This document shows, piece after piece, positions 1 to 64,000 of a stretch of 64,000 nt of DNA (the stretch's first letter is position 1; each line of letters starts with the position of its first letter). Source of the DNA: a virus (Duplodnaviria; Heunggongvirae; Uroviricota; Caudoviricetes); the IMG/VR virus record IMGVR_UViG_3300027819_000008, positions 27,405 through 91,404 of that record; one strand, given 5' to 3'. Position numbers and translations under genes: made by a program. The notes beneath the pieces were generated by a model. It ran no database searches. It saw nothing but the letters and a program-made list of their open reading frames with translations, and was not told the DNA's origin.

Positions 1-76
1 GGCGCACGGCGTCGGAGGCCTTGCTGATCAGGGCCTCCACGCCGGCACGGGACGCTGCGGACTTCTTCGCCACGGC

Positions 77-1138
77 CTACCGCTTCCGCGTGCGCGCAGG
101 GGGTGCGGCCGGCTGGCGCTGGGCCGGTGCCGGTTGGCGTGCCGCCGGAGGTCGCGCGGCCGGTGCGGACGGCTCCGTCGGGAAGTCGTCGGCCCCGTCG
201 CCCAGGCCGTCCAGCCCGTCGCCACCGCCGCCCATGATCGGGTCCTCCTCCACCGGAGCCGGTGCCGCGGTGCGGGCGGCCGCGGCCGGAGCGGGCTGGC
301 GCGGCGGGGGCTGCTGCGCGGCCGGGGGCGCGGCACCCTCCGGGTCCACCCCGTGGAACTCCTTGTAGAGGACCTCCCACGTCTTCGTCTCCTGCTCCAG
401 CAGCGCGTCCAGGTCGTAGATCAGCGTCCACCACCCGGCGAACTTGTCCTTCTCCGCCGGCAGGAACAGCCGCGTCGGGTCGGGCGCGCAGTTGACGACC
501 CAGCGCTGACCCTGCCCCGCAGGCCGGACGAGCTCCAGGTCGTACCCGACCGCCGGGTCGCTCACGTCCCCGCGCGCGAACGACTCCTGCTCGCCGCCGG
601 TCATGATGTTGGAGATGTACAGGAACACCGTGCCCGGGACGGACATCGGCCGCACGTCGAGCTTGCCGTCGTCCCCGAACTTCCGCTGGCCGGTCGCGCC
701 GACCGCCGCGTTGAACACGGCGACCTCCTTGGCCCCGATGCGCCGGGCCAGGTCGCGGTCCTCGGAGTTCGCCGAGCGCTTCAGCTCCTCGGCGGCCTCG
801 CACACCGGGCACTTGTCGCCGTACATCTGCGGGCACCACTCGCGCGTGGTCTTGCCCTCCGGCGTGTCCCACCAGTGCTCCATGGCCTCCACGTAGATCG
901 GCTTCTCGAGCGCGGCGAGGTCGGGCGTGACCTTGCCCGCGCCGTCCACGACGTAGCGGTCCCAGCGCGGCATGAGGCGGACGACGATGCTGTGGCCCGG
1001 CGCCACGATGGCCTGCTTGCCGCCGAGGTTCCACACGCGCGTGAACTGCGCGCTCTGGGCCTTGGCCTGCTGCTCCTTGATCTTGTTGGCGCGGGCGAGC
1101 ATGGCGTCGCGGACGGACTGCGGAAGCGGTGCACCCAT
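77..1138 (-). CDS. T4 gp32-like ssDNA-binding protein
   Basis: N-terminal region resembles gp32 (GGKQAIVAPGHSIVVRLMP versus GNGQAVIRFLP). His then Cys-x7-Cys-x2-Cys zinc-site spacing like gp32. Acidic DGLDGLGDGADDF segment near the C-terminus, followed by a Pro/Ala-rich tail. Confidence 0.55.
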   Translation of the reverse strand: MGAPLPQSVRDAMLARANKIKEQQAKAQSAQFTRVWNLGGKQAIVAPGHSIVVRLMPRWDRYVVDGAGKVTPDLAALEKPIYVEAMEHWWDTPEGKTTREWCPQMYGDKCPVCEAAEELKRSANSEDRDLARRIGAKEVAVFNAAVGATGQRKFGDDGKLDVRPMSVPGTVFLYISNIMTGGEQESFARGDVSDPAVGYDLELVRPAGQGQRWVVNCAPDPTRLFLPAEKDKFAGWWTLIYDLDALLEQETKTWEVLYKEFHGVDPEGAAPPAAQQPPPRQPAPAAAARTAAPAPVEEDPIMGGGGDGLDGLGDGADDFPTEPSAPAARPPAARQPAPAQRQPAAPPARTRKR

Positions 1139-1157
1139 GGCGTGTGTTCTGCTTTCT

Positions 1158-1724
1158 CTACTTCTTGGTGGTGGAACGCGGCAGCGCGCCCGGGGCGCGC
1201 GAGCCGGCGGGGTATCCCGTGTTGCCGTGGTCGCGGATCTGGAACATCCGGGCCTCCATCTCCGCGCGCATGTTGGACCCGATGGCGAGCAGTGAATCGC
1301 GGCGCTGGAGCATGGTCTGGCGCCCGACGGTGACCTGGTCCAGGTCGAGCTTGGCCTTGGCGACCTTGGCCTCGAGCGCGTGGCGCCGCGCGTCCAGCGT
1401 CACCGCCGACTTGATGGCGTCCACCGTCGGCGCCTTGCCGATCTTCTGCGCGAGCGCGGAGGTCGGGGAGCCGTGCTCGTTGTACAGCTCCGCGTCCAGG
1501 CGCTTGAGCTGGGTCTCCAGCTCCTCGTACTGCGCACGGGCGAGCGCCTCCAGCATGGCCCACCAGGCGAACTTGCCCGGGTGCTCGGAGAGCGCGTTGT
1601 TGAGCCCCTGCAGGTCGATCGGCGCCTGCGCGTCGTGGTTGAGGTCCTGCTCGTAGTCGCGCCCCCCGAGCTTGACGCGGAACTGAAGGAGCGGTTCGTT
1701 GGACGATGCGGGCTTACTGCTCAT
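1158..1724 (-). CDS. hypothetical protein with predicted coiled coil
   Basis: 188-aa ORF with non-junk amino-acid composition, directly downstream of the polymerase gene. Weak AGGGG Shine-Dalgarno site. No recognisable motifs. Confidence 0.35.
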   Translation of the reverse strand: MSSKPASSNEPLLQFRVKLGGRDYEQDLNHDAQAPIDLQGLNNALSEHPGKFAWWAMLEALARAQYEELETQLKRLDAELYNEHGSPTSALAQKIGKAPTVDAIKSAVTLDARRHALEAKVAKAKLDLDQVTVGRQTMLQRRDSLLAIGSNMRAEMEARMFQIRDHGNTGYPAGSRAPGALPRSTTKK

Positions 1725-1747
1725 ACTGATTACAACCCCTACGTTCC

Positions 1748-3397
1748 CTATATCTTAGGCAACTCAGTCAGGCCAAACTTCCGGGCCACGTCGTTATATG
1801 AAAACAGGAGTCCCATGTGGGGACCAACCGAGAAGTCCACGCGGTAGGGCACGTCCGCCTCCAGGCGCCAGTCGAACGGCAGCGCCGTGCAGCGGCGGTA
1901 CACGAGCATGGCCGTCGGCTCCAGGTACCCAGGCGCACAGTCACCCCAGCCGGAGTCGTGCACGGTGTTGCTGTGCCAGGAGCGGAACGGCTTACCGCCG
2001 GGGCCGGAGCCCCCGTGCAGCCGCCAGCCCGCGGCCTCCGGAAACAGCAGCCCGCGCGCCTCCCACATCGGCGGCACCGCGAGCTGGACGTACTCCCCGT
2101 GGTGCAGCAGCGCGATCATCCACAGGCAGTCCGTGGCGTTCATGGACTGCGTCGGCGTGTTGGCCGCCTTGTGAAAGTTGTGGGACAGCGGTCCCCAGAG
2201 GCGCTTGTCACCGACCTGGAACTTGGGCTTCCCGTCCACGCGGCCCAGGTACCGCACGCCCTCCGGCAGGCCGACCCACCGGCGGCGGCCGTACCCGTCC
2301 TGGCAGTACCCGAGGCGCCCGAGGTGGTCCTGGTCCCACTCGTAGAGCTCCGCCAGCCCCGTGTAGCCGGCGTCGAACGCGGCGGCGAGGCGCTTGGCCT
2401 CGTCGTCCGGCAGCAGCATCCGCGCCTCGTTCCACAGCGTCCCCTGCAGCGCGCGCCACGAGCCCCCGAAGATCTTAAGGAAGAACGTCTGCTTGCCGAC
2501 GGTGTCGCGCTCGTGCGTCCCCTTCTTGTACGTCCCCTCCGGCACGCCGTAGAGGAGCGAGGCCGTCTTGCTGTGGATGTCCTTCCCCTCGCGCAGGTAC
2601 TCGTACGCGATCGGGTCCGGCCGGGCGCAGTACTTCCACGTCAGCATGGCCGCGCGGATGCACGCCTCGGCGCCGGAGATGTCCCAGCGCCACACGCTGC
2701 CGTGCTTCCGCGGGTCCCACACGGCGGCCAGCACGTCCAGCTGCTCCGCGCCCGTCTTCTTGGCCGCGACCGCGGCCTCCACGTCCGGCGTGAGGTGCAC
2801 GGCCCCCTCCCGGGGCACGATGCAGGACTTGATGCCCTGGGCGACCACCTTGTCCGCGCGCTCCGGGATGTTCTGCACCTGGGGGTCCTCGCACGACAGC
2901 CGGGAGGTGCGGAGCGCCCAGTTGTACTTCGTGTGGATCGCGCCGTCGGGGCGCAGTCGGTCGCGCCACGCGCGCAGCCACTTCGCGCGCCCACCCTGCA
3001 GCGACCGGATCTTCATGACGGCGTACACCACCGGGTGGTCGCCCGCGCGGGGGACCTTGATGGACGCGTAGTGCTGCAGGAACTCATCGGCGGTGGACGG
3101 CGTCTCCCCCGCGGCCAGCCGCTGCCCCGTGGGCTCCAGTCCCAGCCCCTGCGCGGAGTACAGGAACTTGGCCAGCGTGGCGGGGTGAATGGAGTCGGCC
3201 TCGGAGTACTTGAGGGTCATGCCGCGCTTCGCGGCCTCGCCCTCCACCAGGGCCTTGTGCGCGGCGAGCTCGGCCCCCCACGCGCGGTCCACCTCGGCCA
3301 GGCGCCGCTGGTCCAGGAACAGACCGGCCCGGCGCAGCTGGGACACCGCCGCATTCGCGGGCACCAGCACGTTGGCGTAATAGCTCCAGAGCTCCAT
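1748..3397 (-). CDS. polA: DNA polymerase I (family A) polymerase domain; C-terminal piece of a split polA
   Basis: Contains motif A region (RTSRLSCEDPQVQNIPER), motif B (RDTVGKQTFFLKIFGGS) and an AANTPTQSMNATD block like Pol I AINAPMQGTAAD. Start is ATG (MELWSYY) at 3397, one nt after the upstream stop (TAGCATG); the track ORF is over-extended to 3496. The N-terminus aligns with the Pol I segment that immediately follows Exo III. Confidence 0.85.
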   Translation of the reverse strand: MELWSYYANVLVPANAAVSQLRRAGLFLDQRRLAEVDRAWGAELAAHKALVEGEAAKRGMTLKYSEADSIHPATLAKFLYSAQGLGLEPTGQRLAAGETPSTADEFLQHYASIKVPRAGDHPVVYAVMKIRSLQGGRAKWLRAWRDRLRPDGAIHTKYNWALRTSRLSCEDPQVQNIPERADKVVAQGIKSCIVPREGAVHLTPDVEAAVAAKKTGAEQLDVLAAVWDPRKHGSVWRWDISGAEACIRAAMLTWKYCARPDPIAYEYLREGKDIHSKTASLLYGVPEGTYKKGTHERDTVGKQTFFLKIFGGSWRALQGTLWNEARMLLPDDEAKRLAAAFDAGYTGLAELYEWDQDHLGRLGYCQDGYGRRRWVGLPEGVRYLGRVDGKPKFQVGDKRLWGPLSHNFHKAANTPTQSMNATDCLWMIALLHHGEYVQLAVPPMWEARGLLFPEAAGWRLHGGSGPGGKPFRSWHSNTVHDSGWGDCAPGYLEPTAMLVYRRCTALPFDWRLEADVPYRVDFSVGPHMGLLFSYNDVARKFGLTELPKI

Positions 3398-3398
3398 G

Positions 3399-3653
3399 CT
3401 AGAAGAACGCCTGCTGCGCCGCGGCGGGCCGGTAGGTCGCGCCCGCCTCGGTGATCTGTCGCTCCAGCGCGGTGAAGTATTGCACGTTGACCTCATGGCA
3501 CTTGAGCGTGTCGGCCGCCACCTCGTTCAGCGTGTACCCCATCTTCTCCACGTACCGGTGAACAGCCGTCCGCTCCGCGGGCATGTGATCCCGCGCGTAC
3601 AGGTACGAGTAGAGCCGGCGCTTCAGGCCAAGCTCCCACCACCGGGACTCCAC
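3399..3653 (-). CDS. small helix-turn-helix-like protein encoded inside the polA-splitting insert
   Basis: C-terminal 60-80 aa look protein-like (YVEKMGYTLNEVAADTLKCHEVNVQYFTALERQI, HTH-like). Candidate GTG start at 3653 follows GGGGA; an alternative ATG lies at 3584. The upstream part of the track ORF 3399..4013 is W/R-rich frame junk. Confidence 0.3.
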   Translation of the reverse strand: MESRWWELGLKRRLYSYLYARDHMPAERTAVHRYVEKMGYTLNEVAADTLKCHEVNVQYFTALERQITEAGATYRPAAAQQAFF

Positions 3654-3852
3654 TCCCCGAGGCAGGGACCCACACGCGAAGTAGAACCTCACCGGCACCC
3701 CCGGAGAGTCTTGGCCAACCCCAAAACGGGGTGTACAACCCCCAAAACGGGCCCGTACGGGGCGATTGGGGGCTTCCCGGTGTGGTTGCACGGGAACCCC
3801 CCTCCCGACCCGCCCAGGGGGAGCCACGGCCGGGCGTGTCGAAATGGCACGA

Positions 3853-5103
3853 TCACAGGTACTCCGCCCGCCGCAGCCGGGCGTCCAGGGCCACCTCCAG
3901 CTCCAGCGTGGCGCAGGCGTCGTGCACCGCCCCACTAGCCACCTGCTCCAGGGGAAGGTCGCGCATCCGTCCCTTGTCCACCTCGGCCCAATACTGGCGC
4001 TTGCCCAGGACATCCACCACGGCCTTCTCCAGGCGCAGGCTCTCGTGCGTCCCGTCGCTGAGGGAGACGAGCGCGAGCATGGCGTCGCGCGTGCGGCGGA
4101 CGCGGTGTGCCCACCCGGGGACGACCAGCCCCTCCTCGTCGAAGTGCCCGTTGAACGCCGTCCGGTCGGCCGCAGAGGTGAAGGCCGGGGTCAGCAGCTC
4201 GCACACCCGCGCGCGGTGCGCGAGCAGCGGCGCGAGCTCCAGCCACGCCCCCTGCGTGAACGACCACGCGACCGCGACGCCGCGCAGGCGGAAGTCCGGG
4301 TGGCACGGGTCGGTGGAGACCTCCTTGCGGCTCGGGAACGCACCCCCGTCAAAGGACTCTATGTCGAAGGCCCACATCGCGCGGTGGCGAGTCAGGCGCT
4401 CGGCGAGCGCGCCCAGCTGGTCCAGCGTGGTGACCACCGTGACGCGCACCGCGGACTGGGGCTCCTGCCCGTGCAGGCGCTCGGCCATCCGCCGCATGTC
4501 GTCGGTGAACTGCGCCGTGAGTTCCGCGCGCCGCGCGGGGTCCGGCACCTGCTGGAGCGACCCGGGGTGTCGGTCCACGAACGCGTCCCGCCCGTCCGGC
4601 GTCCTGATCCACAGCCCGCGCACGCCGCCGAGTCGCTGCCGGGTGTTCCCTGTGACGTGGTGGAGCGGCGCGAGGCCGAGCACGAGCAGCGGGACCCCCG
4701 GGTCGTAGCGCGCGAGGTCGCGGGCCAGGTGGGCCGCGCAGCGCCGAGCCGACTCCTTCCACGCCTTACCCTCGAAGTCGTCCCCGGCCGGCCGGCACCG
4801 CGCGAGGTGCAGGTACGCGACGCGGTCCGGGTCCACGTTCGCGGCCTGGAGCGCCGGGCGCAGCACCCACTGGTCACCCTGCCCGCCCGGTGCGGTGGTC
4901 AGCACGATCAGCTGCGGGTCCTCACAGTGCACCGGGGGGACCTTGCGGTCCGGGGCGTCACTCGGGCACCCACTGCACGGGTTGCCGAGGTCCGCGGGTG
5001 TACGGGGAGTTTGTGGTGCTCCGGCAGTCCGCTGCCGCCGCTTTGGTGCGCGGGCGAAGGCCGGCCGGTCGAACTGAGAGAAGAAAGACGGCTGCTCCGT
5101 CAA
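3853..5103 (-). CDS. UDG-like domain fused to 3'-5' proofreading exonuclease (N-terminal piece of split PolA)
   Basis: Exo I (AFDIESFDGG), Exo II (FNGHFDEE) and Exo III (HDACATLE) motifs are present. The N-terminal half is Cys-rich and resembles family-4 UDG (as in SPO1 polymerase-associated UDG). TTG start at 5103. Ends with a TGA immediately followed by a hairpin-rich insert. Confidence 0.75.
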   Translation of the reverse strand: MTEQPSFFSQFDRPAFARAPKRRQRTAGAPQTPRTPADLGNPCSGCPSDAPDRKVPPVHCEDPQLIVLTTAPGGQGDQWVLRPALQAANVDPDRVAYLHLARCRPAGDDFEGKAWKESARRCAAHLARDLARYDPGVPLLVLGLAPLHHVTGNTRQRLGGVRGLWIRTPDGRDAFVDRHPGSLQQVPDPARRAELTAQFTDDMRRMAERLHGQEPQSAVRVTVVTTLDQLGALAERLTRHRAMWAFDIESFDGGAFPSRKEVSTDPCHPDFRLRGVAVAWSFTQGAWLELAPLLAHRARVCELLTPAFTSAADRTAFNGHFDEEGLVVPGWAHRVRRTRDAMLALVSLSDGTHESLRLEKAVVDVLGKRQYWAEVDKGRMRDLPLEQVASGAVHDACATLELEVALDARLRRAEYL

Positions 5104-5166
5104 GACTTCTTGGGTACCGGCTTGACCCCGACCATCTGCATATCCTGCCGAGACGAGTGCCCGAAG

Positions 5167-5245
5167 CTAATGAGCACCCGAGCCCCCCCCGTTGACTGCG
5201 GACTTGCTGTGCGCACCCCCGAGCCCGAGGTAAATCTTCACCGCG
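5167..5245 (-). repeat. Q-repeat copy A (24-aa micro-ORF VKIYLGLGGAHSKSAVNGGGSGAH)
   Basis: GTG AAG ATT TAC CTC GGG start motif shared with the other Q copies. Nucleotide similarity to copy E over about 70 nt, including a G8 run and GGGTGCTC. Lies between the clamp and exonuclease genes. Confidence 0.5.
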
Positions 5246-5286
5246 GTTTGATACCGACGGCCTGACATACGGCTCGCGTAGTGGCC

Positions 5287-5375
5287 TTATATGACACAAG
5301 GACCCTCGCCTGCAGCTTCACTGCAGTGTGTGTGTGCGTTGTCGTTACCGGCCCCGAGATAAATCTTCACGCCAG
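5287..5375 (-). repeat. Q-repeat copy B (27-aa micro-ORF VKIYLGAGNDNAHTHCSEAAGEGPCVI)
   Basis: Its GTG start overlaps the clamp TGA stop (GTGA), the same coupling geometry as real genes in this genome. Paralogous to copies A, D and E and to the dpdA start. Confidence 0.5.
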
Positions 5376-6590
5376 CAGCATCACGATGTGCTCGAACCGC
5401 TTGTCCGCAGACACGAAGTACGCCGTGGTCCCGGCCCCCGCGGCCGGGAGCCAGAACCGACGGCCGACGACCTCGAGCGCCTCCTTGAGGTACTTGCCAT
5501 TGACCGAGAACGTCGTCGGCTCGCCCTGCACCGCGGCCGGGATCTCCTCCTCGGCGCGCGCGTCGGCCTCGGCCACCGTCAGCTTCAGCGAGTCCCGGCC
5601 GACCTCCCCCTGCACCCGGAACGTCGGGGCGGTGGCGAAGTGCAGCAGCCGCTCGAACGCGGCGGCCAGGTCCCCGGTGACGTCCACCCAGGTTCCCCCG
5701 CCGCGGGCGTCCTCCCGGACCTTCTTGAGGGCGCCGGCGAACCCGGCCGTCGGGAACCCCGCGGCCAGGAGCGACCCGTACACCGCCGCGCGCTCCCCGA
5801 GGAAGAACCACACGGTGGCGTCGCCCTCCAGGCACACGGAGGTCGCGTCGCGGCGGCGCGACCCGAGGCGCTCCAGCAGGTGGTCCGGCAGCAGCAGCCC
5901 ACCCTTCGGCGCGGGTGTGCGGTACTCCTTCGGGGGATTCAGCACCGAGATGCGGAACGTGTCGGTGGACAGCAACAGCCCACCCTCCGACCAGTACACG
6001 CCGCGGAGCGGGGGCTTCGTCTCGTCCCGGCACACCGTGAACATCACACGCTCGAGCTCGCCCCACCACCGCGGGTCCAGCGCCGTGCGTGGGGTCTTCG
6101 GCGCCTCCCGCTGCACGTACAGGGACACGTCCTCGGTGCCCGCGGGCCTGTAGCACCCCAGCTGCGCGCGGAACCTCCCGCCCCGGAGACGAATCGTCCC
6201 CTCGTGGGACTCCAGCACCAGCTCCTCCACGGACGAGTCGTTCAGCGACGTCACGATGCGGCGCAGGTGCGCGGCCGAGAGGGCGAACTCCCCGGGGAAG
6301 GTCCACGGCGTGGTGTGCACCGCGCCGGCGGACCCGGAGTTGGACCGGACCGACGTCCCCTGGAACCAGACCTGCTTGAGCCCGGGCACGAGGTCGCGGT
6401 CGGAGGCGAAGTCGCTCGTCAGCGTGATCGCCGGCAGCAGCTCCTCCACCGGGAGCGTGACCCCGGACCCCGGCTTCTTCTTGGCAGCCTTCGGGGCCTC
6501 CGGCCTGTCATCGTCCAGGAAGGACTGGGTGATCTCGGTCACCCCGGTCTCGCTGGTTACCCGCATCTCCGGCGCCCGCTTCTTGGCCAT
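5367..6590 (-). CDS. dnaN: DNA polymerase III beta sliding clamp
   Basis: Aligns with E. coli DnaN: IRLRGGRFRAQL versus RSGRSRFSLSTL, the YWSEGGLLLSTDTFRISV block, and the C-terminus TTAYFVSADKRFEHIVMLLA versus AAYVVMPMRL. ATG at 6590 overlaps the HNH stop (TAATG); the track ORF is over-extended to 6716. Confidence 0.8.
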   Translation of the reverse strand: MAKKRAPEMRVTSETGVTEITQSFLDDDRPEAPKAAKKKPGSGVTLPVEELLPAITLTSDFASDRDLVPGLKQVWFQGTSVRSNSGSAGAVHTTPWTFPGEFALSAAHLRRIVTSLNDSSVEELVLESHEGTIRLRGGRFRAQLGCYRPAGTEDVSLYVQREAPKTPRTALDPRWWGELERVMFTVCRDETKPPLRGVYWSEGGLLLSTDTFRISVLNPPKEYRTPAPKGGLLLPDHLLERLGSRRRDATSVCLEGDATVWFFLGERAAVYGSLLAAGFPTAGFAGALKKVREDARGGGTWVDVTGDLAAAFERLLHFATAPTFRVQGEVGRDSLKLTVAEADARAEEEIPAAVQGEPTTFSVNGKYLKEALEVVGRRFWLPAAGAGTTAYFVSADKRFEHIVMLLA

Positions 6591-7057
6591 TAAACGTGAC
6601 TCCAGGTTTGTCGTCGGCATATGTAAGAAATCATGACTTGAGAAACCCCATACCGTTTCGCAGCGACGCGCTGGCTGATCAGCCCACGCTTTCCTTTGCC
6701 AAGCCCCGGCCCACACACCCGGCGGATCTCTTTCACAACCGCGGCAGTTAGCTTTTTGGCAGCGCGCCCCTTATAAGTCTTGTCCGCCATGTTGGCGGCT
6801 TGAGTACCAAGGAACAGATGCGTCGGCTCGCCGCATGTTCCGGTATCACAGGTGTGGCAGACTTCCAAACCAACGGGGATAACCCCACGCACCAGAGTCC
6901 AGGCTAGCCTATGAACGAGCCAGCAAGTTCTCTGAAAAGTGACCGTGCCGTAAGCACCCCTCTCGTCATTGCACGCACCTTGCCAGAGCAGGCAGCCATT
7001 TGCAGAACGCTTGAACTTAAGCCAGAAGTCTGCCGGCATACTCGCTCGCTGAGGCAT
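6590..7057 (-). CDS. HNH homing endonuclease (free-standing)
   Basis: HNH core: CLLWQG...GYG...LVHRLAW...HTCDTGTCGEPTHLFLGT. The C-terminal tail is HTH-like. Sits between dpdA and dnaN. Confidence 0.8.
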   Translation of the reverse strand: MPQRASMPADFWLKFKRSANGCLLWQGACNDERGAYGTVTFQRTCWLVHRLAWTLVRGVIPVGLEVCHTCDTGTCGEPTHLFLGTQAANMADKTYKGRAAKKLTAAVVKEIRRVCGPGLGKGKRGLISQRVAAKRYGVSQVMISYICRRQTWSHV

Positions 7058-8011
7058 TTAAAAAAAGGACTTCTGCGTTGCCCGGCGCGACCAAGGACGA
7101 TCCACCCAGCTCTTTTCCAGATCGAGAAAAAATAGAACATTAAGCTCGTCGCGCTTCACGTAGTCCGTGGCCAGCTGCTCCGGCGCGTACCCCTTCCCCT
7201 CCACGTACGCAAGGATCGCGGCCTGCTCGGCCGGGGCGTACGTCTTGAAGTGGGCCCCGTCCTCGCTCAGCTTCGGCGAACGGTCGGAGAAGGACACGTT
7301 GTGCACCTTCCCGCCGAGCGGCACGTAGCAGCCGCCGAAGTTGCCGACCTTGACCCACGACGTGCTATCGACCGAGAACCAGGGATACATCTGCATGAGC
7401 GCGATGCTCGTCAGCCCGAACCCGTGGAAGCGGCGGAGGGGCCGGCCCTCATCGTCGGTCAGCAGCTCCATGGAGCGGTCCAGGGACTTGATGCGGTCCG
7501 CGGACGTCAGCCCCGGAGCGGCCAGCCCGCCGAGCGCGAAGTACTCGGCGTGGTCCATGAGCTTCCGGAGCCACTTGAGGTCCTCGCCCCGGTGGTACGT
7601 GTGGATGAGCTGGACGCCGGACCCCCGCAGCTTCTTCTGGAGGTACGCGTAGTTCTCCCACCCGCGCTCCGCGGCGCGCTCCACCTCGGCCGCGGACGCC
7701 GGCTGCCCCGGCTTCCCCGGGATCACGTCCAGGTTGGCGACGACGGTGAACGCGTCCCGGTTCGCGAGGACGAAGTCCGCGTAGTCGTCCAGGTTGATCT
7801 CCGACCCCTTGGCCCAGGCCGTGAACGCCCCGGAGTCCAGGAACAGGTCCACTGCCGGCTTGCCCCCACCGCTCATGAACACCTCCGCCCACGGCAGCCG
7901 CGCCGGGGTCTCGCGCACGATCGCGTACGAGTGCAGGCGGCGCCGCGCCCCGACGCGGGCCACGTTGGCCTCGCGCGTGCGCTCCAGGCTCCCGGCCAGG
8001 TACACCCTCAT
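7058..8011 (-). CDS. dpdA: DpdA-like DNA 7-deazaguanine transglycosylase (TGT superfamily)
   Basis: LFLDSGAFTAW matches the TGT catalytic TDSGGFQ motif. No zinc-site cysteines, which is typical of DpdA. Co-located with the preQ0 biosynthesis genes. The start MRVYLAGS is duplicated in the Q repeats. Confidence 0.6.
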   Translation of the reverse strand: MRVYLAGSLERTREANVARVGARRRLHSYAIVRETPARLPWAEVFMSGGGKPAVDLFLDSGAFTAWAKGSEINLDDYADFVLANRDAFTVVANLDVIPGKPGQPASAAEVERAAERGWENYAYLQKKLRGSGVQLIHTYHRGEDLKWLRKLMDHAEYFALGGLAAPGLTSADRIKSLDRSMELLTDDEGRPLRRFHGFGLTSIALMQMYPWFSVDSTSWVKVGNFGGCYVPLGGKVHNVSFSDRSPKLSEDGAHFKTYAPAEQAAILAYVEGKGYAPEQLATDYVKRDELNVLFFLDLEKSWVDRPWSRRATQKSFF

Positions 8012-8078
8012 CGCTTCAGCGCCGCCTTCATTACGCTGCTGTTTCTGTCCGCATAGGTAACGAGCAGGCGCACGCCGC

Positions 8079-8145
8079 TCACGCGAAGGACCATCTTCGC
8101 CACCGCTGTACTGTTAGGTGCCCGGCCAGGTACACCCTCACCGCT
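8079..8145 (-). repeat. Q-repeat copy D (20-aa micro-ORF VRVYLAGHLTVQRWRRWSFA; duplicate of the dpdA 5' end)
   Basis: A 24-nt near-identical copy of the dpdA start region (GTGAGGGTGTACCTGGCCGGG), 129 bp upstream of the genuine dpdA ATG. Confidence 0.45.
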
Positions 8146-8192
8146 GTGGCCTGAATCCTAGGAGCCTGCCGAGGGGAACGGACCGGCGATTG

Positions 8193-8295
8193 TCACCGTT
8201 CCCGTACGAAAAGAGCACCCGCCCCCCCCTTGGCGACCACGGACTTCGTGTGGGCCACGTCGTTCTTGCCGGCGCCGAGATACACCTTCACCGGC
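8193..8295 (-). repeat. Q-repeat copy E (32-aa micro-ORF VKVYLGAGKNDVAHTKSVVAKGGAGALFVRER)
   Basis: Its GTG overlaps the folE TGA stop (GTGA). Protein-level and nucleotide-level similarity to copies A and B. Confidence 0.5.
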
Positions 8296-9193
8296 GGATC
8301 AGCGCGAGGAACTCCGCGCGGGTCTCCGGGTGATCGCGGAAGACGCCGCGCATGGCCGACGTGACCATGGTGCTCTCCGGCTGCCGCACCCCGCGCATGA
8401 CCATGCAAAAGTGCGTGGCCTCCACCACGACGGCCACCCCGCGCGGCTCCAGGGCCTGCTCGAGCTCCAGGGCCACCTGCTGCGTCAGGCGCTCCTGCAC
8501 CTGCAGCCGGCGCGCGTACTTTTCCACCACGCGGGACAGCTTGGACACCCCGATGATCTTGGTGGACGGCAGGTACCCCACGTGGGCGCGCCCGAAGAAC
8601 GGCAGCATGTGGTGCTCGCAGTGGCTGACGAACTGGATGTCCCGCGAGATCACGACCTCGTCGGTCAGCCCGTCCTCGAACGTAGTGAGCGCCGGGGTCA
8701 TCGCGTACCCCCCGAACAGCTCCTTCCACGCCCGGGCCACGCGGGCCGGCGTCTCGCGCAGGCCCTCGCGCTTCGGGTCCTCCCCGAGGAACTCGAGCAT
8801 GCGCGTGATGATCTCGCTGCCGGGTTCCTCCTGCTTCTCGTAGGGGTACACGACCCAGTCGCCGGTCTCCTCCACCAGGTAGGTCGGCACCGACCGCGAG
8901 GCCGGGCGGACGTGGAGCACCGCCGTCAGGTGGTCGGGGTAGCGCGCGAGCGTCTCCCCGCTGTCGCAGATGTCGTCCACCACCAGGCACCCGGGCTCCG
9001 GGGTCTCCAGCAGGACCGGCTCGCGACCGCACTGCTGGGCCAGGGCCCGCGCGAGCAGCATGGCGACCGGGACCCCGCCGCTCGGGACCGGGTAGAGCGC
9101 GTCGAAGCGCGCCCCACGCGCGCAGATTGCGCTGGCCAGCTCCTGGGCCAGCAGGTCCAGCTCCGTCCAGGTGACCCGCCGCTGCACCCGCAT
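8288..9193 (-). CDS. folE: phosphoribosyltransferase-like domain fused to GTP cyclohydrolase I (FolE)
   Basis: The C-terminal ~185 aa carry the FolE signature (FVSHCEHHMLPFFGRAHVGYLPSTKIIGVSKLSRVVE...ATHFCMVMRG). The N-terminal ~116 aa look like a type I PRTase (VPSGGVPVAMLLARAL...LVVDDICDSGETL...WVVYPYE). ATG at 9193 overlaps the queE stop (ATGA); the track N-terminus is out-of-frame overlap. Confidence 0.75.
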   Translation of the reverse strand: MRVQRRVTWTELDLLAQELASAICARGARFDALYPVPSGGVPVAMLLARALAQQCGREPVLLETPEPGCLVVDDICDSGETLARYPDHLTAVLHVRPASRSVPTYLVEETGDWVVYPYEKQEEPGSEIITRMLEFLGEDPKREGLRETPARVARAWKELFGGYAMTPALTTFEDGLTDEVVISRDIQFVSHCEHHMLPFFGRAHVGYLPSTKIIGVSKLSRVVEKYARRLQVQERLTQQVALELEQALEPRGVAVVVEATHFCMVMRGVRQPESTMVTSAMRGVFRDHPETRAEFLALIRR

Positions 9194-9969
9194 CAGGCCA
9201 CGCCCAGCATCTTGTGCGTCTGCAGCGACAGCCGCCACTCCGGGTGATCCATCAGGGCCCGGAGGCAGAGCTCGGTGGCGCGCCGGGAGCAGGACATGGG
9301 CTGGACCGTCAGGGAGATCGGCCGGCGCGCGTCGCGCGGGCGCAGGTCCTGGGTCAGGCGCAGGTGCTCGGCGTGCCGGGACAGGAACACCTCGTAGGCC
9401 ACCACGTCGCGCTCGCTGCCGACGATCCACTTGACCTCGTTGGCCTCCGCGAGCACGTGCGGGTGGATCTGCAGGCGCCCGGCCGGCTTCGGCGAGACGC
9501 ACACCCAGTCCCACACGCCGGAGATGGGGTACACCCCGGAGGTCTCCAGCGCGGTCTTGATCCCGTGCCGGTGCAGCGCCGAGGTCAGCGCCCCGCAGTC
9601 GTGCCACAGGGGCTCGCCGCCGGTGACCAGCGCCCAGCGCGGCGGGTGGCCGTTGACGACGTCCCCCACCTGAGACGCGCTGAGGTCGGGCGCCGGAATC
9701 GGCCTACCCTCGTCCCCACCCGACAGCGAGGAGAAATTCTGGTCCCAGCTCTCCGGCGTGTCGCAGAAGATGCACCCGACCGGGCAGCCCTGGAGGCGCA
9801 CGATGGTCATCGGTGTGCCGCAGAGCGAGCCTTCCCCCTGCACGGTGGGGTAAATGCGATTGATCCTGTACCGCGTATAGTCGCGGCGGTTGAGCGGCCA
9901 GTCCGCACCGGAGGGGGCGACCGCGCCGTACTGTGCGGGTGTGAGGACCCGGTCCGCCGCGGGGATCAC
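9193..9969 (-). CDS. queE: 7-carboxy-7-deazaguanine synthase QueE (radical SAM)
   Basis: CPVGCIFC matches the Cys-x3-Cys-x2-Cys radical-SAM motif. LVTGGEPL and LSLQTHKMLG blocks are typical of QueE. Confidence 0.85.
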   Translation of the reverse strand: MIPAADRVLTPAQYGAVAPSGADWPLNRRDYTRYRINRIYPTVQGEGSLCGTPMTIVRLQGCPVGCIFCDTPESWDQNFSSLSGGDEGRPIPAPDLSASQVGDVVNGHPPRWALVTGGEPLWHDCGALTSALHRHGIKTALETSGVYPISGVWDWVCVSPKPAGRLQIHPHVLAEANEVKWIVGSERDVVAYEVFLSRHAEHLRLTQDLRPRDARRPISLTVQPMSCSRRATELCLRALMDHPEWRLSLQTHKMLGVA

Positions 9970-10346
9970 TCACCGTACTCCGCGCGCGACGTGCACGTCT
10001 CGTCGATCACCACCGCCCGAAGCCGGACCCCGGGCAGGTCCACCAGGTGGGCGCGCACGCGCTCGAACAACCACCGCGCGATGTTTTCCGACGTCGGGTG
10101 TCGCATGTTGAGCGTCTCGTTCAGGTAGTGGTGATCCAGGTACTGCTCCACGAGCGGCTGCACCGCGGCCTTGAGGTCCCCGTAGTCCGCCAGCATGCCG
10201 GCCTTGGCCCCGTCCTGCTGCAGGTACGGCCCGACGACGCGGACGCGCCCCCGCCAGGAGTGGCCGTGGAGCCTCTGGCAGCGACCATCGTGGTCCGGCA
10301 GCTTGTGGGCCGCCTCGAACGTGAATTCTTTCTCCAGCACGTACAT
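9966..10346 (-). CDS. queD: 6-carboxytetrahydropterin synthase QueD
   Basis: FEAAHKLP...CQRLHGHSW motif characteristic of PTPS/QueD. 126 aa. Confidence 0.85.
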   Translation of the reverse strand: MYVLEKEFTFEAAHKLPDHDGRCQRLHGHSWRGRVRVVGPYLQQDGAKAGMLADYGDLKAAVQPLVEQYLDHHYLNETLNMRHPTSENIARWLFERVRAHLVDLPGVRLRAVVIDETCTSRAEYGE

Positions 10347-10934
10347 TCACGCACCTCCGTCATGCATGCAGCGCTTCTCGGCCGCGCACCCGCCGTCCGG
10401 CGTCGTCAGGCAGTCCGCGTCCGGTGGGCGGCGCAACCGGCGCCACACCCACAGCGCGAACACGGCCACCGCCGTCACCCACGCCTTGCCGACAACCTGC
10501 CCGGGGAGGTACTGCAGGGACCCGAACGCGAGCGCGAGGAAGAGCGCGCTGTCCACCACGAGGCCGACCGCGTTGGACGCGGCCACCGCGAGCAGCCACC
10601 GGCGGCGCCGCAGCGGGGCGTACACCGCGAGGTCCGCGAGCTCGGACAGCAGGAACGCCGCCCCGCTCGCCAGCGCGAACGCCGGGGACACCACCGCAGA
10701 GCAGAGCGCCCCGAGAACCACAGCGGCCAGGACCCCGCGAAGCCCGACCGCGTCGTGCAGCAGGTCGCGCAGGGTGAACGTCAGGCCGGCGAAGTACACC
10801 CCCGCGGGGGCCAGCAGGCCGAAGCCGACGGGGACCGGGCCGAGGTGCACGATCGCGAGGTTGGCCGCGAAGATGGTCCCGATGAACGCGGCCATCAGGC
10901 CGCTGACCCGACCCGACACCGGCCCGATCCGCAT
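10347..10934 (-). CDS. putative YhhQ/Vut-family queuosine-precursor transporter (membrane)
   Basis: Multi-pass membrane protein containing an ...TFTLRDLLHD... block, positioned between queC and queD. ATG at 10934 lies 11 nt after the queC stop. The upstream part of the track ORF is junk. Confidence 0.45.
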   Translation of the reverse strand: MRIGPVSGRVSGLMAAFIGTIFAANLAIVHLGPVPVGFGLLAPAGVYFAGLTFTLRDLLHDAVGLRGVLAAVVLGALCSAVVSPAFALASGAAFLLSELADLAVYAPLRRRRWLLAVAASNAVGLVVDSALFLALAFGSLQYLPGQVVGKAWVTAVAVFALWVWRRLRRPPDADCLTTPDGGCAAEKRCMHDGGA

Positions 10935-10945
10935 GCCCGGGCCGC

Positions 10946-11623
10946 TCACGCCGCGTACTCCGTCGGGTCCGCGACGCCGGCGAGGTCGAAGGCCTCGCGC
11001 CTCTCGGTACACGTCCCACAGCGCCCGCAGTGGACCGGCCCTCCCTCGTAGCACGACCACGTGGCTGCGAACGGAACCCCGTGGTCCGCACCGACGGCCA
11101 CGACGGCCGCCTTGGTGACGTTGAGGAACGGGGCGTTCAGCCGAATGCCCGGCGCGTAGTGGCACTCGCGCGCGGCACCCTGCATGGCGCGCACGAAGTC
11201 CCCGCGGCAGTCCGGATAGATCGCGTGGTCCCCGGCGTGGGCCGCGTACGCGACCTCCTCCGCGCCCGAGGAGATGGCCCAGCCGATGGCCACGGCCAGC
11301 ATGATCATGTTGCGGTTCGGGACCACCGTCAGCTTCATGGTCTCGTCCGCATAGTGTCCGTGTGGAACCGCGACGTCGTCGCTGGTCTGGGAGGACCCGG
11401 CCAGAAACGGGCGCAGCGCGGTGAGATCGGCCACGCGGTAGGGAACCCCGAGCACGCTGCAGATGGCGCGCGCGGCCTCCAGCTCCTTCCGGTGACGCTG
11501 CCCGTAGTCGATCCCGAGCGGCAGCACCTCGTGTCCGGCACCGCGCAGCATGTAGAGGAGCGTCGTGCTGTCCAACCCGCCGGAATAGATGACCACGGTC
11601 TTCATCGCGCGCTGATCCCCCAT
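10946..11623 (-). CDS. queC: 7-cyano-7-deazaguanine synthase QueC
   Basis: SGGLDS PP-loop motif and a CGRCGTC zinc site near the C-terminus. Confidence 0.9.
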
Positions 11624-11625
11624 TG

Positions 11626-12096
11626 TCAGGAAAAGAACCCCCGCTGCGAGTCCTGCTGCGACACCACCAGGGCCCGCGTGAGCCAGCCGAGCTGCCGGCC
11701 GATCCCCAGGCCCTGCATGGGCCGGAGAAACTTTACCCGGTCACCCATGACCTGAATCAGCGGCACGGCGTACAGGGACCCGGCCAGCAGCGTGACGGTT
11801 GCGCCGGTGGCGACTAGACGCGGAAGGAGCTGCCCGGCTACACCGCTAGCCCAGCGCAGTCGGCCGGCCTTGTCGTACTCCGACAGGACCCGCTCGTACG
11901 GCGCCGTGACCTGCTCCGGGGCCAGCAGCCCGTGGAGCGCCGACACGATGAACCACGGGTGACCACTGCGCTCGGCCCACGCCCGGGCCTTGCGAAACCA
12001 CGGGGACACGTACAGGTCCCGGGCCGGGGCCGGCGAGGAGCGCTTCTGCTTTGCGCACGCGACCAGCACCACGTCCCTCAGCGCGCCACTACCCAT
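11626..12096 (-). CDS. hypothetical protein (first gene of the preQ0 operon)
   Basis: 156 aa, conserved-looking ([16 protein letters not shown]...[11 protein letters not shown]). Follows the terminator that ends the sigma gene. ATG at 12096. Confidence 0.35.
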
Positions 12097-12142
12097 CAAA
12101 CCTACATAACCACCCCGCGGGTATCCCGGCTAGAAATCTAGT

Positions 12143-12192
12143 CAAAAAAAATGCGGGGGAGCCAAAGGGTAAGGACCCCGTGACTCCCCCGC
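12143..12192 (-). terminator. rho-independent terminator after the sigma-like gene (T-run on both strands)
   Basis: On the minus strand: GCGGGGGAG...CUCCCCCGC stem followed by AUUUUUUUU. A T-run is also present on the plus strand. Located directly 3' of the stop at 12216. Confidence 0.6.
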
Positions 12193-12215
12193 GGTGGGAG
12201 GCCGAACCTTTTTTT

Positions 12216-13499
12216 TCAGGCCGGCTTGACGTACTTGCTGGCGATCATCGTGTTGCGACCCTTGAACCGGCAGCCGTAGCGCACGCCGGGCCCGACGTTG
12301 CCGTAGTACCGGAACACCTTGCCCTTGTCCCCCTTGCGCAGCCACTCCGCGCGGCTGCCACCCAGGTACACGACCTCGGTCCCCTTCGGGATGAGCTTCT
12401 CGCCGGCGCGCGGGACGTACTTCCCGCTGTCGATGCGCTCGAACGCCGTCTTGGCCGCCCACTCCTTGCTGCCGCTGCGCTCGGCGGCCGGCTTCTTGGT
12501 GACCTTCGCCGTCTTGGCCGCGTCGGCCTTGGCCTTCTTCGCGGCCTTAGCGGCCTGCTTCTCCGCCTTGGCCTTCTTGTCGGCGTCCGCCTTGGCCTTC
12601 TTATCGGCCTTCACCTTCTCCGCCTTCGCGGCCTTGTCGGCCTTCACCTTCTCCGCCTTCGCGGCCTTGTCGGCCTTGGCCTTGGCCTCGTCGGTCTTGA
12701 CCTTCGTGCTGTCCGCGCCGTTCGCGTCGGCCGCTTCCGCCGCCATGCCCGGCTCCATCGGGAACATCTGGTCCACCGCTCCCATTCGCTCCATCGTCGT
12801 CTCTCCTTTGTTCGGGGTCAACTGCCTCTTATCCACTATATCGAGCGGAGCACCATGAGGGTCGTCACGGTCGAGCGCGGCGCGCACCTGCCCCTCCACG
12901 CGCGACCACGCCAGCCGCAGCCGGGAAATGGGGACCTCGAGCACCTGTGCGAGCACGTGCTCACGCACCGACGCGAACGTTTGCTTGCCGCGCCCGCGAT
13001 GGGTCCACTGCCGGCGGAGCTCCGCGAGGGTTCCCGCCGCGGGTTCCAGGAGCTCGTGCAGCAGCCGGCGCTCCACCTCGGGGAGCAGGCGCTCGGCCTC
13101 CTGCAGTGCGAACTGGACCATCATGGTCCGCAGGCCGTCCTCCCCCACGGTCTCAGCCATGGCCCGGGCGCCGTCACCCAGGGGTTCGTCCAGGCTGAGC
13201 ACGCGCACGCCCCCACCCCCGAACGCGCGGCTGCGCGTGTAGGCCGTGATGCACGCGCGCGAGACCGTGGCCGTCCCCATCCGGCCCAGGTCCTCCGCCG
13301 GCACGCGGTGCCGGTGGCGCCGCCAGTTGCGCCAGAGGTTAAGCAGGCCGTCCTGGATCAGGTCCTCCTGGGACAGGTACGGGTGGTGCGACCCCCGCGC
13401 GCTGGACCCCGTGACGCGCTTGACCCACGGCTTCATCTTGACCAGGTACTGCTCGAACGCGACCTCCTCGTCCCGCGTCGGTGCGAGCTGCGCGCTCAA
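12216..13499 (-). CDS. sigma-70-family-like protein with C-terminal Lys/Ala-rich histone-H1-like repeats and a small C-terminal domain
   Basis: Region-2-like segment (YLSQEDLIQDGLLNLWRNW). Followed by KAKADKAAKAEKVKADKAAKAEK... repeats, then about 85 aa with a globular-looking composition. TTG start at 13499 overlaps the upstream TGA (TTGA). Confidence 0.45.
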   Translation of the reverse strand: MSAQLAPTRDEEVAFEQYLVKMKPWVKRVTGSSARGSHHPYLSQEDLIQDGLLNLWRNWRRHRHRVPAEDLGRMGTATVSRACITAYTRSRAFGGGGVRVLSLDEPLGDGARAMAETVGEDGLRTMMVQFALQEAERLLPEVERRLLHELLEPAAGTLAELRRQWTHRGRGKQTFASVREHVLAQVLEVPISRLRLAWSRVEGQVRAALDRDDPHGAPLDIVDKRQLTPNKGETTMERMGAVDQMFPMEPGMAAEAADANGADSTKVKTDEAKAKADKAAKAEKVKADKAAKAEKVKADKKAKADADKKAKAEKQAAKAAKKAKADAAKTAKVTKKPAAERSGSKEWAAKTAFERIDSGKYVPRAGEKLIPKGTEVVYLGGSRAEWLRKGDKGKVFRYYGNVGPGVRYGCRFKGRNTMIASKYVKPA

Positions 13500-14248
13500 A
13501 GCTGGGCTCCCCCCTTGCCGGTGGCCAGCCCGCGCTTGGTCTTCTTGTCCTCGCTGGGCTTCTGGCTCCCGGCCGTTCGGCACTTCCCGCATCGCCACGC
13601 CTTGGACTTGGTGGGCACGGACGCCTCGTGCCCGCACTCCAGCTCACACCACTTGGATTTACCGCGATCCGTGATGACGCGCTTAACGCTTCGCAGCGGA
13701 CCGTACTTCTTGACCAGCGCGTCGTTGCGATCAGCCAGAGCCTTGGAATCTTTTGGTACCGGCGCGCGCGTGCGCTTGGGAACCGGGACTGAATCCGGCT
13801 CCGGGGCCTGCGGCTTGCTGACGGCCACGCGCCCCGACCCGAGGCACGCCGGACACTTCTCGCCGGGCGACTGCTCGCCGAGCCCGGCGCACTTGGTGCA
13901 CTCCGCGTCCACCGGCACCTGCACCGGCCTGTTCAGCCCAAGCATCTTGTCGATCATGGACTGGGGGCGCCACCCCTCGCGCTGTCCCAGCGCCAGGGCC
14001 GCGCACTCGGGGGAGCAGTAGTTCTGCGTCGTCCGGCCGGACAGGACGAGCTCGGGCACGAACGTGCGCGTGCACGCCGGGACCCCGAAGACCTCGCGCG
14101 CCCGCAGGCAGGACCGGCGCCGCAGCTGGTCCAGCGCGGCCTTCGCCTTGGCCACCCCCTTCTCGTCGCCCACCTTCGTGGACTCCTTCAGCTGTGTCTT
14201 GGCCTGCTTGACGACTTCGCGCTTCACCCGCGCCGCAATCTTGGCCAC
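13496..14248 (-). CDS. zinc-ribbon / DnaJ-type CxxCxGxG zinc-finger protein
   Basis: CTKCAGLGEQSPGEKCPACLGSG and CELECGH...CGKC motifs. Lys-rich N-terminus. Translationally coupled to the sigma-like gene. Confidence 0.4.
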   Translation of the reverse strand: MAKIAARVKREVVKQAKTQLKESTKVGDEKGVAKAKAALDQLRRRSCLRAREVFGVPACTRTFVPELVLSGRTTQNYCSPECAALALGQREGWRPQSMIDKMLGLNRPVQVPVDAECTKCAGLGEQSPGEKCPACLGSGRVAVSKPQAPEPDSVPVPKRTRAPVPKDSKALADRNDALVKKYGPLRSVKRVITDRGKSKWCELECGHEASVPTKSKAWRCGKCRTAGSQKPSEDKKTKRGLATGKGGAQL

Positions 14249-14293
14249 CGATGCACCCTCCTTGTTTTTGGAATCGTGGGAAATCCTACAACA

Positions 14294-14650
14294 CTAGGCC
14301 GGTGAGTGTAAACCTGAATCCTTGACCCGGGGCCACCGCGCGCGGGTGGCCGTGCGCAGCGCGCGCAGGGTCTTCGGGCGCCGGCCGGCGCGCTCGCAGC
14401 ACACCCGGCAGACGCCCTCGAGTGGACCCCACCGGCGCTGCTTCATGCGACGCTCGAACGTCCGGTCGCGCCCGCGGAGCACGCGCCCGACCAGCACCTC
14501 GGAGCCGGCCTCCACCGCGACCTGCACCACCCGCGCCCCGCGCCCGGTCCGGTGGTGCGCGATGCGCCGCTTCACGTGGACGGCCCACCCGACGTAGTGC
14601 CGGACGTGCCGGTACGGCGGGTCCAGGTGCAGGACGTAGACGCTGCTCAC
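14294..14650 (-). CDS. GIY-YIG family endonuclease (putative homing endonuclease)
   Basis: VYVL...YVGW with about 10-aa spacing, followed by KRRIAHHRTG (the R...H motif). GTG start overlaps the upstream TGA. Confidence 0.55.
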   Translation of the reverse strand: MSSVYVLHLDPPYRHVRHYVGWAVHVKRRIAHHRTGRGARVVQVAVEAGSEVLVGRVLRGRDRTFERRMKQRRWGPLEGVCRVCCERAGRRPKTLRALRTATRARWPRVKDSGLHSPA

Positions 14651-14940
14651 CGCCAAGCCTCCACGAGCCGACGGTCGTCGCGCCACGGCTCGAGATGCTT
14701 CTGGCACCGCATGAGCACGCCCTTGCGCTCGAGCGCCCGTACGGTGGCGAAGGACGTGGACCACCACGGGACGTCGTAGTTCCCGGAGTGGCGCCCCTGC
14801 ATCATCCGCATGGAGACGACCTCGGTGTCGGGTGTCGTCCAGAACCCCCCGCGCAGGCGCACGAGCACCCCGGTGTGCTCGCGCACGTAGTCCAGGACGC
14901 GCTGCTGCTCGGGACTCAGCTTCACCACGTTGTTGCCCAC
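14647..14940 (-). CDS. hypothetical protein
   Basis: GTG start with an AGGAGG Shine-Dalgarno site 6 nt upstream, immediately 3' of R-element 1. The MREPGPNP residues at the track N-terminus are an artefact of the conserved repeat. Confidence 0.35.
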   Translation of the reverse strand: MGNNVVKLSPEQQRVLDYVREHTGVLVRLRGGFWTTPDTEVVSMRMMQGRHSGNYDVPWWSTSFATVRALERKGVLMRCQKHLEPWRDDRRLVEAWR

Positions 14941-14955
14941 CGCCGTCCTCCTCTG

Positions 14956-15014
14956 CCGGGGGTTGGGACCCGGCTCCCGCATTACACGGGGGGCGAACCC
15001 CCGTGCCCTCTGCG
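14956..15014 (-). promoter_or_regulatory. R-element copy 1 (two-hairpin conserved 5' leader)
   Basis: On the minus strand: GCAGAGGGCAC, hairpin CACGGGGG-UUCG-CCCCCGUG, GUGUAAUGCGGGAGC, then hairpin 2 CCGGG-UCCCAAC-CCCGG, then a Shine-Dalgarno site. Confidence 0.55.
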
Positions 15015-15018
15015 CTCT

Positions 15019-15174
15019 CTACTTCACCGTGACCGGCACCCCGTTGACCGCGTGCACGTCCACCACCATGTCGCGGTGCGCGCCGGTCAGCCGAAACCTG
15101 ATGACGTCCGCCACCTTGGCCGGGTGGACGTCCGTCCGCACGGTCAGCACCACCCGGTACTCCCGCGCGCTCAT
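15019..15174 (-). CDS. hypothetical small protein (51 aa)
   Basis: ATG overlaps the upstream TGA (ATGA). Sequence MSAREYRVVLTVRTD... Confidence 0.3.
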   Translation of the reverse strand: MSAREYRVVLTVRTDVHPAKVADVIRFRLTGAHRDMVVDVHAVNGVPVTVK

Positions 15175-15377
15175 GCCCAGCTCCAGCCCACGACCAGCGG
15201 CGCGAAGCCCAGCCCCCACTCCGCCCGCCCGAGGGCCTGATCCAGGTCCTCCGCCTCCAGCGTCACGTGCACGTGCTCGGTCCCGCGCTCCGTGACCGTG
15301 AACCCGGCCCCCTCCAGGCGGTCGGCGTACTCGTTCACCTGCGTGGGTCCCGTGTAAATGCGCAGCTTGTAGGTCAC
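15171..15377 (-). CDS. hypothetical small protein (68 aa)
   Basis: GTG overlaps the upstream TGA. Protein-like C-terminus (VTYKLRIYTGPTQVNEYADRLEGAGF). Confidence 0.3.
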   Translation of the reverse strand: MTYKLRIYTGPTQVNEYADRLEGAGFTVTERGTEHVHVTLEAEDLDQALGRAEWGLGFAPLVVGWSWA

Positions 15378-15718
15378 GCCTTGGTCCCCTTCCGCAGCCG
15401 GGCCACGCGGGCCAGCCGCTCCACGATCACCACGTCCCACCGGTCGGTGGGCTCGGTCTCGTTCAGCACGCGCTCGGCGTAGGGCTCCCCCAGCTCCCGC
15501 TCCACCACCGCCTTCCACGCCACGTTCCGGCGCGGGTGGTTCTCCGCCGACACGAGCAGCCGCCCGCGCTCCACCGGCTCCATGGTCTCGCGCAGGCGCC
15601 CCAGCATCACGGCCTCCGCCACGTCGGCCTTTTCCTTGAGGTCCTTGGCCGCGTCCCGCGCACGCTTGAGCCGGCGCTGAAGGAGCAGCAGCTCCCGGAG
15701 CTCCGCCTGCGTGATCAT
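15374..15718 (-). CDS. hypothetical protein (114 aa)
   Basis: ATGA overlap with the upstream gene. Sequence MITQAELRELLLLQRRLKRARD... Confidence 0.35.
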   Translation of the reverse strand: MITQAELRELLLLQRRLKRARDAAKDLKEKADVAEAVMLGRLRETMEPVERGRLLVSAENHPRRNVAWKAVVERELGEPYAERVLNETEPTDRWDVVIVERLARVARLRKGTKA

Positions 15719-15978
15719 CGACCGTCCACCGGCGGGTGCTTCTTCTCCCGCCACAGGTCCCCGGGCCCGTCCGCCCACAGAAGGTGCGCAATGTCCCCCG
15801 CCGCGTCGCAGTGGTAGACGTGCACCTCCGCCCCAGCGTCCCGCATCCCGCGCACGTAGAGCTCGCAGGACCGGTAGTCGGCCTGCATCACCCGCTGCTC
15901 CCGGCCACCACCCCCGACCGCCAGCTGAAAGACGTTCGCAAGCCCCACCTGGTAGACCAGCGCCACTCTCTTGATCAT
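15715..15978 (-). CDS. hypothetical protein (87 aa)
   Basis: TAATG overlap with the upstream lipoprotein gene. Sequence MIKRVALVYQVGLANVF... Confidence 0.35.
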   Translation of the reverse strand: MIKRVALVYQVGLANVFQLAVGGGGREQRVMQADYRSCELYVRGMRDAGAEVHVYHCDAAGDIAHLLWADGPGDLWREKKHPPVDGR

Positions 15979-16514
15979 TACCGTCCCCCCTTCACGGGTT
16001 CCCCACCGATTGGCTTCCACACCTCGTCATCATCCTCACCGCGCCGGCGGCGGCGCGTGCGGCGCGCCAGCAGGGCCACCGCGAGGTCGTGCTCCCCGTA
16101 CTTGTGACACGGCGCCGTCTTGTGCCCGAGAAGCGACTCCAGCACGTGGCAGTACTCGTGCGCCTCGAACATCAGGTCCCTCTCGCTCGGCAGGGCCTCG
16201 ACCGTGCGGACGACCTTGAAGATGCGCCAGCCGTCGGGCGCGACCCGCTCCTGCTTGCAGCCCGCCATGTTGTCGGCCCCGCGCGGGCCACCGAACAGCC
16301 CCCCGACCGCGACGGCCTCGTAGCAGTGCCGGCGCGCCTCCGCGCGGTTCACCGTCACCACCACCGTCAGCAGCGGGTAGTTCCCGGTGGTCCACCCCGC
16401 GGAGGTCACCCGCGTGGTCGCGCAGCCCGAGAGGAGCAGCAGCGCGACACCCGCCGCCAGAACGACCTTTACCAGAAACCCAAACAGCTTGGCCGCGACC
16501 TCACGGTCCGTCAT
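15978..16514 (-). CDS. lipoprotein with HExxH zinc-metallopeptidase-like motif
   Basis: Signal peptide plus lipobox (LLLLSGC). HEYCH motif. GGAGG Shine-Dalgarno site 7 nt before the ATG. Preceded by R-element 2. Confidence 0.45.
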   Translation of the reverse strand: MTDREVAAKLFGFLVKVVLAAGVALLLLSGCATTRVTSAGWTTGNYPLLTVVVTVNRAEARRHCYEAVAVGGLFGGPRGADNMAGCKQERVAPDGWRIFKVVRTVEALPSERDLMFEAHEYCHVLESLLGHKTAPCHKYGEHDLAVALLARRTRRRRRGEDDDEVWKPIGGEPVKGGR

Positions 16515-16532
16515 CACCTACCTCCCTCCCTG

Positions 16533-16596
16533 CCCGGGGTTGGGACCGGGCTCCCGCATTGCGCCCGGGGTGCCGTCCACCCCGGGCCCCTCTGCG
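16533..16596 (-). promoter_or_regulatory. R-element copy 2
   Basis: Same flanking motifs as copy 1. Hairpin 1 is CCCGGGGUG-GACGG-CACCCCGGG, a different sequence with the structure kept. Hairpin 2 is CCCGG/CCGGG, with compensatory changes. Confidence 0.55.
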
Positions 16597-16601
16597 CTAT
16601 T

Positions 16602-17243
16602 TCACGTCCCCTCCTTCTGGCAGGCGGGGTCGTCGCACACGACGTAGCACCACGCTGGACCGTGCTCGTCCTCTTCACGGTGGACATGCGCGCTTTGGTT
16701 CCGCGCGCTCGCGATTGCTACGCGCTTGGCCTCCTCCGCGTCGTGGTGCTGCGCGGGGTCGCCGGGCCGCACGGCGTGGCGCTCGATCAGTCCGCTCGGG
16801 GTCGCGGTCGTGTCGTAGATCGTCGTCATCATCCTGTCCTCCGTTCGCCCGCCGCTCGTGCTCGATCGATGCCGCCTCGGCGTCGCTCCCATGGTCCGCG
16901 AGCCCACTCGGTGGAGCAGGGCGCGGGCGCGGCACGACCAGCACGGCAGCGGCTTAAGTTCTCCGGCGATGATGAGCCCACCGAGATTGCATGTGCAGGC
17001 CGTGCGACACCACTCGAGCGGCTGCACCTTGTCGATCGCGTCCTTCAGGGCGAACAGCCGACCGGCCGCCCCCTCCGGCAACGCGTGCCGCGTCTTCTCG
17101 TCCATCTCCGCCTCCCCCGCCGCGCGGCGATCGTCCTGCCGGCGGCGCTTCTTGGACCCGGTTTTGGCCTCGGCGCGGCGGCCCCAGTGGCCCCCGCCGT
17201 TCTTCGCCCCCGCGTGCTCGGTCCTGCGGACCCGGTTCGCCAT
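16602..17243 (-). CDS. hypothetical protein
   Basis: 213 aa. ATG overlaps the helicase TGA (TGATG). Contains a Cys-cluster (CRTACTC...CWSC). Confidence 0.35.
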   Translation of the reverse strand: MANRVRRTEHAGAKNGGGHWGRRAEAKTGSKKRRRQDDRRAAGEAEMDEKTRHALPEGAAGRLFALKDAIDKVQPLEWCRTACTCNLGGLIIAGELKPLPCWSCRARALLHRVGSRTMGATPRRHRSSTSGGRTEDRMMTTIYDTTATPSGLIERHAVRPGDPAQHHDAEEAKRVAIASARNQSAHVHREEDEHGPAWCYVVCDDPACQKEGT

Positions 17244-18826
17244 CACGCCTCCTTCTTAGCGCGGCGCCGGCCACCGCACTTCGCGGGCTTCGCCTCGGAA
17301 GCCGCCGGCCCGTCCGGCGGAACCTGCAAGGCCGCCAGCGCCTGGACCGGCGGCACCTCGCTCTGTGGGTCGCGCACCATGACCAGCGTCTCCTTCGCGC
17401 GGGTCACCGCGACGTAGTGGATATTTTTTTCCTCCTGGTCCACGCGCTTGCCGCGGCAGTAGAGCGTGTCCGCGAGCACGAAGACCCGCGGGGCCTCCAG
17501 CCCCTTGGCGCGGTGGACCGTGCTCAGGACCACGCACGGTCCGCGCTGCTCCCCGAACATCTCGTCGATCCGCGCGAGGAGCTCCGGCACGCCGGCCAGC
17601 CCCTCGCTCAGCGCCTCCAGCGTCTCGTACTGGTCGTACAGCACGTCGATGCGGGCCTGCGCTGACTGCCGCTTGGTCGCGCGCAGCTTGTCGGCCTCAC
17701 GCTCCAGCCACACGTTGAGCCGGGCCAGGAGCTCGGGTACCGCGTCGGTCTTCTGGCGCCGGATCAGCGCGACCAGCGCCTTCGTCATGTCGCGCCCCTC
17801 TATGCGGGCGCGCTTGTTCATCCGGTACAGCGCGAGGCAGTGCTTGGCCAGCGGCGCGTTGAGGCGCGAGAGGATGAAGTCGCTGGGCTCGGCGTCCCGG
17901 AGCATCTGCTGGGTCGTCGCCCGGAGGACCTGGCCCTCGGGCGCCGTCGGGGCCGCGATGAAGTCGGGGCACAGGGGCAGGGCCTCGGCCACGACCGCCT
18001 TCGGGCACCGGTACGTCACGGTCAGGGGCAGCTCCAGGGCGTCCAGCACGCCGCGCAGCCGATCGATGGCGTTGCTGTCCGCGCCGCGGAACCCGTAGAT
18101 CGCCTGCTTGTCGTCGCCGACCACGGCCATGCGCCCGCGGCACAGGCCCATCGCGAGGGCCAGCTGCACCGCGTTCATGTCCTGGGCCTCGTCCACGACC
18201 ACGAGGTCGTACGTCGGGTGGAGCCAGCGGTTGGCCACCGGCAGCCACACCATGTCGTCAAAGTCGATGGTCCCGTCCCGGTCCGTGGCCGAGGCGCAGG
18301 CGTCCAGCGCCATGACCGCGAGGTCCTGCACGGTGATCTTGTCCTCCCACCCGTTCTCCGGCACCACGCCGAACGCGTAGGCCATGTCCACCACGTCCTC
18401 CACCCCGGGGGTGGTCGGGCTGGTGTTCTTGATGACGGCAGCCAGGCGCTTGATCAGGCTGGCCGGGTAGTCCGGGGCGTTGTCCGGGCTGCCCCCGCGG
18501 GCCGCGGCCCAGGCGCGCTTGGCCAACCGAAACCCGCGCTCGTCGTCCACGCGCACGCCCGACCACTGCCGCCGGATGAGGCCGAACCCCAGCCCGTGCA
18601 GGGTCTTGGCCTGCGCGCGGGGGTTCCGCAGCCGCGCCGTCAGCTCGTCCGCGATGCGCTTGTTGAAGGCGCACAGCATGATGCTCGTTTCCGGCGCGAA
18701 GTTGATGGCCTCGAGGATGGTCGTGGTCTTGCCCGTCCCGGCGCGGGCCCGCACCACGAGGTGCCCGGCCCCGACCCTGAACCACTGGAAGATCGCCCGC
18801 TGCTGGTCGCTCCACTCGCGCCCCAT
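17243..18826 (-). CDS. UvrD/PcrA-family SF1 DNA helicase
   Basis: Walker A ARAGTGKT, VVDEAQD, GDDKQAIYGFRGAD, STVHRAKGLE and YVAVTRAK motifs. ATG at 18826 with an AAGGAGG Shine-Dalgarno site; the track N-terminus is encoded by R-element 3. Confidence 0.85.
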   Translation of the reverse strand: MGREWSDQQRAIFQWFRVGAGHLVVRARAGTGKTTTILEAINFAPETSIMLCAFNKRIADELTARLRNPRAQAKTLHGLGFGLIRRQWSGVRVDDERGFRLAKRAWAAARGGSPDNAPDYPASLIKRLAAVIKNTSPTTPGVEDVVDMAYAFGVVPENGWEDKITVQDLAVMALDACASATDRDGTIDFDDMVWLPVANRWLHPTYDLVVVDEAQDMNAVQLALAMGLCRGRMAVVGDDKQAIYGFRGADSNAIDRLRGVLDALELPLTVTYRCPKAVVAEALPLCPDFIAAPTAPEGQVLRATTQQMLRDAEPSDFILSRLNAPLAKHCLALYRMNKRARIEGRDMTKALVALIRRQKTDAVPELLARLNVWLEREADKLRATKRQSAQARIDVLYDQYETLEALSEGLAGVPELLARIDEMFGEQRGPCVVLSTVHRAKGLEAPRVFVLADTLYCRGKRVDQEEKNIHYVAVTRAKETLVMVRDPQSEVPPVQALAALQVPPDGPAASEAKPAKCGGRRRAKKEA

Positions 18827-18843
18827 GGGGGCCTCCTTTTCGT

Positions 18844-18902
18844 CCCGGGCTTGGGACCGGGACTGCACATTACACCGGGAGCCGGCTCCCGGTGCCCTCT
18901 GC
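18844..18902 (-). promoter_or_regulatory. R-element copy 3
   Basis: Hairpin 1 is CACCGGGAGCC-GG-CUCCCGGUG. Hairpin 2 is CCCGG-UCCCAAG-CCGGG. Lies immediately 5' of the helicase Shine-Dalgarno site. Confidence 0.55.
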
Positions 18903-19455
18903 TAGAACAGCGCCTCGCGCAGCTTGACCTCCGCGAGCCACTGGCTGAGCGTCCGGCGCTCCAGCCGGTAGCTCGGGGTGGCGTGCACGTACGTGATCCA
19001 CTGCTCGGGCTCCCGGAGCACCCCGTCCAGGGTCAGGCCGCTCCGCGCGGCGTCCGGCACGTCGGGGGTCTCCAGCCGCCGCACCGGCTCGATCCCGACG
19101 CTGAACGAGTGCCACCGCGCAACCGTCACGTTGCCGCGGTGCGTCCCGTGCTTCGTCTTGTACGTGAGAGTCACCACGAGGTCCGGCCAGCGCGCGTCGT
19201 GGAACGCCACGTCGTACCGCAGCATGTCCGCGATGGCCTCCACCTGCCCGTCCCCGGCCCCGAACGGCAGGCCCCTCCCGGTCAGGCCCCGACGCTGGAT
19301 GCGCCACACGTGCACCTGCTTGATCGTGCGCTTCGGGTCCACCTCGGCGTCCACCCGCAGCTTGCCGGTGGTGTCGTCGTACGCGAGCTTGCCGCGCAGC
19401 GCCCTGGCGGCGCGGTCGGCCTCCCACTTGTCCTCGCACTGCACGCTCACCTTCA
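18902..19455 (-). CDS. hypothetical protein (184 aa)
   Basis: ATG (MKVSVQCEDKW) with an AGGAG Shine-Dalgarno site. Preceded by the degenerate R-element 4. Confidence 0.4.
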
Positions 19456-19471
19456 TGGGTAACTGCTCCTT

Positions 19472-19520
19472 TCCGGCCGGACTTGGGACCGGCCTGCGCA
19501 TTACCGCCACTGCCCGTCCC
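19472..19520 (-). promoter_or_regulatory. R-element copy 4 (degenerate; hairpin 1 absent)
   Basis: GGUAAUGCGCAGGCCGG-UCCCAAGU-CCGGCC then Shine-Dalgarno site. Keeps hairpin 2 with the conserved UCCCAA loop. Confidence 0.45.
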
Positions 19521-19671
19521 CAAACGTGTCCCTGATCCACCGCTTGGGCTTGAGCGTGAGCACCACGAACTCCGGCATCGTGGTCACCGCGTCCAGCTCC
19601 GCCACGTCCCGGACCGGCACGAACTGCGGGTGCCGGCACGTCCCGCACGACACGCTGAGCATCCTGGGCAT
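19501..19671 (-). CDS. hypothetical small protein (56 aa)
   Basis: ATGA overlap with the upstream gene. Cys-x2-Cys motif (SCGTCRH). Confidence 0.3.
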   Translation of the reverse strand: MPRMLSVSCGTCRHPQFVPVRDVAELDAVTTMPEFVVLTLKPKRWIRDTFGDGQWR

Positions 19672-19934
19672 CACCGCCCGCCTTTCTTGACCGGGCACAC
19701 CCACACCGCGGTCTCGTCGTGCTCCTCGTTGTGGTAGAGGTGCACCGTCCCCCGCAGCTTGCCGCCGAGGTTCCGGGCCAGCGCGTCCATCGGGTCGGTG
19801 CGCTCGCCGAGGTACACCGGGAAGGCCCCGGCCTTCCGCAGCTCGTCCTGCAGCACCTCGGCCTGCGCGTCGTCCTCGCGCATGGCGGCCAGGAACTGCG
19901 CGTCCACCTTCCGCTTCAGCTGGGCGTACGTCAT
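19671..19934 (-). CDS. hypothetical protein (87 aa)
   Basis: TGATG overlap with the upstream gene. Confidence 0.35.
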   Translation of the reverse strand: MTYAQLKRKVDAQFLAAMREDDAQAEVLQDELRKAGAFPVYLGERTDPMDALARNLGGKLRGTVHLYHNEEHDETAVWVCPVKKGGR

Positions 19935-20116
19935 CACTTGGCCTCCTCAGCCCGCGGGAACGCGTACCGCTCCACGCGCATGAAATTGGACTTCTGCTCC
20001 AGCTTAGTGATGAACTGCTGCATGCCGCGCTCGCTGCGGAACGACTTTTCCTTGGTGGTGAACTCGCCGCGCCGGTTGGTCTCGGTCCACTGGATCGTCC
20101 ACGTACCCATTACCAT
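19934..20116 (-). CDS. hypothetical small protein (60 aa)
   Basis: TAATG overlap with the upstream gene. Lys/Glu/Thr-rich, non-junk composition. Confidence 0.35.
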   Translation of the reverse strand: MVMGTWTIQWTETNRRGEFTTKEKSFRSERGMQQFITKLEQKSNFMRVERYAFPRAEEAK

Positions 20117-20364
20117 TAATGGTTCTCCCTTTTCACCAGCGTGGCGTACGTCTTGTCCATCTCGTACTCCTGTACCCGGAGGATGGCCCCGCGCGCAATG
20201 ACCCGGAGCCGGCGCTCAAACCCGGCCGGCGCGAGTTCATCACCCTGCTCGTCCACCTCGTACCCGCTCAGCGCGACCGGCGTGTCCCTGACGACCCGGA
20301 GGTAGCGTCCGCACCGCTCGCTCAGCACCGAGCCCCTGAACCACACCTTTACGTACCGGACCAT
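20116..20364 (-). CDS. hypothetical protein (82 aa)
   Basis: ATG with an AAGGGAGG Shine-Dalgarno site. The track N-terminus MREPGPNP comes from R-element 5. Confidence 0.35.
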   Translation of the reverse strand: MVRYVKVWFRGSVLSERCGRYLRVVRDTPVALSGYEVDEQGDELAPAGFERRLRVIARGAILRVQEYEMDKTYATLVKRENH

Positions 20365-20379
20365 GTGGCCTCCCTTGCG

Positions 20380-20440
20380 CCGGGGGTTGGGACCCGGCTC
20401 CCGCATTACACGGTGGGGCGGGCCCACCGTGCCCTCTGCG
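20380..20440 (-). promoter_or_regulatory. R-element copy 5
   Basis: Hairpin 1 is CACGGUGGG-CCCG-CCCACCGUG. Hairpin 2 is identical to copy 1. Confidence 0.55.
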
Positions 20441-20977
20441 TTACGACTTGGAGTGCACCTCGCACCGCCCCGCGATGATCGGGCACGTGGCCGCGGTAAA
20501 CGCTGCCGCATGATCCGCGCGCCAGCGCCGCTGCCATTCCGCGTTGCGAGCGTCCTGAAGCCGACCGGCTTCGACCCCCACCGCAGCGTTGTCCGTGGCC
20601 GCGTGATCCGCGCACCGATCACCCCGCGTCGCGTCCTTTGTGCACTGCACCGCGCGCACCAGCGGCAGAATGCCGTTAGAGTACTCCGGCCCGGTCACCA
20701 GCTTGAGGCCGGCGCAGCGGACCCGGTCGCGGCTCTCGACCGGCACGTTCACCACCGGGGCCGTGAACACCCGCGCGTACTGCGCCTGGGCCCACGCCTT
20801 GGCCCAGAGGGTACCGACCCGCTTCAGGGCCAGCGCCTGCGAGCCGTGGAAGGAGTACGCGATCAGCTTGCCGTCGTCCTTGCGCTCCACCACGACCGCC
20901 GCCACGTACTCGTGCTCCGTTTTGCGTTCCGCGATCAGCTGCCCGTCCACGATCACCTGCGCCTTGAACTTGGCCAT
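20441..20977 (-). CDS. hypothetical protein (178 aa)
   Basis: ATG (MAKFKAQVIVDG). First gene downstream of the 450-bp control region. Confidence 0.4.
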   Translation of the reverse strand: MAKFKAQVIVDGQLIAERKTEHEYVAAVVVERKDDGKLIAYSFHGSQALALKRVGTLWAKAWAQAQYARVFTAPVVNVPVESRDRVRCAGLKLVTGPEYSNGILPLVRAVQCTKDATRGDRCADHAATDNAAVGVEAGRLQDARNAEWQRRWRADHAAAFTAATCPIIAGRCEVHSKS

Positions 20978-21004
20978 GGTAGTCGTCTCCTTTGGGGGTG
21001 CACT

Positions 21005-21070
21005 GCGTCCTCTGCCTTTGGGTCCCGACTTGGAACGGGCCGCGCGGTGCGCGCGGGTGGCATTACGCTC
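21005..21070 (-). promoter_or_regulatory. R-element copy 6 (rearranged variant)
   Basis: GUAAUGCCAC, hairpin CCGCGCGCACCGCGCGG, then GGGACCCAAAGGCAGAGGA, then AAAGGAG Shine-Dalgarno site and ATG. Confidence 0.4.
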
Positions 21071-21289
21071 GTGGCGTACCCGGGGACGTGCGGCCGGCGG
21101 CGGTCATGTGATGACCCGCCATGTGGTGGCCCTGGTCCCCGTTCAGCTGGCGACCCGTCCGGCGCCTCCATCGTGCGCCTTGGGGTGGGGGTCTGGCCCT
21201 GCGTCCGCCGTGGTCCCCCTTACCGCCCCGCCGGGTTTTGCTGGTCCCGGCTACCCACCGCGTTCACTGCAACTCCCTACCTGACACCA

Positions 21290-21375
21290 CCATTAAACCA
21301 CCCCCGGGGGTGTTGATCAAGCGAAAAAATCAGGGGGTTTTATTGGGGTTTTCGCGTGTTTTGGCCCCCGCGCAA
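21290..21375. promoter_or_regulatory. AT-richer repeat tract (GGGGTTTT x3, CCCCCGGGGG, TTGATCAA) in a large intergenic region
   Basis: Local GC is far below the genome average. Lies between the primase stop and the early small-gene cluster. A nearby inverted repeat GGTCAT-GTG-ATGACC is at 21102-21116. Confidence 0.3.
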
Positions 21376-21426
21376 CGGTGGGTCAAGCACAGATCCCGGC
21401 GCGCACCGGAGGAACATTAAGGCGCC

Positions 21427-22443
21427 CTAATACCCGCGCAGGATGTCCGAGACCAGCGAGGCGGGGCCCGCGCCCGCGCTCCGGCGCTCCAGATCCGCCC
21501 CGGAGCCGGAATCCTTGCCGCCGACCCACGCGCCGACCTGCACCGGGAACCCCCACGCGCGCAGGTCCTCGGCGTACAGCCGGCCCCGGGCCTGTGCCGC
21601 GGGCTCGTTGTCCAGCGCGGGGATGACGCGCGACGGCTCCAGCGCCGCGATCAGCGCCAGCTTCTCCGGCGTCAGCGCGACGCCGAGGAGCGCGAGCGCG
21701 TGCGGGCGGCGGTCACGGTCGTCGCGGTGCCAGCGCATGGCGTCCCCCGGACCCTCCACCAGCAGCAGCTCCGCGCCGCGCAGCTCCGGCCGGTAGTTGA
21801 AGAGCATGGCGGAGGCCGGACGCCCGCACTCCTTCATGTAGGCCGACGTGCGGTACTTCGGCTCCTGCCCCGGCAGCAGCGCGCGGGCCTGGAACGCGAC
21901 CGGCCCCGGCATGCAGATCGGGATGACGATGCGGCGCGCGTAGGGCCCTGACCAGCACGAGCCGAGGCCCCACACCGCGGCCTGCGACCAGCCGAGCCCC
22001 CACTGGCGCTGTAGGAACCCGGCCGCGCCCCGCGTGAGCGGGGAGGTGGGACTGAGGTCGCGCAGCCAGCGGACCTCCTTCGGGAAGGTGACCCAGTCGT
22101 CCCCGCGCTCCGGGACGGGCGCGCGCGCGGTGGGGGCGCCACGGAACTCCCGGAGCAGGAACTGCCAGGCCTCGGGCCGGGTGATGCGTTCCACGCGAGC
22201 GACCCACTCCGCGGCCCCGCCGTCCAGGCGCTCATTTGCCGCGCACCCGAGGTTGAAGCACCCGGCCGTCCACCCGGTGACGGAGAGCCACCCACGACCC
22301 TTGCGCTCGCCGCAGAGCGGGCAGTCGAAGGTGCGGACGCCCTGATCGTAGCCGCGCCCGCCGGCCGTGTTGCGGATCGTGACGCGCCGAGTGAGGTAGC
22401 GCTCCAGGTCCACGGTGAGCCGCGCGGTGGCCCAGCCGGTCAC
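21427..22443 (-). CDS. DNA primase (zinc finger + TOPRIM, DnaG/T7-gp4-like)
   Basis: CPLCGERKGRGW...GCFNLGC zinc finger. TOPRIM motifs LLLVEGPGDAMR (EGxxD) and ALDNE (DxD). Confidence 0.8.
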   Translation of the reverse strand: MTGWATARLTVDLERYLTRRVTIRNTAGGRGYDQGVRTFDCPLCGERKGRGWLSVTGWTAGCFNLGCAANERLDGGAAEWVARVERITRPEAWQFLLREFRGAPTARAPVPERGDDWVTFPKEVRWLRDLSPTSPLTRGAAGFLQRQWGLGWSQAAVWGLGSCWSGPYARRIVIPICMPGPVAFQARALLPGQEPKYRTSAYMKECGRPASAMLFNYRPELRGAELLLVEGPGDAMRWHRDDRDRRPHALALLGVALTPEKLALIAALEPSRVIPALDNEPAAQARGRLYAEDLRAWGFPVQVGAWVGGKDSGSGADLERRSAGAGPASLVSDILRGY

Positions 22444-22452
22444 AACAGTAGA

Positions 22453-22520
22453 GGAGGGAACGCCGGGAGTTGAACCCGGTCACCCGGCTTGTGGCCAGAG
22501 CTCACGTGGCTTACGTTCCC
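22453..22520 (-). ncRNA. tRNA-like minihelix (perfect 7-bp acceptor stem + canonical T-arm, no D/anticodon arms)
   Basis: On the minus strand: GGGAACG, UA, a 32-nt spacer, T-stem CCGGG, T-loop UUCAACU, T-stem CCCGG, CGUUCCC, then U and CC. Too short (66 nt) for a canonical tRNA. Confidence 0.35.
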
Positions 22521-22530
22521 CGTGGCGAAC

Positions 22531-22797
22531 CTACCGCGTCCAGCCCTGCTGCTTTGGCACCGGAGGCGGTGTGCGTGGATCCGGCGCGCGCAGGCGCTCG
22601 GCCATCGCCGCGTCGCCGATCTTGGTCAGCTCGGCTAGGGCCTCCCGCTCCATCAGCGCCGCGTTCTCGCCGACCTGGGCCGCCGTCATCTTGGCCTCCC
22701 CCGGCAGGGCGGCGTCCCACCCCAGCTCCAGCGTGACCTCCTCGGCCTCGTACTGCTTCGGCTGCCACTGCCGGCGCCAGCGGATGAGCAGCCTCAC
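22531..22797 (-). CDS. hypothetical protein (88 aa)
   Basis: GTGA overlap start. Confidence 0.3.
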   Translation of the reverse strand: MRLLIRWRRQWQPKQYEAEEVTLELGWDAALPGEAKMTAAQVGENAALMEREALAELTKIGDAAMAERLRAPDPRTPPPVPKQQGWTR

Positions 22798-22991
22798 GCG
22801 CTGAGCTCCTCCTCGATGGCCACGTGGTCGTAGGCCCCGAGGAGGAGCGTGACCTTGTGGTCCGGGGTCTCGGTGCTGTAGTGGGCCCCCACGAACGCCA
22901 GCGACTGGTCCCCGACGATCGGGTTGGAGGAACTGCGCCACACGGTCGCCTTGCCCGACGCCGCGGTCACCACGGTGATCTTGTACTTCAC
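22794..22991 (-). CDS. hypothetical protein (65 aa)
   Basis: Lower-GC codon usage (MKYKITVVTAASGKATVW...). Confidence 0.35.
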   Translation of the reverse strand: MKYKITVVTAASGKATVWRSSSNPIVGDQSLAFVGAHYSTETPDHKVTLLLGAYDHVAIEEELSA

Positions 22992-23215
22992 GTCTCACTC
23001 CTTTTGCGCCCATCCACGTAGCCGAGGAACGCGTCGCGTGGCAGCGCTCGGGCTACCGGCCAGCCGTACATGATGTGGCCGACCTGGACGTTGAGGGCCG
23101 CGCGCTCCTGGGCCTGCTCCGGCGTCGTCCCGTCATTGCACAGGACGATCAGCCGCGACACGATGCGCTGGTCCCAGGTGAGCGGCCGCGGGTTGTGCTC
23201 GAAGGCGCTGTGCAT
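22988..23215 (-). CDS. hypothetical protein (~75 aa)
   Basis: ATG at 23215 (MHSAFEHNPRPLTWDQRIVSRLIVL...). The track N-terminus is junk. Confidence 0.3.
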   Translation of the reverse strand: MHSAFEHNPRPLTWDQRIVSRLIVLCNDGTTPEQAQERAALNVQVGHIMYGWPVARALPRDAFLGYVDGRKRSET

Positions 23216-23220
23216 GTTCG

Positions 23221-24504
23221 CTATCCCTTCACGCAGAGGACACCCTTGAGCACGTGCACCACGTCCACCAGGTCGGCCTGCGCGGCCATGACCGCGTCTA
23301 TGTCCTTGTAAGCTGCCGGCGTCTCGTCCAGCACCCCGGCATCCTTGCGGCACTCCACGCCGGCCGTCGCGGCCTCGTGGTCGGCCACCGTGAACTCCCG
23401 CTTGGCCCGGCCACGCGACATGCGGCGCCCGGCCCCGTGGCTGCACGACTGGAACGACTCGGGGTTCCCCCTGCCGCGCACGATGTACGACCGCGCGCCC
23501 ATGCTGCCGGGGATGATGCCGAGGTCGCCGAGGCCGGCGCGGACCGCGCCCTTGCGGGTCACCAGCACCCGCTCGCCGAAGTGGACCTCCTCGGCGACGT
23601 AATTGTGATGGCAGTTAACGACGACCTCGCACGCCCCGAGCCCCGACGCCCAGTAGGGCGCGCTGCCGCTGGGCGCGAAGGCGAACGTGTGCTTCTGGAC
23701 CGCGGCGAGGACGGCGCGCAGCATGACCTCCCGGTTGGTCGCGGCGTATCGCTGTGCCCACCCCACCGCCTCGACGTAGTCGTCGTACAGCGGCGTGCCC
23801 CGCGACAGCCACGACAGGTTCGGGTCGTGGCCCTGCGGGAGGCCGGCCGCGGCCTGTGGGAGCGTGGCGAACGCCATCTCCAGCGGGTGCGTCGCGACGT
23901 ACTCCTTGGCCTTGTCGATGAAGTACTGCCCGATGCCGTTGCCGACCCCGCGGCTGCCGCTGTGGAGCATGACCCACACGCGCTGCTCCTCGTCCAGGCA
24001 CACCTCGACGAAGTGGTTGCCCCCGCCGAGCGTCCCGAGCTGACAGAGTGGCGTCTGGCGCCGGCTCCTGACCGCCAGCGGGTGCTTCTGGTGAATCGCC
24101 GCGTAGCCGGCGGCTAGCGGATTCACACCGCCCGCCCACTCCCCGAACGGCGCGCGATCCTCCCGGTGGGCGCCGAACCCGACCGGCACGCCCCACTCTA
24201 TGTCCGCGCGCATGGTCTTCAGGCTCTCCGGCAGGTCGGACGCGGTCAGCGGCGTGCGCGCGGCAACCATGCCGCACCCGATGTCCACCCCGACCGCGGC
24301 CGGCACGATTGCCCCCACGGTCGCGACCACCGACCCGATCGTTGCGCCCATGCCCCAGTGCACGTCCGGCATCACCGCGAGGTGGCGAAAGATGAACGGC
24401 AGGGCCGCCGTGTTCCGCAACTGGTTCAGCGCCTCGTGCTCGACCTCGACGCCGTCGGTCCACATCTTGATCGGCGCGCGCCCCTTTTCCACGATCTCCC
24501 TCAT
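23221..24504 (-). CDS. rtcB: RtcB RNA 3'-phosphate/2',3'-cyclic phosphate-5'-OH ligase
   Basis: MPDVHWGMGATIGSV, GCGM, GGGNHFVEV, HSGSRGVG, NCHHNY, GSMG and SCSHGAGR motifs. ATG at 24504 overlaps the upstream TGA. Confidence 0.9.
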   Translation of the reverse strand: MREIVEKGRAPIKMWTDGVEVEHEALNQLRNTAALPFIFRHLAVMPDVHWGMGATIGSVVATVGAIVPAAVGVDIGCGMVAARTPLTASDLPESLKTMRADIEWGVPVGFGAHREDRAPFGEWAGGVNPLAAGYAAIHQKHPLAVRSRRQTPLCQLGTLGGGNHFVEVCLDEEQRVWVMLHSGSRGVGNGIGQYFIDKAKEYVATHPLEMAFATLPQAAAGLPQGHDPNLSWLSRGTPLYDDYVEAVGWAQRYAATNREVMLRAVLAAVQKHTFAFAPSGSAPYWASGLGACEVVVNCHHNYVAEEVHFGERVLVTRKGAVRAGLGDLGIIPGSMGARSYIVRGRGNPESFQSCSHGAGRRMSRGRAKREFTVADHEAATAGVECRKDAGVLDETPAAYKDIDAVMAAQADLVDVVHVLKGVLCVKG

Positions 24505-24932
24505 TCCGGGACTCCGCGTAGCATCCGCTCCACGAGCGAGCGCGCCCTGAGGATGTTGGCCGAGTCGTTCCACAGGCGGCTGCGGCCGGACGGGTGCGGC
24601 AGCATCACCGCCTGAAAGTCCGGGTCCACGCTCACGACCGCGAACGGTTGAAACGACTTGGGTAAGAATGCGTCGGCCACCTTGGCCCCGAGGAGGATCA
24701 GCGGCCGCGGGGTCCGGCGCAGGATCTTGGACGCAGCCTCACGCGCCTGGCGCGTCGACCACGCGCCGAGGCAGAGGTTCACCCGGTCGAACGCGCGCAG
24801 GTACTCGCGCTGCCCCATGTCGAGGATCAGGTGGCAGAGCCGGTGGCCGGCGCAGCCGGGCGGGTCGGGCCACAGCGCGTACTGTGGGTCCGGCCCATAG
24901 GGATTGACCTCGCCGACGAGGAGCGGCCTCAC
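24501..24932 (-). CDS. UDG-superfamily-like protein
   Basis: VGEVNPYG (GExPG-like motif A) and LPHPSGRSRLWN (HPS-like motif B). GTG start overlaps the stop of the 56-aa gene. Confidence 0.4.
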   Translation of the reverse strand: MRPLLVGEVNPYGPDPQYALWPDPPGCAGHRLCHLILDMGQREYLRAFDRVNLCLGAWSTRQAREAASKILRRTPRPLILLGAKVADAFLPKSFQPFAVVSVDPDFQAVMLPHPSGRSRLWNDSANILRARSLVERMLRGVPE

Positions 24933-25099
24933 TTCTTACCTCGCAGCTGGTCGTGCTTGTCCAGCATGGCCTGCAGCTCGTGCGGCGTCTGCGCCGCGTA
25001 GGTGATGCCGTCGCGGGCAGCCACCTTCGTCGGGGGCCCGAGGTACTCGTCAGGCTGCGCCCACCAGGCCGGAGTGTTCGTGTGCTTGCGTCGGCTCAT
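24929..25099 (-). CDS. hypothetical small protein (56 aa; below the ORF-track length cut-off)
   Basis: ATG with an AAGGGAG Shine-Dalgarno site 7 nt upstream, 2 nt after the dnaB TAG. Its TGA overlaps the next GTG. Open frame verified codon by codon (MSRRKHTNTPAWWAQPDEYLGPPTK...). Confidence 0.45.
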   Translation of the reverse strand: MSRRKHTNTPAWWAQPDEYLGPPTKVAARDGITYAAQTPHELQAMLDKHDQLRGKK

Positions 25100-25101
25100 C
25101 G

Positions 25102-26460
25102 CTACTCCCTTGTATCCGCGCCGTCCCCCTCCGCCTGCGGAAGGTCAGCCACGGGGGTGATGGTCATGCGACCGAGATCCACCGCGTACATCCCGCACGA
25201 GCGCTCGTCCTCCTCCTCGCGGAGCGCGGCCGCGTAGAGCCGCCGCATGCGGGCCGCACGGAGCTCCGCGTCCGCGCAGATGGCGATGGCGCCGTCCAGC
25301 ACCGCGATGACCTCGAAGGCCTCCGCGATGTCGGTCTTCCGGATGAACTTCTTGTCCACCGACGCGCGGTTGACGAGCGCGGCCGACCACACGACCACGC
25401 CCTCATTCTTGGCCAGCGCGCTGATCTCCCGCGAGGTGCGCGCGAGCTCGTGCCGCTTTTCCCGCTCGTTGCGGGAGGACCCCATGATGTTGAGGTAGTC
25501 CAGCACGGCCACGTCCACGCGCCCCCCGCGCTTGCGAATCTTCTCTATCCACCGGGCGGCCTCCGCGCACGCGTTGCTCTGCTGCGGGGTGGACTCCCAC
25601 ACGTAGAGCTCCCCACCACCCGCGGCCCGCAGCCCGCGGATCGCGCGGTCCAGGAGCATCGGGTTGTCCTGCAGCTCCTGCTTCGTGGCCTTGGCGAGCG
25701 AGCGGTCCGCGCGGTACAGCACGCGCTTCGCGCGCATCTCGTAGGAGACCATAAAGGCCCCGAAGCGGCGGCGCACGGCCCCGAGCGCGGTGGTCAGCTC
25801 GAACGTGGTCTTCGCACCCTTTGGTGGGGCCAGGAAGTAGTACGACTCCCCAATGCGTGGGCCCCCGGACAGGGCCTCGTCCAGTCCCAGGAGGCCGGTC
25901 GGAATCCGCTGGCCCCCCTGGTCGTCCGACCCCCACTCCCGGATGCGGTCGGCGGACCCCCCGACGAGCTGCTCCACCTCCGCGGCCGTGCCGGGCTCGT
26001 GCGACGCGAGCTCCTCCTCCACGTACTTCCGGACCACCCCGTAGTCGCGGTCCGGGTGCTCCAGCATCTGCGCGGCCTGCACGAGCGCGCGCGAGTACCG
26101 CTGATACATGGCCCAGTCCCGAATCTGCTGCTCCGCGAACCCGTGATCCTCAGGCAGGGGGACGGCCGACACGGCCTCCCACTCGGCCAGCAGCAGCGTC
26201 CGCTCCTGCGCAGTGACGCGCGCGGCGTCGCGCCGCACGAGCTCGTCGATCGCCGCGGTCCCGGGCGGGGTCCGGTGGGCCTCCCAGTACTTGACGACCT
26301 GCTCCGCGATGCGCTGGCGCGGCGGGCGCAGCTGGGCGGACCCGAGCCCCCCGAACATCTCCGCGCTCAGCGCCCCGGGGATGCGCGCCGGCCAGTCGCG
26401 TTGGACCGCCAGCGCGAGCACGAGCTGCTGGAAGCGCTCGCTCCAGGTCGGGGCGGCCAC
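25102..26460 (-). CDS. DnaB-family replicative helicase
   Basis: Walker A APPKGAKT, VDVAVLDYLNIMG (like DnaB LIVIDYLQLM) and ISALAKNEGVVVWSAALVNRA. GTG at 26460 with a GGAGG Shine-Dalgarno site 9 nt upstream; the track N-terminus is junk. Confidence 0.8.
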   Translation of the reverse strand: MAAPTWSERFQQLVLALAVQRDWPARIPGALSAEMFGGLGSAQLRPPRQRIAEQVVKYWEAHRTPPGTAAIDELVRRDAARVTAQERTLLLAEWEAVSAVPLPEDHGFAEQQIRDWAMYQRYSRALVQAAQMLEHPDRDYGVVRKYVEEELASHEPGTAAEVEQLVGGSADRIREWGSDDQGGQRIPTGLLGLDEALSGGPRIGESYYFLAPPKGAKTTFELTTALGAVRRRFGAFMVSYEMRAKRVLYRADRSLAKATKQELQDNPMLLDRAIRGLRAAGGGELYVWESTPQQSNACAEAARWIEKIRKRGGRVDVAVLDYLNIMGSSRNEREKRHELARTSREISALAKNEGVVVWSAALVNRASVDKKFIRKTDIAEAFEVIAVLDGAIAICADAELRAARMRRLYAAALREEEDERSCGMYAVDLGRMTITPVADLPQAEGDGADTRE

Positions 26461-26461
26461 C

Positions 26462-26791
26462 CTACGAAACCTCCACGCCATGCGCGGCGCAGTAAGGATC
26501 GTACGCGCCAGCGCAGGCGCACCGGGACCGCTTCGGCGACCGCCGACGCGCGTAGTAGAGCATCTGCCCGGCCCACACGGTGTTCGCCAGCGTGATGGAG
26601 ATCCCACCGAGGAAGCTGAGCCACTGACCGAGGTGGGGGTAGTACGCGAGGTGCCAGAAACCCCACGCCATGAAGAACGCGGTCGGCCCGACCCGAACGC
26701 CGCGCACCTGCTTGTCCCGGTACAGCGCGACGACGTTGGTCCAGATCATGACCGACCCGACGAATTCAAACAGGCTGTTGATCAGGTCCAC
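26462..26791 (-). CDS. small membrane protein
   Basis: Hydrophobic helices; aromatic-rich, non-junk composition. Confidence 0.4.
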   Translation of the reverse strand: MDLINSLFEFVGSVMIWTNVVALYRDKQVRGVRVGPTAFFMAWGFWHLAYYPHLGQWLSFLGGISITLANTVWAGQMLYYARRRSPKRSRCACAGAYDPYCAAHGVEVS

Positions 26792-26795
26792 GTGT

Positions 26796-27512
26796 TTACA
26801 GTCGCCTCCTCAGCGACGGGCCGCTCACCTGCACCAGGCGGAAGTGCGCGGGGTCCAGCAGCCGGTCCGCGCAGCGCTCCCCGAACCGCTGGGGAAACGC
26901 GCTCACCGGTGCGTTCACGGTCACGATCAGGTGGCGGCCGAGCTCCGGCCACCGCAGCAGCCTCAGCACGACGGCCTCCTTCCAGTCCCCGGCCGCGTCC
27001 ACGTCCAGGTCATCCACGGCCAGGGCTACCACGCGCTCGCGCAGCTCGTTGAGCAGCTCGACCTCCACGTCAGCCTCCCCGCCGCGGACCCTCCACGCCG
27101 TGCGCAGCCGGTCGCGCAGGTCGGCCCACGTCTCGAACCACACGGGGGCCGGCCGGCGGCGGAGGCGCCCGGAGGTCACCTCGGCCTCATACCCCGGCGA
27201 GGTGACGACGTTCCACAGCCCGCGGTCCCCGTGACCCCGGCAGGCCATGACGCGCACGGCGCACGCCGCGAGCCCACTCTTGCCGAGGCCGGTCGATCCC
27301 TGCAGCACCAGACCCCGGGGACCGGAGCTCAGCGGACTCCTCACCGCATCAGCCCACTCCTGTACGGCGTCCCGCACTCTGGCCGCGCCGGGGAACCCGT
27401 CGAACCGGTACGCGCGCATGGCCTCCGGCAGGTTGGTCGCGGCCACCCGCGCCTGCCGCGTGTTGTGCGCGAGGGTCAGGGACTCGAGGTCATCCAGCTG
27501 GTGGTCCGTCAT
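26796..27512 (-). CDS. DnaC/IstB-like AAA+ helicase loader
   Basis: Walker A LQGSTGLGKSGLA and Walker B LAVDDLDVD. ATGA overlap with the initiator gene. Confidence 0.65.
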   Translation of the reverse strand: MTDHQLDDLESLTLAHNTRQARVAATNLPEAMRAYRFDGFPGAARVRDAVQEWADAVRSPLSSGPRGLVLQGSTGLGKSGLAACAVRVMACRGHGDRGLWNVVTSPGYEAEVTSGRLRRRPAPVWFETWADLRDRLRTAWRVRGGEADVEVELLNELRERVVALAVDDLDVDAAGDWKEAVVLRLLRWPELGRHLIVTVNAPVSAFPQRFGERCADRLLDPAHFRLVQVSGPSLRRRL

Positions 27513-28354
27513 TCGGCCTCCTGGCGCCGCAGCATCTCGTCCACGCCCTCCTGCCAGTCCACCATGTCCTTGCCCGTGCGGTAAACGAGGTGGTTCGGCG
27601 CATCACCCGCGGACCGCGCAGCGGCTAGGTGGGCCGGAAACTTCAGGCCCCACATCCACAGCAGGTCCTTGAGTCCAGAGAAGCGCTGACCGGCGTCCCA
27701 CTGACTTCTCGCGTAGTCGGCCACGGCCAGGAGGTCATCGGGCGTGTACCCCTCCGCCAGGCGCTTGCGCATGAGGCCGAGAACCTTTGGTCCGTACGGC
27801 TCCGCAGTGGAGTTCGTGACTGAGAAGTTGATCCCCATCCGGCGCCGGGCTCGTTCCATCAGCGACACCTCCTCGTGGCGCTGCAAACTTCCGCGGGCCG
27901 TAGTCCCCGAAGGGGACTTACCATTTTCAGTAGACCCAACTATATATTTACTATATGCACTTGGAGAAACACGCCGCCCTCGTGGCGCGGGAATTAAGTC
28001 TTCATGGTTTTCCCAGCCGGTACCTGAAGACTTAGTTCCACCGTCCCCTCGTAGGCCGGGAACTAAGTCGTCGGACGTAGAAACACCCCCACGAGGGGAA
28101 CCGGGAACTAAGTCTTCTCGTGGAATTAAGTCTTCATGCCGGCCCGGACCCAGCCACGACTGCACCGGCAGGAGGGCCCACAGGCCGCGTAGCCTTGGCG
28201 CGATCAGCTTCAGGTCGGTCAATTCCCGACGGGCCGCGGTCACGTAGCGCGAGCCGAGTCCAGTGGCCTCCACCAGCTGCCCCAGCGTGCAGGGAAACGA
28301 GCCGTCTGGTTCCACGGTGACCCGACCGCGCAGCAGCCGCATGGCCCAGTACAC
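27509..28354 (-). CDS. replication initiator / replisome organizer (lambda O-like architecture; origin inside the gene)
   Basis: N-terminal winged HTH (FPCTLGQLVEATGLGSRYVTAARRELTDL). Internal peptide repeats (EDLIP/EDLVPG) are encoded by the iterons. C-terminal domain YTPDDLLAVADYARSQW. Confidence 0.55.
   Translation of the reverse strand: MYWAMRLLRGRVTVEPDGSFPCTLGQLVEATGLGSRYVTAARRELTDLKLIAPRLRGLWALLPVQSWLGPGRHEDLIPREDLVPGSPRGGVSTSDDLVPGLRGDGGTKSSGTGWENHEDLIPAPRGRRVSPSAYSKYIVGSTENGKSPSGTTARGSLQRHEEVSLMERARRRMGINFSVTNSTAEPYGPKVLGLMRKRLAEGYTPDDLLAVADYARSQWDAGQRFSGLKDLLWMWGLKFPAHLAAARSAGDAPNHLVYRTGKDMVDWQEGVDEMLRRQEAE
27921..28135. promoter_or_regulatory. putative origin of replication: palindrome + AT-rich unwinding element + 4 direct and 1 inverted 14-bp iterons (GGAAYTAAGTCKTC)
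   Basis: Palindrome GTCCCCGAAGGGGAC at 27903-27917, outside this interval. AT-rich tract ccattttcagtagacccaactatatatttactatatgcac. Direct iterons at 27989, 28058, 28103 and 28122; inverted copy at 28027. Confidence 0.55.
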
Positions 28355-28391
28355 CCGCAGCCCGCGGTCGCTGATGGTCTGCAGGAGGGAC

Positions 28392-31103
28392 CTACTGCGG
28401 GCCAGGGACGGCTCCGACCAGGGCGTGACCCTGCTCGCGGTACAGGCGCACGCGCTCCAGGGTGTGGAGCGCGAGGTGGTCCTTGTCCGGTCGGTCGGTC
28501 GGGGCGCCCCCGTCGGCGAAGTCGTACACGTCCACGGTGGTCTTGTCCGCGCGCGGGCGCAGCGCCCGGCCCAGGGCCTGCAGCGTGTCCACCTCGGACT
28601 TCCCCCCGGCCGCGTTCACGAACGCATCTATCTCCGGCAGGTCCACCCCCTCGCGGAAGAACGGGGTCGCGATGAGGAGCGCCCCGGTCGTAGCAGCCCG
28701 GAACGCCCCGAGCACGGCCTCGGCCCGCCCGGTCCCGACGTCGTCCCGGTCCAGCTGCCAGCACGGGTACTGCCGGGACACCGCGGACCACCAGTCGTGC
28801 AGGGCGCGGGCGTGCTCCACGATGCGGCACAGGACGAGGACCCGGTGGCCCTGCTTGGCGTGGTGCATCGCGATGCGCAGCACCCGCGCGTTCCGCTCCC
28901 GGTTGGTGGTGATCCCCCGCTCGTAGAAGGTGCCGTACAGCTGACTCCCCATCGTCTGCAGCCGGCGCGGGTCCCTCTTCCAGTCCGGGAGCACGATCTC
29001 GCGGACGTCCTCGTAGGACGGGTAACTCGAGGCCGGCGGACGCACGAAGCGGATGGTCGCGCGCGCCAGGTAGCCCTGCTGCGTCAGCGCGGTCGTGTCC
29101 GTCAGCACCACGATCGGGCCAAGCGCCCCCTCCATGTGCAGAGCGCGGACGGGGTCCTTGATGTTGACCGCGGTGCCCGACAGCCCGAGGCGGGTGCGCG
29201 CGCCGACGCACGCCTTGGCCACCGCGAGCCACGTCGCCGCGCTCGCGTGGTGGCAGTTATGTACTATGAGTCCCAAGCCTACGATGTAGGTGTGGGCGCG
29301 CTCGACTTCAAGGTTGTAGACGTAACCGTCTGGACACACGCCTCCAAATGTTCCATCACGTCCCGGTTCGAGAACCTCAACACTGTCCACCCGGCGCCTT
29401 TCAGGAAGTCTTCTTTCCGCTTGTCCCGGGCCCGTACCATCCGCGATCCGTGGCTCCCGCCGTCCACTTCTATCGCGATCTTCTCGGCTTTGTTCGCCAC
29501 ATCCACCTTGTAATGACTGGGGAGCCCCCTGAAAGCCGGACGCCGCCCCGTAGACACGACGACTTCCACTGGCCAACCTAATGCGTTGGCAAGTGCTTGC
29601 TGGGCAGCGGGGATCGGTTTCCCGTTGCCCCCTTGCGTCCGCGGCTTGTGGCCCATTGCTCGCAAGGTGGAGGAAACTTTCGCCCGCGACGTTGGGGACC
29701 TCATTGGGTTGTGCACCCGCATTCGTTGGGAGGCGCAACGTCGGTTCGTCGCGGCCATCGTTCTTGACGAGAGCTGTGCACACCACAGGCGCCGACACCG
29801 CTCGCTGCAATAGGCGCGTCTCACTGAGCGCCAAAGGTGCCGGGTTCCCTTGGTTGTGACTTTGGTCAACTCGCCACACCACGTGCACGTTACTTGAATC
29901 TCCGTCGGCCCCCACAGGCGGCGAGCCAGAGCCTTGAATTTCGCTGAAGCTTCCAGCTTGGCCTGCGTTGTTCGACACGTCGCGGAGCAGTATGCACGGG
30001 CCGATCTTCTGTAAAGCTTTCTCGCTACAGGTGTTTCCACCCGCGTTGCTTTCTGACATGTCGTGCACGGAACTTCTAATGGTACTGTCATGGTGCGTCC
30101 AGCATAACACAACGGACCCGGCGCAAAGTTTACCCGCAGCTACCCAGCCAGTTTCCGTCAAGATTGGGTGGTTCGGAGTGCAGACTATCTTTTCCCCGGA
30201 GACTGTGAGTCGTACCAAGCTTAAAGCGCGACTCCGCATGGTGTGAGTAACTTTGGCCATGACGTAACTGTCCTGGTACCACGCGGGGACAACGTCCCCC
30301 ACCTGAATAGATGAGATGGGTACATTGCCAACCATGGTGGACCCTGGAAAGCACTCGTCCTCTATCAGCATGTCGAAGTCCCGGAAGTACGGCGCGGTCA
30401 CCGAGTTCTTCAGCGAGGCCGTGAGCCCGACGGTGACCTCCCCCAGCTGGAACTCCCCGTCCCCGACCACGCCGAGGGTGACGGTCGGGAGGGACTCGCG
30501 CAGCTGGTCCAGCGTCTGCCGGAGCAGCGCCTGCGTCGGGACCACCCACAGCACGCACCCGCCGTGCTGGCGGGCCATCTCCACCCCGATCTTGGTCTTG
30601 CCGCCGCCGGTCGGGCACTGCAGGATCAGGCGGGGGACCGGCAGCGTCCGGAAGAGCTGGAAGGCCTGCAGCTGGTACGGGCGCCACTCTATGGTGGTGG
30701 GTGGTGCGAGTGGGAGTCGCTGCTGCGCGGTCTCCCGGGGCTCCACGAGGGCCACCCGGTACTTGTGCTCCTGCAGCACGCGCTGGACGCGCGCGAGGAG
30801 GCCGGTCTCAAACGAGTTGCCGGGTCGGCGCAGGAACTTGGTGCTGCCGTCCCAGCCAAACTTGGAGGCCCGGCTGTACTTGGCCTTCGGGTTCTTGACG
30901 GACAGTGCGGTGCTGACGAGCTCCACGGCCTCGTCGGGCCCGGTCAGGACCGAGCGCACGACGCCGACCCGGATCGTGCAGTCCGCGGTGTCCACGTCCC
31001 CTATATCCTGCGAGGTGGGTTGTATGGCGCGCACCGAACGCGCTACCATAGGGACCTCACCGTGCCTCTGGGTTAGCTGCAGCGCCCCGGGTCCGGCGGC
31101 CAC
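28392..31103 (-). CDS. SF2 DECH-box DNA helicase (ResIII/XPB-like) interrupted by an intein
   Basis: Walker A ILQCPTGGGKT. Motif II DE|CH is split by the intein (LIEDE + intein + CHHAS). Motif VI is QALGRALRP. GTG at 31103; an alternative ATG lies at 31049. Confidence 0.8.
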   Translation of the reverse strand: MAAGPGALQLTQRHGEVPMVARSVRAIQPTSQDIGDVDTADCTIRVGVVRSVLTGPDEAVELVSTALSVKNPKAKYSRASKFGWDGSTKFLRRPGNSFETGLLARVQRVLQEHKYRVALVEPRETAQQRLPLAPPTTIEWRPYQLQAFQLFRTLPVPRLILQCPTGGGKTKIGVEMARQHGGCVLWVVPTQALLRQTLDQLRESLPTVTLGVVGDGEFQLGEVTVGLTASLKNSVTAPYFRDFDMLIEDECFPGSTMVGNVPISSIQVGDVVPAWYQDSYVMAKVTHTMRSRALSLVRLTVSGEKIVCTPNHPILTETGWVAAGKLCAGSVVLCWTHHDSTIRSSVHDMSESNAGGNTCSEKALQKIGPCILLRDVSNNAGQAGSFSEIQGSGSPPVGADGDSSNVHVVWRVDQSHNQGNPAPLALSETRLLQRAVSAPVVCTALVKNDGRDEPTLRLPTNAGAQPNEVPNVAGESFLHLASNGPQAADARGQRETDPRCPASTCQRIRLASGSRRVYGAASGFQGAPQSLQGGCGEQSREDRDRSGRREPRIADGTGPGQAERRLPERRRVDSVEVLEPGRDGTFGGVCPDGYVYNLEVERAHTYIVGLGLIVHNCHHASAATWLAVAKACVGARTRLGLSGTAVNIKDPVRALHMEGALGPIVVLTDTTALTQQGYLARATIRFVRPPASSYPSYEDVREIVLPDWKRDPRRLQTMGSQLYGTFYERGITTNRERNARVLRIAMHHAKQGHRVLVLCRIVEHARALHDWWSAVSRQYPCWQLDRDDVGTGRAEAVLGAFRAATTGALLIATPFFREGVDLPEIDAFVNAAGGKSEVDTLQALGRALRPRADKTTVDVYDFADGGAPTDRPDKDHLALHTLERVRLYREQGHALVGAVPGPQ
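29256..30353 (-). mobile_element. intein (366 aa) in helicase motif II
   Basis: Block A CFPGSTMV, block B GEKIVCTPNHPILT, block F VYNLEVERAHTY, block G IVGLGLIVHN followed by extein Cys. The central ~250 in-frame aa are low-complexity. The surrounding region has lower GC. Confidence 0.75.
29279..30112 (-). CDS. DUF559/Vsr-like (PD-(D/E)xK) endonuclease with two zinc ribbons, nested in the +1 frame inside the intein
   Basis: Two CxxC...YCSxxC repeats. C-terminal region HYKVDVANKAEKIAIEVDGGSHGSRMVRARDKRKEDFLKGAGWTVLRFSNRDV matches the DUF559 core. The frame differs from the intein frame. Confidence 0.65.
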   Translation of the reverse strand: MCYAGRTMTVPLEVPCTTCQKATRVETPVARKLYRRSARAYCSATCRTTQAKLEASAKFKALARRLWGPTEIQVTCTWCGELTKVTTKGTRHLWRSVRRAYCSERCRRLWCAQLSSRTMAATNRRCASQRMRVHNPMRSPTSRAKVSSTLRAMGHKPRTQGGNGKPIPAAQQALANALGWPVEVVVSTGRRPAFRGLPSHYKVDVANKAEKIAIEVDGGSHGSRMVRARDKRKEDFLKGAGWTVLRFSNRDVMEHLEACVQTVTSTTLKSSAPTPTS

Positions 31104-31134
31104 ACACCGCCGGACCCATTCCCCTCACCGGCCG

Positions 31135-31524
31135 TCACAGGCAGGTCGCCGTGTGGCCCTCGACGCGAACCCCTCTGGGGCAGCGAAGCTCGGAGCCGCC
31201 TGCGCTACTCGGCACCTCCGCGAGAGTTCCCCGCTTTTCATTCATGCAGCGCTCGAAGTCTGGACCCTTGGCTGCACCAGTCTCCCTTGCGCAAACCGCT
31301 CGCTGCTGTACGTTGTGGTAGAACGGAATCGCGATCGCGGCCAGGATGCCGATGATCGCGGCGACGATCAGCAGCTCCACTAGCGTGAAGTCCTTCGGCC
31401 GCCACTTATCGTCGCGGAAGGCCCACCGCAGGTAGCTCGCGATGGCCCGCCCCGCCGCCCGGAACAGCGGCGCGGCGAGCACGAGAACGACCGCGAGGAT
31501 TACGACGATGGCCACAGCGCGCAC
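31135..31524 (-). CDS. prepilin-type N-terminal cleavage/methylation-domain (type IV pilin-like) protein
   Basis: KDFTLVELLIVAAIIGILAAIAIPFY matches the type IV pilin N-terminal helix. GTG start with an AAGGAG Shine-Dalgarno site 5 nt after the SPFH stop. Unusually long hydrophobic leader. Confidence 0.4.
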   Translation of the reverse strand: MRAVAIVVILAVVLVLAAPLFRAAGRAIASYLRWAFRDDKWRPKDFTLVELLIVAAIIGILAAIAIPFYHNVQQRAVCARETGAAKGPDFERCMNEKRGTLAEVPSSAGGSELRCPRGVRVEGHTATCL

Positions 31525-31529
31525 CCGGT

Positions 31530-32402
31530 CTACTCCTTCTTCGCGGGCGTCGGCATCGGGACCTGGAGCAGGACGCCGGCGGTGCCGCTGACGTGTGGAA
31601 CCTGCGAGCCCCCGGCCTTCCACGCCTCCACCGCCTGCTGCTGGACGAGGATCGGGGTCAGAGACGCGGAGACCTTGGCGTTGTACTCGGCCTGGGCCGT
31701 CCCCTTGGTCCGCAGCGCGTCGGCCTCGCCCTGGGCCTCGGCCCGGACGGCGTCGGCCTCGCCCTTGGCCTTGGCCGCTCGGGCGTCGGCCTGCTGGCGC
31801 ACCTGCTCCACCTTGTGGCGCTCCTGAAGGGCCTTCTGCTGCTCGATCTGCTTGTCCTCGACCGACTTCATGTAGGCGCCCGACGGGGCGAAGTTCACCA
31901 GCTTCACGCCGTTGTCCGCCACGATGATGTGGTATGGGAACACGCGCTCCTTCAGCGACTTGGTCACCTCGACCCGCAGCTTCTCGCGGTTCTGGATGAT
32001 CTCGTCCAGCGCGAAGTGCGCGGTCCCGGCCTTCAGCGAGTCGTCCAGCGCCGGCCCCAGGATGCGCTCCTTGTAGGCGTGACCGGCCTGGCCCTGCCCG
32101 AACATCTTGTGGCAGTTGGCCCCGTCCAGCGAGTAGTTGACCACGACGTCCGCGTGGACCTCCTGGATGTCGCGGGTCGCCGCCGCCATCTTCAGCTTCT
32201 GGAACGCCTGCTCCTGGACGCTGATGATGTCCATGTTTGTGCCGAACGGCTCGTACCAGTAGAGGCCCGGGCCGTAGCACTTGGCGTCCATCTCGCCCCA
32301 GCGGGAGAACACGGCGCTCTCCCCCTGGTCCACCTGCCCGCACGCGGCGCCGAGCACCAGCACCACGGCCAACATCATGAGCGTGAACAATCGCCTCACC
32401 AT
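31530..32402 (-). CDS. SPFH/band-7 (prohibitin/stomatin-like) membrane protein
   Basis: N-terminal TM segment plus SPFH domain plus a Gln/Ala/Glu-rich coiled coil. ATG at 32402 with an AAGGAG Shine-Dalgarno site. Confidence 0.75.
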   Translation of the reverse strand: MVRRLFTLMMLAVVLVLGAACGQVDQGESAVFSRWGEMDAKCYGPGLYWYEPFGTNMDIISVQEQAFQKLKMAAATRDIQEVHADVVVNYSLDGANCHKMFGQGQAGHAYKERILGPALDDSLKAGTAHFALDEIIQNREKLRVEVTKSLKERVFPYHIIVADNGVKLVNFAPSGAYMKSVEDKQIEQQKALQERHKVEQVRQQADARAAKAKGEADAVRAEAQGEADALRTKGTAQAEYNAKVSASLTPILVQQQAVEAWKAGGSQVPHVSGTAGVLLQVPMPTPAKKE

Positions 32403-32468
32403 CGCGCTCTCCTTTGAATGGGGGTTGTGAGAGGGGAAACACACACTAAGGGATATCCGTTCGGTTCC

Positions 32469-34091
32469 CTATGACCCGAGGTGCCACTTGCCGTCTATGA
32501 TGTTGATCAGCGCTCGCTTACCATTCGGGTAAATGACGCAGTGGGTGTGGAGCCAGCCGCTCGGGTACCCGGCGCCGTAGGTCAGGTTCAGGAGGCTGCT
32601 GGTGCCGACCTGGTAGGCGCCGTCCATGATCCCGGGCGAGTGAGCGTGACCGATGACCGACCGGACGCCCAGCTTGCGGAACCCCTCGCGCGAGCCCCGC
32701 GTTCCACCCGGGCCGCGGTCCCCGTGGTAGCTGACCTCTATGCCCTTGATTTGGTACGCGTGGTCCCGGCGGAGGAACACCGTCTGCTTGGCGGTCTTGA
32801 GCTTCTTCATGCCCCAGTAGGCGAAGGGGTCCCGGACCGAGACGCCCGCGGGGGTCCACCGCGTCTCCGTGGAGCGCAGCACCGCGAGGTACGTCTCCGC
32901 CCAGAACATGCAGTTCTCGGGGTCGCGCCGTGGGTCGGTGTTCTCGACCCACTCGCGCAGGAAGTCGTGGTGGTTGGAGGCGACCAGGACGTTGCGCGCG
33001 TCGGCGGGCGTGACCCGGTCGATGAACTCGAAGGTCCGGTTGATCTCCGCCTCGACGTTCCGGCGCCCCGAGTGGTGCTTCACGTACTCGTGGAAGGCTC
33101 GGCCGCGCTCGTGGTGGTTGTTGGACTGGCCGTCGAAGACGTCGTGCCAGACCAGCTGCTCGGGCCGCAGCGACTTTACGATGGAGTCGGGAGCCGTGAA
33201 GGTTGCGGCGACGACCGCCGGGTCTATTACCTCCACGTGGGTGTCTCCCATGACGAGAGCCGGCACTCGCTCGTAGCGCCGTATCTCGTCCCCGTCGTAC
33301 TCCGCGAGCAGGTCGCAGAAAGAACCGTCCTTGGTCATGTTGAGCTGGCGCAGGTGAAACGCGTCGCCCTCGAGCTCGACCACAATCGCACCGAAGGTAT
33401 GGTGGAACTCGCCCTTCTTGCCGGCCTTTGACGGGATGTAGTTCTTTTTGGTGACCGAGCCCGTCGTGGACAAAACCTTGGGAAGCTTCTGCTGCGGCGT
33501 TGGGATCGTCAAGAGCTCCAGCTTCGGGTGGCCGACGATTCCGGACCGGGGTCCGGTGATCGTCTCCAGGCCGTCCAGGGGACGGGTCGCGGTCGGCTGC
33601 ATCGCGATGTCTCCGAGCAGGACCAGGTGGCGGTTCAGGTCAACCCTCCGGTTGATCAGGTAAGGCAGGACCTCAGCCGTCCACCAATCGTCGTGCTGGG
33701 CCTTCGCGGACCACATGCTCGTTGGGTTCTTGTAGCGGTACGGGATTACCAGGAGCTGGGCCCCGCGGTCCCGACAGTAGGTAATCAGGGACTTCATGGC
33801 GTTGGCGTGAACCGGAGTTGCGTTCTGCGCCGCGGTGACCACGTAGATGGCCGGGCCCTTTCGGCTGCCGAGGATCGCCTTGCGCAGCGACTCGGCGGTT
33901 TCCTTTGGGACGCCGCTCATGGCCTCCAGCTCGGACCCGACTGCGTCCGTTCCGTGCCACGTGCACTTCAGGCGCTGCGCGACGCGGTGGGTGTAGCGCA
34001 GCCTGCCTCCTCGTGAGGAAGCCCGGCGAAATACGGGTTCGTGGCACTCCGGGCAGAACGTGGTGTGACTCGGCGTGCGCGCTGCTGCCAA
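32469..34091 (-). CDS. calcineurin-like metallophosphoesterase with N-terminal zinc ribbon
   Basis: LVMGDTHVE (GDxH), LVASNHHDFL (GNHD/E) and SVIGHAHSPGI (GHxH) motifs. N-terminal CPECH. Confidence 0.6.
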   Translation of the reverse strand: MAAARTPSHTTFCPECHEPVFRRASSRGGRLRYTHRVAQRLKCTWHGTDAVGSELEAMSGVPKETAESLRKAILGSRKGPAIYVVTAAQNATPVHANAMKSLITYCRDRGAQLLVIPYRYKNPTSMWSAKAQHDDWWTAEVLPYLINRRVDLNRHLVLLGDIAMQPTATRPLDGLETITGPRSGIVGHPKLELLTIPTPQQKLPKVLSTTGSVTKKNYIPSKAGKKGEFHHTFGAIVVELEGDAFHLRQLNMTKDGSFCDLLAEYDGDEIRRYERVPALVMGDTHVEVIDPAVVAATFTAPDSIVKSLRPEQLVWHDVFDGQSNNHHERGRAFHEYVKHHSGRRNVEAEINRTFEFIDRVTPADARNVLVASNHHDFLREWVENTDPRRDPENCMFWAETYLAVLRSTETRWTPAGVSVRDPFAYWGMKKLKTAKQTVFLRRDHAYQIKGIEVSYHGDRGPGGTRGSREGFRKLGVRSVIGHAHSPGIMDGAYQVGTSSLLNLTYGAGYPSGWLHTHCVIYPNGKRALINIIDGKWHLGS

Positions 34092-34135
34092 TACTTACCT
34101 CTTCAAAAGATATATCCGAAGGTTGACGGTGTGTT

Positions 34136-34762
34136 CTATGGCAGCAGGAACCCGGCCGCGCACCCGATCCCCGCGCCGACGAGCGTCCCGATGCCGGGGA
34201 ACACGGCGCTGCCTCCGAGGGCTCCAGACGCGCAGCCCGCGATGGTGCGCGCCTTGCGCGTCTCCCGGGCGGCCTCCGCGCGCACATCATCCACGCGGGC
34301 CTTCCAATGGTCGGCGCGCTCCTCGTCGATGCGCGCGAGGTCGCGCAGCTTGTCGGACTTCTGGCGCTCCAGGTCCAGGAGCTCGCGCAGGGCCGCGCTC
34401 TTGGCCTGCTCCAGCTCCAGGCGCTCCTGCAGCAGGGCGTTCGTCCGGCCGAACTCGCGCCCAGCCGCGGCCTCCCCAAGCAGGCGCACGTAGTCCGCGC
34501 GCGGGGACCAGAACCCCTCGTCGGACTCCTGGGCTCCAGCGCCGGACGGGAAGACGGTGAGCGAGATCAGGATCAGCAGGAGCGCCCAGGCGAGCACCCA
34601 CCAGTTGCGCTCAGCCGCCGTGAGGAACGCCCCGAACGCACTGCTGCACTCGTACTTGGTCAGTGGCCGCCCGTTCCACGGCCGCCACCGCTCCACGTCG
34701 CCGTCGAACACGGGGGGCAGGGAGGCGGACCAGACCTTGGCGAGCTGGATGGTGTCAGTCAC
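34136..34762 (-). CDS. membrane protein with coiled coil and C-terminal glycine-zipper helix (spanin-like)
   Basis: GTG overlaps the upstream TGA. TM segment WWVLAWALLLILISL, coiled coil, then GALGGSAVFPGIGTLVGAGIGCAAGF. Confidence 0.35.
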   Translation of the reverse strand: MTDTIQLAKVWSASLPPVFDGDVERWRPWNGRPLTKYECSSAFGAFLTAAERNWWVLAWALLLILISLTVFPSGAGAQESDEGFWSPRADYVRLLGEAAAGREFGRTNALLQERLELEQAKSAALRELLDLERQKSDKLRDLARIDEERADHWKARVDDVRAEAARETRKARTIAGCASGALGGSAVFPGIGTLVGAGIGCAAGFLLP

Positions 34763-35151
34763 CGCGGGCGCCGCGCCGGGACGGCCTCGTAGCCGAGCGC
34801 CCGCGCCTGCTCCACCACCTCGGGCGCGGTGCCGGTCGCGGCGAGCACCTCGAAGGTCCGGCGCGTCTGGGCCAGCTGGGCGCCGGCCTGGCGCAGCTTC
34901 TCGTCGGTCGCGCGCGCCTGCACCTCGATGCGCCCGATGTTGGCCTCCAGGCGCGCGGCGCGCCGGTCGAGGTCCGCGATCCCCGCCTGGGCCGCGGCCT
35001 TCGCCGCCTTGCTCGCCACCTCCACCTGCTGGTCCTGCTGGGCGCGCAGCGCGTCCAGCTGGGACGTCAGGGACCAGCGGTCGAGCACGATGGCGGCGAC
35101 CAGCGCGAGGATCACCCAAAACCAGACCGGCACGTGGCGAAGCAGGCTCAC
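34759..35151 (-). CDS. i-spanin (Rz)-like: N-terminal TM segment + periplasmic coiled coil
   Basis: GTG overlaps the holin-like TGA. TM segment VPVWFWVILALVAAIVL followed by a coiled coil. Confidence 0.4.
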   Translation of the reverse strand: MSLLRHVPVWFWVILALVAAIVLDRWSLTSQLDALRAQQDQQVEVASKAAKAAAQAGIADLDRRAARLEANIGRIEVQARATDEKLRQAGAQLAQTRRTFEVLAATGTAPEVVEQARALGYEAVPARRPR

Positions 35152-35447
35152 GGTGTCCCCGTGCTGGGCCCACCGCCGTTGGTGTGGCCGTTCCCGTTGC
35201 CGTTGGCCTTGCCGTTGCCGTTGCTCCACTTGAGCCGGATCCACTCCTTCAGCAATTCGGGGACGACCAGGATGCCCCCGACGACGCCGAATAGCCACGC
35301 CAGGGCCTCGGTCGGCGGGGCGACCCAGACGACCTTGAGGAATCCGGCAATGAGGGCGCCGGCCCCGCCGAGGCGGATGAGCTTGGTCGTGGAGCGGCGC
35401 CCGGTGGCCTCGTCGTCCAGGAACTCATCCAGCCGCAGGCGCGTCAC
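35148..35447 (-). CDS. holin-like two-TM small protein
   Basis: Two hydrophobic helices and an Asn/Gly-rich polar C-terminus. GTG overlaps the upstream TGA. Confidence 0.4.
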   Translation of the reverse strand: MTRLRLDEFLDDEATGRRSTTKLIRLGGAGALIAGFLKVVWVAPPTEALAWLFGVVGGILVVPELLKEWIRLKWSNGNGKANGNGNGHTNGGGPSTGTP

Positions 35448-35602
35448 CGCATTTCCTCCCGCCGCGTTAGGTCCTCACGCCGCTGGGCACGCGACACGAA
35501 GCCGATCGCCCGGCTGTTTCCGAGCAGTACCTGGTGGGGGTTGCACATGCAGCGCGCGGAGGCCCGCTGCTTGATCGGTCGGCGCCTCTTGTGGTGAGCC
35601 AT
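35444..35602 (-). CDS. small basic protein (52 aa)
   Basis: ATG overlaps the hydrolase TGA (TGATG). Its TGA overlaps the holin-like GTG. Sequence MAHHKRRRPIKQRASARCMC... Confidence 0.35.
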   Translation of the reverse strand: MAHHKRRRPIKQRASARCMCNPHQVLLGNSRAIGFVSRAQRREDLTRREEMR

Positions 35603-36072
35603 CAGGTCCGCTCGTCCGTCTCCGGACGCTCGCGCACCGTCCACCAGCAGTCCTCGCCGGCGCGGATGCGCGGGATGACCTTGGCCTTCAGCGCCTTGAG
35701 CGCCGCCCCCGACGCCCCGATCCAGTTGTCGGTCTTGGACGCCTGCTCCTGGCCAACCAAGGGGCAGCCCTCAGTGTCGTCGGCCTTGTTACCTGCGTGG
35801 ACGCGGATGTACTTGAAGCCCGGCACGCTGATCAGGGTCAGGGTGTCCGGCCCAAACCGCGCGGAGTGCTCCAGGACCACGCGGTAGCGGCCGGTCGGAA
35901 TGGCCGTCTTGCCCTGAACCTTCACGCGTTCGATCTCGCCGGGCGGCGTCTCGGAGTCGAGGTCCCGCGCCCGGTCCTCCAGCGTCCAGCACTCGCGCGC
36001 CCCGTTCAGGGAGAGCTCGCCCTCTGTCGCGTCGTCGGTGAACCAGCGCCGCGTGGCGACGAGGTCGATCAT
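35602..36072 (-). CDS. putative cell-wall hydrolase with L,D-peptidase (YkuD)-like His...Cys signature
   Basis: FKYIRVHAGNKADDTEGCPLVG gives a His-x10-Cys spacing. Adjacent to the holin and spanin candidates. Confidence 0.3.
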   Translation of the reverse strand: MIDLVATRRWFTDDATEGELSLNGARECWTLEDRARDLDSETPPGEIERVKVQGKTAIPTGRYRVVLEHSARFGPDTLTLISVPGFKYIRVHAGNKADDTEGCPLVGQEQASKTDNWIGASGAALKALKAKVIPRIRAGEDCWWTVRERPETDERT

Positions 36073-36203
36073 CGTCCGCTGCGAAACGCGTCCTTGACAG
36101 CCGCCGCCGAACGCACGACACCCGATCCGAAGCGGTAGTGCAGGTACCCACCCGCGCCGAGCCCGATGACCAGGAACACCAGTGACACGATCACGTAGCC
36201 CAT
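36069..36203 (-). CDS. small single-TM protein (44 aa; below the ORF-track cut-off)
   Basis: ATG with a GGAAGGGA Shine-Dalgarno site. Its TGA overlaps the hydrolase ATG (ATGA). TM segment VIVSLVFLVIGLGAGGYL. Confidence 0.4.
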   Translation of the reverse strand: MGYVIVSLVFLVIGLGAGGYLHYRFGSGVVRSAAAVKDAFRSGR

Positions 36204-36207
36204 CGGC

Positions 36208-36495
36208 CTATCCCTTCCAGAACGCGAGCGCCTTGGCGGCGGCCAGCAGTGAGGTGACGCCGGCGGCGACCCCGACGCACCAGGTGCGGAAGCGCTCCAG
36301 CCCGCGCACGCGCTTCTCGAGCGCGGCCCGCGCCTTGGCCTCTCCCTCGGTGTGGCGGTCGAACGCGGCGGCGATGTCCCGAAAGCCCTTGTTCATGTCC
36401 TCGCGCAGGCGCGAGTGCCCGCGGTCGAGCTCCGTGACGATGGCGCGGAGTCCCCCGAGCTGCGTGGCGACCTGGATGTCCCGGTCCTCAGCCAT
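36208..36495 (-). CDS. hypothetical protein (95 aa; C-terminal TM helix)
   Basis: ATG at 36495 (MAEDRDIQVATQLGGLRAIVTEL...). The track N-terminus is junk. Confidence 0.35.
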   Translation of the reverse strand: MAEDRDIQVATQLGGLRAIVTELDRGHSRLREDMNKGFRDIAAAFDRHTEGEAKARAALEKRVRGLERFRTWCVGVAAGVTSLLAAAKALAFWKG

Positions 36496-36509
36496 CGCCG
36501 TTACTCCCC

Positions 36510-36887
36510 CTACGCGCGGACCTTGAAGGCGTGGCCCACGAGGCCGATGTCCATGCAGGCAGTGGCCCACGCGGTTATCTTCAGGCTGTTGTTGATGTTG
36601 ATGCCGGGCAGCACGAGCGTCGGCCCCGGGAGCGCCTGGTCGCGGACGACCAGCGCGTGAACCATGTCGGCGGTGGAGTCCGTGCCAATCTGGAGAAACA
36701 GCTGGCGCGAGCACGCCGTTGCGGTCGCGTAGGGGAACGCCCAGAGCCAGACCTCGTCCACGTTGTCGGCGCCGGTGACGGCGGCGTCCACGGTGTGCAC
36801 AACCATGTTGCAGGAGGCCGCGAGCGCGGCGACCGTGATCGGCCGCCCGCTCGTCGACCCCGAGAGGACCACGCGCTGAATTGCCAT
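36510..36887 (-). CDS. tail-associated hypothetical protein
   Basis: Lies directly downstream of the large tail protein. Sequence MAIQRVVLSGSTSGRPITVAAL... Confidence 0.35.
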   Translation of the reverse strand: MAIQRVVLSGSTSGRPITVAALAASCNMVVHTVDAAVTGADNVDEVWLWAFPYATATACSRQLFLQIGTDSTADMVHALVVRDQALPGPTLVLPGININNSLKITAWATACMDIGLVGHAFKVRA

Positions 36888-36895
36888 TGTGAGCG

Positions 36896-39325
36896 TCACC
36901 CACCCATCGCGGAGAGCAGCCGGTTGCGCCCCCCATATACGTTATTATTCTCTGCCGGGTTGCGCCGCGCGAGGGTCCGCTGGGAGTTGGCGTACTGGAT
37001 CGGGACCAGCGCGGGCACTGCGCGCGGCTCGTCGGTGAACGCCTGCGCGAAGGACTCCCGGTCCCAGAACAGGTTGCACGCCTCGCGCAGCGTCGCGCTG
37101 AAGGTCCCGCGCGCGGGGTCGACCGACCGGCCCACGGCGAGGAACGACACGCCGGTCCCGCCGTGCTCGGCCAGAATCACGTGCCCGGTGAACTCCACGA
37201 CGTCGGCCACCTGCAGGGCGATCAGGTTGTACGCCGTGCTGAACTCGCTCTCCATCCGCGGCCGCTTCCACTGGTCGCGCCAGAACCGACCGAGGTCGTC
37301 GCGCATGGTCGTGTCGTGGACCCACGGCAGACTCAGCGTCTCCGGCACTGCGTCCTCGAACCCGGGCTGCGTCAGGTCCTCCCACGTCACGGTGTTGTCG
37401 TACTCGCCGTCCGCCGGATCGTACTGGCTCTCCACCGTCAGGCTGTTGCGAAGTCGCGTGCGGTCAACGCGGTCCAGCAGGGCGGGGGATGACTTTTCCG
37501 CGTCGCTCGCGTAGTCCACCGTGTGGTCCACGCTGGGGCCGTCGTCCAGGAACTTCCACTCCACCTTGCCACCCGCCGCGTAGAGCAGCGCGCGCCCCTC
37601 GCGCAGCGCCTCGGTGCGCAGCGCGGAGAACGAGGTGTAGTCCAGCGAGAGGGCCCACTCGTACCCCTTGGTTGCGTGCTTGGTGCGCGACGCGGCCCAC
37701 GTCGTGCCGAGATCTGCTGACAGCACGCCCGGGGTCGTGGCGTAGAGGCCCAGCACGATCGCCTTCCCGATGTCCGTCGGGTTCTCCAGCAGCAGGTCAG
37801 GCGTGCCGCTGATCGTCCCGCTGCCGTCGTCCTTGATGCCCTGGACCAGCGCCGTGACCTCCCCGATCGTGGCGTCCGCGGACGACTGCGCGCCGGACTG
37901 CCCCACGTCAGGCCAGGTGTAGTAGGCCTCCAGCACCTGGCAGTTCATGGCCGCCGCCGTCCCGTCCCAGAGGAAGCGCCACGTGATGGAGGTGTCGTAG
38001 GAGGGGACCGGCACGGTCACCGTGTACTCCTGCCCGTTCACCATCTCGTCCAGGTAGTCTTGCGTCGACCCGAAGTCGTCCAGGCGCAGCCGCGCGTTGC
38101 TGACCACCGGCGCGCCGTCCGTCCACGTCATCTTCACGCGCACGGTGACCGACTCGGGCTGGACGCTGAGCCGGCTCTTGGCCGGGAACGTCGTCCCAAC
38201 CGCGTTGGTGGACGTCGTATCGGTGTCGGACGCCGGCATCGTGGTCGTGGTGGCGACGGTCTTGCCCGAGCCCAGACAGTAGAAGTCGTAATAGTCCGCC
38301 TCGCTCGACCCCGCGTCCACGTCGATCACGGCGAACGAGTAGCCGGTCACGAGGTCCGTGGCGGCCAGTGTTGTCGTGGTCGTGATGGGGGACGCGACCT
38401 GCACCCCCCGCGCGAAGACGGTGGAGACCGCGTTTGTCCCGCCGTAGATGTTCATCCCGACCGCCAGGCGGAAGGCCTGCGAGCCCGTGCGGACTTTCAG
38501 TACCGACGTGCCCGACTCGTGGAGCGTCCCATCCGAGCTGCTGACCCCGCGCGTCAAGCCCGTGAAGGTCGTGGAGGTCACCCCGGTGTACTGGATCAGC
38601 TCACCGTTGATGAGCAGGTAGCCGCTGGACGAGAACCCCGTCGTGGACTCCACCGTCGCGGTGGCCCCCGTGGCCGAGAGCTCTACCGTCAGCGCGGTCT
38701 TCTTGCCGGCGATCACCGGCAGCGCGGTGATCTTGCGCCCGGTTGCGGTCAGGTCACCGAACAGGACGGGGATGTAGCGGTTCAGGATCGCCGCCGGCGC
38801 GGTCGCGAAGTCGTCGGTCGTGACCTTGACCAGCTCCATCTTGTTCTCGAGGGCCAGCGTCACGTCGCTCATGGAAATTTCAAGCTCGGTCCGCCCCACC
38901 GCCCGCGGCTCGTCCACATAGAAGACGCCGAGCGTCACGAGGTCGCCCGCCGCGGCCGTCTCGCTGAGCGCCTGGGATACCGTCACCTTCGCGTTGGACC
39001 ACTCGTACGTGCTGCGCGTGTTCTGAGGCGTCCAGATGTAGTCGCTCAGCCGCGCCTTGCCGTTAATGGCGCGCGAGTTGTCCAGCGTCACGCTGAACGT
39101 CTCCGGGGAGACCGACGCGTCTTGGAGGTCGAACCGGCTGGTCATCCGGCCCCAGCGCACAACGTATGGCAGCCACTCGGCACCACCGCAGCTGGCGAGG
39201 TGCCGGTCGCTGAACCGGAGCGTGCCGGTGATTGGCTTGGTGAACTCGATCTTGAGCAGCGTGCAGACGTCGGCGTGCGTCTTGAGCGCGGCGGCCTCTG
39301 TCGCGGCGGAGAGCGTGACGGCCAC
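36896..39325 (-). CDS. large distal tail / host-specificity (tail fiber-like) protein
   Basis: 809 aa, Thr/Ser/Gly-rich beta-type composition. Located after the tape measure protein and distal tail genes. Confidence 0.55.
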   Translation of the reverse strand: MAVTLSAATEAAALKTHADVCTLLKIEFTKPITGTLRFSDRHLASCGGAEWLPYVVRWGRMTSRFDLQDASVSPETFSVTLDNSRAINGKARLSDYIWTPQNTRSTYEWSNAKVTVSQALSETAAAGDLVTLGVFYVDEPRAVGRTELEISMSDVTLALENKMELVKVTTDDFATAPAAILNRYIPVLFGDLTATGRKITALPVIAGKKTALTVELSATGATATVESTTGFSSSGYLLINGELIQYTGVTSTTFTGLTRGVSSSDGTLHESGTSVLKVRTGSQAFRLAVGMNIYGGTNAVSTVFARGVQVASPITTTTTLAATDLVTGYSFAVIDVDAGSSEADYYDFYCLGSGKTVATTTTMPASDTDTTSTNAVGTTFPAKSRLSVQPESVTVRVKMTWTDGAPVVSNARLRLDDFGSTQDYLDEMVNGQEYTVTVPVPSYDTSITWRFLWDGTAAAMNCQVLEAYYTWPDVGQSGAQSSADATIGEVTALVQGIKDDGSGTISGTPDLLLENPTDIGKAIVLGLYATTPGVLSADLGTTWAASRTKHATKGYEWALSLDYTSFSALRTEALREGRALLYAAGGKVEWKFLDDGPSVDHTVDYASDAEKSSPALLDRVDRTRLRNSLTVESQYDPADGEYDNTVTWEDLTQPGFEDAVPETLSLPWVHDTTMRDDLGRFWRDQWKRPRMESEFSTAYNLIALQVADVVEFTGHVILAEHGGTGVSFLAVGRSVDPARGTFSATLREACNLFWDRESFAQAFTDEPRAVPALVPIQYANSQRTLARRNPAENNNVYGGRNRLLSAMGG

Positions 39326-39326
39326 G

Positions 39327-40085
39327 CTACAGCCCCTCGCGGAAGGTCAGCGCAACGACGCGCAGGAAGGTCCCGTCCGCGAGCTTGTGGACGCGGCGCG
39401 CCTCCAGGCGCGGGGTCACCAGCTCGACCCACCGCGCGGAGCCGTCCACGTCCAGCAGGGGGAACTGCTTGGCCCCCTCCCCGACGTCCTCGAACCACGT
39501 GGTGAGGTTGTCCCAGTCCGCGCCCGGCAGCACGTTCCACGTCCACCCGAAGCCGCGGCGCATCGTCCCCAGCCGCACCTTGCGGACGACGCCGCCGACC
39601 GACTCCACCATCGCGACGTTCCCCTCCCGCACGTCCTGGGGCCCCGGGTCGTACGCCGGCTCCACGGAGATGGAGACCGCAGCTCCGAGGAAGAACTCCC
39701 CGATGGCCGGCGTGCCGGAGAACGACGGGACGCGGAGCATCCAGTAGCGGATCGTCTGCGTGCCGATCGTCCGGAACACGTCCGTGCCGCTGACCCCCGT
39801 GAAGGTGTCGCGCACCGTGTACGTGATGTCGTCCGGGGAGCTCTCCAGCGTGATGCCGACCACGCTGAAGTTGTGGGCGTGGAGCGAGAACTCGGTGAGC
39901 GCCGACGGCGACGCGCTGAGGTCGACCTTGATCTGCCACTCCGCGGCCGACCCACCGGCGGTGCACAGCGGGGACTTCGCGCGGTCGTACAGCCGCGTCG
40001 CGGTCGACCCCGACGCGATCGTGGACGTCGTGACGGAGGTCGCCGTCTCCAGCAGGTTGTCACCGAGCAGCTTGGGCGCGCTCAC
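39327..40085 (-). CDS. distal tail protein (Dit-like)
   Basis: 252 aa. Second gene after the tape measure protein. Confidence 0.45.
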   Translation of the reverse strand: MSAPKLLGDNLLETATSVTTSTIASGSTATRLYDRAKSPLCTAGGSAAEWQIKVDLSASPSALTEFSLHAHNFSVVGITLESSPDDITYTVRDTFTGVSGTDVFRTIGTQTIRYWMLRVPSFSGTPAIGEFFLGAAVSISVEPAYDPGPQDVREGNVAMVESVGGVVRKVRLGTMRRGFGWTWNVLPGADWDNLTTWFEDVGEGAKQFPLLDVDGSARWVELVTPRLEARRVHKLADGTFLRVVALTFREGL

Positions 40086-40483
40086 CGGCTACCCTCCACG
40101 CCACCCCGCCCGGAGCGGATCGGGTTGTTGCTGCCGAACACCGCGCGCTCGAAGGCGGCCAGGAACGGCCCGGCCTGCCGGCGCTCGATCGCGTGCTGGA
40201 GAGTCGCGACCAGGTCGAACTCATCCATGCGCTGCCCCATCTCCCGCGCCAGCCGGTCCAGGAACGTGCGGTCCTGGAAGATGCCCTCCTGTAGCAGCTT
40301 GCTCAGCAGGAGGCCCTGGCGCGTGTTGACCATGCCGACCTCGGCGTCCCCGTTGGCCATTCCGATCGTCATTGCCTGGAGCGTGTTGACGAGCACGTTG
40401 ATGTGGGCGGCTGAAGCGAGGGCCTTGCCGCCGAGCTCCTCGATCTTCGCGCCCGCCCGCTCCGCCGCGTCCTCGATGGCCAT
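40082..40483 (-). CDS. tail protein (first gene after the tape measure protein)
   Basis: 133 aa, overlapping start and stop with both neighbours. Confidence 0.35.
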   Translation of the reverse strand: MAIEDAAERAGAKIEELGGKALASAAHINVLVNTLQAMTIGMANGDAEVGMVNTRQGLLLSKLLQEGIFQDRTFLDRLAREMGQRMDEFDLVATLQHAIERRQAGPFLAAFERAVFGSNNPIRSGRGGVEGSR

Positions 40484-43239
40484 CAGTACGCGTCCCCCTC
40501 ACCGACGGTCGGCTGAGAACCCGCCAGGATGCGCCCGGCGTTCTCCGGGGAGAGGCTGTCGATGACCCGGGAGATCGGCACCTCCGCGGGCGCCGAGGTT
40601 CCGCTCCCGCGCGCCTCGGCCACCGCGGCGCGCACGGCCGGGGAGTTGGAGTAGGCGCGCGCCTTCGCGTCCCCACCGCTCAGCGACATGGCCCCCTCCA
40701 GCCCCCGCAGTGAAGCCGTGAGCACGGCCGCCTGCTCGGCGAGCGTGGCCATCCGCACCCCGAAGGACGCGAGGGCACTGTCCGCCTTCCCGGCCGCGTC
40801 TCCAACGCGCAGAACCTGGTTCCCGGCGCCGCGCAGGCTGTCCAGCTGCGTGCGGAACTCTCCCATCGGGCCGGTGTTGACGATGTTCTCGAATCCACCG
40901 CCCCGCCGCATCTGCGTGACCAGCTCCCGGACCTGGCGCTCCACCACCGACGGCACCCGCGTGAACGCCGGGGTCATGGCCTCCAGGCGCCCGATCAGGT
41001 TCTCCGTGAACTCTCGGCCGGCCTCGTTGACCTCGCGGTACATCAGGCCGCCCGAGTCCGACGCCGCGCGCAGCGCCTGCTGCATGGTCGCGGCCTCCTC
41101 GCGGATGCGGTTGATCTCCGACAGCCCCTTCAGCGCGCCGGGTGCGCCCGACACGCCGGCCCCGGCCGCGACGGCCTGCTTCTGGGCACCATAGAGGCCC
41201 ATCTGCGCACGGACGATCTCGGCGCTGGCCTTGGCCGCCGCATGGACGCGCGCCTGCTCCACGGCCTCCGCGGTGCGCGACCCCTCTCGGAGCATCTTGT
41301 CGAGCTCCTGGGTGCGCTTCGCGTACTCGCTCTGGACCACGCGCGTCTGGGCCGCGGCGGAGGCCCGGGCCGCGTCGTACATCTTGCCCTCGGCCTGGTA
41401 CGTGGCGACCACCGTGTCGTCGATCGCGCGCTGGCGGTCCACGGCCGCGTCGCGGGTCAGCTCCGCGGAGTCCTCCGCCACCTGCTTCCGCTTCGCGCGG
41501 TCCTGCTGCTCGGCCAGGGCGGTCTGCTGCGCGAGCTTCTCGCGGATCTTCACCCGCTGGTCCGCGGCCCACTGCTCCACCTCCACGGTGCGTACCATGC
41601 GGGAGAGCTCCTGGTCCAGCGCCCGGAGCTCGGCCGCTGCTCCGCGCTCCGCGCCGGCGATCTTGGCGGCGGTGGCGGCCCGCTCGGCATCGGTGCCACG
41701 GTTCAGGTTGCGCAGGCGCTGCTCGTGGACCTGCTCCTCGATTCCGCGTACGGCCTCGGCGGCCTGGGTCAGGCGGTCCCCGCGCTCGGTCGCGGCCAGC
41801 TGCTCCTCCCGGAGGGCCTGCAGGCGCTGCGTGCGCGCCGACTCCTCCTGTGCGGTCGTCTGGGCCAGGGCCTGTGCGCGGGCGTTCTGCAGCGTCAGCT
41901 CGGCGTTGATCTCGTAGTCCGACGAGGCGCGCAGGATGCGCAGGCGCTCGTCGAACATCTCCTCCACGGCCGCGCGCTCCCGCGCGATGATCCCGAGGCG
42001 CGCGTCGGCCGCGGCGGCCTCCGTGGTCGTCTGCAGGGACGCCGCGCGCTGGACGAGCTCGGTCTCCCGGGCCAGCTGCTGCCGCTTGGCGTCGAACGCC
42101 CCCGCCGTGCCGAGCTCCAGGCGCTGGACCGAGAGCTTGCCGACCCCGACCGCGTTGCGGGACGCGCCGTTGGCGATGGCGACCTCCGCGCGGGCCAGGT
42201 CCTCCTGCGCGCGCTCCATCGCGGACTCCGGCGACGTGGCCGCCGACCGCATGGTCGCGGCGCCCTCCCGCCGCTGCCGCACCGCGGCGATCTCGGCCTC
42301 GGTGTAGATGCGGCTGCCGGACAGCTCGAAGGCGGCACCCCCGAGGATGTCCCGGCCGCCAGCCGCGCCGGCCAGCAGGGCCTCCAGGGGGTTCCGGCTG
42401 TTCCGCCCGAGCGCCTCCACCTGGGCCGCGATGCTGCCGGCCACGTCCGCGACGTACCGCCCCGCGCTGACCAGCGCCGGGTACGTGGCGCGCGACACGA
42501 CCATGAACAGCCCCTCGGCCGAGAGCTTGAGCTCCTGGACGCGGCGGTTCATCTCCATCGCCGCGTCCTGGTCGGCCTGCGACCACGGCGGCTGCAGCGC
42601 GTTCGCGCGCTCCCCGAGCCGCTCCCACTCCTCGGACGTCGCGCGGAAGGCCGGAGACAGCTCCTTGAACCCGCGGCCGAAGAGCTGCATGCCCGTCGCG
42701 TTCTGTGCGGCCGCGTCGGTCATGGCCGAGATCTTGTCGCGCACCTCGAGCAGGAGAGCCCCCGGCTCCTTCAGCGCCCCGGACGCGCTGCGGATGGAGA
42801 TGCCGAGCTTCTCCAGCTGGGCCCCGCCGTTGTCGATGTCCGCCGACAGGCGGAGCAGGGCCACGTCCAGCGTGCCGACGTTCAGGCCGAGGAGGGTGAA
42901 CTTGTCCGCGAGGTCGTCCGCGTCGGTGACCGTCAGGCCCGAGACCGCGGACAGGCGCCGCGCCTCGATCCCCATCTGGCGGTACTTCTCCAGCGACAGG
43001 CCGACACCCGCGGCCAGCGCGGCGAACGAGGCCCCCGCGAGCGCGGTCGGGGAGTTGAGCGAGGTGAGGATGCGGCCGAGGGACACGCCCTGGACCCCGA
43101 CCCGCGCGAGCGCGCTGTCGAGCGCGCCGCCGGCCTTGGCCAGGCCCGCCTGTGCGGCCTCCGCGGCCTTGAAGCCGGAAACGAAGTTCCCGACGTCGGC
43201 CCGGAGGGTCGCGACCAGGTCCGCTACGTTGACTGCCAC
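40483..43239 (-). CDS. tail tape measure protein
   Basis: 918 aa. Ala/Glu/Arg/Gln-rich coiled coil throughout. Directly follows the G/GT chaperone pair. Confidence 0.85.
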   Translation of the reverse strand: MAVNVADLVATLRADVGNFVSGFKAAEAAQAGLAKAGGALDSALARVGVQGVSLGRILTSLNSPTALAGASFAALAAGVGLSLEKYRQMGIEARRLSAVSGLTVTDADDLADKFTLLGLNVGTLDVALLRLSADIDNGGAQLEKLGISIRSASGALKEPGALLLEVRDKISAMTDAAAQNATGMQLFGRGFKELSPAFRATSEEWERLGERANALQPPWSQADQDAAMEMNRRVQELKLSAEGLFMVVSRATYPALVSAGRYVADVAGSIAAQVEALGRNSRNPLEALLAGAAGGRDILGGAAFELSGSRIYTEAEIAAVRQRREGAATMRSAATSPESAMERAQEDLARAEVAIANGASRNAVGVGKLSVQRLELGTAGAFDAKRQQLARETELVQRAASLQTTTEAAAADARLGIIARERAAVEEMFDERLRILRASSDYEINAELTLQNARAQALAQTTAQEESARTQRLQALREEQLAATERGDRLTQAAEAVRGIEEQVHEQRLRNLNRGTDAERAATAAKIAGAERGAAAELRALDQELSRMVRTVEVEQWAADQRVKIREKLAQQTALAEQQDRAKRKQVAEDSAELTRDAAVDRQRAIDDTVVATYQAEGKMYDAARASAAAQTRVVQSEYAKRTQELDKMLREGSRTAEAVEQARVHAAAKASAEIVRAQMGLYGAQKQAVAAGAGVSGAPGALKGLSEINRIREEAATMQQALRAASDSGGLMYREVNEAGREFTENLIGRLEAMTPAFTRVPSVVERQVRELVTQMRRGGGFENIVNTGPMGEFRTQLDSLRGAGNQVLRVGDAAGKADSALASFGVRMATLAEQAAVLTASLRGLEGAMSLSGGDAKARAYSNSPAVRAAVAEARGSGTSAPAEVPISRVIDSLSPENAGRILAGSQPTVGEGDAY

Positions 43240-43480
43240 TACTTCGGCTCCTTGCCCGCGAGCTCCTCGACCGTCACGCTCTTACCCAGCGCGCTGAGGA
43301 CGTGCATCCACGGCAGCGCGGCCCACGCGCGCTCGTTGTACTTCAGCCGGGCGTAGGCCCGGTGGGCGCAGCGGAGCTCGGCCGGCGTCGCGGCTGCGAA
43401 CTCCGCGGGCTTCCACCCGAGCGAGTACGCGACCTCCTCCGCCGCGGCGAGCCACCCCGCTAGGGAGCGGTCGCCGCCTC
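43239..43480 (-). CDS. T-extension of the G/GT chaperone (probable programmed -1 frameshift product)
   Basis: The overlapping alternative frame is protein-like (LAGWLAAAEEVAYSLGWKPAEFAAATPAELRCAHRAYARLKYNERAW...) and ends exactly at the tape measure start. Confidence 0.4.
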
Positions 43481-43852
43481 GGCGTTTCCCGCGGGGTCCT
43501 CCGCGACGACGGCATCCGGGGACTGCACGACACCACCCCGGATCAGCGCGTCGCTGACGGCCTCGTAGAGCCGGGCGTACAGCTTCCGGTGCCCGTCCGC
43601 GACGTGCTTGGCGGCCTCGAGCTCCGCGTTGACCAGGACGCCGACCTCGCTGAGGGAGGGCGCCTTCGGGTCGTGGAGTGCGCCGGCCCAGAGCAGGGCG
43701 CGCAGGTCCCGCCAGCGCATGTCCCCCATCTCCGCGATGACGCGGAGGGCCGGCCGGCCGGCACCGAGCGCGGCCTCCATCTCGCACAGGGCGTTGAACG
43801 AGTACCGCAGCGGGAGCTCGCGGCCTCCGATCGTGACCTTGATGTCGTTCAC
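43460..43852 (-). CDS. tail assembly chaperone G
   Basis: GTG with an AAGGAG Shine-Dalgarno site (VNDIKVTIGGRELPLRYSFNALCEMEAALG). Lies between the tail-tube genes and the tape measure protein. Confidence 0.5.
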   Translation of the reverse strand: MNDIKVTIGGRELPLRYSFNALCEMEAALGAGRPALRVIAEMGDMRWRDLRALLWAGALHDPKAPSLSEVGVLVNAELEAAKHVADGHRKLYARLYEAVSDALIRGGVVQSPDAVVAEDPAGNAEAATAP

Positions 43853-43991
43853 AGCACTTCTCCTTTCGCGCGTTGAGGAAGCCGCCCAGCCGCGGGGGTG
43901 TCCCTGCCGGTGAGAAAAGGAGGAAACCCACCGGGCGGGGCCAGCGCGGCCACTGGACACCCGCCACCCCATCGGGGCGGCCGTTGGGTCT

Positions 43992-44399
43992 CTACGTTGC
44001 AGCCACCGTGCGGCTCAGGTCACCGGCCGGCATGAACTTCACGACCGCCGTCAGCAGGTCGCCGACCGCGCCGCCCATCGGCGGGTAGCTCTGGAGGAGC
44101 CACGTGGACTGGTACCGCGGGTTGGAGTCCGTGCTGCACGCGTTGCAGGCCCGGACCTCGATGCACGTCTGGCAGCCGACCATGCCGAACAGGTTGGCGT
44201 CCACGCACGTGTACTTCTGGAAGAACGTGACGTCCAGCGCCTGGCTCTTCAGGCCGCCGCGCTGCTTGCGCGTGCTGTCGCCCATCGCGGTCTCGTCGAG
44301 GCTGGCGGCCTCGTACGACAGCGCGAGCGACTGGACGGAGCCGGAGTAGTCCACCCCGTTGACGAGCAGCATCGCGTTCTTGAAGACGATCGTGGGCAT
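43992..44399 (-). CDS. tail tube / major tail protein paralog 1
   Basis: MPTIVFKNAMLLVNGVDYSG...ASLDETAMGDSTRKQRGGLKS, paralogous to 44799..45203. Confidence 0.45.
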   Translation of the reverse strand: MPTIVFKNAMLLVNGVDYSGSVQSLALSYEAASLDETAMGDSTRKQRGGLKSQALDVTFFQKYTCVDANLFGMVGCQTCIEVRACNACSTDSNPRYQSTWLLQSYPPMGGAVGDLLTAVVKFMPAGDLSRTVAAT

Positions 44400-44415
44400 G
44401 GTGTGTTCCCTCTTC

Positions 44416-44802
44416 CTACGGCTCGACCGCCAGCGACAGCAGCCACTTGTTTTCCTGGTTGCACGTCTGCGTCCACGCCGCCCGGTAGTACCGCCGCTGC
44501 GTGGACGTGGCGGACGCGCAGTTCCACGGGATGTACGACCACTGGGAGTCCCGGCACGTCTGCGACGTGTACGCGATGATGTCGGTGCCGGTGTTCAGCG
44601 CCGTGTACCCCGACGAGCTGTTCGCCTGCAGGAAGGCCTTGATGCCCCCCGCGGTGGAGCTCAGGATCTGCAGCCCCGCGAAGACGTTCACGTCGCAGGC
44701 GCGCCCCCCGAGGTCCATGACCGTGCCGGCGCCGGCTCCCGTGCACGCGCACGAGGTCCCGGTGACGGTGGCATTCTTGGCGGCGACCGCCCGCGTGATC
44801 AC
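44416..44802 (-). CDS. structural protein between the tail-tube paralogs
   Basis: 128 aa, Thr/Ser/Ala-rich. Confidence 0.3.
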   Translation of the reverse strand: MITRAVAAKNATVTGTSCACTGAGAGTVMDLGGRACDVNVFAGLQILSSTAGGIKAFLQANSSSGYTALNTGTDIIAYTSQTCRDSQWSYIPWNCASATSTQRRYYRAAWTQTCNQENKWLLSLAVEP

Positions 44803-45203
44803 AGGCCGATCCCCCGCCCGACCGCCTCGATGGAGAACGCCCGCAGGCTACCGACCTGCCCGCCGTCGATCGGGACCCACTTCAGCAGCTCCGCCTTGAA
44901 CTGGTAGCCGGAGCCCGTGGAGGTCGCGCCCTCCCCGATGGCCTCGGGGAACAGCGTCACAACAACGTCCTGCAGCGCGACCGAGTCGTGGAACACGGGG
45001 TCGACGTTGCCGGTGCACGCCTGGTAGAAGCCCCCGCCCGTCAGGCGCACGGTCTTCAGCCCCCCGCGCATCTTGCGCGTGGAGGCCCCGAAGGTCGTCT
45101 CGTCCAGCGGCTCCGCGGCGTAGTCCAGCGCGACCTTGTTGAACTGGCTCTCCAGCTGGTACCCCCCGAAGAAAATCTTGGCGTCGGTCAGCACGATGGC
45201 CAT
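44799..45203 (-). CDS. tail tube / major tail protein paralog 2
   Basis: MAIVLTDAKIFFGGYQLES...EPLDETTFGASTRKMRGGLKT. Confidence 0.45.
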   Translation of the reverse strand: MAIVLTDAKIFFGGYQLESQFNKVALDYAAEPLDETTFGASTRKMRGGLKTVRLTGGGFYQACTGNVDPVFHDSVALQDVVVTLFPEAIGEGATSTGSGYQFKAELLKWVPIDGGQVGSLRAFSIEAVGRGIGL

Positions 45204-45512
45204 CTACTCGTCCCCCTGCTCCCCGCACGCGCACACCCACGCCCCCGGCGCGCCCATGCGCGGGACCTCAGTGCGCCGCCCCGGTGGGTGCGCGCACGGT
45301 CCCTCCACCGGCGACGAGGTCTGGGCCTCCAGCGCCGCGTCGCACTGGGCGACGATCGCGGCGGCGGAGGCACGGACGGCGAGGAGCTGCACCCTGGTCA
45401 TGCTTCTATTTTGCTACGGCGCATGCGCGCACTTCCGGTCCCCCATGAAGTTCACTCACGAGGACGTCGCGAGGTCCCGCAGGACGGTGCTCTGGAGTAA
45501 GCGGAACATCTT

Positions 45513-45917
45513 TCATGAAGAAGTCGCAAGCTCTCGAAGAATTTCAAAATTGACCACGTACAGGTGGCGCCCGGCGTTGTCCTCCTCCAGGAAGAACGGG
45601 GCCTGGAGGGCCTCGATCCAGTGGTACAGGACGCCGTTGATCGCCACCGGCCCCAGGTGGTCCAGCGCGTGGTACGCGTCCTGGGCCCGCTTGTGGGCGG
45701 TGTCCGGGCGCGCCGCGCGGGCGCGCAGCTGGACGTGCGGGCGCTCGATCAGGGCCGTGCCGGCCGACGCGCTCATGGCGCGCTCGAGCGGCCCGCCCGC
45801 CGTCTGCAGCAGGACGAGGAGCTCGTCGGGTGTGGACGGCATGCTGGTCTTGAAGATCTCCGCCGCCGTGCCCACCCCCTGCGAGGTCAGCTTGTCCGCG
45901 AGGTCGTCCAGCAGCAC
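45513..45917 (-). CDS. tail terminator-like protein
   Basis: GTG overlaps the upstream TAG (TAGTG). 134 aa. Upstream there is a lower-GC 110-bp intergenic region. Confidence 0.3.
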   Translation of the reverse strand: MLLDDLADKLTSQGVGTAAEIFKTSMPSTPDELLVLLQTAGGPLERAMSASAGTALIERPHVQLRARAARPDTAHKRAQDAYHALDHLGPVAINGVLYHWIEALQAPFFLEEDNAGRHLYVVNFEILRELATSS

Positions 45918-46414
45918 TACTTCTTCCCCCTCACGTCGCGGGCGATCTGCACGGCTACGTCCTGGGCCAGGCGCTTGTCCATCCCGCGTCGCGCGTTGTT
46001 GGCCGGCGTCTCCAGGTACTTGAGCGGCCGCTGCCCGCGCTGCCCGATGGCGCGCGCGATGGCGAAGGCCGCCTCCTCGGGGATGCCCTTGCGCTTGGCC
46101 CACTTCCGGATGGCGTCCACCGGGGGCATGAACGGCGGCCGGCCGACGACCGGCCCCGTCCCCTCGTGGAGGTAGACCGCGTACCCGGAGGCGGCCCCGC
46201 CGTACCCCATCGTCACCACGACGCGGGTGCCCGAGACCACGGGGAGTTGGACGTGCCCGCTGCCCTTCAGCGTGCCCAGGTCCACCGGCACGTGGTGCTG
46301 CTTGGAGTCCGCCATGATCCGCTCGGCCTCGCGGTAGAGCGCGCGCCCGAGCATGAGGATCGGGCTGACCCGCAGGTTGGCCGGCGCCCCCGACATGACC
46401 CGGCTCAGCTTCAC
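45917..46414 (-). CDS. HK97 gp10-family head-tail joining protein
   Basis: VDLGTLKGSGHVQLPVVSGTRVVVTMGYGGAASGYAVYLHEGTG pattern. GTGA overlap start. Confidence 0.5.
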   Translation of the reverse strand: MKLSRVMSGAPANLRVSPILMLGRALYREAERIMADSKQHHVPVDLGTLKGSGHVQLPVVSGTRVVVTMGYGGAASGYAVYLHEGTGPVVGRPPFMPPVDAIRKWAKRKGIPEEAAFAIARAIGQRGQRPLKYLETPANNARRGMDKRLAQDVAVQIARDVRGKK

Positions 46415-46752
46415 GCGAGGAACACCGTGAGGTGGGTCCGGCCGACGTCGTCCGGGTACTTCCCGACCGCCAGGATCTTCGGCTGCCGCGCCCCCGCCTC
46501 CGTGGAGTTCACGTCCCCGGTGGAGAGGGTGATGCGGTCGTGCGCCCCGATCGCCGGCGACAGGTAGAAGTAGACCTGGTGCGTGGAGATGACCTCGTCG
46601 CCGGCGTCGTTGCGCACGAGGCGCCGCTTGCCGCTGACGCGCACCCGGTGGCTGACCGCCGCACCGTAGGAGGCTACGTTGTAGCTGTCCACCGAGGAGT
46701 ACGGCTCCACGGTCACGCTCTGCCGGTACAGGTCCGAGAGCTCGGGCATCAT
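46411..46752 (-). CDS. head-tail adaptor protein
   Basis: 113 aa. Position between the connector and the gp10-like gene. Confidence 0.35.
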   Translation of the reverse strand: MMPELSDLYRQSVTVEPYSSVDSYNVASYGAAVSHRVRVSGKRRLVRNDAGDEVISTHQVYFYLSPAIGAHDRITLSTGDVNSTEAGARQPKILAVGKYPDDVGRTHLTVFLA

Positions 46753-46755
46753 GGC

Positions 46756-47490
46756 TCAGGCGCTCCGCAGCATGTAGGAGTCCAGGGCTCCATTGAACGG
46801 GTCGGACCCCCCGCCGTCCCGGCGCGCCCCGTAGGAGACGCTGAGGTCCCCGACGCTGCGGCTGGAGACGCCCAGCGGGTTCGTGTACGCCTGCGCAGCG
46901 CGCAGCGCGACGGCCTGCGCGAGGTCGTCCGGCAGCGTTGGGCCGGTCGTCCACGTCGGGTCGTCGGTCGTGCGGCCGGTCGCGGTGCTCGTGGTCCCGG
47001 TCGGGCTGAACCCGGCAATGTACTCCACCAACCACGGGCGCGTGCGCTGCCCCGGGCGCCACGCCGGGGAGAGGCCCATGTTAAAGCACGTCTCCCCGGT
47101 CACGAGGTCGGCCGTCCACCGCCAGCCCGCGTCGCGGCTCAGCAGCCCCGCGTCCCAGCTCTCCACCCGGTAGTCGGTGGAGCAGATCTCCGTCGCGTCG
47201 GCCGTGGACGTGGAGTCGAAGAACCGGAGCACCTTGACCAGGGGGACGACGCCGAGCATGAGCCGGCGCCCGCCCGCGCTGTCCAAGGCCTCCGAGTAGA
47301 CCTGCTGGGCCAGCGTGTACCCGACCACCCGGTCGGCGTCCCGCGACGCGCGCCGGGCCAGGCGCCCGATGTAGTCCATCTCCTGGGTCGTGGCCACCAT
47401 CGCGGTGGAGGTGGACCGAAAGAGGACCATCATGACGTCGCCCGTCGTGGCGTAGTCGGCGTCCGCGGCGGTTGTGCAGACCTGAAACAC
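46756..47490 (-). CDS. head-tail connector protein
   Basis: 244 aa. Positioned after the head genes. Confidence 0.4.
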   Translation of the reverse strand: MFQVCTTAADADYATTGDVMMVLFRSTSTAMVATTQEMDYIGRLARRASRDADRVVGYTLAQQVYSEALDSAGGRRLMLGVVPLVKVLRFFDSTSTADATEICSTDYRVESWDAGLLSRDAGWRWTADLVTGETCFNMGLSPAWRPGQRTRPWLVEYIAGFSPTGTTSTATGRTTDDPTWTTGPTLPDDLAQAVALRAAQAYTNPLGVSSRSVGDLSVSYGARRDGGGSDPFNGALDSYMLRSA

Positions 47491-47736
47491 CTAGCCCTCC
47501 CAGGCGCGGGCGAGTCGGCCTACGCGGATACCGTTGGTCAGGAGCCCGAGCGCGTAGGTGGCGCCCCCGTTGGTGCAGTGGATCTCCAGCTCGTCCCCGC
47601 GCAGGCGCAGGCGCTTGCCGTCCGCCCGGGCCAGGAGGTCCTGGTCGAATGCGACGCTCGGGAACCACGTGGACAGGCGCTCGATGGCCCCGTCCTCGTG
47701 CACCGCGAAGCGCAGCGTCGGGCAGGTGAGGATCAC
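47491..47736 (-). CDS. hypothetical structural protein (81 aa)
   Basis: ORF in the structural module. Confidence 0.3.
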   Translation of the reverse strand: MILTCPTLRFAVHEDGAIERLSTWFPSVAFDQDLLARADGKRLRLRGDELEIHCTNGGATYALGLLTNGIRVGRLARAWEG

Positions 47737-48101
47737 GCCGGGGACCCCGCGGCGTGCGGTGCATCCGCCGAGGCCTCTCGCTGCAGGTCATCCAGGGAGA
47801 TGAGCCGGGCCACGACCGGCGCGTCGGCCTCCACGAGGAGGTGCCCGAGGAGCTCCAGCTTGATTTCCACCAGGTCCCCCACCCGCGCGCCGATGGCCAG
47901 AGCGCGGCAGGCGTGGCTGATATCGTGGCCGTCCACGAGCACCTGCCCCGTATGGGCGGCCGGGCTGGGGAAACGGACTACGAAGCTCGCGAACGGGTCG
48001 GCCGGCTTCCTGGTGGAGCGCGACAGGATCGCCAGCGCCAACGCGCGCAGGAGTTGAATCACGCCCGCTCTCCGCGCCGCGCCTTCAGAACGCTGCACCA
48101 C
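47733..48101 (-). CDS. hypothetical protein (122 aa)
   Basis: ORF in the structural module. Confidence 0.25.
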   Translation of the reverse strand: MVQRSEGAARRAGVIQLLRALALAILSRSTRKPADPFASFVVRFPSPAAHTGQVLVDGHDISHACRALAIGARVGDLVEIKLELLGHLLVEADAPVVARLISLDDLQREASADAPHAAGSPA

Positions 48102-48451
48102 CCGTTACTGAACCGCTCCGCGAAGGCCTCGATCGTGGTGATGGCGGTACGGTCACCGTCGTCATAGTGGACAACCGAGCGCCCCGCGTCGTCCACGAGG
48201 CGGGCGGCGAACGGTGGCTCGAAGGATGGCTGCCCGCCCGGGCCGGCTACGTAGCGACCGTAATAGGCGAACGCGGCCTCGGTCGCGGGGTTGAGATCGT
48301 AGACTTCCTCGTACACCCCCTCCTCCGCTCCGCACTGAGCGACCGGCTGAACCCCGAGGCGCGGCGCGCCCTCCGGGGGCTTCGGCAGGTCGGCCGCGAG
48401 GGCCGAAGAAAACGTTAGCAGGACAAGCACCGCGGCAATCAGGGATCGCAT
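48059..48451 (-). CDS. secreted protein (signal peptide)
   Basis: MRSLIAAVLVLLTFSSALAADLP signal peptide. Confidence 0.4.
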   Translation of the reverse strand: MRSLIAAVLVLLTFSSALAADLPKPPEGAPRLGVQPVAQCGAEEGVYEEVYDLNPATEAAFAYYGRYVAGPGGQPSFEPPFAARLVDDAGRSVVHYDDGDRTAITTIEAFAERFSNGWCSVLKARRGERA

Positions 48452-48464
48452 GGTCGAACTCCTT

Positions 48465-48740
48465 TCACGCCGAGGCCCACGCGCTGACCCCGACGAGGGG
48501 CCGCGACGTGCAGGAGCTCGACGTCGTCAGCAGGCCCAGGCTCCCGGTCGGCGGGATCGGGGACAGCACCGTGGCGCTGCACCCGGCGATGAAGTCACCG
48601 GCCGTCGTCGGGGCGCCCTTGAGGCTGTAGAACACGCGGTCGCCGCACGAGTTGTTGATCCGTAGGCCCACCGCCGCGAAGTCGAAGGTCAGCAGGTCGG
48701 TCGGGAAGAACCCGCCGGTCCAGGAGCTCGACGCGCTCAT
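48465..48740 (-). CDS. small structural protein, paralog group (1 of 3)
   Basis: MSASSSWTGGFFPTDLLTFDFAAVGLRINN... The start is uncertain. Confidence 0.3.
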   Translation of the reverse strand: MSASSSWTGGFFPTDLLTFDFAAVGLRINNSCGDRVFYSLKGAPTTAGDFIAGCSATVLSPIPPTGSLGLLTTSSSCTSRPLVGVSAWASA

Positions 48741-48783
48741 CAGGTGCCCGGTGGTGTGGAACTTCGGGGACTCGCTCACGGGC

Positions 48784-49083
48784 TTACCCTCCCGACGCAG
48801 CCAGCCGGGCCTGGCGGATGTCCGTCCCGTCCGTGGACGTGGACGTGGTGTAGAGGCCGAACACGTGAGAGCGGATGCCGGTCCACTCGTGAACCTGCCC
48901 CGGCGCAACGACCATGTCGGAGCAGGCGGCCTGCGAGGAGGCCACGGTCGCGCGCAGCGGAACGGTCCCGTCGTTGTGGACGCGCACGCGCGTGGCGTCG
49001 AACCCGAAGTCCACGCTGAGCAGCGACCCCGTGGAGGTCGTGCCCGCCGCGAGGTCGCTGGCGTACTGGCTGCCGGTGAGCAT
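48784..49083 (-). CDS. small structural protein, paralog group (2 of 3)
   Basis: MLTGSQYASDLAAGTTSTGSLLSVDFGFDATRVRVHNDG... Confidence 0.35.
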   Translation of the reverse strand: MLTGSQYASDLAAGTTSTGSLLSVDFGFDATRVRVHNDGTVPLRATVASSQAACSDMVVAPGQVHEWTGIRSHVFGLYTTSTSTDGTDIRQARLAASGG

Positions 49084-49097
49084 TTCTGTCTCTCCCC

Positions 49098-49625
49098 CTA
49101 CTCGCTCGTCTTGTAGTCGATCAGGACCGACAGCGCCGGCACGTTGTCGCAGGCGTTGAGGCTGGAGGCCCCGAGCATGATGTCCTGGCACGCGGCCAGG
49201 CAGGTGTAGGTCCCCAGCGTCATGATGATCGGCACCCCGACCGGCCCGATGGCGGTGGAGCAGAACGTGAAGGTCGCGACCTCCCCGTAGCAGCTCCAGA
49301 GCTGGAGGTTGCCGCCGGAGGTCACGGCCGAGAACGCGGTCAGGGGGACCAGCGCGACGCGGACCACCTCGGCCCGGACGCTCAGGCGCTGGACCGTGAA
49401 CGAGGTCGTCCCGAACCCGGTCCCCGCCGCGGGGTCGGGCGTCGCTCCCACGGCGCTGCGCGTGACCAGCGGCGTGGACGCCTTCTCGCTCGTCACCGAC
49501 CCCGCGGCGAGGTCGGCCGTCTCGACGTCGGCCGTGATGGTGCCGGCCTTCTGCTTGAAGATCGGCCGCGTCACGTTCCGGTCGAGGTCGACCACACTGT
49601 GCTGGGAGCCGGTGACGATGGGCAT
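49098..49625 (-). CDS. structural protein, paralog group (3 of 3)
   Basis: ATG with a GAGGAAAAG Shine-Dalgarno site. Sequence MPIVTGSQHSVVDLDRNVTRPIF... Confidence 0.4.
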   Translation of the reverse strand: MPIVTGSQHSVVDLDRNVTRPIFKQKAGTITADVETADLAAGSVTSEKASTPLVTRSAVGATPDPAAGTGFGTTSFTVQRLSVRAEVVRVALVPLTAFSAVTSGGNLQLWSCYGEVATFTFCSTAIGPVGVPIIMTLGTYTCLAACQDIMLGASSLNACDNVPALSVLIDYKTSE

Positions 49626-49636
49626 AGGCTTTTCCT

Positions 49637-50686
49637 CTACGTCGCTTCGTTGGTGACGACTTCCCCGCCCTTGGAGCGGAGGTCGCCGATGTCCTTCCAG
49701 TAGCCGTTCTCCTGCAGCGCCCCATCCACTGTGTGAAGCCGCGCGATGAGCTGGTCCCGCTCCTTTTGAAGCGCCACGTTGCGCCGCTGGACCTCGCCCA
49801 GCTTGATGAGCTGCCCCTCCGGCTCGGTCTGGTACCCGTAGCGCCAGCGCTGCTTGAGCAGCGCGCACGCCTGGGGCAGCCGGACCGTGATCCCGCGCGA
49901 CTGGGCCAAACCCAGGTAGAACTCCACGCAGGCCTTCTGGAAGTCGAACTCGGTGCCGACGATCAGGTCGATCCCGAAGAGGGCGATCTCCCGCTCCGCG
50001 TACCGCTCCACCTGCCACTTGCGCAGGGCGAAGGGATCCAGCAGGAGCTCTCGCGCGGCCTCGCGGTCGGCCAGCCGGCGCTCCACGTCCTCCACGACCA
50101 CGACCCGGCGACCCTTGGCGCGGCTCTTGGCCTCGACCACGGCGACCTCGGGCTCGAACTTGGCCGCGTCCCGCAGCTTGCGGAGCTTGGCCTCCACCTG
50201 CAGGTCCGCCAGGTAGATCGCGTACGCGACCTCGAAGGCGACCGTGGAGGTGAAGTAGTCGATCCCGGAGACCTTCTCGATCACCGCCTGCAGCGGGTAG
50301 TTCACGCAGGTCGGGATGGACGGCTCGTACGTGCTCATGTAGACCGGGATGCCGGACTCGGCCAGCCACCGCGGGTGGTCCGTCCCCTCGACGTTGTCCT
50401 CCCGCCAGTTGGCGTGGATGTCGAAGTGCCGGGTCGCGCGGGGGACGTGGCGGTACAGCTGGTTCAGCGTCCAGATCTCGTAGGTCGGGTCGTCGAACGG
50501 CGCGAGGTTGCGGCTGGACGCCGCGAACCCGACGATCGCGAACTTCTTCCGGGGCTCCCCCTCGGCGACCTCCACGACCCCGTTGGGACCGTCGACCACC
50601 TTCAGGCTGTAGCCCCGGCCGGCCGGGTGGTTGGGCTGGACCCCGGACCCCGGCTTGGCCTCCTTGTACGTCACGTTGCTCGACAT
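49637..50686 (-). CDS. hypothetical head-module protein (349 aa)
   Basis: Well-composed ORF between the capsid-associated genes and the connector genes. Confidence 0.4.
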   Translation of the reverse strand: MSSNVTYKEAKPGSGVQPNHPAGRGYSLKVVDGPNGVVEVAEGEPRKKFAIVGFAASSRNLAPFDDPTYEIWTLNQLYRHVPRATRHFDIHANWREDNVEGTDHPRWLAESGIPVYMSTYEPSIPTCVNYPLQAVIEKVSGIDYFTSTVAFEVAYAIYLADLQVEAKLRKLRDAAKFEPEVAVVEAKSRAKGRRVVVVEDVERRLADREAARELLLDPFALRKWQVERYAEREIALFGIDLIVGTEFDFQKACVEFYLGLAQSRGITVRLPQACALLKQRWRYGYQTEPEGQLIKLGEVQRRNVALQKERDQLIARLHTVDGALQENGYWKDIGDLRSKGGEVVTNEAT

Positions 50687-50744
50687 GGCTGCTCGCTCTC
50701 CTTCTCGGTTCAGGGATTACTGGGAATGGCGCGAGCCGACGGAG

Positions 50745-51017
50745 CTACTTCTTGCGGAGCTGCTCCCGGCTCTTGTTCTGCCCGCCGACCATCTTGTCCG
50801 CCGGCGGGGCGGCGACCGACTTCTTCTCTTCGCTCATGAGATCGTCCTCCTCCAGCGCCGGATAGCAGAGACCCCCGAGCACCGGGCGGGCCAGGCCGCG
50901 CCGCACGAGGTCCAGGGCCACGTCGGCCGCGAAGCCGGCGACCTCCCCCTTGCGGAGGAGACCGCCGCCCCGGTGGCTGACGCGGGCGAGGAGCTCGACG
51001 GCGACGGCCTCACCCAT
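50745..51017 (-). CDS. hypothetical protein (90 aa)
   Basis: Small ORF in the head module. Confidence 0.25.
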   Translation of the reverse strand: MGEAVAVELLARVSHRGGGLLRKGEVAGFAADVALDLVRRGLARPVLGGLCYPALEEDDLMSEEKKSVAAPPADKMVGGQNKSREQLRKK

Positions 51018-51020
51018 GGG

Positions 51021-51728
51021 CTAGGTCGCGCAGCCCGTCGTGACCAGGATGCGCTTGACCGGCTGGTTCGGCGGGGGCGCCTGCCCCGGCGCGCCGAAGA
51101 TGGCCAGGGCCGACAGGTCCATGAACCCGCTGCCGCAGGCCGTGCTGTTGATGACCGGCCGCACGAGCACGCGGAGGTACCGCTTGGCCGCGCTGAGGTC
51201 GAAGATCGCCGGAGGACCCGAGTAGTACGCGTATCCCGTGGACGAGGACCCGGCGATCTGGTTCACGCCGTCCGCCGTGGACGTGGTCGTGGTCAGGTTG
51301 CCGCCGAGCACGTCCGCGACGTCCCGCTGGGCCGCCGTGTACATCGCGCAGGCCGTGGCCGTCGCGGTCGTCTGGCGCCAGAGGCCGCGGTCCACGATCC
51401 ACTCCTGCGTGGAGAGGTCCGCCCACGTGCCTCCCGAGGCCGAGGTGTGCTGGAGGCCCACGCCGACCGCGAAGCTCTGCACCCGCGCGTTCTCGTCCGA
51501 CACCCGGAGGTCGACCCACGCCAGGGGCGCGATGGCCACCGAGTTGAAGAGGTGCGTCAGGCCGAGGCGGTCGATCGTGAATCCCGGCCACCAGGTCGAT
51601 CCCGCGGCCGCGATGCCGCCCGAGCACGTGCACGAGCCGGCCACGACGCCGGTCTCGCAGTTCTGGAACTGCGCGTTGTGCCGGAACGCCGGCACGACCT
51701 GGAGCTCTCCGATGTCTCGCGTGATCAT
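51021..51728 (-). CDS. capsid-associated (decoration-like) protein
   Basis: 235 aa, Thr/Ser/Gly/Ala-rich. Directly downstream of the major capsid protein gene. Confidence 0.35.
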   Translation of the reverse strand: MITRDIGELQVVPAFRHNAQFQNCETGVVAGSCTCSGGIAAAGSTWWPGFTIDRLGLTHLFNSVAIAPLAWVDLRVSDENARVQSFAVGVGLQHTSASGGTWADLSTQEWIVDRGLWRQTTATATACAMYTAAQRDVADVLGGNLTTTTSTADGVNQIAGSSSTGYAYYSGPPAIFDLSAAKRYLRVLVRPVINSTACGSGFMDLSALAIFGAPGQAPPPNQPVKRILVTTGCAT

Positions 51729-51811
51729 CTCTCTCGTCCCTCCTGAGGACCCTGATTCGTTGGTCCCGGCGCCGGGTTAGGGCGCCGGGGTTTCATCCGT
51801 CATGCGGGCGG

Positions 51812-53065
51812 CTAGATGCTGCCCGGCTTCCAGCTCACCTCGGTGAGCACCGCGACCGCCTTGTCGTGCCGCATGCCGAAGTCGTGCTCCGCGATGGCGC
51901 GCACGACCGTCTGGTCCTGCGAGAACGCGGCGACGACGCTGGACCCGTCGTAGTACGCGGCGTCCGCCGACGTGTCCACGAGCAGGTTCATCGACTCGCC
52001 GATGACCGCCTGGGCCATGTCGGCCAGGTACAGCTCGGACTTGTTCGACGCCGCACCGACGTTCACCGGCACGTTCGTCGTCACGCCGTACGGCCAGCCC
52101 CAGAGGGTGCCGCGCGTCGCCATCTCCTCGAGGAAGACCGCGTAGCCGTTGCTGTTGAGGACGGTCTTGAGGAACGTCTCGGTCCGCGGCGCCATGATCC
52201 ACGCCGGGGCCAGCATCGGGATGTTCGCCTCGAGCAGCTTGAGGATCATGTCCCCCAGGTCGTTGAAGACGTTCTGGAGGGTCACCGAGGAGCGGGCCGC
52301 GATGACGTTGTCGGCGTGCGCCCAGTAGCGCAGGCCCTTCGGGCCGGAGCCCGTTCCGTCGTCCCGGATGAACGCCTGGTCCTCCCGCTGCCGCATCGCG
52401 TTCACCGTGTCGTCGCGGACGATCGTGTCCGCGCCCGGCGAGCTGTAGCGCAGGAGGTCGTTGGACATCGGCACCAGCGTGACGAGCTTCTTGAACGTCA
52501 GCGCCAGCTGGCCCGTCGTCTGCTCGCTCTTGGTCGCGTTGGCGTTCTCACCGACGTAGTACGCCGTCGCGCCGCCCGTCAGCTTCGGGATCTTCGTCGT
52601 GCCGGTCGGGACCGGCAGCGTCCGCGCCCGCAGCTTGCGCACGACCGACTGCGCCCGGAGGAACTCGATGACCTCCTGGCTGAACTGGGTCGGCACCAGG
52701 AACCCGCCCGCGGTGGCGTCGCCGGCCGCGAGGGCCTTGGTGCGGGCGTCCTCCCACTTCTCGGCGAGGTCCGGGCTGCCCCACTTCTTCAGGATCTCGA
52801 TGGCCCCGGCCGGGCCCGCCTGCGCGAGCTTGGAGGCCGCCGTCGCGCGCACGCACTTGGCGAACGCGAGGCCCTTCTCGTCCATCGGGACGACGCGCTC
52901 GGCCGCGGCGCCCCCCTTGAACATCTGCGACATCTGCGCGACCCACGCGGGCGCCTGCGCCCCCTGGGCCTCGGCCAGCTGCGACTTGATCTGCTCGCCG
53001 ACCACCTCGGCCACGATCGGGCCGCAGTTCTCGCGGATGAGCGCGACCAGCTCCTGCTTCGTCAT
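51812..53065 (-). CDS. major capsid protein (HK97 fold)
   Basis: 417 aa with typical HK97-family blocks (GGFLVPTQFSQEV..., NNLQPY-like region). Directly follows the prohead protease. Confidence 0.85.
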   Translation of the reverse strand: MTKQELVALIRENCGPIVAEVVGEQIKSQLAEAQGAQAPAWVAQMSQMFKGGAAAERVVPMDEKGLAFAKCVRATAASKLAQAGPAGAIEILKKWGSPDLAEKWEDARTKALAAGDATAGGFLVPTQFSQEVIEFLRAQSVVRKLRARTLPVPTGTTKIPKLTGGATAYYVGENANATKSEQTTGQLALTFKKLVTLVPMSNDLLRYSSPGADTIVRDDTVNAMRQREDQAFIRDDGTGSGPKGLRYWAHADNVIAARSSVTLQNVFNDLGDMILKLLEANIPMLAPAWIMAPRTETFLKTVLNSNGYAVFLEEMATRGTLWGWPYGVTTNVPVNVGAASNKSELYLADMAQAVIGESMNLLVDTSADAAYYDGSSVVAAFSQDQTVVRAIAEHDFGMRHDKAVAVLTEVSWKPGSI

Positions 53066-53097
53066 GACTCTCGTCCTCCGTCCCTTCTGGTTCGAAA

Positions 53098-54576
53098 CTA
53101 GTCCACGCGTCCGCGCGCGATGTTCATGGCGCGGCGGGTTTCCACTGCGATCGCCTCTCGGAGCGTCGCGGCGAACTCCGCCGCGCTGATGTCCTCGAGT
53201 CCGTCCGCGGCCTTGATGTCGTCCAAGTCGATCACGTCGTCCGCGGTGAGCTGGATGATGTGGTCTTCATTGGGCGCCGCCACCACCACGAGGGCCGGAT
53301 CATTGTCCGTACCGCCCCCTGCGGACTGGGCCGGGGGTAGCGGCGCCGCCGCACTGCCTGCGGGCATCAGCGCGTGCCGGTGCCCGTCGCTCTCTTCGGT
53401 CTCGCCGCGCGCCAGGCTCGCCGCCGTGATGCGGTGCGAGTGGTCCGCGACCTGAAACGCCATGCCGCCGTCGAAGACCACCTGGCCCCCGTCGCGGGTG
53501 TAGACGTACAGCGAATAGTCGTGGACGTGGATCGCCGCGCTGGAGCCCTGGGCGGGGGTGGTGTACCCGGCGGTCTCGAACCCGCCGTAGGCCTTCTCCA
53601 CCTTGGGGGGCGCCTTGATCGCCGCTGCGGCGTCCTTGGGCGCGTCCTCCACGACCGGGGCCTGCGCGACCAGGGCGAGTACCTCGCCGATCTTCTCGTG
53701 GGCCTGCCGGAGCTTGCCCTCGTTGGCGCTCGACAGGACCCGGCCGCGCTTGGCGACGGCTTCCGCGAGCTTGAGGACGGCCTCCGCGGCCTTCCCCTCC
53801 TCCATCGGGCACTCCTCGCCCATGCCGCAGGCCCCGTTCTCACCCTCACCGGCCATGCACTCCTCGCCGGCCGGGCATTCGCGCTTGCGCGAGGCCTTGG
53901 CAAACGAGTAGGACCGGTTGACGGAGGCCTCGAGCGCGGTGAAGCGCTCCAGGAAGGCCGGGTCCAGGACGGCGGTCGGCGCGCAGCCGACGGCCTCCAG
54001 GGTCTTGGCCGCCCACTCGCGCAGCGGCTCTACGTCCACCCCGGCCGAGCGGGCCTCCACGAGGGCGCCCGCGTTGGCGGGGACCGGGACGATGCTGACC
54101 TCCAGGAGCGACTGCTTCGCGAAGTTCACGCCCTTGCGCTGCTCGTCGTACGACCAGTCCTCGGGCTTGAACCCGACCGAGGTCGCGTTGAGCCACCCGC
54201 CCTTGACCATCCGGAAGATGGTGTCGGCGAACGGGGAGAGCTCCTTAGGCATGAACTCGATGTCGGACGACATCTTGGAGGCCCCCATCGTCAGCGCGAG
54301 CGAGCGCCCGATCGGCGGCTGGCTGTAGTCGTGGGCCCACTGGATGACGGGGTTGGCGTTGAAGTCCTTGACGTCCCACCCCGCCGAGTCGATGACGTCT
54401 CGGTCGCGGTCGACCTGGTTGGTCGTGACCGTGAAGCGGACCACCCGCGAGTCATCCCCGCCGACCAGCGCCTTGGACGCGATCGTGAACGCCTTGCGGA
54501 TGCCGTACTCCTCGGGGAGCTCGCCGGACTTCTGGAGCCGAACCATCTGGTCGGAGGTCAGCCAAGAGCGCTTCAT
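53098..54576 (-). CDS. prohead protease (HK97 family) with C-terminal scaffold-like region
   Basis: FTVTTNQVDRDRDVI...NPVIQWAHD...PIG block typical of HK97 proheads. Cys/Glu-rich linker and Ala-rich helical C-terminus. Confidence 0.75.
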   Translation of the reverse strand: MKRSWLTSDQMVRLQKSGELPEEYGIRKAFTIASKALVGGDDSRVVRFTVTTNQVDRDRDVIDSAGWDVKDFNANPVIQWAHDYSQPPIGRSLALTMGASKMSSDIEFMPKELSPFADTIFRMVKGGWLNATSVGFKPEDWSYDEQRKGVNFAKQSLLEVSIVPVPANAGALVEARSAGVDVEPLREWAAKTLEAVGCAPTAVLDPAFLERFTALEASVNRSYSFAKASRKRECPAGEECMAGEGENGACGMGEECPMEEGKAAEAVLKLAEAVAKRGRVLSSANEGKLRQAHEKIGEVLALVAQAPVVEDAPKDAAAAIKAPPKVEKAYGGFETAGYTTPAQGSSAAIHVHDYSLYVYTRDGGQVVFDGGMAFQVADHSHRITAASLARGETEESDGHRHALMPAGSAAAPLPPAQSAGGGTDNDPALVVVAAPNEDHIIQLTADDVIDLDDIKAADGLEDISAAEFAATLREAIAVETRRAMNIARGRVD

Positions 54577-54722
54577 GCACGAACCCCCGGAGTCGAAGTC
54601 TTCTGTACGCGCATTACACGACTATCGTATTTCGACGTCGGGTGAAGAATGAAACGCCGGGGAAAGTTAAACCGCCCGGGAGGCCGGGCGGTCTGGGGGG
54701 AAGCGCTGCGGAGGGGCGGGGA

Positions 54723-55445
54723 CTAGTTGGGCGGCTGGGGCGGCCGACCCTGGTTCCGGTCCACGGCGAACCACTCGCGGCCGCGCTTGGTCAGCTCCTC
54801 GTGATGGATCGCGCGGCGCGCGTCGCTGACGACGTCGTTGCCGTACTCCAGCTCCTTGTCGTAGTGGTAGCCGTACAGGTACGGCGAGGACGTCAGCAGC
54901 GAGGCGTCGGTCACCTTGATCCCGCGGCCCTCGGCCACGCCTATCCAGTACGTGACGCATGGCAGCTCCAGCAGCCGCTCGCGCGGCGAGCCCCGCCACA
55001 GCTGGAGGCCGTACAGCCCGATCTCCGTGAACCCGTCCACGATGGCCAGCGCGATCTGGTACGCGAACGTGCAGGTGAAGTAGTCGTCGCGCAGCCCGGC
55101 CGCGTGCAGGCGCTCCATCGGGTACACCACGCCCTGCGGGACCAGCGGCGTCGCCTCTAGGACGTAGCACGGGGTCCGGCACGCCGCGAGGAACGCCATC
55201 TCCCGCGCATCCTGCGGCGGTACGGTGACTGGGTGGAGCTCGAAGTGCCGGTCGTAGTGCGGCTGCCAGATCTCGTTGATGGCCCACACGCACCACTCGC
55301 GGTCCCCACGGTCGTAGCCCGGGGCCTGCCCGCGCCCGGCAGCAGCGCCGACGATGGCGACCCTGGTGTGGTGGCAGCGGACCTCGCCGCGCTCGCGCGA
55401 GGTGATGAACTCGTGGGGGGCCTCCAGGAGGGGCGGTGACTGGCT
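54723..55445 (-). CDS. hypothetical protein (240 aa)
   Basis: ATG (MSQSPPLLEAPHEF) overlaps the upstream stop. The track N-terminus is junk. Confidence 0.35.
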   Translation of the reverse strand, partial: SQSPPLLEAPHEFITSRERGEVRCHHTRVAIVGAAAGRGQAPGYDRGDREWCVWAINEIWQPHYDRHFELHPVTVPPQDAREMAFLAACRTPCYVLEATPLVPQGVVYPMERLHAAGLRDDYFTCTFAYQIALAIVDGFTEIGLYGLQLWRGSPRERLLELPCVTYWIGVAEGRGIKVTDASLLTSSPYLYGYHYDKELEYGNDVVSDARRAIHHEELTKRGREWFAVDRNQGRPPQPPN

Positions 55446-55930
55446 CATCGGTCGGCCAGCTCGACGGCGAGGAGCGCCGGCCAGTGCTCGCTGCTGCCCC
55501 GCTTCATTTCCGCGCCCCGCGCGTCGCTGACGCGGTGTTCCCGAAACGGGAGTGCCGCGCAGCGAAACCACACGGCGCAGACCTTCCCGTCGGGGCCGAC
55601 CTCGACGTCCAGCCAGGTCGAGCGGTGGAGCGTCCGGTCGTGACCGTAGACCTTGCCATGGAGGAGTTCGTTGACAGGAGGGGCCTGCCCCATGCGCGGC
55701 GGAGCGCCGTGCTGCTCCAGGCACGCCACCCCGAGCGCGGTGACCTTGCGGAGCTCGTGCAGGGCGAGCTTCGTACCCTCGTTCTCGGTCAGCGCGCGCC
55801 GGGCCTTCGCGAGGTACTCCTCCATGTAGACCAGGAAGGCGCCGACGCCCTCGCGGTCCGCCCCCCACTTCTTGACCTGAAACGCGCGCTCGCCGTCCAG
55901 CGCCTCGTAGACTTCCGCCCTCGTGGCCAT
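55445..55930 (-). CDS. hypothetical protein (possible MazG-like NTP pyrophosphohydrolase)
   Basis: MATRAEVYEALDGERAF...FLVYMEEYLAKARRAL. Weak call. Confidence 0.25.
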   Translation of the reverse strand: MATRAEVYEALDGERAFQVKKWGADREGVGAFLVYMEEYLAKARRALTENEGTKLALHELRKVTALGVACLEQHGAPPRMGQAPPVNELLHGKVYGHDRTLHRSTWLDVEVGPDGKVCAVWFRCAALPFREHRVSDARGAEMKRGSSEHWPALLAVELADR

Positions 55931-56081
55931 CAGGACTTCTCCTTCTTTCGGTTCCCGCTGAGCTTCGCGGGCAAAATGTTGGCGGCCTGGGAACACGCGC
56001 CGCAGCGCGTCAGGCCGCGCGCGTCGGGGCGGCAGCGGTGGCACCGCATGCGGGCATCGCACCTGCAAATCGTGCAGACAC

Positions 56082-56558
56082 TTACGCGCTGACTAGCGGG
56101 CCGGTCCACTGATTGCGACAGCGTCCCCGCTCCATCCTGTCGCGCATGTTTTGCTTGTGCGTTCCTGGGTAAAGGTGCTCCGGACGAACGCAGCGACGAT
56201 TGTCGCAAGTGTGAAGCGTGTTCATCCCGTTCGCGATTGCTCCACGAATTAGCGCAAATGACACCTGGTGCGCTAGATAGGTTTGATTGAGGAAGGAAAA
56301 CGACCCGTAACCATTGCAACCATCGTTCGGCCATTCCCAGCATCCCGCCTCCGTAACGCAGACGCGGCTATAGAACTTTGTCGCATCAATCAATTGCGCG
56401 AGATTGACGAGGTCAAGTCGCTCCGATGCTCGCCGACGAGCGCGTTTTACCTTGGCGTGGTTCACACAAAGGGAGCGATTCGCCTCGGCAGGCTCGGAGC
56501 AGAAAAGGCAGAGGCCAAGCACACGATGGCGTTCTCGATACGCCGCTTGCGGCGTCAC
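56082..56558 (-). CDS. HNH homing endonuclease (free-standing, low-GC island)
   Basis: CWEW...GYGSFSF...AHQVSFALIRG...HTCDNRRCVRPEHLYPGT. Local GC about 52%. Confidence 0.8.
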   Translation of the reverse strand: MTPQAAYRERHRVLGLCLFCSEPAEANRSLCVNHAKVKRARRRASERLDLVNLAQLIDATKFYSRVCVTEAGCWEWPNDGCNGYGSFSFLNQTYLAHQVSFALIRGAIANGMNTLHTCDNRRCVRPEHLYPGTHKQNMRDRMERGRCRNQWTGPLVSA

Positions 56559-56715
56559 CGGCGCGGGCTCCGCCCGAGCTGCACCTGGACTTGGACTTGC
56601 CGAAGGGACTCCCGCTTCGGCGGCGCGGCCTGGTCGAGGAGCCTGGTGTAGGCGAAGTACTTCATGATCTGCTCGTAGGGGACTCCGACCCGCAGCAGGG
56701 ACTCCACCGTCGAGT

Positions 56716-57753
56716 TCACTCGGCGGCTGCCTCGGTCAGCTCGGTCAGGCTTGACGCGGAGAGGTCATCCTCGCGCTCCGCCTGCGGCGGGCGCGGCGGG
56801 ACCTTCCCCCGGTGAAAGAAGTCGCAATTGTGGGTTATGATAGTTCCCGCCACCAGTAGTCCGGATCTGCTGTAGAAGGAGTACACATGTTCCGCAAGCA
56901 ACACCTGCCGAACGAGGACGACCTCATCCACCGTTACCAAACCGGAGAGTCGCTGCTGAAGCTGAGCCGCGACTGCGGTCGCTCCGTCACCATGCTCCAG
57001 CGCCACTTCAGGAAGCGCGGTGTGTCGCTGCGCGGGTGGTCCGCCGCGCAGCGGATCGTTTGGCAAGATCGCGACCGCGCAGCTACCGTCGCCCAGTGCT
57101 CGGCCGCGTGGCGGGCGAGCCGAGGCGCCCCGGTCCCGGAGGAGCGGCTGAGAAAGATAGCCCGGGCGCGAGGACGAAGGGTTGGCAGGTACGAGCAGCG
57201 CGTCGCCCGGCTGCTGCGCGAGGCGGGCTTTCAGGTCCAAACCCAACTGCCGGTGAACCGCTACAACCTCGACGTCGCCATTTTCGCCTCGCGCGTCGCC
57301 GTGGAAATCGAGGGCCGTCCGCTGTACTCGCCCCGTGAAAGACGCCGTTTGCTGGAGCGCACGAAACACCTCACCAGCGCGGGGTGGCGCGTGCTGTACG
57401 TATACCTGCGATCCCGCTATCCCTGTCCTGTGATCCGGCCCACCAGTGCGGTGGTGGAACACGTAGTCGCCCTCACGCAGGGCCGAGGCCTCCACCCAGC
57501 CGCGGGCGGTGGCTACCGGGTGATTCGGAGTGACGGCCAGCCGTTGTCCCGATCGTGTTTCCACCTGGACGGCGTTCCCCAGGTATAGGTACCGCGCGGC
57601 GCCCAGCCACGCGTCGCTACTTACTGGGATGGAAGCGGGTACGCACATGATTCTGTTCGCCACCGCCCAGTCGTCGCCGTAGACGCAGTGGTGGTGGGGA
57701 CAGAGCGCGATGCTGCTCGCGAGCTGAAGACCACAGATCGCACAGATACTCAC
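56716..57753 (-). CDS. Hint/intein-like domain ORF with very short flanking sequences
   Basis: CVYGDDWAV (block-A-like), VTPNHPV (block B) and a C-terminal GTIITHN followed by Cys. The central part is low-complexity, being antisense to the DUF559 gene. GTG start. Confidence 0.4.
   Translation of the reverse strand: MSICAICGLQLASSIALCPHHHCVYGDDWAVANRIMCVPASIPVSSDAWLGAARYLYLGNAVQVETRSGQRLAVTPNHPVATARGWVEASALREGDYVFHHRTGGPDHRTGIAGSQVYVQHAPPRAGEVFRALQQTASFTGRVQRTALDFHGDARGENGDVEVVAVHRQLGLDLKARLAQQPGDALLVPANPSSSRPGYLSQPLLRDRGASARPPRGRALGDGSCAVAILPNDPLRGGPPAQRHTALPEVALEHGDGATAVAAQLQQRLSGLVTVDEVVLVRQVLLAEHVYSFYSRSGLLVAGTIITHNCDFFHRGKVPPRPPQAEREDDLSASSLTELTEAAAE
56887..57588 (+). CDS. DUF559/Vsr-like endonuclease with N-terminal HTH (the only clear plus-strand gene)
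   Basis: NRYNLDVAIFASRVAVEIEGRPLYSPRERRRLLERTKHLTSAGWRVLYVY matches the DUF559 core. HTH TGESLLKLSRDCGRSVTMLQRHF. Lower-GC region. Confidence 0.65.
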   Translation: MFRKQHLPNEDDLIHRYQTGESLLKLSRDCGRSVTMLQRHFRKRGVSLRGWSAAQRIVWQDRDRAATVAQCSAAWRASRGAPVPEERLRKIARARGRRVGRYEQRVARLLREAGFQVQTQLPVNRYNLDVAIFASRVAVEIEGRPLYSPRERRRLLERTKHLTSAGWRVLYVYLRSRYPCPVIRPTSAVVEHVVALTQGRGLHPAAGGGYRVIRSDGQPLSRSCFHLDGVPQV

Positions 57754-57757
57754 GGGC

Positions 57758-57988
57758 TCACCCGCGCACCAGGTAGAACCCGCTGCTGGTCCGCCCCGTC
57801 TCGCCCTTGCGGTAGTCGGCGAACGCCGCGAGCACGACGGCCTCGGCCCGGTCCAGCTCGGCCGGAGTCAGCCCCGGCTGCAGGCGCAGGAACCCAAACA
57901 CGCGCGTCTCGGCCAGGACCTCCTCTATGCGGGCGCGGAGCGCGGCCATCCGGGCCTCCGCCTCGCCGGGGGTCGCGGGCGCACTCAT
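57758..57988 (-). CDS. hypothetical small protein (76 aa)
   Basis: ATGA overlap start (MSAPATPGEAEARMAALRARIEEVL...). Confidence 0.3.
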   Translation of the reverse strand: MSAPATPGEAEARMAALRARIEEVLAETRVFGFLRLQPGLTPAELDRAEAVVLAAFADYRKGETGRTSSGFYLVRG

Positions 57989-58335
57989 AGTCCCCACGAC
58001 CGGTCCCACTGCAGCACCGGCGCCCCACCCGGTACGGTTCCGTCCCACGGTCCCTCCCTCCCAGGGAACGCGCGGGTGCGGACGACCTCGTGGGTCGTCG
58101 GGTCCCGGTCATACCCCAGCACCAGGTGGTGCGTGATCCGGCCAGCCAGGTCCATGTACGTCACCACGGTCGGCTCGCCCCACGCGTCGAACCACGGCTG
58201 CCCCGAGTCCCGCAAGAGGCTGCTCCCGACTCCGTACACCACACCCGAGGGCGCGGGGCTGCGCTCAGCCGCGAGTCGGTACTGGGTATCCGCGGCATGC
58301 TGGACGATCTCGGCGAGGATTTTCGGTGCGCTCAC
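57985..58335 (-). CDS. hypothetical protein (116 aa)
   Basis: Well-composed ORF. Confidence 0.35.
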   Translation of the reverse strand: MSAPKILAEIVQHAADTQYRLAAERSPAPSGVVYGVGSSLLRDSGQPWFDAWGEPTVVTYMDLAGRITHHLVLGYDRDPTTHEVVRTRAFPGREGPWDGTVPGGAPVLQWDRSWGL

Positions 58336-58342
58336 GCCGGGG

Positions 58343-58567
58343 TCACGGCCGGGCCACGCGCAGCTGGCGGACGATCGGGAGGTCGAGGTCCTCCTCAGAT
58401 TTCGCGTAGTACAGGTCCACGACGATCACGCGCTCGGCGTTGACCTCGAGCTCCAGGAGCTGGGCCTCCGCGGCGCGGCGGACCCGACCCGGCAAGTGCA
58501 CGCGGCCGAGCTCGGCCAGCGCGTTGGCGACGCTGGTCGCGACGAAGGAGCAGTCATTCTTTGGCAC
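58343..58567 (-). CDS. hypothetical small protein (74 aa)
   Basis: ORF. Confidence 0.3.
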   Translation of the reverse strand: MPKNDCSFVATSVANALAELGRVHLPGRVRRAAEAQLLELEVNAERVIVVDLYYAKSEEDLDLPIVRQLRVARP

Positions 58568-58587
58568 GCCGCTACCTCCCTACTCCC

Positions 58588-59277
58588 CTATATCCGCGCC
58601 GGGCGATTGCGCAGCCAGTCTGTGTTCTCTTCTCCCTCAAGCTGCACGGCCTCATCGTCCCCCTCGGCTTTCCCAATGACGCTGTTGACCCGAGCTTTCG
58701 GGAGCTTGACGCCCAGGACTATGTGCTCGAACTCGGTCGCCATCTTGTTCTTGGGCGCGAGCGCGGTCAGGACCTCGTGGGTTGCAAAGACCTGGGAGAC
58801 TGGGACGCGAATCTTGAGCACCGCGCCGCGCTTCCCTCGCTCCTCCGACTGGTACTCGGCGAACCCGTCCGCAACCTCCATCTCGGTCGTCCATGAGGAA
58901 AGGGGATTCTGCTTCGGGTCAACCTTGGCCCCGCGCCGGAGCTTCTGGTCCGTCCCGATCCCCCGGTACAGGGTGACCTGAGTGACGCCGGCCTGCCGAA
59001 ATGCCTCCTGCGTCAGGGCGTAGATGGTCCGGGCGGCCTCGCGGTCGACGTCGTTGGCCGCGGGCGGCTTCTTGCCTCCAGTGAACTGAAACTGCCCGCC
59101 CGCCTCCTCCATGACCGCCGCCTGGAGGTGGAGCGCGTCGACTCCAACCGCGCTGATGTTGGTCCACCGCTGCGCCGCGTCTTGCATGCGCTTGGCGATT
59201 TTCGGCGGGACGTTCTCGGGATCTCGGACCCAGGCCCCGAGTCGAGCGACCCGCTGATCCCACGACCCCTCGCCCAT
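58588..59277 (-). CDS. putative ADP-ribosyltransferase (Arg / Ser-Thr-Ser / Glu-x-Glu type)
   Basis: LYRGIG (Arg), SSWTT (Ser-Thr-Ser-like) and ATEFEHIV (Glu-x-Glu), with the spacing expected of a cholera-toxin-like ADP-ribosyltransferase. Directly downstream of the MuF gene. Confidence 0.4.
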   Translation of the reverse strand: MGEGSWDQRVARLGAWVRDPENVPPKIAKRMQDAAQRWTNISAVGVDALHLQAAVMEEAGGQFQFTGGKKPPAANDVDREAARTIYALTQEAFRQAGVTQVTLYRGIGTDQKLRRGAKVDPKQNPLSSWTTEMEVADGFAEYQSEERGKRGAVLKIRVPVSQVFATHEVLTALAPKNKMATEFEHIVLGVKLPKARVNSVIGKAEGDDEAVQLEGEENTDWLRNRPARI

Positions 59278-59312
59278 GTCGAAGGTCCTCTCCCCCAGCG
59301 CCGCCGGGGCCC

Positions 59313-61256
59313 TCAGCTCTCCGTCGTGGGTCCACGCCCCACCCCCAGCGTGCGGCGCGCCGCCTCCCTCGACCGCCTCGTCACCGCCTTGCTAAACCGC
59401 CCGGCGTCGTCGCGCGGGTGCTCCGACTCGTCAAACTCCTTGGCCTCCGCCACCAGCCGAATGACCACCGGGATGCTGCCGTCGGCCGGCATGAAGAGGA
59501 CCTCGCCCACCTGGGCCTCGGCGTCGAAGAACGCCAGGTCCCCGTCCAGCTCGGGGCAGCAGCCCGGCCGCACGTACGCGAGCGTCAGGTGGGGGACGTA
59601 CGCGGGCTGGGTGTCCTCGTGGGGCAGCGCGCCGAGCGCGTCGTGCAGGGCCACCAGGTCGTCGGACTGCACGCTGGCGTAGAGCACGTCCGCGTCGGGC
59701 TGCCGGAAGCGCCGGACGTCCCCGAGCTTGAGGTGGACCGGCCCGCGGCCGCGCAGCAGCGGGGCGACCCGCTCCGCGGTGACCCCCGGGTCCAGGCCGT
59801 AGCGCACGGTCACGTGCGGGTGCAGCTCCCGGCCGCCCTCGGCCAGGTCCCCGTCGGCCACGCGGTCCCGGGCCCACGCGAGCGCGGCCTCGGCGAGGTG
59901 CTCCGGCAGCTCGACCTGGGTGCTCGCGTACTCGTGCGGTGCGCCCTTGATCAGGCTCTCGGCGCGGGTCCAGTCGGCCTCACTCTGCTCCAAATGCTTT
60001 CTGGGCTTGGCCCCCACCGACTCGCGATAGTCCAGGACCCACGCCGGCGCAAACTTGAAGCCCGCCCGCTTCCAGAAGCGCACCCGGTGATTGCCGTCCA
60101 GCACGGTCAGCCGCGACTTGCCGTCGCGCCCCTGGGAAACTACCCGGGGCGACCGGTCCTCGGCGTCCGGGCGCCCCCAGTCAGTCTTGGGCGCCTCTCC
60201 GGGCTCCATCGGGCGCCACGTCCCGACACGATCCTCCGGGCCTTCCCCACCGCCACCGGACTCATCACCACCTCCGCCCCCGCCCGAACCGAAGCGCCCG
60301 TCCTCGTCTCTCGGGGGGTCCTCCTCGTTCCACTCGCCCTTAGTCCAGCCCGGCACGACCGCCCGGCGCTCCACCTTCTGGAAGCGCAGGACGACCGCAC
60401 ATCTGCAGCCGGGATGCGCCGGTGGGCGGAAGTAGGCCTCGCCATTCGGGTGCTCAAACGGTGCGTCCAGGGAGGTCTCAGCTTCGTCCAAACTTTCACA
60501 AATCTTTATGTCCACGCGATCGTCCTGCGCGGTACTCCAGACGCGCGTGGTCTCTTCGCGGTCCAGCAGGCCCTCGTTCGCGGCGGCCTGCCACAGGGCC
60601 TCCTGCCCCGCGGAGCTTGCATTTATAGTCTCGGTTCTCGCGATGTTCATGGCGCGGTAGTCCAGCAGTGCGTCGGCGTACTTCGCGACGCGGCGCTCGA
60701 CCCTGGCCGCGGACTCCCCACCCTCGACCAGCCGCGCGCGGAACTTGGCGACGGCCTCGATCTGCCGGGAGTGCAGGCCGACCACCCGCCGGATCTCCTC
60801 GGCCAGGTCGGTCGGCGCGATCCCCTGCTCCTGCGAGCGCAGGACCAAGGCGCGCACGCCGGCGCGGGTGGAGTCGGTCAGCTCTGTCACGAGCTCCGCC
60901 CCGTGCTCGCGCACCCACGCGATGCTCAGCGGGTTCTTGAGGTCGAAGCCGAGCGGTCCCTCCTCCACCCCGATGAGCTCCGCCCCGAGCGACACACCCA
61001 GCGCGAAAGTCCGGCCGAGCAGGGGGTCCAGCAGGCGCTTGACGGTGTCCGGCAGTACGCGGTCCAGCAGCGCGGCCACCTCCACCTGGGACAGGGAGCC
61101 CGAGCGCAGGGCCTCGGCCAGCGCCCCGACGTCCACCTGTGAGGCCGTGGAGCGCGCGGCGCGCCGAAAGGCGCGGGCGACGTGGGGCTCCATGCGCGCG
61201 GCAAGCCGTGTCATCAGCGGGTCGCGGTCCGAGGGCGCCTTGTACCGGGACCCCAT
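59313..61256 (-). CDS. MuF/SPP1-gp7-like minor head protein fused to a ParB/Srx-like domain and a 2H (LigT-like) phosphoesterase domain
   Basis: MuF block NIARTETINASSAGQE...PPAHPGCRCAV. Then LTVLDGNHRVRFWKRAG (the ParB/sulfiredoxin DGxHR motif). The C-terminus has two His-x-Thr-x motifs (HPHVTV and PHLTLAY). The start is uncertain: track 61463, likely ATG near 61256. Confidence 0.65.
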   Translation of the reverse strand: MGSRYKAPSDRDPLMTRLAARMEPHVARAFRRAARSTASQVDVGALAEALRSGSLSQVEVAALLDRVLPDTVKRLLDPLLGRTFALGVSLGAELIGVEEGPLGFDLKNPLSIAWVREHGAELVTELTDSTRAGVRALVLRSQEQGIAPTDLAEEIRRVVGLHSRQIEAVAKFRARLVEGGESAARVERRVAKYADALLDYRAMNIARTETINASSAGQEALWQAAANEGLLDREETTRVWSTAQDDRVDIKICESLDEAETSLDAPFEHPNGEAYFRPPAHPGCRCAVVLRFQKVERRAVVPGWTKGEWNEEDPPRDEDGRFGSGGGGGGDESGGGGEGPEDRVGTWRPMEPGEAPKTDWGRPDAEDRSPRVVSQGRDGKSRLTVLDGNHRVRFWKRAGFKFAPAWVLDYRESVGAKPRKHLEQSEADWTRAESLIKGAPHEYASTQVELPEHLAEAALAWARDRVADGDLAEGGRELHPHVTVRYGLDPGVTAERVAPLLRGRGPVHLKLGDVRRFRQPDADVLYASVQSDDLVALHDALGALPHEDTQPAYVPHLTLAYVRPGCCPELDGDLAFFDAEAQVGEVLFMPADGSIPVVIRLVAEAKEFDESEHPRDDAGRFSKAVTRRSREAARRTLGVGRGPTTES

Positions 61257-61592
61257 CACGACACCACCCGGCGCGCGTGGGGGGCCGGTGGCGGCAGGAG
61301 GCGACGCTCGCGCTCCACCTTCTCCGCGTAGCTGTCGGCGGCCGGGCGCTTGACCAGCTTCCCGGTGCGCTCGTCCACCTTCCAGGACCCCCGGTGGGCC
61401 TGCGGGTGCACGTCCATCAGCTACACAGCAGGTCGCGCCACTCGGCGCGGGTCTGCCCCTCATAGCGCTGGCGGGAGAAGAACTCCACGCACTGATCGAG
61501 GTTTTCCTGGGAGTACTCGTGATCGCACATTAGCCGCGGCTCCGCCGGCAGCGCGGGGTCTATGACCAGGTAGAAGAACAAGCAGAACAGGC

Positions 61593-62189
61593 TCACCGCG
61601 CGCCCTCCACCGGCCAGTCGTCGTCGGTCCGCAGCGTCCCCGCGTCCTCGCGATGGCAGAGGTAGGCGACCGGGCCAAGCGCCCCGTCCTCCAGCCGGAG
61701 TCTGAGCACCGCGACGGCGGGGTGGTCGGGCGCGAGCGGCTCGAGGTCCTGCACCAGCGCGAGCGCGTGGCAGTCCTCGTGGGCCGCGCCCAGGTACGAG
61801 GATGCCGGGCGGTTCGGCGACAAGGCCGCGACCCAGGTGGCGGTGCGCACTGCGCGACCGAAGAAGTCTACCCGCGGCCCGCGCTCCACGCATCGGGCGG
61901 CGCCGTCCTTGCGGCACAGGGTGGAGACGTTCTCGGCCGGCACGTACACCGCGGTCACGAGGCAGTGGCGACCGTCATCCCAGCACCCCCGCTTGACGAT
62001 CAGCGGCCGGTCCTGCCGGACCCCGTCACCCAGCGTCGTCGCGCAGCTCTGGAGGAGCGCGACCGCGGCAAGCGCCAGGAGGGTCAGTCGCAGCATCACA
62101 GCGGCCTCAGCAGCTTGGCCGCGCAGTTGGGGCGCCGGCACCACGCGATCCGCCGCGAGCCGGCGAAGTCGTGCCGACCGAACATGCAC
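61593..62189 (-). CDS. lipoprotein
   Basis: Lipobox LLQSC after a signal peptide. Several Cys residues. Confidence 0.45.
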   Translation of the reverse strand: MHVRSARLRRLAADRVVPAPQLRGQAAEAAVMLRLTLLALAAVALLQSCATTLGDGVRQDRPLIVKRGCWDDGRHCLVTAVYVPAENVSTLCRKDGAARCVERGPRVDFFGRAVRTATWVAALSPNRPASSYLGAAHEDCHALALVQDLEPLAPDHPAVAVLRLRLEDGALGPVAYLCHREDAGTLRTDDDWPVEGAR

Positions 62190-62247
62190 TTCAGCATCCC
62201 GAGCGCGATCTTGAGGGTCCCCATACCCACCTTATATCCCTTCCGGC

Positions 62248-62745
62248 CTAGAGGAGAAGGTCGCGGATCATGCCGAGGACTGCGGCGTCGTCGGCGCGGA
62301 CCCGGGCCGCGTCCACGCGGTCCACCCGCGCGGCGCCCCCGTAGGTCAGGCTCAGCCGGGTCACCGGGTGCCGGCGCTCCGCAGAGGTGGCGGCCGCCCC
62401 GCCCACGCGCACCGACAGGCGCGCCGCCGCGCGGTGCATCTTGCCGACCCGCAGGCCGCGGCCGCGGAACGTGAAGGACCCGCGGCTCTCGAACAGCAGC
62501 TCGCGGACCGACCACTCGAACACCGCCTCGCCGCCGTAGGCGAGGCCCCCGCCCGCGCTGCGAAAGTCGAGCTCGGCCGGAGTGGGCTTCTCGAAGACGT
62601 GGCTGTAGACCGGCGCGCGGAAGGCCGTCGTCTGGACGGGCCGCACGCTGTCGACCGGCAGCGGGTCGATCTGGAACAGCTTGGGCGCGGCGGAGTCCTC
62701 GGTCGCCCGGTGCTGGAACAGGTTCCGCTGGAAGACGGACGCCAT
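62248..62745 (-). CDS. hypothetical protein (165 aa)
   Basis: ORF adjacent to the tail-collar gene. Confidence 0.3.
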   Translation of the reverse strand: MASVFQRNLFQHRATEDSAAPKLFQIDPLPVDSVRPVQTTAFRAPVYSHVFEKPTPAELDFRSAGGGLAYGGEAVFEWSVRELLFESRGSFTFRGRGLRVGKMHRAAARLSVRVGGAAATSAERRHPVTRLSLTYGGAARVDRVDAARVRADDAAVLGMIRDLLL

Positions 62746-62746
62746 G

Positions 62747-63394
62747 TCAGGCCACCCGCTTCCAGAACCGCACGACCACGTACGGCTGGAGGTTGTTGTG
62801 GGCCTGCCCGCCGCCCGCGGCCTGGTTGACCGCCGTCGCGTCCGCCGTGATGTAGCCAGCGTTCACCGGGGTGGCGGTGCTGGTGTCCACCCCGTACCCG
62901 CGCAGGGCGCCCGTGGAAGCGCTGTTGACGCGCTGCGCGTGGCTGTGGGGGTTCTGCACGTGGGTGTGTGCGGGCATCTCCGCGGCCGTCAGCGCGTGGG
63001 CCTTCTCCCCACCGACCTGCTCCAGCGCCGCGAACTCAAGCTGCTCGGCGTCGAGCCCGACCAGGGCCCGGCCGGGGCCGAGCGCCTGCCACGACCCGTA
63101 GCCCAGGAGCTGCGCGGGGTCGGCGCCCACCACCGCGATGAAGACGGCCCCGACTGGGAACGCCTCGCTCCCGCCCCCACCGCCCACACCGGGCCACGTG
63201 CACTGCCGCCACGACGCCGCGGACCCCGCCTCCCACCACGTGTCGGTGTCGGCCGTATACGCGAGGTCCCCCATCCGGAGGCCGGACGCCGAAAGCTCGG
63301 ACTGAAGGTCGCACGCGTAGGCGACCGCCCCGCGGACGAGCGCGCCGGAGGCCATGAACAGCGCGGGCCGCAGAAGCTGGACCGCGACGGCCAC
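62747..63394 (-). CDS. phage tail collar domain protein (T4 gp12-like / MdpB-like)
   Basis: LTAAEMPAHTHVQNPHSHAQ...AGGGQAHNNLQPYVVVRFWKRV is the hallmark C-terminal block of tail-collar domain proteins. Confidence 0.65.
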   Translation of the reverse strand: MAVAVQLLRPALFMASGALVRGAVAYACDLQSELSASGLRMGDLAYTADTDTWWEAGSAASWRQCTWPGVGGGGGSEAFPVGAVFIAVVGADPAQLLGYGSWQALGPGRALVGLDAEQLEFAALEQVGGEKAHALTAAEMPAHTHVQNPHSHAQRVNSASTGALRGYGVDTSTATPVNAGYITADATAVNQAAGGGQAHNNLQPYVVVRFWKRVA

Positions 63395-63398
63395 TGGC

Positions 63399-63815
63399 TT
63401 AGACGTCCAGCGCGCCGGCGAACTCCGGGCGCTCGGCCTTCAGAAACCGGTAGACCTGGGTCCGGCTGGCGCTGAGCAGGCCCTTCCCGTCATCACCTGG
63501 CAGTCCCAGGTACATGGTGAAGTGCCGGCGCTCGGGGATCGCGGGGACGACCTCCACCACGTTGAACCGGCCGGGGCTGCCCTCCACGGGCTCCTCGCGC
63601 GTGACCCCGGGGACCGCCGGGTGGTCGGCGATCGCGTAGTCGCCCGCCGAGACCGGCGACTTCCCGGCCGCGCGCGAGGCGGCGTCGGCGTAGACCGACA
63701 CGCGCACCTGGGCGACGCCGTGCAGCGTGTCCACCTCCAGGCAGTCGACGCGGTGGTAGGCGCTCGGGAACGACGCGCCTGTATCGGGGTCCGTGAAGCT
63801 CTTCTGCAGGGCCAT
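63399..63815 (-). CDS. hypothetical protein (138 aa)
   Basis: ORF upstream of the tail-collar gene. Confidence 0.3.
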   Translation of the reverse strand: MALQKSFTDPDTGASFPSAYHRVDCLEVDTLHGVAQVRVSVYADAASRAAGKSPVSAGDYAIADHPAVPGVTREEPVEGSPGRFNVVEVVPAIPERRHFTMYLGLPGDDGKGLLSASRTQVYRFLKAERPEFAGALDV

Positions 63816-64000
63816 GGTGTGTTTTTTCCTTTCTATGCGATGTCGAACGCCGTCACGTTGACGCCGGTGATGGTGGCCGTCCCACCAGTGATTGCCGCCA
63901 GGCTCACGTCCAGCCAGTAGGCCGTCCCACCGGTCAGACCGGTCACGACCGCGCTCACGCTGAACGGAACCTCCTCGTTCGTCACGCCGGCGTCCACGTG

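Follow-up and report, generated by a model that had tools for sequence, protein, structure and literature searches.

The window analyzed here is a 64,000-nt stretch of phage DNA, and all coordinates are positions within it. A family A DNA polymerase is encoded here by two ORFs, and the exonuclease (exo), slot, and polymerase (pol) features are all on the minus strand. The features of the locus are as follows.

77-1138: gp32-like gene
1748..3397, minus strand: pol ORF, replicase subunit 2, ATG at 3397, 549 aa; family A polymerase domain only (thumb, palm, and fingers), with the N terminus MELWSYYANVLVP
3398-3852, minus strand: gap between exo and pol (slot), 455 bp
3399..3692, minus strand: 97-aa ORF, GTG at 3692 to TAG at 3401-3399, its stop lying 1 nt before the pol ATG
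3581..3583, minus strand: deletion junction ATG/CCC, from blastn against L058 and L056
3693..3852, minus strand: noncoding spacer, 160 nt, from the exo stop to the small ORF, including a GC-rich hairpin
3719-3731 and 3740-3752: tandem mini-hairpins CCCCGTTTTGGGG and GCCCGTTTTGGGG, in the spacer
3752-3761: palindrome CCCGTACGGG, in the spacer
3853..5103, minus strand: exo ORF, replicase subunit 1, TTG start at 5103, 416 aa
roughly 3856-4461, minus strand: DEDD 3'-5' exonuclease domain, residues ~215-416 of the exo ORF
roughly 4489-4986, minus strand: family 4 UDG-like Fe-S domain, residues ~40-205 of the exo ORF
5367..6716, minus strand: sliding-clamp-like gene adjoining the exo gene on its upstream side, with weak DNA_pol3_beta_2/_3 matches
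7058..8011, minus strand: resident dpdA-like gene of the TGT/DpdA family, 317 aa, paralog of the deleted slot passenger

The order of clamp, UDG-exo, slot, pol, 188-aa ORF, and gp32-like SSB is common to the relatives and is the context of a replication operon. In L002 and L020, too, an ORF homologous to the clamp-like gene precedes exo.

When the exo and pol proteins were artificially concatenated and compared with Klenow using HMMER, a single alignment ran through the junction with indels of at most 3 residues. The two proteins also shared the profile phrog_17, exo residues 201-411 matching profile positions 628-829 and pol residues 10-538 matching 839-1240. Thus, as an earlier note on this DNA had claimed, the two ORFs are the halves of a Pol I-type enzyme, cut at the boundary between Exo III and the polymerase domain. 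Because the cut falls exactly at this boundary and nothing was lost, both genes go back to one ancestral gene of the Pol I type. The outgroup is fused, the nearest cultured-phage PolAs being single exo-pol genes of 756 and 785 aa; the best cultured-phage matches were PolAs of Rhizobium and Vibrio siphophages (22 to 25% identity), not T7-like ones.

The pol ORF matched PF00476 (69 bits versus a cutoff of 34.3), phrog_17 (E = 1e-33), and Taq/Klenow, with partial NCBIfam matches of the Pol I and DpdZ types. GC3 and the N termini of relatives both favored the ATG at 3397 as its start, rather than the ATG at 3496 farther upstream. The invariant residues were D239 of motif A, K302, F306, and G311 of motif B, and H480 and D481 of motif C. 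In motif C, HDS stands in place of HDE, so the kinetics of the enzyme may be unusual.

The exo ORF, which ends in ...RLRRAEYL-TGA, retains the invariant carboxylates of Exo I (D247 and E249), Exo II (D322), and Exo III (D395). Most relatives, like the window, have glycine in place of the Exo III tyrosine, which only L015 and L039 retain. The N-terminal UDG-like domain reported by the earlier note proved to be real: the Pfam match (PF03167) was weak, and a profile built from 16 orthologs matched family 4 UDGs of the PDB at E = 1e-23. The AF2 model of this subunit reached a pLDDT of 88.4, and Foldseek related it to UdgX/family 4 UDG folds and to the exonuclease folds of Klenow, phage G20c Pol I, and Rrp6. 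Cys43, Cys46, Cys103, and Cys122 are conserved. In the window, 11 residues are missing after the "APG" motif and motif B reads HPG, which makes glycosylase activity of this domain doubtful. GC3 of the two halves was 0.91 to 0.95. Judging from the invariant catalytic residues and motifs, GC3, and the exo model, both halves look functional. The joint model of the two halves reached a pLDDT of only 36.

The relatives of this locus, all of them metagenomic, share the split. All of the approximately 97 pol homologs (44 to 71% identity) begin at the polymerase domain with the same N-terminal boundary, and the extra length of three long ones comes solely from an intein-like insert. Likewise, the exo homologs were all at most 476 aa (49/49). 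Where both genes were present, each had its own ORF, both on one strand, with exo directly preceding pol (28/28 loci). A fused exo-pol was found among none of the ~97 pol homologs, 49 exo homologs, and 28 loci. The new termini are conserved as well (...RL.RGEYL in exo and M..xDYYxxVLVPANVAV in pol).

Six of the 28 loci carried no insert; there the gap measured -44 to +2 nt, in differing reading frames, and the stop codon of exo overlapped the start codon of pol. In the neighbor-joining tree of the polymerase, the deepest branch (L039, L014, and L015) consisted entirely of such empty-slot loci, with overlaps of the ATGA or GTGA type. The empty slot is likely the ancestral state, although this is not proven, since the tree was a quick one, rooted at the midpoint and lacking support values. 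Because the split occurs in every detectable relative, even in insert-free loci, it is an old gene fission and a trait of the whole uncultured clade of roughly 100-kb phages rather than an interruption by the insert of the window. The earlier description of a gene cleanly interrupted by this insert thus does not hold, since the split is also seen in loci whose exo and pol overlap and leave no DNA between them.

The exo/pol boundary has become a hypervariable slot in which passenger genes were gained, swapped, and lost. Gaps ranged from -44 to about +1,200 nt with all frame relations, and the stop codons of the cargo mostly overlapped the pol start by 1 to 4 nt. The passengers are genes for nucleotide-pool and DNA-modification enzymes. 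The cargo found in the relatives was as follows.

ThyX plus DUF3310
Dcd-like
dGTP_diPhyd_N (dATP/dGTP diphosphohydrolase-like)
MT-A70 methyltransferase
N6_N4 DNA methylase
PLP-dependent enzyme
HNH endonuclease, in L029 only
full-length second dpdA-like paralog

In the window, the insert does contain the CCCCGTTTTGGGG-type hairpins, the CCCGTACGGG palindrome, and the small ORF listed by the earlier note. Its description as structured was not borne out: the RNA fold was no better than chance (z = -0.06 versus dinucleotide shuffles), and the mini-hairpin motif was not enriched and was absent from the rest of the window. The spacer held no sigma-70 promoter or intrinsic terminator consensus. It is 100% identical in L058, a haplotype with an undeleted passenger; similarity was found neither elsewhere in the window nor in the relatives.

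The 97-aa ORF has a GC1/2/3 of 0.66/0.43/0.92, and public gene calls give the identical 97 aa. It had been taken for an HTH ORF. However, it had no match in Pfam, NCBIfam, or PHROG, and by BLASTP against the DpdA-like protein of the window its residues 1-35 aligned with 1-34 (E = 1e-4) and its residues 34-97 with 256-317 (E = 3e-10). The small ORF is therefore a fragment of the TGT/DpdA family and a deletion remnant, namely codons 1-37 of a dpdA-like passenger joined in frame to its last 60 codons. Down to 3582 the window matches L058 at 100% identity, and from 3582 onward it matches L056, also at 100%; the base common to both matches is a 1-nt G microhomology. In this undeleted haplotype, which co-occurs with that of the window and is spread over two contigs of one sample with a few mid-paralog codons between the contig ends, the flanks are 100% identical to the window and the slot holds a full-length dpdA-like gene of ~300 aa. 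The passenger of the window lineage was thus a second dpdA-like gene, of the 7-deazaguanine DNA transglycosylase family, and a recent in-frame deletion of roughly 0.6 to 0.7 kb took out its catalytic core. The 160-nt spacer upstream of that gene and the 97-aa ORF were left. The haplotype with the deletion was also recovered from other samples and by other assemblers (520/520 nt over 3381-3900).

In nrdA/mobE of Aeromonas phage Aeh1 and in the split gp43 of T4-like phages, an intervening endonuclease caused the split. The present locus resembles these systems in having an essential enzyme of replication or nucleotide metabolism in putatively reassembling pieces with foreign DNA between them. 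Unlike in those systems, no endonuclease is encoded in the window insert, and the split exists even in relatives that lack an insert, so the homing-endonuclease analogy of the earlier note does not extend to the window; an HNH gene sits in the slot of L029 alone.

Exo/pol fission as a phenomenon is already known. As reported in 2023, the S-SBP1-like PolAs of T7-like cyanophages consist of adjacent exo and pol genes that arose by fission at the boundary, with no splicing, and the halves are predicted to reassociate (Czernecki et al. 2023, NAR; PMC10201439). The empty-slot members of our clade have the same overlapping stop/start layout. However, the PolA of the window belongs to a different, far more divergent lineage; all of a large clade carries the split, which is not a recent event confined to a subset, its exo subunit carries a UDG-like domain, and its boundary is a multigene cargo slot that can reach about 1.2 kb. 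UDG-PolA fusions are known from N4-like (cluster 17), SPO1-like, and SP15-like polymerases (PMC10201439; bioRxiv 10.1101/2025.03.26.645540, which lists PDB 9QHS). The clade shares with them the order of N-terminal family 4 UDG-like domain, 3'-5' exo, and pol, and its UDG profile matches the UDG domain of the solved 1,142-aa polymerase 9qhs (E = 1e-8). Its UDG catalytic motifs look degraded, as in the N4-like enzymes (PMC10201439). Those fusions are single polypeptides of 800 to 1,300 aa, whereas the clade has separate UDG-exo and pol proteins and some members have no UDG part. In an OM43 phage, PolA is also encoded by two genes, with a small orphan ORF between them (PMC10580990). Unlike in that unrelated marine podophage lineage, the small ORF of the window could be recognized as what a deletion left of a dpdA paralog, and its slot was shown to be hypervariable.

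We consider it highly probable that this replicative family A polymerase is naturally two polypeptides produced by an old fission and that the insert in its slot is the remnant of a deleted passenger. "Functional genes-in-pieces," one of the options raised earlier, is the right general reading. By analogy with the S-SBP1 model, the UDG-exo and pol proteins would reassociate noncovalently into a proofreading holoenzyme. Translation of pol would be coupled to termination of the preceding ORF, which may be why the surviving deletion is in frame. RNA or protein splicing would play no part.

Group I introns are found in phage polymerase genes elsewhere, such as in SPO1, and the spacer has GC-rich hairpins and palindromes. 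A self-splicing group I or II intron, possibly degenerate, whose removal would restore a fused exo-pol was another earlier proposal, and the OM43-phage authors considered an intron for their split DNAP (PMC10580990). However, an Rfam search of the insert gave no family, intron models included, even at E ≤ 10 with permissive filters. In addition, only 160 nt are noncoding, the rest being a coding remnant, the fold energy equals that of shuffles, insert-free relatives are split in differing frames, and the sister haplotype has a full-length gene at the same position. An intron is therefore extremely improbable. Rejoining at the protein level, by a split intein ("fractured gene") or by ribosomal frameshifting or bypassing, deserves just as little credence. 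Inteins do occur in the clade, and fractured genes with split inteins and an intervening endonuclease are described from metagenomes (PMC2677866), but the Klenow alignment of the concatenated termini shows no extra residues and thus no room for intein halves, and a junction of -44 to +1,200 nt in all frame relations is incompatible with a conserved recoding signal. Nor is there any realistic chance that an error of sequencing or assembly produced the split, or that the phage is defective and the gene a pseudogene. The sequence is metagenome derived and the assembly of one sample breaks inside the slot; nevertheless, at least three assemblies made independently (NCBI GCA_900218215.1, Logan ERR2108714, and the window contig) contain the identical sequence, the split is kept across about 100 homologs, and the coding signature is strong in both ORFs, whose catalytic residues are conserved.

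Two further explanations are unlikely but carry more weight. A homing-endonuclease insertion might have made the original split, with the endonuclease later lost or replaced by cargo. The first gene in the L029 slot is an HNH endonuclease (phrog_3106, E = 4e-12), an HNH_3 gene lies 1.5 kb upstream in the window (6590-7057), and inteins are present in the pol genes of relatives and in a helicase of the window phage, so selfish elements do target the replication module; fast cargo turnover at one site also suggests repeated targeted recombination. However, the insert of the window encodes no endonuclease, 27 of the 28 slots have none, the overlapping ORFs of the deepest relatives leave no space for a former insertion, and the overlap pattern resembles the frameshift-type fission of S-SBP1 (PMC10201439). 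Alternatively, the products might act separately, pol as a nonproofreading polymerase and UDG-exo as an independent repair or nuclease factor. The exo proteins of L008, L030, L033, L036, and L043 have no UDG domain at all, which indicates modular evolution, and most members have lost the Exo III tyrosine. This is a similarly poor prospect, since adjacency, order, and co-orientation are strict in 28/28 loci despite cargo turnover, the new termini of both proteins are conserved, a family A pol domain as a rule depends on the exo domain for its stability, and superposition of the split S-SBP1 pair on unsplit PolA has been predicted (PMC10201439).

With regard to phage DpdA and 7-deazaguanine modification systems, the resident 317-aa gene and the slot paralog both belong to the phage TGT/DpdA family (phrog_887). 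The resident protein matched the phrog_887 profile "queuine tRNA-ribosyltransferase" at E = 1.3e-47, with no match in Pfam or PDB sequence searches. Unlike in those systems, each genome has two dpdA paralogs, of which one sits between the two parts of the polymerase, and in the window the slot copy has been cut to a coreless 97-aa remnant. Orthologs of the resident gene are present in L020 and L052. A FolE gene is also present in the window, and QueC in one relative.

The two halves of the polymerase and the gap between them all lie on the minus strand:

5103 to 3853, minus strand: exonuclease ORF (exo), TTG start, 416 aa, C terminus ...RLRRAEYL followed by TGA
3852 to 3398, minus strand: 455-bp gap between exo and pol
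3397 (ATG) to 1748, minus strand: polymerase ORF (pol), 549 aa, opening MELWSYYANVLVP...

A pol start at the upstream ATG 3496, taken from a mechanical ORF list, was rejected; GC3 there is high only in the frame of a small ORF in the gap, and the starts of the relatives all match the equivalent of 3397. When exo and pol were concatenated, HMMER aligned them to Klenow in a single stretch over the junction, with an indel of ≤3 residues. The PHROG profile phrog_17 was matched collinearly, with positions 628-829 covered by the exo half and then 839-1240 by the pol half. The earlier note was thus correct in its core observation of split Pol I halves, and the sum of both ORFs was shown to be a complete UDG-exo-pol enzyme. 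This is the arrangement of an exo/pol gene fission, in which adjacent co-oriented genes together span an unsplit PolA and the outgroup homologs are unsplit.

The split was common to the whole clade. A large protein database yielded 97 pol homologs (44-71% identity), essentially all of them 506-599 aa long with end-to-end query coverage. Three longer ones (862-926 aa) also begin at the polymerase domain, their surplus being an intein-like insertion. All 49 exo homologs are ≤476 aa, and no fused exo-pol form was detected among these 97 pol and 49 exo homologs. The comparison covered 49 loci from viral and metagenomic collections and those of the two closest relatives. In all 28 non-identical two-gene loci, exo is a separate ORF that directly precedes pol on the same strand; neither these loci nor the window encode exo and pol as one polypeptide of the Klenow type. 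In six loci there is no intervening DNA at all, and in 6/6 the exo and pol reading frames differ.

Junctions of the six relatives' loci with an empty slot between exo and pol
L009, L015: ATGA/GTGA-type 4-nt overlap
L014, L021: 14-nt overlap
L039: overlapping ORFs
L020: TAA-tc-GTG

In a quick neighbor-joining polymerase tree, midpoint-rooted and without support values, the deepest branch (L039, L014, and L015) consisted entirely of empty-slot loci. The earlier note had the gene cleanly interrupted by the insert, which does not fit a split that is present in six loci without intervening DNA. Its proposed comparison with polA of related phages was run, and fused exo+pol genes appeared only in distant cultured-phage PolAs, the nearest being 756 and 785 aa with 22-25% identity. 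Among known phages, megablast returned nothing and tblastn ≤25% identity. The best reading is therefore an old gene fission at a domain boundary, inherited clade-wide. The window is clearly phage DNA, with a gp32-like SSB, clamp-like protein, DnaB-like and UvrD-like helicases, RtcB, FolE, and a Mu-F-like head protein. A prophage origin was rejected, since no relative was found in 185,579 species-representative bacterial and archaeal genomes.

Other origins of the split fared less well. The earlier note had considered a self-splicing intron and an Rfam search for group I elements; a cmscan run over 3200-4100 (both strands, E≤10) matched no group I or group II intron model, its only matches being three lncRNA/sRNA families at chance level. 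The 160-nt spacer at the exo side of the gap (3693-3852) folds no better than shuffled sequence (z = -0.06), so neither an intron nor the "structured" insert of that note is borne out. A split-intein "fractured gene" was rejected because the new termini align to Klenow without extra residues, and a recoding reading was also rejected. An ancestral homing endonuclease, as in split nrdA, could in principle have left the gene in pieces, and one relative (L029) does carry an HNH endonuclease between exo and pol. However, L029 is the only such case, and the sole ORF in the window gap is a DpdA-family remnant without an endonuclease match; this origin is not favored over an old fission at the domain boundary.

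The small ORF (3692 to 3399, minus strand) has the codon-position GC pattern of its flanking genes (0.66/0.43/0.92), and public gene callers predict exactly its 97-aa product. A search of 1.8 billion representative proteins found one real relative, the C terminus of a 266-aa protein. This protein and the window ORF 7058-8011, the resident dpdA-like gene, both belong to the phage TGT/DpdA family (phrog_887, E 1e-47 for the window ORF and 2.5e-39 for the 266-aa protein). Residues 1-35 of the 97-aa product match residues 1-34 of the resident DpdA-like protein (BLASTP E 1e-4) and residues 34-97 match its residues 256-317 (E 3e-10), with no BLASTP match between these two ends. The TIM-barrel catalytic core of DpdA is absent from the 97-aa ORF and present in an undeleted haplotype. 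The mini-hairpins (3719-3731 and 3740-3752), palindrome (3752-3761), and small ORF described earlier were all found, but the ORF is not the HTH protein then proposed: an HTH or sigma-region-4 identity was rejected with no match in Pfam, NCBIfam, or PHROG, and BLASTP identifies a DpdA-family remnant.

The undeleted haplotype came from two contigs of ENA sample ERZ27253369, an independent assembly of the same phage. Contig k141_264133 (L058) is 100% identical to the window over the exo gene, the 160-nt spacer, and the first 37 codons, after which it continues as a normal DpdA-like ORF (...ELLLDSGAFSAWTKG...) up to the contig end. Contig k141_935812 (L056) opens within a DpdA-like ORF (...RMHGFGL...YPWYSCDSTSW...) and, from position 3582 onward, matches the window at 100% identity through the pol gene. 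The window therefore carries an in-frame internal deletion of roughly 200-230 codons in a dpdA paralog residing in the slot. The two ends of the deletion meet at 3582 over a 1-nt microhomology. NCBI GCA_900218215.1 and Logan ERR2108714 also contain the deleted haplotype, at 520/520 nt; this recurrence in independent assemblies rules out the assembly artefact named earlier as a possible refutation.

A fresh local duplicate of the resident dpdA was rejected as the source. DNA likeness is limited to 39 nt at 77%, and the slot paralog is 36-44% identical to the resident copy at the protein level, so the slot copy is an old paralog. The 160-nt spacer is the native upstream region of this paralog. 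It resembles nothing else in the window or in the relatives, and it shows no consensus for a sigma-70 promoter or an intrinsic terminator. Apart from the local pair, the window has no copy of the hairpin motif CCCCGTTTTGGGG, and the motif is not enriched. A regulatory repeat was rejected on these same grounds. A module of about 35 aa (M-R-V-Y-L-A-G ... R-R-L-x-S-Y) was observed at several positions:

7907-8011, minus strand: N terminus (residues 1-35) of the resident DpdA-like protein
3588-3692, minus strand: N terminus of the slot paralog in the window
L052:5840-5995: C terminus of the slot paralog of relative L052 (IRIYLAGG...)
L042:409-591: stand-alone 60-aa ORF in the slot of relative L042

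Non-empty slots hold 178-1200 bp of co-oriented genes that vary between relatives, while the exo/pol gene order is strictly kept as everything between turns over.

Cargo of the slot between exo and pol in relatives' loci
L001/L002/L005: ThyX + DUF3310
L003: dCTP-deaminase-like
L007, L012, L026, L029, L030, L032, and others (a monophyletic group): dATP/dGTP diphosphohydrolase N-terminal domain proteins
L023/L046/L047: PLP-dependent enzyme
L028: MT-A70 methyltransferase
L054 (71% relative): N6_N4 DNA methylase
L029: HNH endonuclease
L052 (68% relative): full-length 317-aa dpdA-like gene
Various loci: several orphan ORFs

The L054 gap looks empty in public gene calls, yet it encodes the methylase. 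In a few high-GC loci, the slot ORFs were read manually, as greedy ORF tiling mis-picks there. At either end, cargo ORFs usually share 1-4 nt with the exo stop and with the pol start, which suggests a translationally coupled chain from exo through cargo to pol. In the window, where the junction reads TAG-C-ATG, pol translation would likewise be coupled to the end of the preceding ORF. Since pol would depend on that termination, coupling may have favored the survival of an in-frame over a frameshifting deletion.

The exo ORF has two domains, with a family-4 UDG-like N-terminal half and a DEDD exonuclease C-terminal half. The carboxylates of Exo I (D247/E249), Exo II (D322), and Exo III (D395) do not vary in alignments of 16 and of 32 sequences. 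The tyrosine of a DEDDy-type Exo III motif (YxxxD) is replaced in the window by G391 (GAVHD, exo residues about 389-395, 3919-3936). Most relatives also have Gly at this position, and Tyr occurs only in L015 and L039 (YAVRD); this replacement is a caveat on activity. An AF2 model of the exo protein, built with database homologs, reached a pLDDT of 88.4. Foldseek placed it in the RNase H-like exonuclease fold, matching Klenow (1kfd and 8oo6), G20c Pol I (7r0k), and Rrp6 over about 205-270 alignment columns at probability 1.0.

The UDG domain was weak in a single-sequence Pfam search, but the UDG-like N terminus reported earlier was confirmed. An ortholog profile against PDB matched family-4 UDGs and UdgX at E values of 1e-23 to 1e-13, and separate Foldseek matches to UDG structures (TM[target] 0.6-0.7) showed the UDG alpha/beta fold. 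The Fe-S cysteines C43, C46, C103, and C122 are conserved. In family-4 UDGs and UdgX, catalytic motif A is GE[AG]PG... and motif B is HP[SA]. The relatives have G-[LMD]-APG..EE..PF.G and HPA, whereas the window has HPG and, judged against all aligned relatives, is missing 11 residues right after the APG of motif A (residues 72-78, about 4870-4890). This loss is a further caveat on activity and is reminiscent of the inactive UDG domains in N4-like PolAs. The exo proteins of five relatives (L008, L030, L033, L036, and L043) are only about 210-290 aa and have no UDG-like domain, and no UDG-like match was found elsewhere in these loci at E<1e-5. Part of the clade thus either does without the UDG module or encodes it separately.

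The pol ORF is a DNA_pol_A protein (PF00476, 69 bits against a gathering cutoff of 34.3, E 4.7e-19), with matches to phrog_17 at E 1e-33 and to Taq and Klenow at E values of about 1e-10. In 28 sequences, motif A D239 (DISGAE), motif B K302/F306/G311, and motif C H480-D481 are invariant. Catalytic residues were thus shown by alignment to be kept in both halves. Motif C (residues 479-482) reads V-H-D-S clade-wide instead of the usual HDE, with S482 also invariant in the 28 sequences, which is a caveat on polymerase activity. The intein-like insertion of the three long pol proteins (P0036, P0040, and P0059) spans about 330-390 aa ahead of the NTPTQS motif, begins C-V-D-A-E-T, and ends ...VFVTGN just before T; the exo domain is still absent from these proteins.

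By analogy, the exo and pol products would assemble noncovalently into a proofreading replicase. The halves of the split PolA of S-SBP1, a T7-like cyanophage, are predicted to superpose on the unsplit homolog (Czernecki et al., PMC10201439). A single-sequence AF2 model of the exo-pol concatenation had a pLDDT of 36.

Exo/pol fission in PolA was described as a first in 2023 for S-SBP1-like T7-like cyanophages (PMC10201439), and a cyanophage lineage has also been said to have "split DNA polymerases". N4-like, SPO1-like, and SP15-like phages are known to have UDG-PolA fusions, and cryo-EM structures exist for the SP15-like enzymes. In the window clade, which is separate from these groups, much larger, and older, the features occur together. 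The S-SBP1-like fission was reported for a subset of T7-like cyanophages; in the window clade the split is fixed, and the proofreading subunit carries a UDG-like domain. Our analysis adds that the fission boundary doubles as a cargo slot, where nucleotide-pool and DNA-modification genes are enriched, and that a passenger-gene deletion is caught as two coexisting haplotypes.

A gene-fission boundary can thus become a hotspot of passenger-gene turnover, seen in progress here, where haplotypes with a full-length and with a core-deleted dpdA paralog have identical flanks. The clade is large and deeply diverged and consists of uncultured phages of roughly 100 kb. It offers about 100 Pol I polymerase domains that naturally stand alone, along with matching exonuclease subunits, a resource for enzyme engineering and for studying how PolA domains stabilize each other. 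When split polymerases of this kind are annotated, labels such as pseudogene, frameshift, or intron-containing gene should be avoided.

A bolder reading, which we regard as quite improbable, is that the boundary would act as a dedicated, translationally coupled "expression socket" for plugging in and swapping DNA-modification and nucleotide-pool enzymes (DpdA paralog, methyltransferases, ThyX, Dcd, and dNTP diphosphohydrolase), with the 97-aa remnant as a retained adaptor or competitor. If so, these enzymes would be made in step with the replicase and might dock on it physically, for example, as a replisome-tethered DpdA inserting 7-deazaguanine co-replicatively. The core-less remnant, which keeps both terminal modules, would then not be junk.

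Several other genes in the window were noted. An HNH_3-type homing-endonuclease-like ORF (6590-7057, minus strand, 155 aa, PF13392 E 1.6e-8) sits between the resident dpdA-like and clamp-like genes, which adjoin without it in L020. A helicase (28392-31103, minus strand, 903 aa, ResIII/DEAD/Helicase_C) has Intein_splicing and HINT matches at residues about 256-354, and the gene probably contains an intein. The FolE (GTP cyclohydrolase I) domain occupies residues 266-438 of ORF 8288-9607 (minus strand), and the roughly 260 residues ahead of it give a weak phosphoribosyltransferase match; this may be an unusual FolE fusion in the 7-deazaguanine module. A 473-aa ORF (12216-13637, minus strand) with a weak sigma-70 region-2 match may be a phage sigma factor, which would bear on why the spacer lacks host-type promoters. 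The RtcB RNA ligase is full-length (23221-24573, minus strand, E 2e-117).

What the first reader, a model, noticed from the sequence alone, without database searches (positions are those of the whole stretch)
5167..8295. Repeat family carrying translationally coupled micro-ORFs that share the dpdA start codons VK(I/V)YLGAG
Five loci share GTGArGrTkTAyCTsGGsgCcGG on the minus strand: 5167-5245, 5287-5375, 8079-8145, 8193-8295, and the genuine dpdA start at 7991-8011. In frame they encode V-K/R-I/V-Y-L-G/A-(A)-G with mostly synonymous or conservative differences (ATT/GTG, TAC/TAT, CTC/CTG, GGG/GGC). This argues for selection at the peptide level or for recent duplication of a gene start. Copies B and E begin with a GTG overlapping the TGA of dnaN and folE respectively (GTGA), exactly the coupling geometry used by real genes here. 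They run on as 27- and 32-aa ORFs that are similar beyond the core (GAGNDNAHTHCSEAAGEG versus GAGKNDVAHTKSVVAKGG). Copy A resembles copy E at nucleotide level over about 70 nt. The two pairs lie immediately upstream of the exonuclease-UDG gene and of dpdA.
Basis: seen in the sequence. Interest (0 to 1): 0.7.

Follow-up and report, generated by a model that had tools for sequence, protein, structure and literature searches.

The report
Switchable spare copies of DpdA's start
The repeated "gene starts" are frame-broken copies of a previously undescribed family of about 50-residue phage proteins, each a free-standing duplicate of the first quarter of the DNA-modifying enzyme DpdA. Across many phages these small genes carry slippage-prone simple repeats that probably switch them on and off.

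Summary
The core occurs 5 times on the minus strand against 0.09 expected, and a sixth, diverged copy lies at 3692-3399.

The copies are not 20-32-residue micro-ORFs. Each is a 130-150 nt unit homologous to the first ~45 codons of dpdA, which form strand 1, helix 1 and strand 2 of its TIM barrel. In the four free-standing copies (A, B, D, E) the strand-2 motif (RVLxSY) lies 61-71 nt downstream in another reading frame. That frame runs to a TGA overlapping the next start codon.

The frame breaks coincide with the window's only two G/C runs of 7 or more (G8 in A and E) and its only non-CG dinucleotide repeat ((CA)5 in B).

Related phages carry the same units as intact 50-65-codon genes at the same positions, under purifying selection (dN/dS 0.04). 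At least 265 such unnamed small proteins exist in public data.

In 79 other dpdA loci, dinucleotide repeats and G/C runs are strongly concentrated in these small genes (p = 4e-27 and 8e-10). Frame breaks track the repeats (p = 5e-7).

Best reading: these are repeat-switched (phase-variable) accessory genes, all caught OFF here. Simple decay is the main rival.

The parts
8142..8291 (-). Copy E, a free-standing DpdA N-module gene that is frame-broken. The GTG at 8291 overlaps the folE TGA. Strand 1 (VKVYLGAG) is in frame 0, which stops at 8195-8193. Strand 2 (RVLFSYG, from 8221) is in the +1 frame, which stops at TGA 8140-8138 overlapping the GTG of D.
8222..8229 (-). G8 tract (C8 on the + strand) at the frame switch of copy E. 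G7 or G10 would restore one ORF of 50-51 codons.
   Evidence: This is one of only two G/C runs of 7 or more in 64 kb.
8012..8141 (-). Copy D, frame-broken. Its first 21 nt equal those of dpdA except for the first base. VRVYLAGH is in frame 0, which stops at 8081-8079. VRLLVTYA is in the -1/+2 frame, ending at TGA 8010-8008, which overlaps the dpdA ATG. There is no simple repeat at the break.
   Evidence: (D5)
7058..8011 (-). dpdA (317 aa). Copy C is its first 45 codons (8011-7877), which form strand 1, helix 1, strand 2 and helix 2 of the TIM barrel, in frame with the catalytic core (LDSGAF at residues 58-63).
5242..5370 (-). Copy B, frame-broken. The GTG at 5370 overlaps the clamp-gene TGA. 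VKIYLGAG is in frame 0, which stops at 5289-5287. ARVLVSY is in the +1 frame, ending at TGA 5240-5238, which overlaps the GTG of A.
5326..5335 (-). (CA)5 on the minus strand, (GT)5 on the plus strand, inside copy B between strand 1 and strand 2. (CA)6 would restore a 44-codon ORF.
   Evidence: (the only non-CG dinucleotide repeat of 5 or more units in the window)
5101..5241 (-). Copy A, frame-broken. VKIYLGLGG is in frame 0, which stops at 5169-5167. ARVLISFG is in the +1 frame, ending at TGA 5102-5100, which overlaps the TTG start (5103) of the UDG-exonuclease gene.
5183..5190 (-). G8 tract (C8 on the + strand) at the frame switch of copy A. G7 or G10 would restore a 46-47-codon ORF.
3399..3692 (-). 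Copy F, a 97-codon ORF (GTGA start). An intact N-module (VRFYFACG...RRLYSY) is fused in frame to the last ~60 residues of a DpdA. It is an internally deleted second dpdA, at the same position as the second dpdA of relative L001.
   Evidence: (BLASTP E = 4e-4 for the N part and 3e-10 for the C part against the window DpdA)

Best explanation
Shown: the loci are paralogues of the N-terminal quarter (strand 1, helix 1, strand 2) of the phage DNA 7-deazaguanine transglycosylase DpdA.

In this phage clade and in many other dpdA phages, this quarter-barrel also exists as free-standing genes of 45-65 codons. These sit next to dpdA, folE and the replication genes, often several per genome. Their start codon usually overlaps the stop of the gene before.

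In this window, one copy is the true dpdA start and one heads an internally deleted second dpdA. The other four are free-standing genes, each split by one frameshift in the helix-1 region. What looks like a 20-32-codon micro-ORF is only the 5' half of such a gene.

Inferred: three of the four breaks lie on slippage-prone simple repeats (G8, G8, (CA)5). The same kind of repeat is strongly concentrated at the same place in this gene family in unrelated phages, where in-frame and out-of-frame states both occur. The most likely mechanism is therefore slipped-strand mispairing during replication, which toggles each small gene ON or OFF (phase variation).

In this reading all four genes are caught OFF here. 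Because each intact gene ends exactly on the next start codon, an OFF state would also uncouple translation of the gene downstream (dpdA, and the TTG-initiated UDG-exonuclease gene).

The biochemical role of the free quarter-barrels is not shown. The best guess is that they bind or complement the DpdA core.
For: Motif scan of the window:
- A six-frame scan finds the strand-1 motif only 5 times in 64 kb. Each is followed 61-71 nt later by the strand-2 motif. It is in frame only in dpdA, offset +1 in A, B and E, and offset -1 in D.
- Frame-corrected products are homologous end to end.
- Strand-2 codons differ between B and A (and B and E) at 5 synonymous and 3 conservative positions out of 8. 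The serine codon is AGC in A, TCA in B and TCG in E.

Structure:
- The AF2 model of the window DpdA has pLDDT 93. Residues 2-6 and 24-28 are barrel strands 1 and 2.

Close relatives:
- L001 and L002 carry intact single-frame modules at the same positions, and L007 has one with GTGA directly after folE.
- L001 versus L002 gives dN/dS of 0.04 for the module between the clamp and UDG genes (18 synonymous, 3 non-synonymous changes). For dpdA and the clamp gene it is 0.07.

Size of the family:
- 98 free-standing hits against 29 N-terminal-of-DpdA hits in 55 of the loci scanned.
- 265 database proteins at E <= 1e-3 (best 1.7e-18), nearly all 46-82 aa, unnamed and without a Pfam domain.

Simple repeats:
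- The window's only G/C runs of 7 or more are the two G8 tracts in A and E.
- Its only non-CG dinucleotide repeat of 5 or more units is in B.
- In 79 IMG/VR dpdA loci, 20 of 35 dinucleotide repeats fall in the first 110 nt of module ORFs, which make up 1.6% of the sequence (p = 4e-27). For G/C runs the figure is 8 of 21 (p = 8e-10). A/T runs are not enriched.
- Frame splits occur in 13 of 35 repeat-bearing modules against 3 of 109 without a repeat (Fisher p = 5e-7).
- Both shift directions occur, and copies with the same flanks are ON or OFF by one repeat unit.
- RE dipeptides in modules use AGA-GAG more often than the background (p = 0.005).
Against: - No read-level or strain-level tract-length variation could be examined for this phage. 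The only other assembly (Logan, same run) is identical, and conceptual ON-state proteins are absent from the protein collection.
- All four copies are OFF at once, D has no repeat at its break, and the second dpdA is internally deleted. All of this also fits a lineage that is simply losing the system.
- The relatives L001 and L002, whose modules are intact, have no long repeats in them.
- HMM scores of the corrected A, B and E products are weak (8.4, 8.2 and about 3 bits). Their family membership rests on motifs, spacing, pairwise BLASTP and gene order.
- The repeat-bearing IMG/VR modules come from perhaps 6-8 lineages, not 35 independent events.
- Part of the (AG)n enrichment reflects a conserved R-E-R-E peptide motif.
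Confidence: 0.55

Rival explanations
1. Plain pseudogenes. The four free-standing copies are dead remnants of once-functional small genes in a lineage that is dismantling an L001-like system of two dpdA genes plus several modules. The repeats are simply where the inactivating indels happened.
For: - All four are out of frame.
- D has no simple repeat at its break.
- The second dpdA is reduced to 97 codons.
- Composition is lower in G+C in these stretches (0.59-0.65 against 0.70-0.77).
- Intact versions in L001 and L002 lack long repeats.
Against: - Each copy carries a single lesion only.
- Start codons, strand-2 motifs, the open second frame and the terminal TGA overlapping the next start are all retained in all four.
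- B differs from A and E by many synonymous changes, yet both halves are preserved.
- Three of four lesions lie on reversible repeats, and repeat enrichment in this gene family is general.
Confidence: 0.27
2. Programmed recoding. Ribosomal +1 slippage on the G run, or RNA-polymerase slippage, routinely yields the full-length ~45-50-residue proteins from the out-of-frame genes, so the genes are constitutively functional.
For: - A, B and E all need the same +1 shift, immediately before the RVL codons if B is read that way.
- G GGG GGG G allows perfect re-pairing of a glycine tRNA.
- In L020, L021 and protein P0103, dpdA's own N-module is out of frame in the same direction although the (AG)n tracts differ by 6 nt.
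Against: - B and D have no slippery run at the required place.
- Across the family both shift directions occur, and about 60% of repeat-bearing copies are simply in frame. A conserved recoding signal would not give this pattern.
- No stimulatory structure was found. Terminator-like hits are at chance level.
Confidence: 0.1
3. The 20-32-residue peptides, or the 25-bp core itself, are the functional entity: coupled leader peptides, a regulatory or initiation element, or an HNH endonuclease target.
For: - The core is conserved and always contains the start codon.
- Start/stop overlap is real.
- An HNH gene of low G+C lies between the two arrays.
Against: - Conservation extends through a second frame to the end of each unit.
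- Intact 50-65-codon orthologues are under purifying selection.
- There are no promoter-like sites.
- Modules abound in loci that were retrieved independently of any HNH gene.
Confidence: 0.05
4. Sequencing or assembly error at homopolymers creates the apparent frameshifts.
For: Two of the four breaks are at G8 runs.
Against: - An independent assembler gives the identical sequence across E and D.
- B and D break away from homopolymers.
- Dinucleotide repeats dominate the breaks in other metagenomes.
Confidence: 0.03

Closest known systems
Phage DpdA (DNA 7-deazaguanine transglycosylase; TGT-like TIM barrel; PHROG 887; structure of bacterial DpdA, PDB 7ui4)
   Same: - Copies share the strand-1 and strand-2 motifs and their spacing with the DpdA N-terminus.
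- The window DpdA model matches 7ui4 and TGT.
- About 51 of 120 DpdA homologues carry this N-module fused.
   Different: - The copies lack the catalytic core (the DSGAF aspartate and everything after it).
- They are 45-65-codon genes or gene fragments.
- No paper in the searchable library mentions free-standing N-modules.
- No PHROG or Pfam family covers them.
Simple-sequence-repeat contingency loci (phase-variable genes of Neisseria, Haemophilus and Campylobacter; hypermutable poly-G tracts in Campylobacter phage genes)
   Same: - A mononucleotide G/C or dinucleotide tract lies inside the 5' part of an ORF.
- Both in-frame and out-of-frame alleles occur among relatives.
- The ORF is intact on both sides of the tract.
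   Different: - Switching has not been observed here, only inferred from enrichment and from states across genomes.
- The genes are tiny intracellular enzyme fragments beside a DNA-modification gene, not surface or receptor-binding proteins.
- The precedent in Campylobacter phages is cited from my own knowledge. It is referred to only indirectly in papers found.
Split or circularly permuted (beta/alpha)8 barrels and fragment complementation (half-barrel HisF/HisA work; my own knowledge)
   Same: - The module is exactly a (beta-alpha)2 quarter of a barrel.
- It occurs fused at the N-terminus, at the C-terminus of a core lacking it (P0013), or on its own.
- Edwardsiella phage vB_EpM_ZHS has a core without the module plus a separate 59-aa module-like ORF, ZHS_62.
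   Different: - Complementation in trans is untested.
- AF2 placed the C-terminal module of P0013 with low confidence (pLDDT 32-57).
- Free modules also accompany DpdAs that already have a fused module, and some cores without the module have no module nearby.
Start-associated or boundary repeats of phage genomes (for example cluster K mycobacteriophage SAS; my own knowledge)
   Same: A short conserved sequence recurs at gene starts within one genome.
   Different: Here the repeat is coding, conserved as peptide with synonymous changes. It extends about 135 nt and is homologous to an enzyme domain.

Membership tests
DpdA N-terminal quarter-barrel module (paralogue family) | Strand-1 motif [MV][KR][IV][YF][LF].G followed about 20-25 codons later by strand-2 motif R.L.S[YF] | tested here: met
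   All five loci have both motifs 61-71 nt apart, and only two stray strand-2 hits occur elsewhere in 64 kb over six frames. In A, B, D and E the two motifs are in different frames.
DpdA N-terminal quarter-barrel module (paralogue family) | Significant profile match to an HMM built from DpdA N-termini and intact free-standing modules | tested here: inconclusive
   Scores in bits: C 30-36, F 14.4, D (corrected) 14.0, A (G7) 8.4, B ((CA)6) 8.2, E (G7) about 3+2. Pairwise BLASTP of corrected products is clear: A versus L001 m5 E = 6e-6, B versus A 2e-13, E versus A 4e-9.
DpdA N-terminal quarter-barrel module (paralogue family) | Forms strands 1 and 2 of the (beta/alpha)8 barrel in full-length DpdA | tested here: met
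   The model has strands E2-6 and E24-28, then six further barrel strands, with pLDDT 88-94 over residues 1-30. One search confirms the DpdA/TGT fold.
DpdA N-terminal quarter-barrel module (paralogue family) | Intact free-standing orthologues at the same gene-order positions in relatives, under purifying selection | tested here: met
   (dN/dS: m5 0.04, m1 0.29, m4 0.40, m3 invariant).
Simple-repeat phase-variable (contingency) gene | Slippage-prone tract (G/C run of 7 or more, or 5 or more dinucleotide units) inside the ORF, with intact coding sequence on both sides | tested here: met
   for A, E (G8) and B ((CA)5). Not met for D.
Simple-repeat phase-variable (contingency) gene | Tract-length variation giving ON and OFF alleles among close relatives or within a population | tested here: inconclusive
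   For this phage only one sequence exists. Across the family, 21 repeat-bearing modules are in frame and 13-14 are out of frame. Copies of one subfamily with matching flanks differ by one AG unit (L013 and L030 OFF, L014 ON).
Simple-repeat phase-variable (contingency) gene | Reversible switching at high frequency, observed experimentally | not testable with these tools
   Needs reads or cultures.
Programmed ribosomal frameshift or transcriptional slippage | Conserved slippery site and conserved shift direction across homologues | tested here: not met
   Both directions occur, and most repeat-bearing copies are in frame. B and D lack a slippery run at the break.
Pseudogene | Reading frame disrupted | tested here: met
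Pseudogene | Relaxed constraint or accumulating further lesions | tested here: inconclusive
   There is one lesion per copy, and motifs, starts and terminal stops are retained. No close strain is available to measure dN/dS.
Homing-endonuclease target repeat | Repeat co-occurs with the endonuclease gene across genomes | tested here: not met
   Modules are present in 55 loci that were found through dpdA alone. In L001 the HNH-like ORF lies between folE and the first module, not where it lies in the window. No systematic count of HNH genes was made.

The most novel reading that the evidence does not exclude
The free-standing quarter-barrels may be interchangeable, repeat-switched subunits of a naturally split TIM-barrel enzyme. 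Each would dock onto (or displace the resident N-module of) the DpdA core and bring its own strand1/helix1 and strand2/helix2 loops. In bacterial DpdA these are the very loops proposed to hold the DNA and to flank the active site for sequence recognition (Ins1 and Ins2, PMC10164549). Random ON/OFF switching of several alternative modules, and in some phages of dpdA's own N-module, would then give a phage population a mixture of DNA-modification patterns or levels. This would be a bet-hedge against both restriction enzymes and modification-dependent nucleases.
Probability: 0.15. Interest if true: 0.92.

Novelty: new variant of a known kind. Interest (0 to 1): 0.72.

Why it matters
DpdA is the signature enzyme of 7-deazaguanine DNA hypermodification in phages. 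Its target-site choice and its very variable efficiency are unexplained.

This work shows three things about its first quarter. It is a separable unit. Phages keep that unit in several free-standing, selected copies next to the enzyme gene. These copies, and sometimes dpdA itself, are hot spots for slippage-prone repeats.

Together this points to an unrecognised layer of control, or of specificity switching, in phage anti-restriction. It also offers a natural system of quarter-barrel fragments for people who study how TIM barrels evolved.

On the practical side, hundreds of "hypothetical" 50-60-residue phage ORFs get a family assignment. Gene callers should expect frame breaks at these repeats.

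Tried and rejected
Searches for close relatives:
- Megablast of 5.9 kb against cultured phages found no match.
- A DpdA single-protein scan and a core DNA pattern scan of IMG/VR found nothing close.
- A single-protein scan of JGI metagenome contigs found only two distant loci, so there was no second strain to compare tract lengths.
- A look-up of the cluster representative P0122 found nothing on record. It differs from the window protein only by V versus M at the start.
- Conceptual ON-state products, tried with an M start only, are not in the 15-billion-protein collection.

Structure:
- The circular-permutation test by AF2 on P0013 was inconclusive, because the C-terminal module has low confidence.
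- A profile of the DpdA alignment against PDB sequences gave nothing significant. The fold search was needed instead.

Family assignment:
- PHROG and Pfam scans of free-standing modules gave no family.
- tblastn of one free-standing module against cultured phages found no match.

Other ideas rejected:
- Promoter or terminator role: 0 promoter-like sites, and terminator-like hits at chance level.
- RNA structure of the 3693-3860 spacer: z = -0.2.
- Nucleoside 2-deoxyribosyltransferase fragments, which have a similar MKIYLAGP start: the module has no Pfam match to that family, whereas the neighbouring ZHS_61 does.

A caveat and an error:
- A first-order Markov simulation predicts more G/C runs of 8 or more (mean 7.9) than the two observed. 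The count of runs is therefore not unusual; only their placement is.
- My first dinucleotide-repeat regular expression was wrong and was redone.

Full report
**1. Observation**

The 18-nt degenerate core occurs five times in the 64-kb window. All copies are on the minus strand, starting at 5241 (A), 5370 (B), 8011 (C, the ATG of dpdA), 8141 (D) and 8291 (E). The chance expectation is 0.09.

Reading the sequence confirms the rest of the description:
- The GTG of E overlaps the TGA of the phosphoribosyltransferase-FolE fusion gene.
- The GTG of B overlaps the TGA of the sliding-clamp gene.
- The first-frame ORFs are 24 (A), 27 (B), 20 (D) and 32 (E) codons long.
- A and E resemble each other over a further 58 nt.

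Neighbouring genes were identified by PHROG and Pfam scans. Going down the minus strand from 9190 they are: PRT-FolE, E, D, dpdA (8011-7058), an HNH endonuclease (7057-6590), the clamp (6590-5367), B, A, UDG-exonuclease (5103-3853, TTG start), a 97-codon ORF (3692-3399) and DNA polymerase A. The HNH gene has G+C of 0.55-0.58 against about 0.70 elsewhere.

**2.

Translating all three frames shows that each free-standing copy goes on in a second frame:
- A continues as ...GGARVLISFGHSSRQDMQMVGVKPVPKKS*.
- B continues as ...LQARVLVSYKATTRAVCQAVGIKPR*.
- E continues as ...GGRVLFSYGNGDNRRSVPLGRLLGFRPQR*.
- D continues as ...AVAKMVLRVSGVRLLVTYADRNSSVMKAALKR*.

DpdA itself reads MRVYLAGSLERTREANVARVGARRRLHSYAIV... 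in one frame.

A six-frame regular-expression scan finds the strand-1 motif only at the five loci. Each is followed 61-71 nt later by the R.L.S[YF] motif. The offset is 0 in dpdA, +1 in A, B and E, and -1 in D.

Each second frame ends in a TGA that overlaps the next start codon: the GTGA of A and of D, the ATGA of dpdA, and the TTGA of the UDG-exonuclease gene. The units are therefore 129-150 nt long and abut one another exactly.

Conceptual products with the frame repaired are homologous from end to end:

| Pair | Identity | E-value |
|---|---|---|
| B versus A | 51% over 43 aa | 2e-13 |
| E versus A | 42% over 48 aa | 4e-9 |

Between B and A or E, five of eight strand-2 codons differ synonymously. 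The serine is AGC in A, TCA in B and TCG in E. That frame was therefore under protein-level selection while the copies diverged.

**3. A sixth copy**

The 97-codon ORF at 3692-3399 also begins GTGAGG. It encodes VRFYFACG...RRLYSY, followed directly by the last ~60 residues of a DpdA. BLASTP against the window DpdA gives E = 4e-4 for the N part and 3e-10 for the C part.

It is a second dpdA that has lost residues ~35-255. It lies where relative L001 has a second dpdA (P0013).

**4. What the unit is structurally**

PHROG 887 aligns to DpdA residues 1-299. An AlphaFold2 model built on 118 homologues has pLDDT 93.

Among 120 homologues, about 51 have this N-module. About 69 start directly at the catalytic strand (xLFLDSGAF). 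One (P0013) carries a module-like segment at its C-terminus instead.

The module is therefore separable in evolution. An AF2 run on P0013 could not confirm that the C-terminal segment docks into the barrel (pLDDT 32-57).

**5. Close relatives**

The window is identical to an NCBI metagenome contig (L003) and to an independent Logan assembly of run ERR2108714 across E and D.

Contigs L001 and L002 have DpdA 61% identical to the window's and the same gene order. They carry the modules as intact single-frame ORFs of 52-69 codons at these positions:
- after folE;
- twice after dpdA;
- between the clamp and UDG genes;
- fused to the end of the second dpdA.

L007, a groundwater contig with DpdA 59% identical, has an intact module whose GTG overlaps the folE TGA. 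This is exactly the position of E.

L001 and L002 differ at 9% of nucleotides. Nei-Gojobori counts give the following:

| Gene | Synonymous / non-synonymous changes | dN/dS |
|---|---|---|
| Clamp-UDG module (the positional counterpart of A and B) | 18 / 3 | 0.04 |
| First module (m1) | 10 / 9 | 0.29 |
| Fourth module (m4) | 8.5 / 11.5 | 0.40 |
| dpdA (after codon 50) | 29 / 7 | 0.07 |
| Clamp | 82.3 / 20.7 | 0.07 |

The repaired A product matches that L001 gene across both motifs (E = 6e-6). These are real genes in the relatives.

**6. The family at large**

I built an HMM from DpdA N-termini and the intact modules and ran it over six-frame translations of 80 IMG/VR dpdA loci. It gave 98 free-standing hits of at least 14 bits, against 29 that are the N-terminus of a DpdA, in 55 of the loci scanned.

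The free-standing hits are typically ORFs of 45-65 codons, beginning MKIYLAG... or MKIYLATW... and containing RLLSY. They often occur two to five per locus, right beside dpdA.

About 102 of 111 starts are (A/G/T)TGA. In 67 of 103 of these, the TGA closes an upstream frame that is open for at least 40 codons. It is helped by the conserved Lys/Arg codon at position 2.

A profile of 53 free-standing modules retrieves 265 proteins at E <= 1e-3 from 5.8 billion clusters. The best E-value is 1.7e-18. Nearly all are 46-82 residues long, none has a name beyond "hypothetical", and none has a Pfam domain. PHROGs and Pfam have no family for them.

Among cultured phages:
- Seuratvirus, Iggy, MS1, Me-ZS1, vB_Ade_ART and S0112 have the module fused to DpdA.
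- Edwardsiella phage vB_EpM_ZHS has a DpdA without it, plus a separate 59-codon ORF (ZHS_62, MKIFLAG...HILVSFFF) a few genes away.

Free modules occur both with DpdAs that have a fused module and with DpdAs that lack one. Some DpdAs without the module have no module within 6 kb.

**7. Simple repeats and frame breaks**

In the window, the only G/C homopolymers of 7 or more are two G8 tracts (minus strand) at 5183-5190 and 8222-8229. These are exactly the frame-switch points of A and E. The only non-CG dinucleotide repeat of five or more units is (CA)5 at 5326-5335, inside B and between its two motifs.

G7 or G10 would repair A and E. (CA)6 would repair B. A one-base deletion just before the RVL codons would also repair B. 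D has no repeat at its break.

The number of G8 runs is not above a Markov expectation. What is unusual is their placement.

The same pattern holds elsewhere. The table covers 79 IMG/VR loci (875 kb, median G+C 0.41), where the first 110 nt of module ORFs make up 1.6% of the sequence:

| Repeat type | In module ORFs | Expected | p |
|---|---|---|---|
| Dinucleotide repeats, 5 or more units | 20 of 35 | 0.57 | 4e-27 |
| G/C runs of 7 or more | 8 of 21 | 0.34 | 8e-10 |
| A/T runs of 7 or more | 11 of 403 | 6.6 | 0.07 (not enriched) |

Of 35 repeat-bearing modules, 13-14 have strand 2 in another frame directly after the repeat. Only about 3 of 109 modules without a repeat do (Fisher p = 5e-7).

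Both shift directions occur. Within one subfamily, copies with matching flanks are in frame (L014) or out of frame by one AG unit (L013, L030).

In L020, L021 and L030 the broken module is the N-terminus of dpdA itself.

Arg-Glu dipeptides inside modules are encoded as AGA-GAG more often than elsewhere (GAG 62% against 40%, p = 0.005). The (AG)n tracts are therefore not just a by-product of the R-E-R-E peptide motif.

Two caveats apply:
- The repeat-bearing modules come from a limited number of lineages.
- I could not look at reads.

**8. Interpretation**

The identity of the elements is well supported. They are paralogues of DpdA's first quarter-barrel and belong to a large, unnamed family of small phage proteins.

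For their state in this phage there are three candidate explanations:
- Repeat-mediated ON/OFF switching, with all four caught OFF. I favour this reading.
- Simple decay.
- Constitutive recoding.

Four observations favour switching:
- Three of four lesions lie on reversible repeats.
- Each copy has a single lesion, with every other feature preserved.
- The repeat enrichment is general.
- ON and OFF states are mixed across genomes.

Two facts keep decay alive: D has no repeat at its break, and the second dpdA is deleted. Recoding is disfavoured by the mixed shift directions and by the absence of slippery runs in B and D.

One consequence follows from the anatomy. An intact module ends on the next start codon, whereas a broken one terminates 64-68 nt upstream. 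The state of D would therefore affect translational coupling into dpdA, and the state of A would affect coupling into the UDG-exonuclease gene, which has a TTG start and no evident Shine-Dalgarno sequence. That the TTG at 5103 is the true start is supported by conservation of the encoded N-terminus with L001.

**9. Function of the free modules**

The function is not shown. In bacterial DpdA the strand1/helix1 and strand2/helix2 loops are described as part of the DNA-binding surface and as flanking the active site (PMC10164549). A module that docks onto the core could therefore change DNA binding or site choice. This is the most novel reading and remains speculative.

**10. Literature**

Searches for DpdA together with phase variation or simple repeats found no paper that links them.

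Noticed in passing
window 3399-3692 (-): A 97-codon ORF made of a DpdA N-module fused in frame to a DpdA C-terminal tail. It is an internally deleted second dpdA, called as a gene in public annotations (P0121, P0122).
   Followed up: yes
window 6590-7057 (-): The HNH endonuclease gene between dpdA and the clamp gene has G+C of 0.55-0.58 in a 0.70 genome, which suggests recent insertion. In relative L001 an HNH-like ORF (weak Pfam hits) sits instead between folE and the first module.
   Followed up: partly
window 8288-9190 (-): GTP cyclohydrolase I is fused to an N-terminal phosphoribosyltransferase-like domain (phrog_2197 plus phrog_8995). The same fusion is present in L001 and L005.
   Followed up: no
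window 12140-12220: A8, then a G+C-rich hairpin (GCGGGGGAG...CTCCCCCGC), then T8. This looks like a bidirectional intrinsic terminator where the minus-strand gene block ends.
   Followed up: no
window 3700-3760 (-): Two adjacent small hairpins of the CCCGTTTTGGGG type lie in the 160-nt spacer before the 97-codon ORF. The fold of the whole spacer is not better than shuffles (z = -0.2).
   Followed up: partly
L020 5936-6100, L021 5969-6140, L030 320-480: In these IMG/VR phages the N-module of dpdA itself is out of frame with the catalytic core at an (AG)n tract. L020 and L021 differ by 6 nt in tract length yet share the same frame offset. Database protein P0103 starts inside the same repeat.
   Followed up: partly
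L031 238-340: The DpdA N-module has an in-frame TGA (LWK*RLWSYYH) rather than a frameshift. This may be a nonsense mutation or a recoded stop.
   Followed up: no
DpdA homologues P0001-P0120, around window 7876: DpdAs with a fused module have a conserved Met 8-10 residues before the first core strand (the window's FMSGGGKPAVDLFL, with ATGA at 7876). This is where module-less DpdAs begin, so it may be an internal start or a trace of an ancestral two-gene arrangement.
   Followed up: no
P0172, P0188, P0190, P0192: 113-115-residue versions of the MKIYL(A/S)TWL subfamily carry a conserved C-terminal extension (YYYHPESDS.WSSN...).
   Followed up: no
L001 10001-10954 (P0013): A second DpdA that lacks the N-module but ends with a module-like segment (IRIYLAGG...SLVSF). 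It may be a circular permutation or a read-through fusion with a downstream module. The AF2 result was inconclusive.
   Followed up: partly
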